Assembly: GCA_947470885.1 (NCBI GenBank)
Contig: CANIXE010000002.1
Span: 1 to 36,053, forward strand
Direction: 5' to 3'
Length of the DNA stretch: 36,053 bases
Source: Planctomycetota bacterium
GTDB lineage: Bacteria > Planctomycetota > UBA11346
This document shows, piece after piece, positions 1-36,053 of this stretch. The notes under the pieces are model-generated. The model saw only the letters and a program-made list of their open reading frames with translations. It was not told the DNA's origin and ran no database searches. Made by a program: the position numbers and the translations under genes. The stretch's first letter is position 1. Each line of letters begins with the position of its first letter.

Positions 1-126
1 CAGGCCCGGCCGGAATGGCGCCTGATTCCCGAAGCGATCACCGCCGGGACCATGGTCCCTGGGGCCGCCAGTACCATCGCACCCCCGGCCCGGGGACTGG
101 GCAGCAGCAAACGGGTGGGCCAATGA
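1..126 (+). CDS. C-terminal fragment of an unidentified gene running off the left edge (partial)
   Basis: Frame 1 is open from base 1 to the TGA at 124-126, with strongly G/C-biased third positions. Its stop overlaps the next ATG (123) as ATGA, the coupling pattern seen repeatedly in this window. No recognisable domain in the 41 residues. Confidence 0.35.
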   Translation, partial: QARPEWRLIPEAITAGTMVPGAASTIAPPARGLGSSKRVGQ

Positions 127-428
127 CCACACAGCAGATCATTGCCAGCCTATTCGTTGTCACCGGGGTGGGGATCCTGGGGATGGTGCTTTGGGGTGGA
201 TCCGACCTATCGGGGGTGACCAAGGCATCTGGGGCCGGCGCCCTTGGCGCCACCCTGCCCGGGAACGTCGCCACAGATCCCCTGGTTCCGGCCCTAGCGG
301 CCCAAGTCCCCGGGGATCCCTTCGTCCAGCGGATGGTGGGGCAACGCCGGGGAACCTCGATCCCCTTGCCGCCGCCGCCCCCGGTCTTGACCCCGGAACC
401 ACCCCTTCTGCCGCTGATCGGTCATTGA
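123..428 (+). CDS. Small membrane-anchored proline-rich hypothetical protein
   Basis: Internal ATG of track ORF 15..428. It starts MTTQQIIASLFVVTGVGILGMVLWGG (one clear TM helix), followed by a Pro-rich tail. GC3 is high and the start overlaps the upstream stop as ATGA. No family recognised. Confidence 0.5.
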   Translation: MTTQQIIASLFVVTGVGILGMVLWGGSDLSGVTKASGAGALGATLPGNVATDPLVPALAAQVPGDPFVQRMVGQRRGTSIPLPPPPPVLTPEPPLLPLIGH

Positions 429-433
429 GCCAT

Positions 434-630
434 GATCCTGGAAAACGCAATTGGAGCGCACCTGCTGCGTTGCTTCAAACCTCGCATGGCGCTGCCATGC
501 AGCGGCTTGAAGCGCCTTGCATCGGCGCACCACTTGCGTTTCCAGACGCACGTTTTGGATAAAATTTTATCGAGACAAAAGACTGAAAAACCAGCGGGGA
601 TCCTGGATATGACCAGCTCAACTGCGTTAT
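434..630 (-). repeat. Composite intergenic element, copy 1 (full length; orientation defined as AATAACGCAGTTGAG end -> hairpin)
   Basis: The reverse complement aligns end to end with 3773..3971. I count 6 mismatches over the ~118-nt hairpin-containing part by manual alignment. The hairpin is about 438..545. It starts 5 nt after the stop at 426-428, and the conserved end overlaps the ATG at 609. Confidence 0.85.
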
Positions 631-2786
631 TTGGGATGATCCATCGCACCCTGCCGCTGTCGGCGTTGGTTTTAGTCGTTGTCGGATCTGTCGCCGTGAT
701 GGGAGCCGAAGAAACAGCGGAACGGGTACCCCTGACGGCCACCAATTACGATGTCTTGTACCTCACCTCCGGAGGAACGTTGGAGGGGGCGGTGGTGGAA
801 CGCCTGGCCAATGGCGCGGTGCGTTTCGCCCGGATTGGCCGCCCGTCCACGGTGGTGGACAAGGACCTCATCGTCCGCATCACGCTGCACCGATCCCTGG
901 CTGAATCGGTCCGGGAACGGGGGAACCAGGCCTTGACCTCCGGGGATTGGTTGGATTTCCAGCGGACCCTGCGCTTTGTCCAGGAACAGTCCGCCAAGCC
1001 CGCCGTCCCGCCCCCGGCACAAGGCGGTGAATACGCCCCCAGCACGCCCCAGGAGATCCAGGCGGTGGGTCTGGAACTGGGCACCCAAGCCTTGACCCGG
1101 AAAGCGCCTGTGGAGGTGATCGCTCAGATCGCCCAGATGGCAGAGACCGCCGGTGATCGATCCACCGCCATCGTCGCCGCCAAAGCCGGCTTGGCGATGG
1201 ATCCCAATTGGACCGGCGGCTACGAAATCCAGGCCCGCCAGTTCACCGCGGCCAAGGATACGGCGGGGATGAAGGCCCTGGTCGCGGAGTGGTTGGTCCG
1301 ACAGCCAAGCGCGTTCCAGGCCAACCGCTTCCAGGCGAATTTGGCGGAACGTGGGGGGGACCTGCGTACCGCCGCGGACTGCTACCGCAAAGGTTGGGAA
1401 CTGCACCGGGATGGTGAATCCGCGGCGGGACTGCTTCGCTGCAGCCTGGTTCGGGGTGAATTCGACGATGTCGCCCGGATCGCCAAGGCCGTTGTCGAAG
1501 ATGGCAAATCCTCTCCAGCGGTTCTGGCGGCGGCCCAGGCCAGTCTGGGGATCGCCCTTTTGGCGCGCACTGGGGGAGCCCCCCGGGAGGCCGTCGAGGC
1601 CCTGGAAAAATCCTTGGCCAGCGGCCTTTTGCTGCCGGAACTGGCAGATCAGGTCCAATACGACCTGGGTCTGGCCCGCTGGCGCCTGGGGGATTCCAAG
1701 TCAGCCAAGGGCCATTGGCAGAAGGTCAGATCGCCCCTTGCCGCCGCCGCCCTTGCCTGGGCCGATCGGCAACCGGTGGATCCTGCGGGTCTGCCCGGGG
1801 AACTCGGTCCCTGGATCACCGAACACAATGCCGCCATCGATCTGGAACGGCAGAAACCCATCACTCCGCCGGCCATTCCCGGCCGGGCCGCCCGACAGTT
1901 GGAACTGGCGACCTATGCCCAGGTGCTGCGGACCGGTGGCAGTGACGAGGTGATCCGTGCCCTTGCCGCCCAACCCGGGATCGAGGCGTTGCGTTGGCGG
2001 ATCTACGGACTTCTTCTGGCTGGCCGGATCGCCGATCTGGATCCCCTCCTGGACCAGTTGGGCCAGGCGGATGGTTGGGGCTTGGCGGTGCGCGTCCATC
2101 TGGCGGCCGAGCGCCGGGATCAGATCCAGGCCAAGAAATGGTGGGGCAAGCTCAAGGACGCCCCGGGGGCGCCCAAGGATTATGTCGCTCGCCTGGCCCG
2201 GGAATTCGCCGCCGAGAACAACGATGAAATCCTTGAAAGTTTCGATTGGCCCGACGCCGATGCGGTGGGTTTGGGGTATCGTGTCAGTGCTGCCGGCACC
2301 GGCATCGCCTTCCAGGCCAAGGCCGGGAAACTGACCATCAGGGGAACCCAGAGCGCCGACGCCGGGCAGTTGAGCGTGGTCTGGCGACCTATCCCCGGGG
2401 ACAGGCTGATTTTCGCCCAGGTGGTGGTGGAGCGTTCCCAGGGAGCGGTGACCGGACTTGAGCTGGCGGATCCAGAACACAAAAACGCCATTCAGGTCGG
2501 GGTTAAGCCGGATGGCAACATCGTCTGGCGGATGATGACCGATGGTGTCCTGGGCCAGTGGACGATCCTGGGCCCTGGGCGGATCCCAAAAATCGAGATG
2601 GAACGGGGTCGATACGTCGTTGCTTCTGCAGACACGGCCCTGCGTCAGAGCGTGGTTGCGACCTTCGGAAGGGGACCGACGCTCCACATCGGCGTCTTCA
2701 CCAGCGCAGAACCGAAATCGGTGGTAGCGGCGGTGGCGGACGATTTTGTCATCGACCTGACCCGGGCCGGCAAGGGAGGACCATGA
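609..2786 (+). CDS. Secreted TPR-like helical-repeat protein with C-terminal beta-sandwich (ConA/LamG-like) region
   Basis: Track ORF 432..2786, trimmed because residues 1-59 are a translation of the repeat element. ATG 609 (MTSSTALFGMIHRTLPLSALVLVVVGSVAVMG) or ATG 636 (MIHRTLPLSAL...) gives a signal peptide. The body is long and Ala/Leu-rich helical, and the C-terminus is beta-rich. The stop overlaps the next gene as ATGA. Confidence 0.8.
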   Translation: MTSSTALFGMIHRTLPLSALVLVVVGSVAVMGAEETAERVPLTATNYDVLYLTSGGTLEGAVVERLANGAVRFARIGRPSTVVDKDLIVRITLHRSLAESVRERGNQALTSGDWLDFQRTLRFVQEQSAKPAVPPPAQGGEYAPSTPQEIQAVGLELGTQALTRKAPVEVIAQIAQMAETAGDRSTAIVAAKAGLAMDPNWTGGYEIQARQFTAAKDTAGMKALVAEWLVRQPSAFQANRFQANLAERGGDLRTAADCYRKGWELHRDGESAAGLLRCSLVRGEFDDVARIAKAVVEDGKSSPAVLAAAQASLGIALLARTGGAPREAVEALEKSLASGLLLPELADQVQYDLGLARWRLGDSKSAKGHWQKVRSPLAAAALAWADRQPVDPAGLPGELGPWITEHNAAIDLERQKPITPPAIPGRAARQLELATYAQVLRTGGSDEVIRALAAQPGIEALRWRIYGLLLAGRIADLDPLLDQLGQADGWGLAVRVHLAAERRDQIQAKKWWGKLKDAPGAPKDYVARLAREFAAENNDEILESFDWPDADAVGLGYRVSAAGTGIAFQAKAGKLTIRGTQSADAGQLSVVWRPIPGDRLIFAQVVVERSQGAVTGLELADPEHKNAIQVGVKPDGNIVWRMMTDGVLGQWTILGPGRIPKIEMERGRYVVASADTALRQSVVATFGRGPTLHIGVFTSAEPKSVVAAVADDFVIDLTRAGKGGP

Positions 2787-3544
2787 TCGCCTTCATCTCT
2801 GACATCCATGGCAACCTGCCGGCCCTGGAGGCGGTCTTCACCGACATCGCCAGCCTGGGCAATGTGGACAAGGTGATCTGCCTCGGAGATGTGGTCGGTT
2901 ACGGTCCCAATCCTGTGGAATGCTTCGAGTTGGTGGCCGAGCGCTGTAAGCTCATCCTGATGGGCAATCACGAACATGCCGTGCTCCATGGCGCCCTGGG
3001 GTTCCATGTCCCCGCCCGCCAAGCCATCGACTGGACCCGGAGCACGTTCCAGGCCATCGAGCCCCCAGCCCGGCGGAAGGCCCTGTGGCGCCTGCTGGAG
3101 GATCTGCCCGTCCGCCATGAATTCGGCGATGTCCTCCTGGTCCATGGCAGCCCTCGGGACCCGGTGATGGAATACGTCCTGGAAAGCGACCTGTGGGACG
3201 GCAACGATCCTGACAAGATGGACCAGATTTTCGCAGGTTTTTCCAAGCTCTGCTTTGTCGGCCACACCCACCGCCCCGGGGTGTTCACCACCGATCGCTG
3301 TTTCCTGCCGGCCCAGGAATTGATGGATGGCTTTGCGGTGAACGACCACCACAAATACTTGATCAACATCGGTTCCGTGGGGCAGCCCCGGGACCGGGAT
3401 CCCCGGGCCTGCTATGCCGTGTTTAGCGGCGACGCGGTTTATTGGCGGCGAGTCATCTACGATATCAACCGGGTGGCCGACCAAGTGCAGACCATCCCGG
3501 AACTGGACAACCGTTTCGCCAGCCGCTTGTACATGGGCGTCTGA
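2783..3544 (+). CDS. Metallophosphoesterase (calcineurin-like, YfcE/MPP family)
   Basis: MIAFISDIHGN...ICLGDVVGYGP...GNHE...LVHGSP...GHTH motifs are the canonical MPP metal-binding signature. The internal ATG at 2783 overlaps the upstream stop (ATGA). Confidence 0.88.
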   Translation: MIAFISDIHGNLPALEAVFTDIASLGNVDKVICLGDVVGYGPNPVECFELVAERCKLILMGNHEHAVLHGALGFHVPARQAIDWTRSTFQAIEPPARRKALWRLLEDLPVRHEFGDVLLVHGSPRDPVMEYVLESDLWDGNDPDKMDQIFAGFSKLCFVGHTHRPGVFTTDRCFLPAQELMDGFAVNDHHKYLINIGSVGQPRDRDPRACYAVFSGDAVYWRRVIYDINRVADQVQTIPELDNRFASRLYMGV

Positions 3545-3772
3545 GGCCAGCGGGGCGTGCGCCCCAGTGCGATCCCGGCTACGCCGCAGAGTTGCGCTGG
3601 GCGCCATCAAGCCCCGTCTCCGCGCTCGCGTAGGCGCCCTCGGGGGATGGTTGTTCGCGGGGCGCTGTTCGGTTACTTCCTGCCAGGGCCTCGCCGGCCC
3701 TGGACCCGCACGGTCGGTGGTTGTTCTTTGCGAATGCTGGACTCGTGAAGCATGTCTTGAGCGATCTGCTTA

Positions 3773-3971
3773 ATAACGCAGTTGAGTTGGCCTTTTGCAG
3801 AATCCCGGCTGTATTTTTCAACTTTTTTACCTCGACAGTTGTTCACCCAAAAGGTGCGTCTGGAAACGCGAGTGGTGCGCAGATGCAAGGCGCTTCAAGC
3901 CGCGGCATGGCAGCGGCATGCGCGGTTTGAAGCAACGCAGCAGGTGCGCTCCACTTGCGTTTTCCAGGATC
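3773..3971 (+). repeat. Composite intergenic element, copy 2 (full length)
   Basis: AATAACGCAGTTGAGTTGG end, an A/T-rich spacer (3811-3850), then a ~108-nt imperfect hairpin at 3860..3967 (CTGGAAACGCGAGTGGTGCGC...GCGCTCCACTTGCGTTTTCCAG). It lies between convergent genes, with the hairpin 23 nt from the pckG stop. Confidence 0.85.
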
Positions 3972-3994
3972 CAAGGTTCCTGTTGTCGCGACGG

Positions 3995-5794
3995 TCAGCC
4001 CAGGCGGGCCTTCAGCAATTCCCGCTCATAGATCAGCGGCTTGGGCATCCGGTCCCCGAGGTGCTGGAACAGTTCGCTTTGCAGTTCCAGTTCCCGGTCC
4101 CACTCCGCCTTGTCGATGGCTTGGATCTTGGCCAGGTTGGCGATGTCCGCCGGGGCCAGACCGTCGGTGCGCAGGGCGCCTTCGGCGGGCATCCAGCCCA
4201 ACGGGGTTTCCTCCCCCAGGCCGTGGCCGTGGGTGCGGGCGCAGATCCATTCCAGGACCCGCATGTTGTCGCCGAAGCCGGGCCACAGGAATTTGCCGTC
4301 GGTGCCCTTGCGGAACCAGTTCACGTGGAAGATCCGGGGCGGGTGGCTGAGCTTGCGGCCGATGTGCAGCCAGTGGTTCAAGTAGTCCCCCATGTGGTAG
4401 CCGCAGAACGGCAGCATGGCCATCGGGTCCCGGCGCACCTGGCCCAGGGTACCGGCGGCGGCGGCGGTGGTTTCGCTGCCCAGGGTCGCCCCCAGGTAGA
4501 CGCCATGGGTCCAGTTGAAGGCCTGGATCACTAGGGGGTAGGTGGTGGCCCGTCGGCCACCGAAGATGATCGCGCTGATGGGGACGCCGTTGGGATCATT
4601 AACCTCCGCCGCCAGGGCCGGGTTGTTGATCATCGGCGAGGCGAAGCGGCTGTTGGGATGCGCGCATTTTTCCGGGGATCCCGGCTTCCAGGGATTGCCC
4701 TTCCAGTCTTTCAGGTTTTCCGGGATCGGCCCGTCCAGGCCCTCCCACCACACCGCGCCGTCGGCACTCAGGCCGACGTTGGTGAAGATGGTGTCCCGGG
4801 CCAGGGTGGCCATGGCGTTGGGGTTGCTGGCATGGCTGGTCCCGGGGGCGACGCCGAAATAACCGTTCTCTGGATTGATCGCGTACAACCGGCCGTCGGC
4901 GCCGATGCGCATCCAGGCGATGTCGTCGCCGATGGTGGTGACCTTCCAGCCCTGGTAGGCCTTGGGCGGGATCAGCATCGCGAAATTGGTTTTGCCGCAG
5001 GCGCTGGGGAAGGCGGCGGCGACGAAGTTCACCTCGCCGGTGGGGGATTCCACTTTCAGAATCAGCATGTGTTCGGCCAGCCAGCCCTGGCGGTGGCCCA
5101 GCCAGGAACCGATGCGCAGGGCCAGGCATTTCTTCCCCAGCAGGACGTTGCCGCCGTAGTTGGAGCCGGTGCTGAGGATCAGGTTTTCCTGGGGGAAATG
5201 GGCGATCCACCGCCGTTCCAGGTCGCAGCCCAGGGTGGCGTGCAGCCCGCGGTTGAATTCCAGGGAGCTGCCCAACTGGTCCAGGGCCACCCGGCCCATC
5301 CGGGTCATCACCCGCATGGAGATCGCCACGTAGATGGAGTCCGTCAGCTCAATTCCCACCTTGGCCAGGCGGGATCCCGGCGGGCCCATCAGGTAGGGCA
5401 CGACGTACATCGTTTTGCCGGCGAAGGCGCCGGCGATGTAGCCCATTAGTCGCGTTTTCATCTCGGCGGGATCCGCCCAGTGGTTGGTCGGCCCCGCCTC
5501 GTCGGCGGTGGGGGTGCAGATCACCGTCCGCTCCTCGATCCGGGCGACGTCCGAGGGATGGGACCGGCTGTAGTACGAGCCGGGCCAGCGGCTCTGATCC
5601 AGGGGCTGGATCACTCCCTGGGCCTGGGCGAGCTGGAGCAGGGTGGCGTATTCCAGGTACGAACCGTCCAGCCAGCGGACCTCCGCCGGCTGGGCCAGGG
5701 CGGCGATTTCCCGCACCCAATTCAGCACCGCGAGGGGGCAGGCGTAGCCTTGGGGGGGCGTCGGGACGGCGATTGTGGGTTGGGCGGCGCTCAT
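3995..5794 (-). CDS. pckG: Phosphoenolpyruvate carboxykinase (GTP)
   Basis: Full-length match in character to GTP-PEPCK, including the kinase-1a motif AAFPSACGKTNFAML and GDDIAWMR. Start moved to the ATG at 5794 (MSAAQPT...), giving 599 aa. Confidence 0.95.
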   Translation of the reverse strand: MSAAQPTIAVPTPPQGYACPLAVLNWVREIAALAQPAEVRWLDGSYLEYATLLQLAQAQGVIQPLDQSRWPGSYYSRSHPSDVARIEERTVICTPTADEAGPTNHWADPAEMKTRLMGYIAGAFAGKTMYVVPYLMGPPGSRLAKVGIELTDSIYVAISMRVMTRMGRVALDQLGSSLEFNRGLHATLGCDLERRWIAHFPQENLILSTGSNYGGNVLLGKKCLALRIGSWLGHRQGWLAEHMLILKVESPTGEVNFVAAAFPSACGKTNFAMLIPPKAYQGWKVTTIGDDIAWMRIGADGRLYAINPENGYFGVAPGTSHASNPNAMATLARDTIFTNVGLSADGAVWWEGLDGPIPENLKDWKGNPWKPGSPEKCAHPNSRFASPMINNPALAAEVNDPNGVPISAIIFGGRRATTYPLVIQAFNWTHGVYLGATLGSETTAAAAGTLGQVRRDPMAMLPFCGYHMGDYLNHWLHIGRKLSHPPRIFHVNWFRKGTDGKFLWPGFGDNMRVLEWICARTHGHGLGEETPLGWMPAEGALRTDGLAPADIANLAKIQAIDKAEWDRELELQSELFQHLGDRMPKPLIYERELLKARLG

Positions 5795-5823
5795 GGCATA
5801 CTCCGCCGCAGACCGTAACGCTG

Positions 5824-6336
5824 TCAGGACGGTGTCACAAGCGGATGATGGATCCGTTGCAATGCGTTCTGCAATGCCGCGCAATCATCGGGACGCAGGA
5901 ATTCCGCGACCACGGTCACTCCCAGGTGTTGCTGCCACTGGTCCATGTCATGGTGGCTGAAGCCTTTCCGGCTGAGGAGGGTGACCGCCGTGGGCGGGCA
6001 GACCAGGCCAGCGCCAACTAATACGCCAGTATCCACCGGGACGACCCGGACCACCTGGCGGGCGTCGATCACTGCGCAATCCGCGCCCCGCAGGGCATAG
6101 ATCAACGACCCTTCGGCGGTCAGGCGCAGGCTGCTGCCGGCAGCGACCCAGCCCACCACCGCCACCCCTAGGGCGCCGCCCCAGAATCCCGCCACCAGCC
6201 AATCCGGTTCGGTCATCAGGGCGTGGACCAGCAGGACGGAACCGGCTCCCAGCAGGACTCCCAGCAGGGTAGCGAAGGCGAGCATCTTCCCCGGGGGCCG
6301 GCAGCGTTTCTGCCAGAGGATGGGGACCCCACTCAT
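5824..6336 (-). CDS. Membrane protein, two TM helices plus a possible bacterial PH-like (YdbS/bPH_2-like) domain
   Basis: Internal ATG at 6336 (MSGVPILWQKR...) overlaps the upstream stop as ATGA. Two hydrophobic helices are followed by a ~90-aa soluble domain. The family assignment is tentative. Confidence 0.6.
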   Translation of the reverse strand: MSGVPILWQKRCRPPGKMLAFATLLGVLLGAGSVLLVHALMTEPDWLVAGFWGGALGVAVVGWVAAGSSLRLTAEGSLIYALRGADCAVIDARQVVRVVPVDTGVLVGAGLVCPPTAVTLLSRKGFSHHDMDQWQQHLGVTVVAEFLRPDDCAALQNALQRIHHPLVTPS

Positions 6337-7202
6337 GGCTGCCGTTGCAGGCGCCAGGTCAGTCGATGTTGTTGGTTCACCGGTTGGGTCATCGCGATCA
6401 GGGCCAGGGAGTAGCCCAGGGTGCCTTGGCCCTGGGCGGGTACACCATCCGCCAGGGTGAGGGAACCCTGGGCGGTGCAGTTTTCGATCTGGCCAGTTAC
6501 CGCCATGGGGGGCAGGTCCAAGGTGAGCTGCTGCTTGGCGGGATCCAACGCCCCGGTCCAGGTGGTGCCCTGCCACGAACGGACGAGAAATCCCGTCAAG
6601 GGTGCCCCTGCCGGCACGGCCTGCCGGTCCGGGCTGGGCAGCAGCAGGATCCCGGTCCACAGGCGGGCCAGCGCGTCGTCCTGGTAGACCGTCCGGGCGG
6701 CGCTGGCCAGGGGCGACGGAGCACCGGGATCCGCCGGATTGGGATGCAGCCTGGCGAAGGCGGCGGCGATCCGTTCCCCGCCGGTCACCCGGGGAATCCG
6801 GCCAGTGGTAGGGTCCAGGTACAAGGTGAGGGTCGCTCCCACCAGGGCCTGCAGGCCGCTGAGGAGGGGATCCGTACCCCGGGAATCAGTGTTGGTTGCG
6901 CTGTCGTAGAAGCGGGTCAATCCGGGGGCCTGGTGCTGGGCTGTCACCGCCTGGATGGCCAGGCGCACCGGCGTCAGGCCCCCAGCAGTGGCTTCCTGGG
7001 CCAGACCTTCCAACGACATGATCCAGCTGATCCGGGACGTGAATTGGAGGTGGTCCCCGGCGGTGGACATCGCCACCTCCTGATCCAGGTCGTAGCGGTA
7101 CAGGATGGGTTTCCCGGTGGGGAAACGGTAGCCTTCGGCGGCAGTCAGGCTGCTGACCGCCAAGCCCCCGAGGAACAGGAGCGGATGGATTCGAAGCATC
7201 AA
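6333..7202 (-). CDS. Secreted hypothetical protein
   Basis: MMLRIHPLLFLGGLAVSSLTAAEG is a signal peptide. GC3 is high, and both ends overlap neighbouring genes by 4 nt. No family recognised. Confidence 0.65.
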   Translation of the reverse strand: MMLRIHPLLFLGGLAVSSLTAAEGYRFPTGKPILYRYDLDQEVAMSTAGDHLQFTSRISWIMSLEGLAQEATAGGLTPVRLAIQAVTAQHQAPGLTRFYDSATNTDSRGTDPLLSGLQALVGATLTLYLDPTTGRIPRVTGGERIAAAFARLHPNPADPGAPSPLASAARTVYQDDALARLWTGILLLPSPDRQAVPAGAPLTGFLVRSWQGTTWTGALDPAKQQLTLDLPPMAVTGQIENCTAQGSLTLADGVPAQGQGTLGYSLALIAMTQPVNQQHRLTWRLQRQP

Positions 7203-7606
7203 CCCGCCGCTTCCTCAAGAACGTGTTCGGCAACCAGCAGGGGCGTGCCTGGACGGCGGACCATCACCGCCAGGGCGTCGGAGGGTCGGCAATCCACGGT
7301 GCAGGCTCCACCATCAGCCCTGGCGAGGACCAGTTCGGCGAAGAAGGTGCCATCCCGGACGTCGGTGATCCGCACCTCTGCCAGGTGACCCTGTTGGGCT
7401 TCAATGATCCCCACCAGCAGGTCGTGGGTCAGGGGACGGGGAAATTCCTGGCCTTTCACCGCCCGATCGATGGCCAGGGCCTCCATCTGGCCGATGGCGA
7501 TGGGGAAGCGCCGGCGCCCGCTGCGTTCGCTGACGTAGATCGTCTGCTGATCCGCATCCTCGTCGATGACGACATGGCTGAGGTGGCAGGGAACCAGGGT
7601 TGCCAT
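7199..7606 (-). CDS. Bifunctional nuclease family protein (BFN / DUF151)
   Basis: FPIAIGQMEALAIDRAV...RPLTHDLL...VRITDVRDGTFFAELVL...DCRPSDALAVMVR matches the DUF151 bifunctional nuclease pattern. Start set at ATG 7606 (MATLVPCHL). Confidence 0.85.
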   Translation of the reverse strand: MATLVPCHLSHVVIDEDADQQTIYVSERSGRRRFPIAIGQMEALAIDRAVKGQEFPRPLTHDLLVGIIEAQQGHLAEVRITDVRDGTFFAELVLARADGGACTVDCRPSDALAVMVRRPGTPLLVAEHVLEEAAG

Positions 7607-7607
7607 T

Positions 7608-8669
7608 TCAGCCGGCCTGGGTCTTTGCCAGGGTTTGTTCCCGGGCCGAGCGTACGGCGGCCCGGGCCGTCTGCAGCAGTCCGGTGAATTCCTGACGGAT
7701 CTCGTCCCGGGCAGCATCCCGGGCGGCGGCCAGATCGGCCTCCCGGACCTGTTGATGGGCAGCCCGGACAGCTTCGGCCGTGGCGGCTTCCTGGCGCAGT
7801 TTGCGCTCGGTTTCGGCCTCGGCCCGGGCGGTCTGGATCAGGATTTTGGCTTCAACCACTTCCCGGGAGATGCTTTGGCCGTCTTGGGACAGGACTTGTT
7901 GGGAGACCGTGGAACGGGCCGATGCCAGGCGGGCCCAGACGGAGAGCACGGATTCGGCGGCAGAGACCACCGTCCCGAGGTCGACGGTCTGGCGTTGGCG
8001 GAGGGAATCCTCCAGCAGGCCCAGGGGGATCGTCGCCTCGTCGTGATCCCGCAGCAGACGGTCGGCGCCAGCCAGGCTGACGATTTCAGCGATCAGACTC
8101 AAGGCCTCGGCTTGGTCACAGCGGCGTAATTCCCGCTCCTGGCCAATGGTTTCCTCGGCGGCGGCGAGGTGGGCCCGCAGCTGGTTCAGTTCGTCCCGGG
8201 CCCGGACCAGCTGGTCATGGGCGTCCTGACGGACTTGCCGGATCTCAGCGGCGGCGGCTTCTTGATCAGTCAGGGCCTGGCGGCGGAAATTGGTCAGTTC
8301 CTGGTCCTTGGCGGTCAATTCATCCAGGACCCCATTGGCGATCCGCTGGGTGCTGTGCTCTTCAAGGTGGTGGGTCAGGGCCGCCTCGGACTGGCGGCGG
8401 GACCGTTCGGCGACCACCAGTTCCTGGGCCAGGGCGTCGACGATCTGTTCGGCCACCTGGAGATCCTGGGCCGGATTCACCACGTCATCCGCAGTCTGAT
8501 GACGTCCGGCGAAATGCTCCTGGTCCAGGGTCAACAGGCGGCGCGTCACTTTGTTGGTGGCGTTGAGCTGCTGGACGAGGGACCGGCGGAGCTGCTCGCG
8601 TTCCGCCTCAAGCTGGGCGACCTGGCGCGCCAGCGCGGCAAGCTCGGGGGACACCGGCGATTCGGACAT
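7608..8669 (-). CDS. Coiled-coil protein of unknown function
   Basis: 353 aa rich in Q/E/R/A/L with heptad-like stretches (LAALARQVAQLEAEREQLRRSL...). Start set at ATG 8669 (MSESPVSPEL). The upstream 99 residues of the track ORF are Arg/Pro-rich junk that overlaps the divergent promoter region. Confidence 0.65.
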   Translation of the reverse strand: MSESPVSPELAALARQVAQLEAEREQLRRSLVQQLNATNKVTRRLLTLDQEHFAGRHQTADDVVNPAQDLQVAEQIVDALAQELVVAERSRRQSEAALTHHLEEHSTQRIANGVLDELTAKDQELTNFRRQALTDQEAAAAEIRQVRQDAHDQLVRARDELNQLRAHLAAAEETIGQERELRRCDQAEALSLIAEIVSLAGADRLLRDHDEATIPLGLLEDSLRQRQTVDLGTVVSAAESVLSVWARLASARSTVSQQVLSQDGQSISREVVEAKILIQTARAEAETERKLRQEAATAEAVRAAHQQVREADLAAARDAARDEIRQEFTGLLQTARAAVRSAREQTLAKTQAG

Positions 8670-8803
8670 GCGTGGACTCCAGGGCGGCACGGTAAGCGTC
8701 GGGTCCCAGCGTGCAAACCACCCCGGCGCGGGAAACGTGCTGCGGCGCTTGCCAGCGCCGGGCGCCCCGTTGCGCCCCGGGTGCGCCCGCCATCGTGCCG
8801 CCC

Positions 8804-9799
8804 ATGAAGGCATTCGCCCTGCTGCTTGTCCTGGTCGTCCTCGCTGCGGGCGGCTGGTTTCTCTACCGTCACCGTTTGCCCGCTGGGGGCGCCGACGAGG
8901 CCCAGGAGGTCTCGCCCTTGGCGACCCCGCCGGCCGCGCCCTTGGCTCCGCCGGCCCCGCCGGCACCCACCATCCCCCCCGAGGTTTTGGCGTTGCTGCA
9001 GCAGGCCGACGCGGCCTGGGCTGCAGCGGGTCCCACCCCGGCCACCAGTGCCGCCGCCCCGGAACTCAGCCGGCTGTACACCAAGGCCCTGCGTGCGCTC
9101 TATAACAAGCCGGGCTGTCGGGAGCGGGAGGACCAGCTCATCAATGAGCGACTGAAGCCCTTGGGCGATACCCTGTTTTTTTCCAAGCAGCCATTCCCTG
9201 CGGATAGCCAGTTTGCGGTCCATGCCGTCGCATCCGGGGAAAGTCCCGAGGCGATCGGTCGCAAGTACGGGATTAGCCGCGAGCTGATCAACCGCTTCCG
9301 GGCCCGGGACATCAATGACAGCCACATCAAGGTGGGGGAATCATTCAAGGTCCTGCGGATGACCGGACAGACCGATCCGGTAAAACGCGGGTCGCTGATC
9401 CACATCGATAAAGGTGATTTCACCCTGGATCTAAGCATGGGCGGGATGTTCGTCCGGCGCTATGTGTGCAGCCACGGCGCAGTCCAGTCTCCGACCCCCA
9501 TCGGCACCACCCATCTGACCAACCGGGTCTGGCATCCCGACTGGACCCACCCGGCGACCCACAAGGTGATCCGCTATGGCGAGCCGGAACATCTCCTCGG
9601 CCCCATCTGGCTGCCGTTCAATGGCAAAGAGCTGGGTCAGGACGGTATTGGCATCCACGGCTATACCGGCACCGATGCCAAAATGGGGGTCAAGGCCTCC
9701 AACGGCTGCATCCGCCTGGTGAACGAACAGGCTGAAGAATTGTACCAGACGATCTGCCATCCCGACCGCACTCCGGTGATCGTCGAAATCGTCGAGTGA
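8804..9799 (+). CDS. L,D-transpeptidase with LysM domain (YkuD family)
   Basis: Signal/TM sequence MKAFALLLVLVVLAAGGWFLY, a Pro/Ala-rich linker, a LysM-like segment (GESPEAIGRKYGISRELI), and a YkuD catalytic motif (IGIHGYTG...SNGCIRL). Confidence 0.9.
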   Translation: MKAFALLLVLVVLAAGGWFLYRHRLPAGGADEAQEVSPLATPPAAPLAPPAPPAPTIPPEVLALLQQADAAWAAAGPTPATSAAAPELSRLYTKALRALYNKPGCREREDQLINERLKPLGDTLFFSKQPFPADSQFAVHAVASGESPEAIGRKYGISRELINRFRARDINDSHIKVGESFKVLRMTGQTDPVKRGSLIHIDKGDFTLDLSMGGMFVRRYVCSHGAVQSPTPIGTTHLTNRVWHPDWTHPATHKVIRYGEPEHLLGPIWLPFNGKELGQDGIGIHGYTGTDAKMGVKASNGCIRLVNEQAEELYQTICHPDRTPVIVEIVE

Positions 9800-9824
9800 C
9801 CGGCGGGGCGGCGGCAAATCCAAG

Positions 9825-9866
9825 CCAACGAAGAAACCCTGGGATTTCCCAGGGTTTCTTCGTTGG
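9825..9866. terminator. Perfect 19-bp stem / 4-nt loop hairpin between convergent genes (candidate bidirectional terminator)
   Basis: CCAACGAAGAAACCCTGGG-ATTT-CCCAGGGTTTCTTCGTTGG, 26 nt after the L,D-transpeptidase stop. No strong U-tract on either side, so function is inferred only. Confidence 0.55.
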
Positions 9867-9887
9867 TGAACAGCGCCGAGGACTTAT

Positions 9888-10064
9888 CCTAAATGCCGCA
9901 TTGGATTTTTCACGCGGAGGCGCGGAGGCGCGGAGAACACCGTTCTTTCGCGCTTAACCAATGTCATCTACGGATCACCCTCCTGGTGAACGTCGATTTC
10001 TAGTCCAACCTCTTGCCTTCTCCGCATCTCCGCGTCTCCGCGTGAATTCATCGCCGGATTTAGG
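9888..10064. mobile_element. MITE-like non-autonomous element with ~45-bp imperfect terminal inverted repeats
   Basis: The left end CCTAAATGCCG...TTCACGCGGAGGCGCGGAGGCGCGGAGAA matches the reverse complement of the right end, CCTAAATCCGG...TTCACGCGGAGACGCGGAGATGCGGAGAA. It is flanked by the direct repeat CTTAT (9883-9887 and 10065-10069). The ~85-bp lower-GC core has no ORF. Confidence 0.6.
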
Positions 10065-10065
10065 C

Positions 10066-11232
10066 TTATTCCGGGGGCAGCTTTTTGACCAGTTCTGCGG
10101 CCTTGTCCTTTGCCGGGCAGGCCACCGGGCTGGCGGCGGCGGCGGTCAGGACCAGGCGGGAGGTGACGTTCAGTTCCTTCACGAAGGCCTTCTTGACCTC
10201 GTCCTTGGCGGTGTCCGGCGCAGCAGCCAGGCGGCCGGCTTCAGCATTGAGGATCACCCCAGCCTGGTAGCGGGCCTCACATTTTTGGGTTTCACTGCCA
10301 AAGGGCAGCACATCCAGTTTCAGTAGTTCGATCAACGCGGCCTGGGGATCGGATTCCACCAGGGAGAGTCCCTTCAGGGCAATGGCCTGGGCCTTGCGGA
10401 CCGGATACTCATCCAGGCTGGCCAGCATCGTTTCGGCGATCCGAGCGGCTTCCTTCGGCTTCTGGCCTTTGCGATAGGCGTCAGCCAACCAGAAGTTGAA
10501 ATGGAACCAGGCGTCTGGTTCCGACTGGGGCCGCAGATTTACCCTCCGGGCCTGTTCGATGACCTTGGTCAGGTCGCCTTTTCCATACAAAACGGCGGTG
10601 CGGATCGCCGCCGCCCGGGATTCTGCCGGCGGACCGATCTTGCCTTTGGCCTGATCGCTGAGCTTGGCAGCCACGGCTTCCGCTCCGGTGGCGTCCTTGG
10701 CCATGGCTAGGGCCATGCCTTCCCGGTAGGCAGCGTCCAGCCACAGGCGGTGATCCTTGTATTTGGCCACTACCACATTGAAGGACTTGGCGGCTTCCGC
10801 ATATTTGCCCGCCTGTTCCAGGGCATCCCCCTGGGCGATGGCGCCATAGACCTTTTCCCATTCCCGGGGTCCGGCGGCGACCTTGGCATAGCTGGCAGCA
10901 GCCGTTGTGAACTGCCCGGCGGTCAAGGCTTCGGTGGCGGACTTCCAATCGCCCACCTGCTTCATGCCCACATATTCCACGCCAATGACATTGCGTGCTG
11001 GCTTGCGAGAGGGATTCCCCTCGGGGGTGAGCTTGTAGACGATTTCCTCGCTGCCTTCGCTGATCACCTCGGCGGCCTCAATGGGCGGGGCATTGCGGAA
11101 GGTCACCCGGTCCCGGAGGGGGGCATCACCATCGGCGGCAGCCAAGGAGCCGCCGGCAAGGAGGAGAAGGACGAGGGAGTGGAGGCGCATCGGGCGATTC
11201 CGGGAGGACCAGGTGGGGGACAGGGGGCTCAC
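10066..11232 (-). CDS. Secreted TPR-like protein (third of three in the flhAFG-linked cluster)
   Basis: GTG at 11232 overlaps the upstream stop (GTGA) and is preceded by GGAGG. The alternative ATG at 11190 gives MRLHSLVLLLLAGGSLAAA. A small N-terminal beta module is followed by Ala-rich helical repeats (GKYAEAAKSFNVVVAKY...). Confidence 0.75.
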   Translation of the reverse strand: MSPLSPTWSSRNRPMRLHSLVLLLLAGGSLAAADGDAPLRDRVTFRNAPPIEAAEVISEGSEEIVYKLTPEGNPSRKPARNVIGVEYVGMKQVGDWKSATEALTAGQFTTAAASYAKVAAGPREWEKVYGAIAQGDALEQAGKYAEAAKSFNVVVAKYKDHRLWLDAAYREGMALAMAKDATGAEAVAAKLSDQAKGKIGPPAESRAAAIRTAVLYGKGDLTKVIEQARRVNLRPQSEPDAWFHFNFWLADAYRKGQKPKEAARIAETMLASLDEYPVRKAQAIALKGLSLVESDPQAALIELLKLDVLPFGSETQKCEARYQAGVILNAEAGRLAAAPDTAKDEVKKAFVKELNVTSRLVLTAAAASPVACPAKDKAAELVKKLPPE

Positions 11233-12308
11233 AGGGCCTCCGCGGATTTGCGGAGCTCAAGCTTGTCCTGGGCCGACAGGCTGGCGTCCTTCTGCAGTTT
11301 TTCGGACAGGCTCCTGGCCAGGTTCACGGCGGCCGAGTAGGTGGCTTGGGGCACGTTCTTCACCCCCGCCGCCATGGCAGCATGGTCAAAGGCCTCCAAT
11401 TGGCTGGCGGTGGCGCTCTGGTCGCTCAGCAGCTTGGCCCACAAGAGCTGGACCTGGGCCAAGTCTGAAGGTTCCGACATTTGGTAGGCAATGGTACTGG
11501 CGGTGGCCAGGGCGGCACCGCTTTGGCCGGCGGCGATCTGGGCGTTCAATAATTCAAGGGCGGTGTCGGCATAATCATTGCCATCCTTCGCCGCATCCAG
11601 TGTCGCCAGCAGGCTGGCGAGGAGTTTGGCCGCTTCCACGGGCTGCTTGGCCGCCGTATGGAGGGTGGCCTGACCCCGCAAACCCCGAACCCGGGCGGTA
11701 TTCCCGAAATCCTTGGCCCGGGCCACCAGATCAGCGTAGACCTTGGTCGCCCCGGGGATGTCGCCCTTGGCCTGGAGGACCTGGCCTTTGACCACCAGGG
11801 TTTCCACCAGCAGCAGGCTCCGGGGGGCGGTTTTTTCCAACTGGGCCACGGTGGCCAGGGCCTCATCAAGCTTGCCCGCCCGCATCAGGGACTCAGCGCC
11901 ATAGCGCAGGGCCCATTCGCTGCTGAGAACATTCAGGCGATTGGCGGTGACCGCCTTGGCCAAGGCCGCCGCGGATTTCTCCCAGTTGCCCGCATCCCGG
12001 GCATTGATGCCGGTAAGGAGGTCAATGTCCTTGGTCAGGTCGTATTCCACGGCATAGGTGCCGCGTTTGAACGACAGCTTGTTCGTGCCCTTGGGGTCAT
12101 CCACCAGGAACTCGATACCGTCCAGGCTTTCGTTGAGCACGAAGGCACTGGAAAAAGCATTCTTGGCATTGGCCTTGTCGTCCATCTTGGCCCCGACCTC
12201 GACCCGCCTGACCACGGCAGGCGCGGGTTCAGCGGTCCAGGCGGGAACGATGGCCGAGGCCATCAGGACCGTCGCATACAGGGCAGTCCGGCGAAGAGCG
12301 GGAATCAC
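11229..12308 (-). CDS. Secreted TPR-like protein (second of three)
   Basis: GTG start at 12308 with AGGAG 7 nt upstream, overlapping the upstream stop (GTGA). Signal peptide MIPALRRTALYATVLMASAIVPAWTA. Same N-terminal beta module plus helical repeat layout as 10066..11232. Confidence 0.75.
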   Translation of the reverse strand: MIPALRRTALYATVLMASAIVPAWTAEPAPAVVRRVEVGAKMDDKANAKNAFSSAFVLNESLDGIEFLVDDPKGTNKLSFKRGTYAVEYDLTKDIDLLTGINARDAGNWEKSAAALAKAVTANRLNVLSSEWALRYGAESLMRAGKLDEALATVAQLEKTAPRSLLLVETLVVKGQVLQAKGDIPGATKVYADLVARAKDFGNTARVRGLRGQATLHTAAKQPVEAAKLLASLLATLDAAKDGNDYADTALELLNAQIAAGQSGAALATASTIAYQMSEPSDLAQVQLLWAKLLSDQSATASQLEAFDHAAMAAGVKNVPQATYSAAVNLARSLSEKLQKDASLSAQDKLELRKSAEAL

Positions 12309-15300
12309 GGCTTGGCTCCTTCAGTGGGCGCCGGGGCAGGCGTGGATGGTGCGGTTTCGCCGGGGGCTCTGGTGGCCTTCTTGCCCACCTCCACCAACAC
12401 CTGCAGTTCCACATCGTCCACATTGGTCACGGTCTGAAGTTCACAGGGGGGCGACTTGATCTCGGTGAAGACCAGGAGTGGTTGGCCATTGGCCTGGGCC
12501 AACTCATCGATCCGGAAGTTGGGCTTTACGGTGATGCCGGCGGCTTCATGGACCGCCAGGTACCGCTTGGCCAGTTCTCCGGCCAGGGCATTGCGGGCCC
12601 GGCGATAGCGCGGGTCGTCGCCTTTTTGCAGGGCATCGCCCCGGATGGCCGGAGCGATCAGGAACTGGCTTGGATCGCTGAAGTTATCCGCTTTATATTT
12701 CAGATCGGAGTTGACGTACGCGGCATCGCCCTTGGCCAGGGCCAGTTCGTAGACCTGGATGGTGGCCTGCCACTCAAGGTCGAGATCGTTGCCAGCCTCG
12801 TTGCGGGTGTTCTTGGCAATGACCAGAGCCTTGTCGATGTCCGCCTTGGCCGCTTTGCCTTCACGGACGTTGTCGAGGACGATCTCGACGTAGGCGCTGG
12901 AGAAGGTCCCGTTGTTCGGGTTGTAGGCGTACAGGACGTCGTACAGGGCCCGGGCTTTGTCCTTCTGGCCCAATTCGCGGTAGCCCGCCGCCAAATTGGT
13001 GCGCACGGTGAGATCCAGGAGGACACCGGATATCTGATTTTCCAGAGCCTTCATTGCCTTGTCCGCCTTGGTCCAGGCTTCGTTGCCCAAGGTGCTGCGC
13101 AATCCTTCAGCCTTGGTCCGGAACTCCTTCATTTTTTTCACGGCCTCGGCGTAGTTGATGCGCTTCTCGCCCCAATCTTCTTCCGGAGTTCCCTGGCGGA
13201 TCAGGTCGGCGAGGCCGGGCTTGTCCTCCAGGAGATCCCGGAGATTCGCCCAGGTAGTCTTGAGTTCCGGCCGGCTACCCACAGCAGTTTCCACCGCATT
13301 GAGCACGTCTCCCGGATTTTTCGTGAAAGCGAGCACCTCGCCGGACCGCTCAGAGAGGGTCTGGTACATTTCGTATAGGCGTACGGCCCGAGCATGTTCC
13401 CCGATGTTCCAGAGCGTTTGGGCGATGCTATAGATGTTCTTTTTCGGGTCCTTGTCGGTCAGGGTTGGTTCGATCAGGTCGGCCATGGCCCGCTTCGCGG
13501 TATTGATGATCCCGGGCCAAGCGGGGGAGGCATTCTTGGCTTGCTGGAAGGTGTCGCCGGCGGAGGAGACCCACTGGAACAAGGCCCCCAGGTACTTCCC
13601 GGCCTTGGTGGTCCGGGCCTGTTCGTCGGGATCCTTGATGCTGGGCAGGACCCGGCGGTAGGTTTCGTAGGCGGTTTCAAAGCTAGGCCACAGGGCGACC
13701 AGGGCTGCCGCATCGTTTTTGGCCGTGTCGTTCTTGATCCGGGCAAATTCCTGGCGTTGGATCGCCTGGCACATGGCCCGGAGCATCCGCGCCCGCAGGG
13801 CTTCGTCGGCGGGGGGTGCTTTCCAGTAGTCGGCATTGAGCTTGGCCTGGACGTCGGCGTAGCGTTCGTCCGCCAGCAATAGGCTGATCCGGCTGGATTC
13901 CGCCGTGGATTGGGCCCGGCGCAGGTCTCGTTTCTTCTCGTCGGTCAGCCCGGGCTTGGCCAGTTCGGCATCGACCCGGATGGTGATCGCTTCGGCGGCT
14001 TTGACCATTTCCTCGGAGAGCCGTTTCATGCTATCCTTGTCACCCCGTTCCTTGAACTGGTCGTATTTCTTCATCCGGGCCCCCGAGGCCAGGCTGAAGA
14101 TTTTGATCCAGGAGTCGGGGTATTTCTTCTCGTAGGCATTCATCGACTCGAAGGCACCGTCCAAATCCCCGGTGTCCAAACGGACGAGGATCTGGTTCAG
14201 CTCCAGGTCTTCGCCGGCGCTTTCCGGGGCGACCTTGCGGACCAGTTCGATGGTGGTGTCGTAGAGCCCTTGGGCACCTTTGGTCCGCGTCTGGAGTCCG
14301 CTCACCAAATTGACGGTGTTCTTGGCCAGGCGCTGCACGCCCTTGCCGGCGGTGTTCCAACTCGTGCCGGTGCGCCAGGGATTGACCTTGGGATCCACCG
14401 CCAGGCGGGAAGCGATCTGGGACATGCCTTCATTGGCCACCAGGGCGGCGTGGAAGCGCAGGTCCATTTTGCTGAGGGTCACCGCGTAGGTATTGTAGAG
14501 ATCGGGGGCGATTTCGACGAACTGTTCCGGGGTGACGGATTCCAGGCCGAGAATCCCGGAACGGAGCATGGTGGCGGCGAGGATGGTCTGGCTTCTCCGT
14601 AATTTTTCGTTGGCCGTGTTGTCCGCCTCCTTCAGCAGGGAGCGGGCTATGCCCAGGGCCTGGGTGGGATCCTGGGGTTTCACCGGTTCGCCCCAGCCGC
14701 CGCCACTGAGGCCGCTGGTGGAACCGGCCAGCCAGGGCTGGGCACTTTCGGCGACGGGATTGCGTTTCGCGCTGGCTACTGCCCCGAACAAGGTGGTGGC
14801 GGCTCCGCTATCACCCTTGGCCTGGAGGACCCGGGCGGCCATGATGTAAATTTTACCCAGGGCGGAGGCCCGGTTGTAGCTGGGGCTATCCAGACGCAGA
14901 TCGCCGCTGCGGTTGCGCTCCTTGAAGGTTTCCCAGTACTTGGCTGCCGTCGCCAGATCGCCTGGGGTGCCGAGCTCATAGCGGTAGCGCAGCAGGGCGT
15001 TCCAGGTGTCGATCTGGATATCGATCACCGCTTCCCGGGAGGCCGAGGGGAAGTGCCGGGAGTCCAGGTCGACGATCTTTTGCATCTCGCCCTCGATTTC
15101 CTCGGGCTTGATGCCCTTGGTCTTCTGGCGGGCGCTTTCGAGGAGGAGCGTGTTGATCTCCAGCTTCAACAGGGGGTGGTAATCACCAAAGTTGTAGTCC
15201 CAGTCGGCGAGGATCTTGGCGTTGGCTTCCAGCCATTTCCCCAGGAATGCCGACGAAGCGTCGGAATCCAGGTTGAATTCTTTACCCCGGGTGAGGACTT

Positions 15301-15973
15301 CCCGGAGGATCAGGTGGGCTTTGTAAACCCGCTTCACCGCCTTGAGCCGGAGCTGGATGGCCTCTTGGAGCAGGGCCTGCCCCTTGGGATCGTCCTCGGG
15401 CATGTCGTTGATGGTCTTTTCTTTGGCGGCGAAGGCTTTGACCTTGACCAAGCCATCGGTCCAACCCCGGCTGGCCGCTTCGATCAAGGCGGTGACCTGG
15501 CGCTTGGCCAGCTCAATCCGCTCCGGTGCCGGGGGAACCAGGGGCTTGGGCCGGTCGGGATGGATGAGGGTCGATAGGTCGTTAACCAGGGACAGCACCG
15601 GATCGCCAGCCCCGTTCAGCAGCTCACTGATCAGTTCCGGCAGGGTGTCGGCCTTTTCGGCGGCATCCAGGTAGGTGCGGAGGGTCTGGGCTTTCTTGTC
15701 CAGAGTCGCAGCCTGGGCGGCATCGGCGATCTTGGTCCGGAATCGCTCGGCGTAGAACCAGTCCAAGGCCTTCTGGTAGGCTTCGACATCGGGGTAGCCG
15801 GCCTTGGTGAAGACCGTCATCTGCCGGAGTGCGGAGGGCCGCTGGTTCCGTTCGATGAGGCTCGACACGGCGGTGAAGTGCTGGTCGCGCTCCGCCGCGG
15901 TGGCGGCCAGGGCGCGATCGGCGCCCCCGGTGAGCAAGGCGACGAGGAGGAGGGTCGGCGGGATCCGATGCAT
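12305..15973 (-). CDS. Very large (1222 aa) secreted all-helical TPR-like repeat protein
   Basis: Start set at ATG 15973 (MHRIPPTLLLVALLTGGADRALA, a signal peptide). The alternative ATG at 15994 adds 7 aa. The frame stays open with high GC3 over 3.7 kb, and helical-repeat sequence runs throughout. No catalytic motif seen. Confidence 0.8.
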   Translation of the reverse strand: MHRIPPTLLLVALLTGGADRALAATAAERDQHFTAVSSLIERNQRPSALRQMTVFTKAGYPDVEAYQKALDWFYAERFRTKIADAAQAATLDKKAQTLRTYLDAAEKADTLPELISELLNGAGDPVLSLVNDLSTLIHPDRPKPLVPPAPERIELAKRQVTALIEAASRGWTDGLVKVKAFAAKEKTINDMPEDDPKGQALLQEAIQLRLKAVKRVYKAHLILREVLTRGKEFNLDSDASSAFLGKWLEANAKILADWDYNFGDYHPLLKLEINTLLLESARQKTKGIKPEEIEGEMQKIVDLDSRHFPSASREAVIDIQIDTWNALLRYRYELGTPGDLATAAKYWETFKERNRSGDLRLDSPSYNRASALGKIYIMAARVLQAKGDSGAATTLFGAVASAKRNPVAESAQPWLAGSTSGLSGGGWGEPVKPQDPTQALGIARSLLKEADNTANEKLRRSQTILAATMLRSGILGLESVTPEQFVEIAPDLYNTYAVTLSKMDLRFHAALVANEGMSQIASRLAVDPKVNPWRTGTSWNTAGKGVQRLAKNTVNLVSGLQTRTKGAQGLYDTTIELVRKVAPESAGEDLELNQILVRLDTGDLDGAFESMNAYEKKYPDSWIKIFSLASGARMKKYDQFKERGDKDSMKRLSEEMVKAAEAITIRVDAELAKPGLTDEKKRDLRRAQSTAESSRISLLLADERYADVQAKLNADYWKAPPADEALRARMLRAMCQAIQRQEFARIKNDTAKNDAAALVALWPSFETAYETYRRVLPSIKDPDEQARTTKAGKYLGALFQWVSSAGDTFQQAKNASPAWPGIINTAKRAMADLIEPTLTDKDPKKNIYSIAQTLWNIGEHARAVRLYEMYQTLSERSGEVLAFTKNPGDVLNAVETAVGSRPELKTTWANLRDLLEDKPGLADLIRQGTPEEDWGEKRINYAEAVKKMKEFRTKAEGLRSTLGNEAWTKADKAMKALENQISGVLLDLTVRTNLAAGYRELGQKDKARALYDVLYAYNPNNGTFSSAYVEIVLDNVREGKAAKADIDKALVIAKNTRNEAGNDLDLEWQATIQVYELALAKGDAAYVNSDLKYKADNFSDPSQFLIAPAIRGDALQKGDDPRYRRARNALAGELAKRYLAVHEAAGITVKPNFRIDELAQANGQPLLVFTEIKSPPCELQTVTNVDDVELQVLVEVGKKATRAPGETAPSTPAPAPTEGAKP

Positions 15974-16102
15974 GACGGCTACCGTTCCCCGCATGCTAGC
16001 AGGGTCAAGGCGGGCGGGGCCGGCTTTTTCGGGCGTGTCAGACGGCGTTGTGAAGGGTTTCCTCCCCATAGCGCCGTTAAGGAAGCCACTCAGCTGCGCT
16101 TT

Positions 16103-16173
16103 TTCCCACAGGATGGGTCTTCCCACAGGATGCGTCTGGAAACGGGAGTGGCGCGCGCCAATCGCGTTTCCAG
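16103..16173 (+). repeat. Composite intergenic element, copy 3 (truncated: short hairpin plus duplicated spacer remnant)
   Basis: TGCGTCTGGAAACGGGAGTGGCGCGCGCCAATCGCGTTTCCAG keeps both outer hairpin arms but lacks ~70 internal nt. It is preceded by a 17-bp tandem duplication, TTCCCACAGGATG(G/C)GTC (16103-16119 and 16120-16136). The hairpin ends 1 nt from the flhG stop. Confidence 0.65.
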
Positions 16174-16174
16174 C

Positions 16175-16966
16175 CTACCAGGGTTCGCCCCGCAGGCGGA
16201 CCGCCAAATTGCGGATCGCCGCGGCGGCCGGGCCCAGGGTCGCCCCTGCCGCCAAGGGCTTGCGTCGGCGTACTGAATCCGCCAGGGCCGGATCCCGGGG
16301 GATCCACCCCGCCAGGGGCAGTTCCCGCTTCAAGTGGGTGCGGGCGACGGTCTGCAGGCGGGTGGCCACCTGGCGGGCTTCGTGTTCGCCATCCGCGAGG
16401 TTGATCACCAGGCGCAGATCGCCACCGGGGTGCTGCTGCTCCATCACCTTGATCAGGGCGTAGGCGTCGGTCATCGAGGTGGGATCCGGGGTCACCACCA
16501 CCAGGGTGACCCGGACGGCCTTGAGGATGCCCAGGACCTCCCGCCCGATGCCGGCGGCGGTGTCGATCACCAGGGGGGTACCCGGGCGGGCCAGGCCCGC
16601 CAGCAGGCTGATCATCCGTTCCATCCGCTCTGGGGACAGTCGGGTCAGTTCGTCGACACCGCTGGCGGCGGGGACCAGACTGACGCCGAAGGGGCTGTGG
16701 AGGAGGACTTCGCTGATGGAACAAGTTCCGGCGAGGACATCCGCCAAGGTCCGTTCCGGGGCCAATCCAAGAAGCATGTCGGCATTCGCCATCCCCAGGT
16801 CGCCATCCACCAGGACCGTGGGCTGGCCGAGTTTGGCCAGGGCCACCGCCAGGTTGACCGCCAGGCAGGTTTTGCCGACCCCACCCTTGCCCCCGGTGAC
16901 GGCGATGGCGGAAAGACGGGCAGGCCCGCCCACGGCGGTGCGCAATTTGGCGGCCTGGTCAGTCAT
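16175..16966 (-). CDS. flhG: Flagellar number regulator FlhG (MinD/ParA-type ATPase)
   Basis: N-terminal DQAAKLR activator motif, deviant Walker A (VTGGKGGVGKT), MinD-like fold, and position directly after flhF. Confidence 0.9.
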   Translation of the reverse strand: MTDQAAKLRTAVGGPARLSAIAVTGGKGGVGKTCLAVNLAVALAKLGQPTVLVDGDLGMANADMLLGLAPERTLADVLAGTCSISEVLLHSPFGVSLVPAASGVDELTRLSPERMERMISLLAGLARPGTPLVIDTAAGIGREVLGILKAVRVTLVVVTPDPTSMTDAYALIKVMEQQHPGGDLRLVINLADGEHEARQVATRLQTVARTHLKRELPLAGWIPRDPALADSVRRRKPLAAGATLGPAAAAIRNLAVRLRGEPW

Positions 16967-17023
16967 GGGGCAATCGGCGCGGCATGCCCGTCAGCGTGGC
17001 ACCGATGGGGTGGAATCCAGTCC

Positions 17024-18220
17024 TCACACGGCCACCGCGGCCCGTTCGAACAGCCGGCCGGCGAACAGATCCGGAGAAGCCGGGACGATGTCGTCCGGGA
17101 CCTCCTGGCCGGTGGTGGCCAGGCGCACCGGCAGGCGATGACGGCGCAGACAGCCATAGAGGCGGCCCGGGGCGGCGCATTCGTCCAGCTTGGTGATCCC
17201 CACGTGCTCCAGGGGCAGGATGCTGAAGCGTTCCACCACGGCGGCGAATTCCGCTCGACCGCTGGTGGCGGCGGCGCAGAGCATGACCTGCAGCCCGGGG
17301 ACGCAGCGGGCGAAGCCGGTGAGTTCGTGGACCCGGGCGGTATCTGCGGGGCTGCGCCCGGCGGTGTCCACCAGGACGTGGTCCTTGTCAGAGAAACGTT
17401 CCACCAGGCGGGCCAGCTGGGCCGGGGTGGTGGCGACTTCCAGGGGGACGCCCAGGAGATCGGCGTAGGCCTGGAGCTGATCGGTGGCCCCGACCCGGTA
17501 GGTGTCGATGGTCAGCAGGGCGACGCTGCGCTTTTTCTTCAGCACCAGGTCGCCAGCGATCTTGGCGATGGTGGTGGTCTTGCCCACCCCGGTGGCCCCC
17601 ACCACCAGCAGGCGGCGGCAGTGGTCCCAGTCGATGGGCGCGACCTGGGCCAGGCTGCGGGCCAGGAAACGGCGGCAGAATTCCTCTTTGCGGCTGGGTT
17701 CCAGGCGACCGGCAACTTTGCCCAGGGCGTCGTCCAGCTCCGCCAGGTGTTCGGCGGGCAGTTCGGATTCCTCCAGGGCCATGGCCAGAGATTCCCCCAG
17801 GTGGGTGTTGGCCACCGCCCGGCCCTGGCTGAGCCGGGCGAGCTGGCGGCGGATCGCTCCCAATTCATCCTCCAGGCCGTTGGCCGGGGCTGGCGTGGCC
17901 GGTGCAGGAGCCGGAGTGCCCGCCCAGGCCCGCAAGCCAGCCGCCTGATCGGTGAAATCCGCCGGGGCCCAGGGCCGGACGCCATCGGCTTCGTCGTGGG
18001 TGGAATCCCGGGAAAAAGTTGGGGTGGGTTTGGCCGGGGTGGCAATCGGCCCGAGATCGTCTTCGGCGGCGGCGACCACTTCATAGCCCACGGTCGAGCC
18101 CAATAACCCGGGGGATTTCACGGTCTTCGTCTCGATGATCAGGGCCGCAGATCCCAAATCGGTGCGGACCTTGGTCAGGGCTTCAGCGACCGTGCGGCCA
18201 GTGTAGCGTTTGACGATCAT
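17024..18220 (-). CDS. flhF: Flagellar biosynthesis GTPase FlhF (SRP-type)
   Basis: MIVKRYTGRTVAEALTKVRTDLG N-terminus and NG domain with GATGVGKTTTIAK, DTYRVGA and DTAGR motifs. Located between flhA and flhG. Confidence 0.9.
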   Translation of the reverse strand: MIVKRYTGRTVAEALTKVRTDLGSAALIIETKTVKSPGLLGSTVGYEVVAAAEDDLGPIATPAKPTPTFSRDSTHDEADGVRPWAPADFTDQAAGLRAWAGTPAPAPATPAPANGLEDELGAIRRQLARLSQGRAVANTHLGESLAMALEESELPAEHLAELDDALGKVAGRLEPSRKEEFCRRFLARSLAQVAPIDWDHCRRLLVVGATGVGKTTTIAKIAGDLVLKKKRSVALLTIDTYRVGATDQLQAYADLLGVPLEVATTPAQLARLVERFSDKDHVLVDTAGRSPADTARVHELTGFARCVPGLQVMLCAAATSGRAEFAAVVERFSILPLEHVGITKLDECAAPGRLYGCLRRHRLPVRLATTGQEVPDDIVPASPDLFAGRLFERAAVAV

Positions 18221-18275
18221 GGCTGGACTTCCGAAGTGATCGCGGGCAAGGCAGGAGCATCGGTGCGGGCGTGGA

Positions 18276-18335
18276 CCACAAGGCCTCCTGTCTGGTTCTG
18301 AGACACCCCGTTGCAGGCTGCGACGGGGCAGGGTT
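18276..18335 (-). promoter_or_regulatory. Leader motif copy A (hairpin + SD + GTG) upstream of flhF
   Basis: On the minus strand: CCCCGTCGCAGCCTGCAACGGGG hairpin, then GACAGGAGGCCTTGTGG. About 75% identical over ~60 nt to 20647..20707. Confidence 0.4.
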
Positions 18336-18478
18336 CTGAGGAACTAATATGGCGTTGGGCGTGCCAATGTTGGGTGGTCATGTCGCAGTGGCGATGCTCC
18401 ACTCCGGGAGCGCCGGCCTCCAGGCCGGCTCGAAAACCTCCAGCAACGAATAACGTTGATTCCACCGCTAAAATCAAG

Positions 18479-18508
18479 CCGAGCGCCGAGCTGGTGCTCG
18501 GCGCTCGG
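18479..18508 (-). terminator. Candidate intrinsic terminator after flhA
   Basis: 12-bp perfect stem CCGAGCGCCGAG / CTCGGCGCTCGG with a 6-nt loop. On the minus strand it is followed by CTTGATTTTAG, and it sits 61 nt downstream of the flhA stop. Confidence 0.5.
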
Positions 18509-18568
18509 ACAGAACATTTTTCGCTGCGGTGAAATTTCGCCGCTATATTTCAGGTATCGCCGTCAACC

Positions 18569-20677
18569 TCAACGGTTCAAGGCAATCGTCCCGACGACAT
18601 CGACTTGTACTTGGGGCCCCAACTCGGTGTAACTGATCACCGGCAAGTCGGGGAAAAACCGGGCGGTGATTTGGCGCAGGCTGCGGCGGATCGCTCCGGT
18701 GGTCAACAGCACCGGTTCGTGGCCCTGGGCGTTGGCGTCCGCCAGGGTCTTGCCCAACTGATCGACGAGGCTGCTGGCTTCCGCCGGAGCGATGGCCAGG
18801 CCGCCGCCATGGTTGGCCTGCTGCATGGCCTGGGACAGTCGGGCCTCGGTCTGGGGTTCCAGGATCACCGCCATCAGCCGGCCTTCCGGGGTCAGGTGGG
18901 GGGCGACCACCGCCCGGCCGATCCGGGCCCGGGCCTGTTCTGCCAGCAACGCCGGGTCCGCCGCCGGGGCGTCGGCGATGGCTTCCAGGATCTTCTCCAG
19001 GTTGGTGACCGCAACTTTTTCGTCCAACAGGTGGCCCAGGACCTTCTGCACGGCCCCCAGTTTCGCGTTGGTTTCGATGTCCTTGACCAGCACCGGGGCG
19101 TCTTTCTTGAGGGCGTTGAGCATGGTCTGCACGTCCTCGCGGTTGAGGATCTGGCTGGCGTTGGCCTTGAGGAGTTGGGTCAGGTGGGTGATGAACACCG
19201 ACGCGGGGTCGGTGACGGTGTAGCCCAGGCCCTCGGCTTCGCTGCGCTTGCCGGTTTCGATCCACACCGCGTCGAGGCCGAAGGCGGGTTCCTTGGTGGC
19301 CAGGCCCTGGACGGCCCCGGCGACGGCCCCGCCGTCGATGGCCAGCAGGCGATCCGCGTAGAGTTCGCCGGTGGCCAGGACCTGCCCTCCTGCCAGCAGG
19401 CGGTAGGTGTTGGGGGAGAGCTGGATGTTGTCCTTGATTCGGATCGGCGGGACGAGCAGACCGCTGTCCCGGGCGATTTGCTTGCGCAGGGCGGTGATCC
19501 GGTCCAACAGGGTGCCGCCCCGGTCCTTGTCCACGAGGGGGATGAGGCGGTAGCCGACTTCCACCCCCAGGCGGTCGCCCCCCAGGAGGTCCTCCGGTTT
19601 CTCCTCGGGTTTGGGCTCGGACGCTTTGGCGGCGGAGACCTTGGCCTCGGCGACCTCTTTTTCCACGCCGTCCATGGTCCGGGAAATGATGAACAGGATG
19701 CTGGCCAACAAGAAAAACGGGATGAAGGGCATCCCCGGGATCAGGCCCAGGAAGCCGGTCATGGCTGCGGCCACGGCGATGGCCCGGGGTTTGATGAACA
19801 ACTCTTTGGTCAGCTCGCTGCCCAGGGTCTGATCGCTCCGGGCCTTGGTCACCAGCAGGCCGCTGCCGATGGTGATCAGCAGGGACGGGATCTGGCTGAC
19901 CAGGCCGTCGCCCACGGTCAGCAGGGTGAACCGGCTGAGGGCCTGGCCGGCGGACATGTTGAGCATGGTCATGCCGATGATGAAGCCGGCGATGATGTTG
20001 ACGATGGTGATGATCAGACCGGCGATGGCGTCGCCTTTGACGAACTTGCCGGCACCGTCCATCGCCCCGTAGAATTCCGCTTCCTGGGCGATTTTTTCCC
20101 GGCGTTCCCGGGCGTCCTTTTCGCTGATCAGGCCGGCGTTCAGATCGGCGTCGATGGCCATCTGCTTGCCGGGCATGGCATCGAGGACGAACCGGGCGGC
20201 GACTTCGCTGATGCGCCCGGCACCTTTGGTAATGACCACCAACTGGATGATCAGGAGAATAATGAAGACCACTACGCCGACCACGAAGTTGCCGCCGACC
20301 ACGAAGCTGCCGAAGGTTTCGATCACCGCGCCGCCGGAGCCAGTGAGAAGGATCAACCGGGTGGAGGCCACGTTCAGGCCGAGCCGGAGCATGGTGGTGA
20401 TTAGGAGTAGGCTAGGGAAGGCGCTGAATTCCAGGGGATGCTTGGCGTAAATGCAGACCAGGAGCACGACCATGCTGACAGTCAGGTTCACCGCGATCAG
20501 GAACGACAGCAAACTAGAAGGCACGGGCAGGATCAGCACCGCGAGGATGCCGATGACGCCTAAGCTAAAGATCAGGTCGGTGCGCTTGGCCAGGGCATCC
20601 AGACGGGTGCCGAAGGGGGTCGCAGGTGCGGCGGCGGAGGCAACGGCCACGGGGGCTCCTGTCGGATCCTGCGACAC
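18569..20677 (-). CDS. flhA: Flagellar type III export apparatus protein FlhA
   Basis: Canonical FlhA membrane domain (FPSLLLITTMLRLGLNVASTRLIL, FVKGDAIAG) and cytoplasmic domain. The track start at 20677 is a GTG. A GTG at 20650, preceded by AGGAG, is an equally good start. Confidence 0.95.
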   Translation of the reverse strand: MSQDPTGAPVAVASAAAPATPFGTRLDALAKRTDLIFSLGVIGILAVLILPVPSSLLSFLIAVNLTVSMVVLLVCIYAKHPLEFSAFPSLLLITTMLRLGLNVASTRLILLTGSGGAVIETFGSFVVGGNFVVGVVVFIILLIIQLVVITKGAGRISEVAARFVLDAMPGKQMAIDADLNAGLISEKDARERREKIAQEAEFYGAMDGAGKFVKGDAIAGLIITIVNIIAGFIIGMTMLNMSAGQALSRFTLLTVGDGLVSQIPSLLITIGSGLLVTKARSDQTLGSELTKELFIKPRAIAVAAAMTGFLGLIPGMPFIPFFLLASILFIISRTMDGVEKEVAEAKVSAAKASEPKPEEKPEDLLGGDRLGVEVGYRLIPLVDKDRGGTLLDRITALRKQIARDSGLLVPPIRIKDNIQLSPNTYRLLAGGQVLATGELYADRLLAIDGGAVAGAVQGLATKEPAFGLDAVWIETGKRSEAEGLGYTVTDPASVFITHLTQLLKANASQILNREDVQTMLNALKKDAPVLVKDIETNAKLGAVQKVLGHLLDEKVAVTNLEKILEAIADAPAADPALLAEQARARIGRAVVAPHLTPEGRLMAVILEPQTEARLSQAMQQANHGGGLAIAPAEASSLVDQLGKTLADANAQGHEPVLLTTGAIRRSLRQITARFFPDLPVISYTELGPQVQVDVVGTIALNR

Positions 20678-20707
20678 CCCCCGTCGCGGGCTGCGACGGG
20701 TACGGTC
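20647..20707 (-). promoter_or_regulatory. Leader motif copy B (hairpin + SD + GTG) at the flhA start
   Basis: On the minus strand: CCCGTCGCAGCCCGCGACGGG hairpin, then GACAGGAGCCCCCGTGG. Paralogous to 18276..18335. Confidence 0.4.
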
Positions 20708-20757
20708 TTGGCAGGGCTCAGCGGAGGATCAGGGGCGCAGGGTGTGCCAATGGCGTT

Positions 20758-21255
20758 TCAGGGCGTCGAAGAGTCCCGCGCGGGGGTCTTCACCGGGGGG
20801 GTAGGATTCCCCGGGGTCGATGGAACCGGGGTGGACTCCTGGGCGTCTGCAACGGGGATTCGACGCCAGCCCTGCCCGTTCGGAACTTCAGCCAGGAGGG
20901 CGATGGCCCCGGGATGCCGGGCCACCGCTTCCAGGGCATCCCGGGGGCTGGCGGCCCACAGGGGCATGGCCCCAGAGCCGCTAAACACCAGGCGTTTCCA
21001 GCCCCGGAGAAGATGGTCCCGGTCCCGGCCGAGGAGAGCGTGGAGACGGGCATCGGTGGCGGGATCCTCCACCAGGATGATCACCACGGCGGTGCCGTTC
21101 TTCCAAGTGGTGATCCGACCCAGGAACATGTCCCGTAGACGACCAATGGTCAGGGTATCCTCGGGCACCAAGGGGTGCACCGCCACCGTCTCGGCGCTGA
21201 ACGCCGCGATGGCCAGGCTCATCGCCATCCACAACCGGAGGGCGAAACCAGACAT
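20758..21255 (-). CDS. Small periplasmic PstS/PBP-like domain protein
   Basis: ATG at 21255 (MSGFALRLWMAMSLAIAAFSA, a signal peptide) overlaps the porin stop by 1 nt (TGATG). LRDMFLGRITTWKNG...VVIIL and ARHPGAIALL resemble phosphate-binding-protein-like domains. The assignment is tentative. Confidence 0.55.
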   Translation of the reverse strand: MSGFALRLWMAMSLAIAAFSAETVAVHPLVPEDTLTIGRLRDMFLGRITTWKNGTAVVIILVEDPATDARLHALLGRDRDHLLRGWKRLVFSGSGAMPLWAASPRDALEAVARHPGAIALLAEVPNGQGWRRIPVADAQESTPVPSTPGNPTPPVKTPARDSSTP

Positions 21256-22418
21256 CAGAAATCCACCGTGGTCTTCAGGGCCAGGACCTGCCAACGTTTC
21301 TCCACCCCGTCGGGATTGTCCACGGCGAAGGCGCCCTTGCTGCCGTGGTTATCCCTGATTTCCGCCTTCACGGACCAATTGGTCAGGGGGTAGGTGCAGA
21401 CGGCGAAGACCGTGGTCAGCACGTTGTTCCGGGAGCGGTCGGCGGGATCATCCACCGCCTCCTCCACGGCACCGTAGAAGTCCAGCCACCGCTGGGCGTG
21501 CCAAGTGGTGCTGATGTACCCGCCTTCGGCATTGGTGCCGGCGGGAACTTCAGGCCGTACCGGGGGATTGAACACGGTCCAACCCTTGGCCCGACTGCGG
21601 GTGTATTCCGCCACCCAGGTGAAGCTGTCGATTTCGTACAGGAGGGAGGCGACTCCGTAGAAATAGTCGCCAAAGGTGGTGACTGCGCCCGGTCCGCCGC
21701 CTGGCAGGCCGCCGGTGAATTCAAGGCGGTGGATGTCGGCAAAGGTCACCCGGGCGTCCAGGCCCTGCACCGGGGTGTGCCAGTGGAGCATGCCCCCCGC
21801 CACCCAGGCGGTGTCCAGGTGGTCGATGACCAGGGGTAGGCTGGTTTGGCGGAAGTTCATGGTGACCCCGCCATCGGGGTCGTAGCGTTTATGGCCAAGG
21901 AAGGCCGCATATTCAAAGGCATCCGCCGTGCCGTAGATTTTCACCCCATCGGTGGAGACGAACAGGTCCCGGGCCCGCAGGGCGTATACGTAGGGCACTT
22001 GGAACACCGACGCCCGGGAGGCATCCACATCCATGGATTCGTTGAACAGGCCCACGGGTAACTTGAACCGGCCGACCTGGACGCCCAGGGCATCCGCCAC
22101 CCGGTAGTCGGCATACAACAGGTCCAGCTGGACTTTGCCGTTGTCGTATTGGCCGAGATCCCGGGCATAGAGCTGGGCGCCCAGGCGCAGTCGATCCATC
22201 GGTCGGGCCGTGGTGTTCAGTCCGGTCTCCCAGAACTCGTTGCTGCCCTCCCGGGTTGGTCCCAGCCAGTTGTTGCCCCAGGTTTGTAGATGACCGAAGG
22301 AGACGAATCCGTGGACGTCCAGGTTCAGGTCATTCTCGACCGCCCCCAGCCCGGCAAGCCCAGCTACGGGTAGTATGAGGATGTTTAACAGGACTAAGGC
22401 AGGACGAGGGCAATGCAC
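21255..22418 (-). CDS. Outer-membrane beta-barrel (porin-like) protein
   Basis: Signal peptide, alternating amphipathic beta-strand pattern rich in Y/G/D/N, and a C-terminal aromatic residue (...LALKTTVDF) typical of BAM-dependent OMPs. Confidence 0.7.
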   Translation of the reverse strand: MHCPRPALVLLNILILPVAGLAGLGAVENDLNLDVHGFVSFGHLQTWGNNWLGPTREGSNEFWETGLNTTARPMDRLRLGAQLYARDLGQYDNGKVQLDLLYADYRVADALGVQVGRFKLPVGLFNESMDVDASRASVFQVPYVYALRARDLFVSTDGVKIYGTADAFEYAAFLGHKRYDPDGGVTMNFRQTSLPLVIDHLDTAWVAGGMLHWHTPVQGLDARVTFADIHRLEFTGGLPGGGPGAVTTFGDYFYGVASLLYEIDSFTWVAEYTRSRAKGWTVFNPPVRPEVPAGTNAEGGYISTTWHAQRWLDFYGAVEEAVDDPADRSRNNVLTTVFAVCTYPLTNWSVKAEIRDNHGSKGAFAVDNPDGVEKRWQVLALKTTVDF

Positions 22419-22482
22419 GACCGCACGCTAGGCGGGGCCATCCGTCCGGTCAACGGCGCGTGGGGTGTTTCCGTCCAGGGTG

Positions 22483-23229
22483 TCAGCGCCGCAGGAGCAG
22501 ACTGAGCCCGGCGACCACCGTGAGGGTCAGGACGGTGATCTCGAACGCCCGTTGGGGCAGCCGATCATAGATCCGCTTGCCGGCAAAAGCCCCCACCAGG
22601 ATTCCCGGTAGCAAAATGAGGTCGATCAGCAGGGAATCCCCGGTGATCATTCCCTGCCAAGCGTAGATCGGCAATTTCAACAGGTTCACCAGGAAGAAGA
22701 ACCAGGCCCCGGTGCCCATGAACTGGTCCTTGGCCAGGTCCGATGACAGCAGATAGAGATTCATCACCGGCCCAGCGGCGTTGGCGACGGTGGTGGCGAA
22801 GCCGGTGATGACCCCGAACAGCAGGGCCTTCCGCCAGGTACGATCCGCGCCGAGGAGTTTGTCGTCCTGCACTTTTTTGCGGATCAGGTGGGCGGCGACC
22901 ATCACCAGGACGATCCCGCCGACGAGCATCCGCAGGGAATCGGCGCTCATCACGGTCAGCACCGTCGTGCCTAGGCCGATGCCCACGGCGACCCAGGGAA
23001 ACAGGTGGAGGAGATCCCAGGCCTTGGCGTGCCGCCTGAAATAGAACACCCCGAACAAATCCGCGGCGCACAGCAGGGGCAGCAACGTGCCCGGGCCGGA
23101 CAGACGGTCGCCCACCACATGGAACATCAGGGGCACCACCAGGATGCCCAGGCCGGGCACGCCGGTCTTGGCCAGGCCCACCAACACGGCGCAGACTCCA
23201 CCCACCGCCCACTGGAGGGGAGTGAGCAC
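22483..23229 (-). CDS. TauE/SafE (TSUP, DUF81) family anion permease
   Basis: Polytopic membrane protein with the TSUP-like segments VGLAKTGVPGLGILVVPL and GPVMNLYLL. Start moved to the GTG at 23229, just after the ruvX stop. The track start at 23310 would overlap ruvX by 79 nt. Confidence 0.8.
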   Translation of the reverse strand: MLTPLQWAVGGVCAVLVGLAKTGVPGLGILVVPLMFHVVGDRLSGPGTLLPLLCAADLFGVFYFRRHAKAWDLLHLFPWVAVGIGLGTTVLTVMSADSLRMLVGGIVLVMVAAHLIRKKVQDDKLLGADRTWRKALLFGVITGFATTVANAAGPVMNLYLLSSDLAKDQFMGTGAWFFFLVNLLKLPIYAWQGMITGDSLLIDLILLPGILVGAFAGKRIYDRLPQRAFEITVLTLTVVAGLSLLLRR

Positions 23230-23231
23230 GT

Positions 23232-23654
23232 TCAGCTCTCGCCGGCGAGGTAGCGGCGGAGGATGATGGCCGCTGCGGCGGCGTCCTGGCGCCCGGGTTT
23301 GGGCGGCCATTCCCCCCGTTCCCGGAGCAGATCATCCGCCTCGCCACTGGAATAGCGCTCATCCACTTCGGCCACCGGCAAGGGGCAGACTTTCGCTAAT
23401 TCCGCGAGGAATTTCCGCACCCAGACCACGTTTTCCCCGGCATCGCCATTGGCGTGGAGGGGCAGGCCGATCACTAGGCCGTCGGCGCCCTGCTGTTTGG
23501 CGACCTGGGCGACGATCAACGCCGCCTGGGCATCCGTGGTCCGGGGGACATGACCGATCAACGTCTGGCTGATGCCCAGGGGATCCCCGGTGGCGAGGCC
23601 GATCCGGGCCTTGCCGTAATCGATGGCCACCAGCTTGCCGGTCAGTCGGGTCAC
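23232..23654 (-). CDS. ruvX: Putative pre-16S rRNA nuclease / Holliday junction resolvase-like protein RuvX (YqgF)
   Basis: LVAIDYGKARIGLA...GLVIGLPLHANG...DERYSS is the YqgF signature. The GTG start at 23654 overlaps the ybeY stop (GTGA). Confidence 0.85.
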   Translation of the reverse strand: MTRLTGKLVAIDYGKARIGLATGDPLGISQTLIGHVPRTTDAQAALIVAQVAKQQGADGLVIGLPLHANGDAGENVVWVRKFLAELAKVCPLPVAEVDERYSSGEADDLLRERGEWPPKPGRQDAAAAAIILRRYLAGES

Positions 23655-24115
23655 GACGGTTCCGCTTCCAGGGGAATTCCCTCGGCCCCCAGCAGGCGCA
23701 CCTGAACCGCCCACATGGCCTTCTGGTCCTCCGGGTGCTCGTCGTCGTAGCCCAGGAGGTGCAGCACCCCATGGAGGATGTAGAGGGCCAGTTCGTCGCC
23801 GGTGGGTCGCCCCCGTTCGCTGGCCCGGCGCTGGGCCACTTCAACCCCCACGGCCAAGTCCCCCAGGTGGCAGCGTTCGCTGTCGGGATCGTCGCTGCCG
23901 TCGGGGAAGGTCATGACGTCGGTGGGTTCCGAATCGTCGAAATGGGCTTCATGCAATTCCGCCGAACCGGCGTCGTCAACCAACAACACGGTGAGTTGGC
24001 AGAACGTCTGGTCGTCTTCCGCCAGGGCGGCATCCACCAGGCGTTGGACCAGGGGTTGGTCGATCAGGGGCAGGCCATTGGCCTCGTCCACGTAGGTGAT
24101 GATGCACCGGCTCAT
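23651..24115 (-). CDS. ybeY: Endoribonuclease YbeY (rRNA maturation factor)
   Basis: HGVLHLLGYDDEH zinc-binding motif and ~154 aa length. The ATG at 24115 overlaps the upstream stop (ATGA). Confidence 0.9.
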   Translation of the reverse strand: MSRCIITYVDEANGLPLIDQPLVQRLVDAALAEDDQTFCQLTVLLVDDAGSAELHEAHFDDSEPTDVMTFPDGSDDPDSERCHLGDLAVGVEVAQRRASERGRPTGDELALYILHGVLHLLGYDDEHPEDQKAMWAVQVRLLGAEGIPLEAEPS

Positions 24116-25143
24116 GGCAGGTTCCTCAGGAGGGCGCCCTTGCGGGCGAAGGGGTCGCCTTTGACCCAGGCGAAGCGGAGGGGCAGGGTGGCGCAAGTCG
24201 GATCCCGCAGATTGCTTCGGGTCATGGCCTGGAGATGCAGCCGGGGGCTTTTCGCCGCGCCGGAGGTGCCGCAATGGCCCAGCTCCTGGCCGGATTGCAC
24301 CTGATCTCCGATGTTCACCGCCACGGTACCCTGACGCAGATGACCGATCAGGAGGAACCGCTCTGGGCCGAGCTGGAGGATCACCTGGTTGCCGAAGGTG
24401 CCGTGGCTGCCCATCCCGTCATCCGGGTCTCCGTCCGCGGCCAGCACCACCAGGCCGTCCGCTGGGGCGATCACCGGCACGTCCCAACCAGAGGCGGGGG
24501 TGCCGGGAGCGGACCCCGGACCGGTGGTCGCCACGGCCAGTTCGATGGCGTCTTTGGTGGCAGAAACAAAATAATGGCGGTTGTGGAGGGGACTGGGGCC
24601 GCCTTCCAGGATCCGGGTGGGTTGGTCCCAGGGCAGGCGGATGTCCACCGTGCGCTCTGCCGGTGGCGGGGTCCGCTGCACCTGCCAGCACCAGCCGAGG
24701 ATGCCCAGGGCCACGACCTGGCCGATGCCTCCCGGGGTGTTGGGCCGGGCCTTGGGCAGCCAGGCGTCGATGATCCACAGCAGGGCCCCGGTGCCCAGGG
24801 CGACCGCCAGCACCTGTCCCTGCCCCGGGGCCAGGGTCGAACGGTCCAGGAGAGCCAGGGCACTGCCCAGGACCGCCAGCCAGAAGACTGTGGCGATGCC
24901 CGCCAGCACGGCGTAGCAGTGCTGGGCCGACGGAGTTCCAGGGGTTCCCCGGAGGGATCGGGGCAACAGGTCCCGGAACCAGGGCAATAGAACCAGGATG
25001 AAGCTGGCGAGCAGCAGGGCGGCCAGGAATTCCCCGGCCCGGCCGTGGTACAGCACCGGCACGGCCCCCACCAACAGGGCCACCATCAGCGCCCCCTGGG
25101 TCGAGACCGCCAGCAGTTCATTGCCCGCCGGCGGCTGTTTCAC
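24112..25143 (-). CDS. Membrane-anchored M23 (LytM-type) metallopeptidase
   Basis: Several N-terminal TM helices and a C-terminal M23-like region (GNQVILQLGP...GHL...GDQVQSGQELGHCGTSG...PRLHLQ). The GTG at 25143 overlaps the prfC stop (GTGA). Confidence 0.75.
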   Translation of the reverse strand: MKQPPAGNELLAVSTQGALMVALLVGAVPVLYHGRAGEFLAALLLASFILVLLPWFRDLLPRSLRGTPGTPSAQHCYAVLAGIATVFWLAVLGSALALLDRSTLAPGQGQVLAVALGTGALLWIIDAWLPKARPNTPGGIGQVVALGILGWCWQVQRTPPPAERTVDIRLPWDQPTRILEGGPSPLHNRHYFVSATKDAIELAVATTGPGSAPGTPASGWDVPVIAPADGLVVLAADGDPDDGMGSHGTFGNQVILQLGPERFLLIGHLRQGTVAVNIGDQVQSGQELGHCGTSGAAKSPRLHLQAMTRSNLRDPTCATLPLRFAWVKGDPFARKGALLRNLP

Positions 25144-26765
25144 GCATATTCCCGGAAGCTGTGGTCTGGGTTCTGACGGAAGCAGTAGTTGCGGTCCCAT
25201 TCGCTGGGGAACAGCACCACGTGGCGGCCCCGGGCGTCGATGGCCAGCTGGCTGCCCGGCGTCGGGACAAAGGTGGCGGCATCCCCCACCAACCAGCCGG
25301 AGCAGCGGTAGGGCAGGGCGGTCAAGCGCACCGGGCAGCCGTATTCGTCGGACATGCGGAAGGCCAGCACTTCAAACTGCAACTGACCGACGGCGGCAAT
25401 GAACGGATCGGCGGTGGGATTGTCCGCCGCCCGCAAAACCTGCACCGCGCCCTCGGCGGCCAGGCTGACCATGCCCTTGTCGAACGCTTTGCGCTTGGTC
25501 AGGTCTTCCGGGGCGACCCGGGCAAAACATTCCGGGGGGAAGGCGGGCAGGGGCTGGTGCTCGAAACAGTCCTTCTGGGACACGCTCTTGTCGACGATGG
25601 TGTCGCCGATGGCGAAGCCGGAGTTGATCAGGCCCACCACGTCCCCGGGGTAGGCGTTGTCCAGGGTGGTGCGGTCCCGGGCCACCAGGGTTGCCGGCCG
25701 GGAAAGGCGTAATTCCCGCTGCAATTCCCCGCGATGGACATGCTTCACCACCTGGTCCCGTTCAAAGCGGCCGGAACAGATGCGGATGAACGCCAGGCTG
25801 TCCCGGTGCTTGGGATCCATGTTGGCCTGGATCTTGAACACATAGGCGCTGAACGGCGCCGTGGGGTCCAGGGGTTTGGCCTCCGTTTCGGCGGCGCTCC
25901 CCAGCACGGTCACCGGTCTTGCCCCGGGGGCGGCGGCGAGTTCGACGAAGGCGTCGTAGAACGGTTCGATGCCGAAGTTGGTCAGGGCCGAGCCGAAGAA
26001 CACCGGGGTGATCTGGCCAGAACGGAACGCCTCGATGCTGAACGGATTGCCGGCGATTTCCAGCATCTCCAGGTCGTCCCCCAGTTTGGCCCGTTGGCCC
26101 TCGTCCAACGGCGCCTCTGCCAGGGGCACGGTGGTCATGGCCGCCCGCTGGCTGCCGCCCACGGCGGTTTTGGTGAACAGGTGCAGGTCCCGGGTCCGGC
26201 GGTCGGCGACGCCGACGAAATCCCGGCCGGAACCGATGGGCCAGTTCATCGCGCAGGCCTGGATGCCCAGGACTTCTTCGACTTCAGTCATCAGCTCCAG
26301 GGGATCCCGACCGGGCAGGTCCAGCTTGTTGATGAAGGTCAGCACCGGGATGCCCCGGAGTTTGCACACCGCGAACAACTTGCGGGTCTGGGTTTCCACG
26401 CCCTTGGCGGCGTCCAGGACCATGATCGCGCTGTCGGCGGCGGTCAGGGTGCGGTAGGTGTCTTCGCTGAAATCCTGGTGACCGGGGGTGTCCAGGATGT
26501 TGATGGTGTAGCCCTTGTAGGGGAACTGCATCGCCGACGAGGTGATCGAGATGCCGCGTTCCTGCTCCATGGTCATCCAGTCGGAGGTGGCCAGCTTCCG
26601 CCCCTTGCGCCCCTTCACCATCCCGGCGGTGCGCAGCATGCCGCTGTAGAGCAACAACTTTTCCGTGAGGGTGGTCTTGCCCGCGTCGGGATGGCTGATG
26701 ATGGCGAAGGTCCGCCGTTTGGCGGTTTCTCGGGTGATATCGGCAAGAACGGATTCGTCGGGCAT
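25140..26765 (-). CDS. prfC: Peptide chain release factor 3 (GTPase)
   Basis: RRTFAIISHPDAGKTTLTEKLL, DTPGHQDF, NKLD and full-length RF3 character. Start set at ATG 26765 (MPDESVLADI), giving 541 aa. Confidence 0.95.
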   Translation of the reverse strand: MPDESVLADITRETAKRRTFAIISHPDAGKTTLTEKLLLYSGMLRTAGMVKGRKGRKLATSDWMTMEQERGISITSSAMQFPYKGYTINILDTPGHQDFSEDTYRTLTAADSAIMVLDAAKGVETQTRKLFAVCKLRGIPVLTFINKLDLPGRDPLELMTEVEEVLGIQACAMNWPIGSGRDFVGVADRRTRDLHLFTKTAVGGSQRAAMTTVPLAEAPLDEGQRAKLGDDLEMLEIAGNPFSIEAFRSGQITPVFFGSALTNFGIEPFYDAFVELAAAPGARPVTVLGSAAETEAKPLDPTAPFSAYVFKIQANMDPKHRDSLAFIRICSGRFERDQVVKHVHRGELQRELRLSRPATLVARDRTTLDNAYPGDVVGLINSGFAIGDTIVDKSVSQKDCFEHQPLPAFPPECFARVAPEDLTKRKAFDKGMVSLAAEGAVQVLRAADNPTADPFIAAVGQLQFEVLAFRMSDEYGCPVRLTALPYRCSGWLVGDAATFVPTPGSQLAIDARGRHVVLFPSEWDRNYCFRQNPDHSFREYA

Positions 26766-26835
26766 GGGGGCGGGAGGATCGGCCACCGGGCCGGCAGGCA
26801 ATTGGCAACGGAATCGCCCCGATACGGTGCCGCCC

Positions 26836-27540
26836 ATGCCCACCCTCCGCGAGCGCGTCTGTCAAGCCAACCACGATCTGGTCGCCAACGGCCTGGTTCT
26901 TTACACCTGGGGCAATGCCTCGGCGGTGGACTGGACGGAAAACGTCCTGCTCATCAAGCCCAGCGGTGTGGATTACGCCCAACTGACCCCAGACACCATC
27001 GTCGCTGTGCGCCTGGCGGACGGCCAGCCGGTGGACCCCAAGGGCCTGCGTCCCAGTAGCGACACCCCGACCCACCTGGCTCTCTACCGGGCTTGGCCCA
27101 AGATCGGCGGCATTGTCCACACCCACAGCGAATACGCCACGGCCTGCGCCCAGGCCTGCTCGGACATCCCGCCCCACGGCACCACCCACGCCGACTATTT
27201 CGCCACGGAAGTGCCCTGCTGCCGCCAGTTGACGGCAGAAGAAGTGGCAGGCGCCTACGAGGCCAACACCGGGGCGGTGATCTTGGAAACCTGGCGGCAG
27301 CGGAACCTGGATCCCATCGCCACCCCGGGAGCCCTGGTGGCCCAGCACGCTCCCTTCGCCTGGGGCGCGTCGGTGGAAAAGGCCGTCTACCACGCCACGG
27401 TCATGGAACGCTTGGCCCGGATGCACACCCACCAGCGCATCCTCAATCCCCAGGCGCCCCAGATCCCCGCGTACCTGCTGGACAAGCATTACCAGCGCAA
27501 ACACGGCGCCGGAGCGTACTACGGCCAGAAGGCCCACTAA
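26836..27540 (+). CDS. araD: L-ribulose-5-phosphate 4-epimerase (class II aldolase/adducin family)
   Basis: MPTLRERVCQANHDLVANGLVLYTWGNASAVD...IKPSGVDY...HTHSEYATA...HADYF is typical AraD/SgbE/UlaF. Internal ATG at 26836, 234 aa. Confidence 0.85.
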   Translation: MPTLRERVCQANHDLVANGLVLYTWGNASAVDWTENVLLIKPSGVDYAQLTPDTIVAVRLADGQPVDPKGLRPSSDTPTHLALYRAWPKIGGIVHTHSEYATACAQACSDIPPHGTTHADYFATEVPCCRQLTAEEVAGAYEANTGAVILETWRQRNLDPIATPGALVAQHAPFAWGASVEKAVYHATVMERLARMHTHQRILNPQAPQIPAYLLDKHYQRKHGAGAYYGQKAH

Positions 27541-28398
27541 CTATTCAGGCCCAGTCGACCCTCCCATCCACGTCCGAATCAGGTCGGCGTGGGAATCCAG
27601 GATCCCATTGTGGCTGGCCCCGATGGCCGGCACCAAGGTGACCTGCCCGGGGTGGGCTTCCGCCAGGGCCTGGCCCATGGTGTAGGGGATGGTCGCATCA
27701 GCGGTGCCGTGGATGATCACCACCGGCGGAGATGCGGGCCGGGCGGTGAGTTCAGCCAGGCGGGCGCTGTTGTCGAAACGGTGGGTCAAGACCAGATGCA
27801 GGGGCCAGCCGACGACCCGCCGGGCCATCGCTGCTAGCGAAGTGAATGGGGCGATCAGGACCACCAGTCTGGCTCCATCAGCAGCGGCGTACTGGAGGAC
27901 CGCCGCCGCCCCCAAGCTATGGCCGAGGACCGCCACCCGGCGCTGCCGTTCTTCGGGGGTCCATCCCCAGGTCGCGCTGACGGCGGCAATCGCCGCCCGG
28001 CTGCCAGCCAGGATCGAGGCCGGATCAGGCCGGCCAGGATTGGCGCCATAGCCCGGATAATCGACGAACAGGTAGCCTGCCCCAGGATCAGGCAGGGCGG
28101 CCACCAGGGAGGCGTAATCGGTTGCCAGTGAGCCGTTTCCTCCCTGGACCAGCCAAAGGGTGCGGGGTACATCGCCGTGGACAGGTGGCAGCCAGAGCGC
28201 GTGGAGCTGACCGCTGTCCGTGGAGTAGGGCACAATCCTTCCCGGGCGGGGCAGGGTCAGCACCAATTCCTCGATCGTGGCACTGCGGGGCAGGTAGATG
28301 ATCCATGCTTGAACGAGGAACAGAACGATCGCCACGACCAGGCCGGGTACGACCGTGACGAGGATCAACCAGCGGGTGACACGACGCGCCAGAATCAT
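27541..28398 (-). CDS. Membrane-anchored alpha/beta hydrolase (ABHD13/BEM46-like)
   Basis: N-terminal TM helix, GHSLGAA nucleophile elbow, then HGTADATIP (Asp) and ASHNG (His) as a plausible catalytic triad. Confidence 0.8.
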   Translation of the reverse strand: MILARRVTRWLILVTVVPGLVVAIVLFLVQAWIIYLPRSATIEELVLTLPRPGRIVPYSTDSGQLHALWLPPVHGDVPRTLWLVQGGNGSLATDYASLVAALPDPGAGYLFVDYPGYGANPGRPDPASILAGSRAAIAAVSATWGWTPEERQRRVAVLGHSLGAAAVLQYAAADGARLVVLIAPFTSLAAMARRVVGWPLHLVLTHRFDNSARLAELTARPASPPVVIIHGTADATIPYTMGQALAEAHPGQVTLVPAIGASHNGILDSHADLIRTWMGGSTGPE

Positions 28399-28464
28399 GG
28401 GGGAGTTTCGCCGGGGATTGTCCTGGGGAAACCAGAGGATGGGGTGATCAACGCAGCGAAGGTA

Positions 28465-28794
28465 TCACAGTTCCAGGTATTTCTTCAACATGGTGGGATC
28501 ATTATCGCAGTAATCCCGGTACAGGGCTTTCAGGACGCTGGATTTATAGGAGACCTCGTCCACCACGACCACGAACTGGTGGCGTTTCGTCGTGGTTTTT
28601 CGCTGATCCAGCATGCCCCGCTTCGCGAGATTGCGCATTACGGTCAAATAGGTCGTGTACGCCAGTTTAGTCGAGCCCTGGGAATTCACCGCGTCGGCCA
28701 CCTCTTGGACGGTGCCGAACTCCACCCTCCATAGGTGGTTCATGACCCGAAGTTGAAGTGGGCCAATAGGATCAGAGGCATTTATGGTTGGCAT
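28465..28794 (-). CDS. BlaI/MecI/CopY family transcriptional repressor (winged helix)
   Basis: LQLRVMNHLWRVEFGTVQEVADAV...YTTYLTVMRNLAKRGML fits the Penicillinase_R fold pattern at 109 aa. The locus is visibly more A/T-rich than its neighbours. Confidence 0.85.
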   Translation of the reverse strand: MPTINASDPIGPLQLRVMNHLWRVEFGTVQEVADAVNSQGSTKLAYTTYLTVMRNLAKRGMLDQRKTTTKRHQFVVVVDEVSYKSSVLKALYRDYCDNDPTMLKKYLEL

Positions 28795-28882
28795 AGGGAC
28801 TCACTGGTACGGTGAGACTGTTACGTATCGCAGAACAACCGTCTGTCACCCATCGGATTCAGTCGTTCGGGTCTACGCCCGT

Positions 28883-30565
28883 TCAGGGCAGAGCGGTCTG
28901 CAGGCGCAGACCGGCAATCTCCACCGGAGCCTTGGTGCCCATCGCCCCCAGGTACAGCCCCACAGGGGGACTGGGTAGGATGGTCTTATCAAAAGGTCCC
29001 GCCGCCGAGGCGATCAGGGATTCATCATTAACCAGCAGAGTGACCTCCACGGCCTCCGCGGCTTCCATGGTGTGGGGACCGAAGGTCTGGGACGGGGCTT
29101 CCGGGGCATCCGCTGGATACAGATTCACCTGGGTGTGGAAAATGCCGCCAAGATTGATGACCGTCAGGCCGGCGGTGGAACCATCCGCCAGAACCACCCC
29201 CAACTGGGCCTTGTCACTCCGCCGTTTGGGTTGATTGGCCAAGTAGAGGGTCGCGGTGATCCGCCAGGGCAGGGGCTCCCCGATCTTCCGCCAGGTCCGC
29301 CCCAGGGTGCCCACCACGGCGTCTGGTCGTTCCTCAGCGGAGGTCCAGACGCCATTGCCGACCGTTGTCCATTCGGAAAGCCGTCGGGCCTGGTCGAACA
29401 GCCACACGGATTTTCCAGGGCCGAACACCAGCTGGCCCTGGGGTACGGCGGGTTTTCCTGGGGTGGCGGCAAGCGTAGGCACGGGCGTTGTCGGGGGTGC
29501 CACAGCGACCGTTGTTGGCACCGGAGGCGGTGGACTTGCGGATACGGGTTGACGGAACAACAACCACGCCGCACTGCCCAGGACCAGGACGCCGACCCCG
29601 GCACCGAACCAGCGGGCGAGGTGGTGGGTTGGGGCCGCGGCGGTGGCCAAGGCCACCTTTTCGCAGCGTTGGATCAATTCACCATAACTCGCGGGGCGAT
29701 CCTGGCGATTCCGGGCCAGGAGAGCGCAGGTCAGGGCCCGCACCGGGTCCGGGAGGTCCCGGCGGATCTTCCCAGGATCCGGTACCGGATCATGGAGCTT
29801 CTGGCTGATCAATTGGGCCAGGCTGGTGGCGTCGTAGGCGGGGATGCCGGTGACGGCGTAGTGGAGGATGCACCCGAGGCCATAGATGTCGGCGCGGAAA
29901 TCGACGCCTTCGGGATCATCAAATTGTTCGGGAGCCATGGTGGCCGGGGTGCCCATGATCGTTCCCTGGCGGGTCAGGCTCATGTCCCCGGCGGTGACCG
30001 GCCGGGCCAATCCCAGATCCACCAGTTTGGCGGTCCAGGGGAAGCTATCCCCGGGCAGGGGCTGGGATTTCTTCGCCAGGAGGACGTTGTCCGGTTTTAC
30101 ATCCCGGTGAATGATGCCTTGCTGGTGGGCATGGTCCAAGGCGAGGGCCAGATCCCGGATCACCACCGCCCCCTGTTCAGGGCTCAATGCGCCGTGTTGG
30201 GCCACCCACTGCTGGAGATTGGGGCCATCGATGAACTCCATCGCCAGGTAGGGCTGTCCGGCGGCGGTGAGGCCGGCCTGGTAGCAGGCGACGATGTGGG
30301 GATGGTGGAGAGTGGCGAGGATCTTGGCTTCCCGCTGGAAGCGGCGGACGAATTCCTCGGCTCCTGGGCCCCCAGGGGTCAGGAGCAGCTTGAGGGCCAC
30401 GGCCCGATCCAGGTAGGTCTGGCGGGCCCGGTAGACGATGCCCATGCCGCCACGTCCCAGCTCCTTTTCCAGGACGAGGTCCGGCACTGGCGATGGGGGC
30501 AAGCCGCTGGCGGTTGGCAAGCCTTCGCTGTCCTTGGACAGGACGGTCACGTTCACATCAGACAT
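28883..30565 (-). CDS. Transmembrane Ser/Thr protein kinase with extracytoplasmic beta-sandwich (ConA/LamG-like) domain
   Basis: Hanks kinase motifs GRGGMGIVY, VALK, HRDVKPDN, DLG and APE. One TM helix (WFGAGVGVLVLGSAAWLLF), a Pro-rich linker, and a ~190-aa beta-rich C-terminus. Confidence 0.9.
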   Translation of the reverse strand: MSDVNVTVLSKDSEGLPTASGLPPSPVPDLVLEKELGRGGMGIVYRARQTYLDRAVALKLLLTPGGPGAEEFVRRFQREAKILATLHHPHIVACYQAGLTAAGQPYLAMEFIDGPNLQQWVAQHGALSPEQGAVVIRDLALALDHAHQQGIIHRDVKPDNVLLAKKSQPLPGDSFPWTAKLVDLGLARPVTAGDMSLTRQGTIMGTPATMAPEQFDDPEGVDFRADIYGLGCILHYAVTGIPAYDATSLAQLISQKLHDPVPDPGKIRRDLPDPVRALTCALLARNRQDRPASYGELIQRCEKVALATAAAPTHHLARWFGAGVGVLVLGSAAWLLFRQPVSASPPPPVPTTVAVAPPTTPVPTLAATPGKPAVPQGQLVFGPGKSVWLFDQARRLSEWTTVGNGVWTSAEERPDAVVGTLGRTWRKIGEPLPWRITATLYLANQPKRRSDKAQLGVVLADGSTAGLTVINLGGIFHTQVNLYPADAPEAPSQTFGPHTMEAAEAVEVTLLVNDESLIASAAGPFDKTILPSPPVGLYLGAMGTKAPVEIAGLRLQTALP

Positions 30566-30568
30566 CGG

Positions 30569-32065
30569 TCAACGTCCCTGGGTTTTCAACCGTGATACGG
30601 CTTCCAGCAGAGCATCCACACTGGGCCGGTCGGTGTTGGAGGTGCCAATATAGGCATAGCCGATCCGACCCCCTGGTTGGATGATCAAGGAGGTGGGCCG
30701 GGCCAGGTTGTCCTCGACCCCCAGGCCCCGAACCAGGAGCAAGCTGACGTCCAGGCCGATGGGCATGGGGGGCGGATCGGTGCGCAGGGTCTGAATTGCG
30801 GCAACGAAGGCGGGGACGGCTTCGGTGGGTCCGGGATAGACCACCAGGATATCGGCCCCAGCTGCGGTGAACCGGTCGACGTTGTCGGCAATGGCGGTGG
30901 TCTGGGTCGCGCAATAGACACAAACCTGACCAGAGAATCCCCGCATCAGGACGACAACCGTGGGTCGGGTGGCCTCCTCCAGGTCCACCACCGCGCCGCT
31001 GGCGGTGAGGAACCGGGTCTGGGGTAGCGATTTGCCCACCAGGGCCTTGCTTTCCGCAGCGCCCCCCGACGCATCCGCAGGATTGACCGCATATTCGCTA
31101 TCCACCAGGGCCTGCTTGCCGTGGGTATAAGCCTGGACCAGGGTGGCGGCGATCCGTCGTTCCTTGGTGGTCAGGACATCCGGGGGCACCGGCACTGGTG
31201 ATATGGCCACAGATTCGGGTGGGGGGATGGTTGCCGGTGCAGGTGGGGGTGCGGGGGGCGGCACTGGGTTGGCTGCCTGTCCCGGTGCCGGTGACAGGGG
31301 CGGCGCGTTGGTCGCAGGGGTTGGAATGGAGGGTAACGCCAGGGGGCGTCCGGCCATCAGTTCGCCGCTGGAGCTGACGCCCCCGGCCATGATGCGGAAT
31401 CCCGCTGCCCCAGAGGCTGGCCAGGTAACGACGATGGTTCGATCCGGCCCGGTGATGGTCCAGGACCGGTGGTCCGCGGCCCAGACCAGGGTGCAGCCCG
31501 GGGGCAGTGCCTGGGATTCCAGATGGTCGCCCCCGGTGGCTCCGCCGACGCTCCAGGGGCCCACGGGTCGGCCCGCCAGGTAGAGGCCGACATGGCTCTG
31601 TCCTGTCTTGTCGGAGATCCGCCAGAGCCCGTGGCGCACGCCCCGGTCGAACCAGCCCTCGGCGGTGGTGGCACCCTGGGGATCCTGGTAGTGCCAGCGG
31701 CCCTGCTGGCGATCGTCCAGGTAGGTCCCCGTGGACGCCAGCGTGCCGCCCGGGTGGAAATGCTCCCAGGTGCCGGTGCGCAGCCCGCTGGCATAGCCGC
31801 CACGGTGCTGGAGCTTCCCGGCGTCATCCCACCAGGTCCAGGTCCCCGCCAGCTTGTCCTCGGCCCAGTCGCCTTCGGCCCGGCGGGCCCCATTGGCATG
31901 CCAGTAGGTCCAGTGCCCGTGTTGCAATCCGCTTACGAGTTGGCCATGGCGCTGGGTCCGCCCATCCGGCCAGCGGTCATCCACCAGCCGAGGACCGAAG
32001 CAGCCAGCCAGGACGGCGATCAGGCCGCCGGCAAGGACCAAGGGGGCATGGCGGGCAAGAAGCAT
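30569..32065 (-). CDS. Lipoprotein with MORN-variant (YwqK-like) repeats fused to a thioredoxin-fold (redoxin/AhpC-TSA-like) domain
   Basis: ATG at 32065 gives MLLARHAPLVLAGGLIAVLAGC (lipobox). G-W/H-W repeats follow (HGHWTYWHANG, GTWTWWDDAG, GTWEHFHPGG, GRWHYQDPQG), then a Pro-rich linker and a C-terminal CVYC redox motif in a Trx-like context. The first 100 residues of the track ORF overlap yhcH and were rejected. Confidence 0.75.
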   Translation of the reverse strand: MLLARHAPLVLAGGLIAVLAGCFGPRLVDDRWPDGRTQRHGQLVSGLQHGHWTYWHANGARRAEGDWAEDKLAGTWTWWDDAGKLQHRGGYASGLRTGTWEHFHPGGTLASTGTYLDDRQQGRWHYQDPQGATTAEGWFDRGVRHGLWRISDKTGQSHVGLYLAGRPVGPWSVGGATGGDHLESQALPPGCTLVWAADHRSWTITGPDRTIVVTWPASGAAGFRIMAGGVSSSGELMAGRPLALPSIPTPATNAPPLSPAPGQAANPVPPPAPPPAPATIPPPESVAISPVPVPPDVLTTKERRIAATLVQAYTHGKQALVDSEYAVNPADASGGAAESKALVGKSLPQTRFLTASGAVVDLEEATRPTVVVLMRGFSGQVCVYCATQTTAIADNVDRFTAAGADILVVYPGPTEAVPAFVAAIQTLRTDPPPMPIGLDVSLLLVRGLGVEDNLARPTSLIIQPGGRIGYAYIGTSNTDRPSVDALLEAVSRLKTQGR

Positions 32066-32135
32066 GGTTGATGGCCTTGAAATGACGGAGGGGAGGGCGG
32101 TCGCCAGGAGCGACCGACCCTTCCGGTACGGCGGA

Positions 32136-32594
32136 TCAAATCCGCAGTTTGAAGACCAACTTGCGGTAGCGGGTCGTGTGGCCGAACGGGTGCAGCACCG
32201 GCTTGTGGGCATCCCCGGGGAGGAACACCGTGAACATTCCCGGCAGGACCAGCAGGCGGGTACTCGGTTCCGTGGGATCGTGGTAGAAGGCGATATCGCC
32301 GCCTTCCTGGAAATCCTCGGCAACCCGCAGTCCCACCACCGGGGTCCAGTCCATGCCCTCGCCACCGGCCAGGTTCACCTGGATGTCGATATGGATCCGG
32401 TGGGATTCGTAGCGGCGGATCTCGGGCGGGTGGGTATTGTCGGTCTCGACGATCACCGCCAGGCCATCGGCAATCTGATGTTTACCATCGGCGATGGCCA
32501 GGTTCGTCGGTTCCTTCAACCAGCGATCCACGGGATCCACCAGGGAATGTACTCCGCGGTAGAGGTGGAGGTGGTCGATGGTGTCGAGAATCAT
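32136..32594 (-). CDS. YhcH/YjgK/YiaL (DUF386, EbgC-like) family protein
   Basis: 152 aa: MILDTIDHLHLY...ESHRIHIDIQVNLAGGE...FTVFLPGDAHKP is typical of the family. The ATG overlaps the upstream stop (ATGA). Confidence 0.8.
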   Translation of the reverse strand: MILDTIDHLHLYRGVHSLVDPVDRWLKEPTNLAIADGKHQIADGLAVIVETDNTHPPEIRRYESHRIHIDIQVNLAGGEGMDWTPVVGLRVAEDFQEGGDIAFYHDPTEPSTRLLVLPGMFTVFLPGDAHKPVLHPFGHTTRYRKLVFKLRI

Positions 32595-33853
32595 AGATCG
32601 TCCTCTGCAATCAGGCGCATGCCGGAAATGAACGCCGTGATTTCGGCGTCGCGATTGTAGAACAGCACCTGGAGTTCCTTGACGTCATCCAGATTTTCCA
32701 CCGACCCGTTGTAGGCCCAGTTGCTGGCGCTGCTCTTGAAATTCTTGGCCGACAGGTTGAAGCGAAGTTCCTTGAAGCCTTCGCCGAATTTCACCGTTTG
32801 GGCTTCGCTTTCGAAGTAGGCATAGTCGCCAGTCTTGATCCCCACCGCGACCCGGATGGGGATCTCGGCGGAATTCTTCAGGCGGAAGATCAGGATGTGC
32901 TTCTCGACAGCGCTGAGGGCGACCGGCTTCCGCAGGGTCGCCTTGTCCTTGCCGCCTGCCCCGCAGGTGATCTCCAAGGTCCGCTTGGCACTGTTGCTGT
33001 CGTTATCGCTGTCCTTAGCGGACAGGGGCACCAGCTTGCTGCTGATGGGGTTGGACCACTGCTCGTTCTCAGCTTGCCAGCTCTTGGTTTCCAGACCCTC
33101 GGTGAGGCGTTCCCGGGTGGATGTCTCGGGTTCCTTGCTTACGGACTTCGTCTTGGGCGTGGGGCTGGGGGGCAGGGGCACCGCCGGGGCGCGGGTATCC
33201 GGCGCGGTGCCGGCGATGGCCTCCCAGACGCCCAGCTGGCGCAGGGTCTCGGCATCCGTGCCGCCCATCTGGCGGTACCAGCGGAACAATGGCAGGGCCG
33301 CCTCCGAACCCCGTTCCTCGGCCACCAGGCGGAGGTAAATTACCGCGATCCCCAGGTCCTTCAGCAGGCTGGGATCGGCGCGGACCAGGAGCATCGCCTT
33401 GTCGAGGGCGGCCAGGGCCTCGGCAGGATGCTTCTCCCCCAGGCACCAGCGGGCCAGGTCCACCAGACCTTGGAAATCGGTGTCCTTCACGGCGGAAACC
33501 CGGCCAGATAGGCCCATCACCGTGGATTTCACCCGCTCCTTGCGTAGGCGCAGGGTGCCGGTGGCGGTACGAATCAGGAGGTGTTTTTCTGAGGTTGGGT
33601 CGTCTTCGAGGCGGCCGGCAATGGTCTGCTGGTTGTCGAGGATTACCAGATCCCGGTCCGCTTCCTTTTCCGGAGGGGCCTTGTCGGTGGCCGGCTTTTC
33701 CTTCGCAGGTTTTTCCTTGGCCGGCTTTTCCGCGGCGGGTTTTTCCTTGGCCGGCTTTTCCGCGGCGGTCACGCCGGGTGCGTAGGCCACCCAGGCAGCA
33801 AGAACCAGGCCGAGTCCGGGCAGACGGGGCAACAGGGATCGGGGACGACACAT
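32591..33853 (-). CDS. Secreted protein with (KEKPA)n repeat, helical middle and C-terminal carbohydrate-binding-like beta-sandwich
   Basis: ATG at 33853 gives MCRPRSLLPRLPGLGLVLAAWVAYAPGVTAAEKPAKEKPAAEKPAKEKPAKEKPATDK. The C-terminal 130 aa are beta-rich (ILIFRLKNSAEIPIRVAVGIKTGDYAYFES...). Confidence 0.7.
   Translation of the reverse strand: MCRPRSLLPRLPGLGLVLAAWVAYAPGVTAAEKPAKEKPAAEKPAKEKPAKEKPATDKAPPEKEADRDLVILDNQQTIAGRLEDDPTSEKHLLIRTATGTLRLRKERVKSTVMGLSGRVSAVKDTDFQGLVDLARWCLGEKHPAEALAALDKAMLLVRADPSLLKDLGIAVIYLRLVAEERGSEAALPLFRWYRQMGGTDAETLRQLGVWEAIAGTAPDTRAPAVPLPPSPTPKTKSVSKEPETSTRERLTEGLETKSWQAENEQWSNPISSKLVPLSAKDSDNDSNSAKRTLEITCGAGGKDKATLRKPVALSAVEKHILIFRLKNSAEIPIRVAVGIKTGDYAYFESEAQTVKFGEGFKELRFNLSAKNFKSSASNWAYNGSVENLDDVKELQVLFYNRDAEITAFISGMRLIAEDDL
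33689..33769. repeat. In-frame tandem repeat encoding the EKPAK/KEKPA repeats
   Basis: 15-nt periodicity. Two adjacent 30-nt units (33710-33739 and 33740-33769) differ at one position. Confidence 0.8.
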
Positions 33854-33945
33854 ATCCTGCAGGATGGGGCGGACCTTCCCAGGGGAAGGACCCAACCCGG
33901 CGGGTGGGAGTTGCACCCGTCGCCTGTGTTCCACTGTTCCCGCCC

Positions 33946-34818
33946 ATGTCAGAACCGGTGCCCTTCGCCCGTTACGCGCTGATGACCTTCGGTGGTGATG
34001 ATTTCCGCTATTGGCAGGCCCATTATTGCCTGTTGGGCCTGCTGGCCCATGCGCCAAAGCCCTGCGAAATCGTCATGGCCACTGACCATCCAGAACGGTT
34101 TGCCTGGTTCGGCGGGTCGATCCGGGTCCACGGTATGGATGCCTCCCAGGTGAAATCCTGGATTGGACCCGAGGGGTATTTCCTGCGGACCTTGATCGAA
34201 ACCGCCCGCCTGGCGGGCAGCCTGGCGCCGATGCCGGCGGTGGCGGTGTATACGGATACCGACACCGTGGCCCGGGGTGATCTCACGCCGTTGATCCGTC
34301 GGGCCGCCGCGGGAAAGGTCCTGCTCGACCGCTTCGAGTACGTGCCGTCCACCCGCAATCGCTCCGGGACCAAGGCCCTGTGGGCGGCCACCGGCGGTCG
34401 GACCTGGGCTGGGGTGCCCATCACTCCCCAGACCCCGATGTGGAACACCGGCGTGACGGCAGTGGGCCAGGGAGATCTGCCGCTGTTGGATCGGGCGTTG
34501 GCGGCCACGGATGCGATCCTGGCCACCGGCTGTCGGCACTACCTGACGGAACAGATCGCCATGAGCGCCGCCCTGACCGCCGATGGCCGGGCGGAAGAGG
34601 TCAATCCGGTGGGGAAGCCGCCCCTCATTCTTCATTATTGGGGCAACAAGGATGGTTGGAATGAAGCCATCACCGCCGAATTGGCCACCATCCATCACTT
34701 GGGCCTGACCCCTGAGGCGGCGGCGCAGCGGGTGCGCGACAACCCCATCCATCGACCTCCGGTGGTGAAGACCAAGTGGTGGCACCGGGCCTTGGGCGTG
34801 AAGCCCCTCGGCCACTGA
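33946..34818 (+). CDS. Putative glycosyltransferase, GT8-like (nucleotide-diphospho-sugar transferase fold)
   Basis: Internal ATG at 33946 (MSEPVPFARYALMTFGG). DxD-like YTDTDTV, MWNTGVTAV and LILHYWGNKDGW resemble GT8 motifs. The upstream 275 residues of the track ORF are antisense to the neighbouring gene. Confidence 0.6.
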   Translation: MSEPVPFARYALMTFGGDDFRYWQAHYCLLGLLAHAPKPCEIVMATDHPERFAWFGGSIRVHGMDASQVKSWIGPEGYFLRTLIETARLAGSLAPMPAVAVYTDTDTVARGDLTPLIRRAAAGKVLLDRFEYVPSTRNRSGTKALWAATGGRTWAGVPITPQTPMWNTGVTAVGQGDLPLLDRALAATDAILATGCRHYLTEQIAMSAALTADGRAEEVNPVGKPPLILHYWGNKDGWNEAITAELATIHHLGLTPEAAAQRVRDNPIHRPPVVKTKWWHRALGVKPLGH

Positions 34819-34863
34819 GGCCAACCTCCGCCGCCCAAGGAGGGCATCCCTGGGAAAATCAGA

Positions 34864-35685
34864 TCAGGCGGGACGCACGGCCAAGCTGGGTTCGATCTGG
34901 GATTTCAGCAATTGCTCCATCCGACCGAGCAAATCCCGCTGGGCATCCCCATCGAGTCCGGTGACGGTGAGCACCACCTGGTTTCCATCGAGATCCTGTA
35001 ATTCCACCTCGGCTCCTGCCGGCAGCCCTGGGCGGATCTGGGTGTCCACCAGGGCCATGATTTTGTGCATGGTGGGGATCCGGCCCTGGCCGGCTTTGCG
35101 TACGGGGGCTGCGGTGGGTGCCTTGGCGAGGTCCAGGGCCTCGGCAATGATCCGGGGGATGTCCACCCGGCAGGAGCCGCAGGCACTTCCCGCCCCGGTG
35201 GCATTGACGATGTCGTCCACCTCCTTGAGGTTCATCACCTTTACAGCGGTGCGGATGGTCTCTTCCGGGATCCCGTGGCAGCGGCAGACCAGGGGTTCGC
35301 CTTCGGTATCGCACTCCGGTTCCTCGCCCCGGTAGACGCAAACGGCGGATTTCAGGCCCTCCAGGGCCCACAAGCTGGCGGGCAGCCGCTCCCCCGTCAG
35401 TCCCCCCAGGTGGGCGCACAGGTCCGCCGGGCCGAGGGCCAGGCATTCATCCAGGGTTTTGCCCACCGCCAGTTCGGTGGTGGCGGAACCGGTGGCCAAC
35501 TGGTCCTGGGCATTGAAGACCTGGAACTTGGCGGCGGTGATCCGTTCATCCTTGACCTGGATATAGAAGCGCAGGGCATCCCCGACAACGATCGATCCGA
35601 TGTCGCCCACAGCATTGGCATTCAGGAGCTTGCCGATGTTGCGGGGCTTGGCGCGGTGGTCATCGAGGAGTTCAACGGGGGTCAT
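34864..35685 (-). CDS. NifU-like three-domain protein (IscU-like N-domain, BFD-like [2Fe-2S] middle domain, Nfu-like C-domain)
   Basis: Domain order and spacing match NifU. The middle domain has CRC...CGSC. Start at ATG 35685 (MTPVELLDDH); the track start at 35718 is a TTG. Confidence 0.8.
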   Translation of the reverse strand: MTPVELLDDHRAKPRNIGKLLNANAVGDIGSIVVGDALRFYIQVKDERITAAKFQVFNAQDQLATGSATTELAVGKTLDECLALGPADLCAHLGGLTGERLPASLWALEGLKSAVCVYRGEEPECDTEGEPLVCRCHGIPEETIRTAVKVMNLKEVDDIVNATGAGSACGSCRVDIPRIIAEALDLAKAPTAAPVRKAGQGRIPTMHKIMALVDTQIRPGLPAGAEVELQDLDGNQVVLTVTGLDGDAQRDLLGRMEQLLKSQIEPSLAVRPA

Positions 35686-35754
35686 GCCCGGAGGTTCCGG
35701 CCGGGTTTCCCGGCGCAAGGTGCCGGATCAGACCCTTGAGGTTTGTGCCCTCAT

Positions 35755-35933
35755 GTCGCAGTTAAGTGGTATACAGATGGTCTGAGAGCCTTTTTCGGTG
35801 GAAAATTCACCCCGAAAATGCGGTTCGAAACGCGAGTGGTGCGCAGCTGCAAGGCGCGCCAAATTGCTGCACGGCGGCGACACGGGAGGATTGAAGCAAC
35901 GCCGCAGGTGTGCTCAATTCGCGTTTTTCAGCT
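35755..35933 (+). repeat. Composite intergenic element, copy 4 (divergent centre)
   Basis: GTCGCAGTTAAGTGG end, an A/T-rich spacer, and a hairpin at ~35826..35929 whose outer arms match copies 1 and 2 (GAAACGCGAGTGGTGCGCAGCTGCAAGGCGC...TTGAAGCAACGCCGCAGGTG). The central ~33 nt differ. The hairpin abuts the stop at 35934-35936. Confidence 0.75.
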
Positions 35934-36053
35934 TCAGACGTCCGCGTCGGCGGCGTCGCTCCGGTACTTGATGAAGACGATATGGTCCATCTCACTGCCC
36001 GGTTCATTCTCGTCGTTCACATAGTCCCGCTCGATGGCCCGCAGTTCCACATG
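35934..36053 (-). CDS. C-terminal fragment of an unidentified gene running off the right edge (partial)
   Basis: The minus-strand frame is open from the window edge: ...HVELRAIERDYVNDENEPGSEMDHIVFIKYRSDAADADV, then TGA (35934-35936). It is not in the ORF track because there is no start codon in the window. GC3 is high. Confidence 0.45.
   Translation of the reverse strand, partial: HVELRAIERDYVNDENEPGSEMDHIVFIKYRSDAADADV

Follow-up and report, generated by a model that had tools for sequence, protein, structure and literature searches.

Results

The Repeat Unit and Its Four Copies

At four places in the window, the whole 36,053-nt stretch of DNA that was analysed, a non-coding repeat lies directly behind the end of a gene. 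The genes concerned and the parts of the four copies, designated c1 to c4, are arranged along the window as follows.

123..428, + strand, gene of 101 aa upstream of c1 (stop 426-428)
434..631, - strand, copy c1, full length (reading, alignment, folding, HMM and covariance model)
434-437, GATC of c1; 438-545, its 108-nt palindrome; 546-550, conserved ACGCA; all read on the + strand
551-612, AT-rich linker of c1, read on the + strand (41% GC)
613-631, LE motif of c1, CCAGCTCAACTGCGTTATT, read on the + strand
609..2786, + strand, gene downstream of c1 for a secreted-looking protein of 716/725 aa, with its start at ATG 609 or ATG 636
2783-3544, + strand, metallophosphatase gene beyond c2, convergent and 227 nt from the far end of c2
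3772..3971, + strand, copy c2, full length (reading, alignment, folding, HMM and covariance model)
3772-3790, LE motif of c2, AATAACGCAGTTGAGTTGG
3791-3845, AT-rich linker of c2
3846-3859, pre-stem of c2, CCCAAAAGGTGCGT, which includes CGTC
3860-3967, palindrome of c2, with a GGATC tail to 3971
3995..5794, - strand, gene for a GTP-dependent PEPCK upstream of c2 (stop 3995-3997)
16064..16175, + strand, copy c3, internally deleted derivative (reading, HMM, covariance model and folding)
16068-16087, LE-like motif of c3, ATAGCGCCGTTAAGGAAGCC
16105-16138, 17-nt tandem duplication in the short linker of c3
16136-16173, 38-nt hairpin of c3, formed by both arms with the centre missing
16175..16966, - strand, gene for an FlhG-like (MinD/ParA-type) ATPase of a flagellar cluster, upstream of c3 (stop 16175-16177)
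35753..35933, + strand, copy c4, diverged full copy (reading, alignment, folding and strain comparison)
35753-35769, LE motif of c4, ATGTCGCAGTTAAGTGG
35824-35931, palindrome of c4, the linker before it having a 16-nt deletion
35934..36053, - strand, gene of 80 aa upstream of c4, its 3' end in the window (stop 35934-35936) and complete in the same-species locus L123

Reading of the locus, repeat finding and alignment show the four copies to be one asymmetric unit, described here in the direction in which copy c2 reads on the + strand (termed elem+); this strand is antisense to the flanking genes. In this orientation the unit starts with an end motif (LE, ~19 nt) and continues through an AT-rich linker (~70 nt) into a 108-nt imperfect palindrome composed of two conserved arms of 21-25 nt and a less conserved centre, the length being fixed. 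The palindrome opens with CTGGAAACGCGAGTGGTGCGC and closes with GCGCTCCACTTGCGTTTTCCAG, and the short conserved stretch CCCAAAAGGTGCGT separates it from the linker. The LE motif reads AATAACGCAGTTGAGYTGG in c1 and c2, ATGWCGCAGTTAAGTGG in c4 and ATAGCGCCGTTAAGGAAGCC in c3, and the linker has a GC content of 41-45% compared with 65% for the window. A hairpin of ~108 nt joined to an AT-rich spacer and a conserved end had been described in the first-pass annotation, and this composition is confirmed by folding, by the base composition of the linker and by the LE motif.

Between c1 and c2 the complementarity is 87% over 157 nt (86-87% identity), and between c1 and c4 it is 76% over 135 nt, with c4 being 75-80% identical to c1 and c2. 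The 18-nt arm motif has six matches in the window compared with 0.02 expected, and searches with a profile HMM and with a covariance model both return exactly c1-c4 in ~49 kb of the host genome, so that all four of the copies originally claimed stand far above chance. Some details of the original description are altered. Copy c3 had been placed at 16103-16173 as a truncated copy and is indeed shortened, but its real span is 16064-16175 and includes the LE-like motif, a linker and the arm hairpin; the profile HMM aligns it from profile position 7 to 116. The centre of the c4 hairpin, thought to have been replaced, has instead diverged from that of c2 by substitutions with no insertions or deletions, leaving the length unchanged. 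The arms contain a direct repeat of GGTGCGC, one on each side of the palindrome centre, and slippage between these repeats would give exactly the kind of loss present in c3.

A peptide encoded by the element was considered and rejected, the substitutions having no codon periodicity. Six-frame translations of the element gave no match in a search of 5.8 billion proteins.

Position and Orientation Relative to Genes

The palindrome forms the stop-proximal end of the unit in four of four copies, with stop-to-stem gaps of 9 nt for c1, 27 nt for c2, 1 nt for c3 and 2 nt for c4. Independent gene calls on same-species contigs from four to five public assemblies identify all four stops as real gene ends, the gene functions being assigned by Pfam. 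An initial estimate that the hairpin follows the stop by 0-23 nt in every copy was correct as to the side of the element, but the gaps range from 1 to 27 nt. The other end of the unit, which had been said to abut the next start in both c1 and c4, does so in c1, where ATG 609 lies inside the element and ATG 636 lies 5 nt past it and gives a signal-peptide-like N terminus, but not in c4, whose far end is 70 nt from the same-strand NifU-like gene beginning at 35685. The same-strand gene after c3 begins at 15973, with the far end of c3 ~95 nt away. The reading frame downstream of c1 is open back to ATG 432, across the entire element, and this start is adopted by some gene callers.

Three copies (c1, c3 and c4) are placed between co-directional genes and one (c2) between convergent genes, with none between divergent genes. 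The stop-adjacent arrangement has a joint probability of ~1.2e-5 under uniform intergenic placement in random orientation, a value that is post hoc and model-dependent. Orientation by itself (p = 0.125) is weak evidence, with no more than three gene pairs being informative. The GC skew is positive across the whole window, although c1 and its genes are inverted, indicating that the inversion of c1 follows the local gene strand and not a change of replichore. The claim that the copies share one polarity is thus upheld in so far as they follow the flanking genes. An orientation locked to the replication strand, as for IS200/IS605-like elements and the lagging strand, was rejected on this GC skew, which has the same sign although c1 is inverted. 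Nor does the element look like part of a cassette consisting of a gene plus the repeat, as the small proteins upstream of c1 and c4 have no evident similarity in translations that were read by eye and not aligned.

Folding of the Palindrome and Covariation in the Stem

The palindromes fold with calculated energies of -70.8 kcal/mol for c2, -61.7 kcal/mol for c1, -45.0 kcal/mol for c4 and -23.8 kcal/mol for c3, and the whole c2 unit has a folding z-score of -4.6. For an alignment of four distinct sequences (c1, c2 and two c4 alleles) in elem+, RNAalifold predicts 39 pairs, and 96% of the pair-by-sequence cells are pair-forming. Four stem pairs are changed on both sides, and these include two stepwise A-U / G-U / G-C series at alignment columns 29/115 and 38/106, the latter appearing only with the allele of strain L123 included. 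The series at columns 29/115 corresponds to the ninth stem pair, for which the succession A-T, G-T and G-C had been correctly noted from the letters. The two-sided changes lend weak support to the accompanying proposal of selection on structure, but 15 of 500 column shuffles of the four sequences reach the same covariation score. The covariation is thin evidence, compatible with selection for pairing, and DNA-level processes acting in palindromes could yield the same pattern.

Both strands of the palindrome form a strong hairpin, with a difference in predicted stability. In every copy elem+ folds better than the other strand, by 1.7-11 kcal/mol, and the consensus fold is calculated at -51.4 kcal/mol for elem+ compared with -30.8 kcal/mol for the other strand. 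The run of T's at the stem base is 4-5 nt on elem+ compared with 3 nt on the other strand. The arms have eight wobble cells, every one of them G-U on elem+ and none A-C, and these represent ~6 independent events compared with one opposite event in strain L133 (one-sided p ~0.06). The strand asymmetry of G-U over A-C in the arms is not significant, and it is gone in a symmetric alignment of the whole palindrome.

Strain Variation at the Copies

Comparison of the window with contig L123 over 11,187 nt shows 28 differences, 17 of which fall inside the 179 nt of c4, a 95-fold excess (P ~5e-24), with the flanks of the two strains being 99.75% identical. The L123 allele of c4 has better-matched arms and at some positions has bases that none of c1-c3 has, implying donors among copies that were not seen. 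The allele of the window is found again in another sample (L125), and c1 and c2 are identical among the ENA strains save for single changes. The excess at c4 is most simply read from the sequence comparison as ectopic gene conversion, for which copies elsewhere in the genome would be the source. Two independent Logan assemblies end inside the c1 hairpin, as expected of a genomic repeat, and together the allele exchange at c4 and the assembly breaks imply further copies in the genome.

No empty site was found for any copy among three to four closely related strains, and the same-species contigs that reach a site all carry the element. A different element of 174 nt is located at 9888-10061; it has clear terminal inverted repeats and a CTTAT duplication, and its site is empty in a sister strain. 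The polymorphism of this MITE indicates that small mobile elements are, or recently were, active in the host genome.

Search for Promoter, Terminator and Protein-binding Sites

The AT-rich spacer had been suggested to carry an outward promoter. No sigma-70-like promoter (at least 9 of 12 hexamer positions, spacing of 16-18 nt) is present in any copy on either strand, as scored with the sigma-70 consensus in a phylum whose promoter rules are poorly known. The hexamers proposed earlier are weak, out of register between c1 and c2 and deleted or diverged in c3 and c4, and the promoter proposed for c2 would be aimed into the 3' end of the convergent gene; this suggestion is not upheld.

A role of the hairpin as a canonical terminator has fared no better. 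The terminator scanner reports no intrinsic terminator for the main hairpin in any copy, and the main stem is not trailed by a run of T's: in the sense direction a T4 lies 8-9 nt downstream, and the three to five T's at the stem base take part in the pairing. The sole feature flagged by the scanner is a minor alternative hairpin of 6 bp followed by CGTTTTGG in c1 (535-550, sense direction). Elsewhere in the window, terminator-like hairpins with T-rich tails are found at 9825-9866 and 18479-18508; these look different and are not repeats.

The IHF consensus WATCAANNNNTTR has two matches in the window at no more than one mismatch, none of them in a copy. Integron attC sites have RYYYAAC and GTTRRRY core sites at the hairpin base and are part of a cassette array beside intI. 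A GTTRRRY-like string is present in LE, which puts it ~90 nt away from the hairpin rather than at the hairpin base. An integron attC site was rejected given this placement off the hairpin base, the lack of an inverse core site on the stop-proximal side, and flanking genes that are housekeeping and flagellar genes kilobases apart. A riboswitch or leader acting on the downstream genes was likewise rejected, those genes being functionally unrelated and c2 having no downstream gene.

Distribution of the Family

A covariance-model search of Rfam gave no matches at gathering scores for the window and none at E<=10 for 3545-3995, bearing out the earlier statement that the element belongs to no named RNA family. 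The covariance model of the element, a check that the first-pass annotation had proposed, recovered c1-c4 and, with the filters off, no further copies in ~49 kb; extension of the locus beyond the window, by 9.9 kb on the left and 2.9 kb on the right, revealed no extra copies. Plasmids and viral contigs gave no match. In the JGI metagenomes a 26-nt pattern had five matches, all in coding sequence without a second arm and attributable to chance. A degenerate 18-nt arm pattern, which is too short for a scan of genome contigs to tell copies from chance, gave more than 112 single matches in unrelated taxa, again attributable to chance, and BLAST extension of these never went beyond ~20-30 nt.

The host is an uncultured bacterium, and the names of the records suggest that it comes from lake metagenomes; its genome is present in the ENA samples ERZ28612967, ERZ27280173 and ERZ27263797 and in the runs SRR8942312 and SRR6754088. 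The nearest homologues of the PEPCK adjacent to c2 are only 71% identical, and those with a source name are labelled Planctomycetota or Verrucomicrobiota. In 21 kb around one such distant PEPCK relative the element is absent and there is no synteny. For the truncated substrate-binding protein at the right end of the contig no same-species protein was found, the best match being from an unrelated organism with 53% GC, and the element is absent from this second distant locus as well. The family is previously undescribed, with no such family present in Rfam or in the literature searched.

Comparison with Known Palindromic Repeats

REPINs consist of conserved inverted REPs separated by a spacer of conserved length, fold into a hairpin as a single strand and show compensatory changes (PMC3116915). 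REP families are located downstream of open reading frames, between unidirectional or convergent genes (PMC3733652). The unit described here resembles REP, REPIN and BIME repeats in its conserved inverted arms, its less conserved spacer of fixed length, its hairpin of ~100 nt and the compensatory changes in its stem. The resemblance extends to an extragenic location mostly behind open reading frames of co-directional or convergent genes, to decay into remnants and to exchange of sequence between copies. The differences are substantial. The GTAG tag of REPINs is absent, with GCGTC before the left arm and GATC, GAAG or TAGG before the right arm; the arms are not small palindromes themselves; the additional one-sided linker and end motif make the unit asymmetric; there is no relation in sequence; and its host belongs to the PVC (Planctomycetes-Verrucomicrobia-Chlamydiae) group, not to the Proteobacteria. 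In REPIN systems copies number tens to hundreds per genome, and a cognate RAYT gene (an IS200-like tyrosine transposase) is bordered by the same REPs; the ~49 kb examined here contain four copies and encode no transposase, RAYT or other.

REP families tagged with CGTC (or TGTC/CCTC), unpaired at one end of the stem-loop, have stems of 8-9 bp that start with A-T pairs, loops of 4-5 nt and a CCA tail, and the repeats which that study reports for the PVC group do not include CGTC repeats (Di Nocera et al. 2013, PMC3733652). An unpaired GCGTC just 5' of the left arm in c1-c3 is reminiscent of this tag, with GCGGT/GCGGC in its place in c4, a likeness that in so few copies could be due to chance. 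The location at gene ends and the lack of a known dedicated transposase are shared with the CGTC-tagged repeats. In contrast, the stem of the present element is at least 17 bp long (c3) or ~40 bp (full copies), starts with CTGG and has no CCA tail.

Likeness to Correia, ERIC and IRU elements lies in the format of intergenic repeats of 100-200 bp with long hairpins, which are co-transcribed and for which orientation-dependent effects on mRNA are possible. Correia elements have 26-bp terminal inverted repeats, a TA target duplication, an IHF site and promoters at their ends. None of these features was found here, there is no sequence similarity to Correia or ERIC elements, and the palindrome fills only one half of the unit. 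Like MITEs, the element is short and non-coding, occurs repeatedly and is richer in AT than the genome. It differs from them in having neither a target-site duplication (the flanks as read contain no direct repeat across the junctions of c1-c4) nor an observed empty site. Its terminal inverted repeats are unconvincing: comparison of LE with the reverse complement of the distal arm (AACGCAGTTGAG compared with AACGCAAGTGGAG) gives shuffle p values of 0.08 for c2, 0.035 for c1 and 0.66 for c4. Taken together, the early comparison to ERIC and Correia elements is supported, the unit being an interspersed palindromic repeat of the ERIC/Correia/REP kind.

Discussion

The family is probably a lineage-specific, non-autonomous and non-coding repeat of the REP/REPIN/BIME or MITE-like kind. 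It is not a new kind of RNA and it is not a promoter cassette. We infer that it would have spread by transposition or recombination, with the enzyme encoded elsewhere in the genome, and that its copies may swap sequence through ectopic gene conversion. Copies decay by internal deletion, as seen in c3. The adjacency to stops and the polarity may reflect a filter on which insertions are tolerated, for example those in which the downstream gene keeps its own upstream signals or in which the better-terminating strand is kept out of the sense direction, or else a target preference of the mobilising enzyme.

Sitting 1-27 nt past a stop codon, in most cases with a co-directional gene on the other side, the element would be co-transcribed with the upstream gene, so that the hairpin may be present as a 3'UTR or intercistronic structure. 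REPs of E. coli can block 3'-5' exonucleases, attenuate read-through and disturb termination when they lie within the ribosome footprint at the stop codon. By analogy the hairpin described here may hold back exonucleases, work as an attenuator or form an obstacle close to the ribosome. This functional part of the explanation is put forward with less confidence than the classification. That the strand mildly favoured by folding energy and arm wobble pairs is antisense to the genes would not be expected if the hairpin worked solely as a sense 3'UTR structure.

Several other explanations were weighed against the classification as a mobile repeat. If the unit were a gene-end module, with the hairpin ending or protecting the transcript from upstream and the linker and LE serving as an outward promoter for the next gene, the order of stop, hairpin, AT-rich DNA and next gene in c1, c3 and c4 would fit; Correia elements are known to combine such activities, and the alternative hairpin with CGTTTTGG at 535-550 of c1 faces the sense direction. 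We consider such a module quite unlikely, as promoter-like sites are missing from every copy, the hexamers are weak, shifted in register and lost in c3 and c4, the proposed c2 promoter points at the 3' end of a convergent gene, the main stem has no T-run tail, and c3 is located within a string of flagellar genes where a terminator would be disruptive. The same hairpin could be read on the opposite strand, as a small structured RNA family or antisense terminator whose transcript runs from LE through the linker to the hairpin and ends in four to five U's. The better folding of elem+ in every copy (consensus -51.4 compared with -30.8 kcal/mol), the eight of eight G-U wobble cells in the arms and the longer T-run (4-5 compared with 3) point in this direction. 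The wobble cells, however, reduce to ~6 events against one (p ~0.06) and the asymmetry disappears from the symmetric alignment; elem+ yielded no promoter, Rfam holds no relative, the U's are paired within the stem and c3 has lost most of the RNA body, making an antisense RNA distinctly improbable.

Also assigned a low probability is a bidirectional insulator or terminator retained by the host, which would stop convergent and antisense read-through and whose strongly terminating orientation would not be tolerated in the sense direction between co-transcribed genes. The position of c2 exactly between convergent genes, the A-run and T-run that flank the stem as in bidirectional terminators, and the weaker strand (with A-C mismatches and three T's) always being turned toward sense transcription are consistent with this; yet the true terminator-like hairpins of the window at 9825-9866 and 18479-18508 differ from it and are not repeated, the sample is of four copies, and the conserved LE and linker are left without an explanation. 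A site for genome architecture, at which a nucleoid protein or gyrase would bind the palindrome and linker as in the IHF-containing BIMEs (RIB/RIP) of E. coli, draws on the resemblance of a palindrome beside an AT-rich linker to the layout of REP, IHF site and REP, and is most improbable in view of the lack of an IHF consensus in any copy, even with one mismatch. It is very unlikely that the element is placed at gene ends by a mechanism that reads polarity, such as insertion coupled to the termination of transcription or translation, or targeting behind the stop. If that were true, the element would be a lineage-specific punctuation mark of gene ends with its better-folding strand antisense to the gene, and its mode of targeting and its organisation would be ones not described for REP- or MITE-like elements.

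Some consequences are practical. Genes next to the element are annotated with wrong N-terminal extensions, as in the 784-aa call that has its start inside c1; metagenome assemblies break at the element, and it is a hotspot of strain-level variation. To our knowledge REP/REPIN-like repeats, which are well studied in Proteobacteria, have barely been studied in the PVC group. The point worth following is the unusually tight, polarity-locked adjacency to stop codons. If this adjacency (1-2 nt in two copies) and the polarity hold genome-wide, they would provide a test of target choice against selection, and would raise the question of whether hairpins abutting stop codons tune operon expression in a phylum with poorly known transcription signals.

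Reading Frame and Contig Ends at c1

At 432-2786, the frame of the gene downstream of repeat copy c1 is uninterrupted across the whole repeat, back to an ATG at 432. Because the frame is open through the entire element, several public gene calls among the loci L127, L132, and L135-L137 start inside c1, with sizes of 784 aa or, on short contigs, 455-461 aa. The extended N terminus is probably a mis-annotation, the true start likely being 636, which is signal-peptide-like, or 609. Two independent Logan assemblies stop 34-36 nt into the c1 palindrome, suggesting that de Bruijn graph assembly is disrupted by this repeat; in L133 the first stem base of the palindrome carries a C-to-T change.

L133 9612-9649: contig end within the c1 palindrome
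L134 2512-2547: contig end within the c1 palindrome

Sequences Adjacent to c2 and c3

In the internally deleted copy c3 the segment directly 5' of the hairpin is doubled, and this segment is the pre-stem, including the CGTC-like tag.

16105-16138: tandem duplication, 17 nt (CCCACAGGATGGGTCTT / CCCACAGGATGCGTCTG)

Beside c2, a 227-nt stretch of GC-rich DNA (3545-3771) follows the stop codon of the metallophosphatase gene and extends to the LE end motif of the repeat; it has no called gene, no Rfam match, and no likeness to the repeat. A 119-aa ORF overlapping this region (3414-3773) is called on no same-species contig.

A Separate MITE-like Element and Other Repeats

A MITE-like element distinct from the repeat family is bounded by terminal inverted repeats (CCTAAATGCCGC... 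and ...GCCGGATTTAGG) and a 5-bp target duplication, CTTAT, and contains inverted arms of 29 nt each at 9909-9937 and 10018-10046. It is precisely missing from contig L115 of a sister strain, where the empty site runs from GGACTTAT into TCTGGGGG, and it occurs once in the DNA examined.

9888-10061: MITE-like element, 174 nt

Periodic 15-nt repeats (CTTTTCC...GGCCGGCTTTTCC) occupy 33665-33761 within a minus-strand ORF and probably encode a low-complexity repeat segment. Positions 1-123 of the aligned contig L126 match 12924-13046 at 95% identity in the orientation of the main L126 alignment, displaced ~340 nt from the collinear position; the match reflects either faulty assembly at the end of the contig or a repeat internal to the 1222-aa gene.

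Terminator-like Hairpins outside the Repeat Family

Three further hairpins lie between genes.

9825-9866: stem-loop, perfect 19-bp stem (CCAACGAAGAAACCCTGGG-AAAT-...), T-rich tail
18479-18508, minus strand: GC-rich hairpin, 13 bp, T-rich tail
18526-18543: second, small hairpin

The stem-loop at 9825-9866, located between the convergent YkuD-domain and 388-aa genes and having no relation to the repeat family, looks like a genuine bidirectional terminator. The other two fall in the unusually long gap of 349 nt (18220-18569) between the genes for an FHIPEP-domain (FlhA-like) protein and an SRP54-type (FlhF-like) GTPase, where the hairpin at 18479-18508 would be a terminator within a flagellar gene string.
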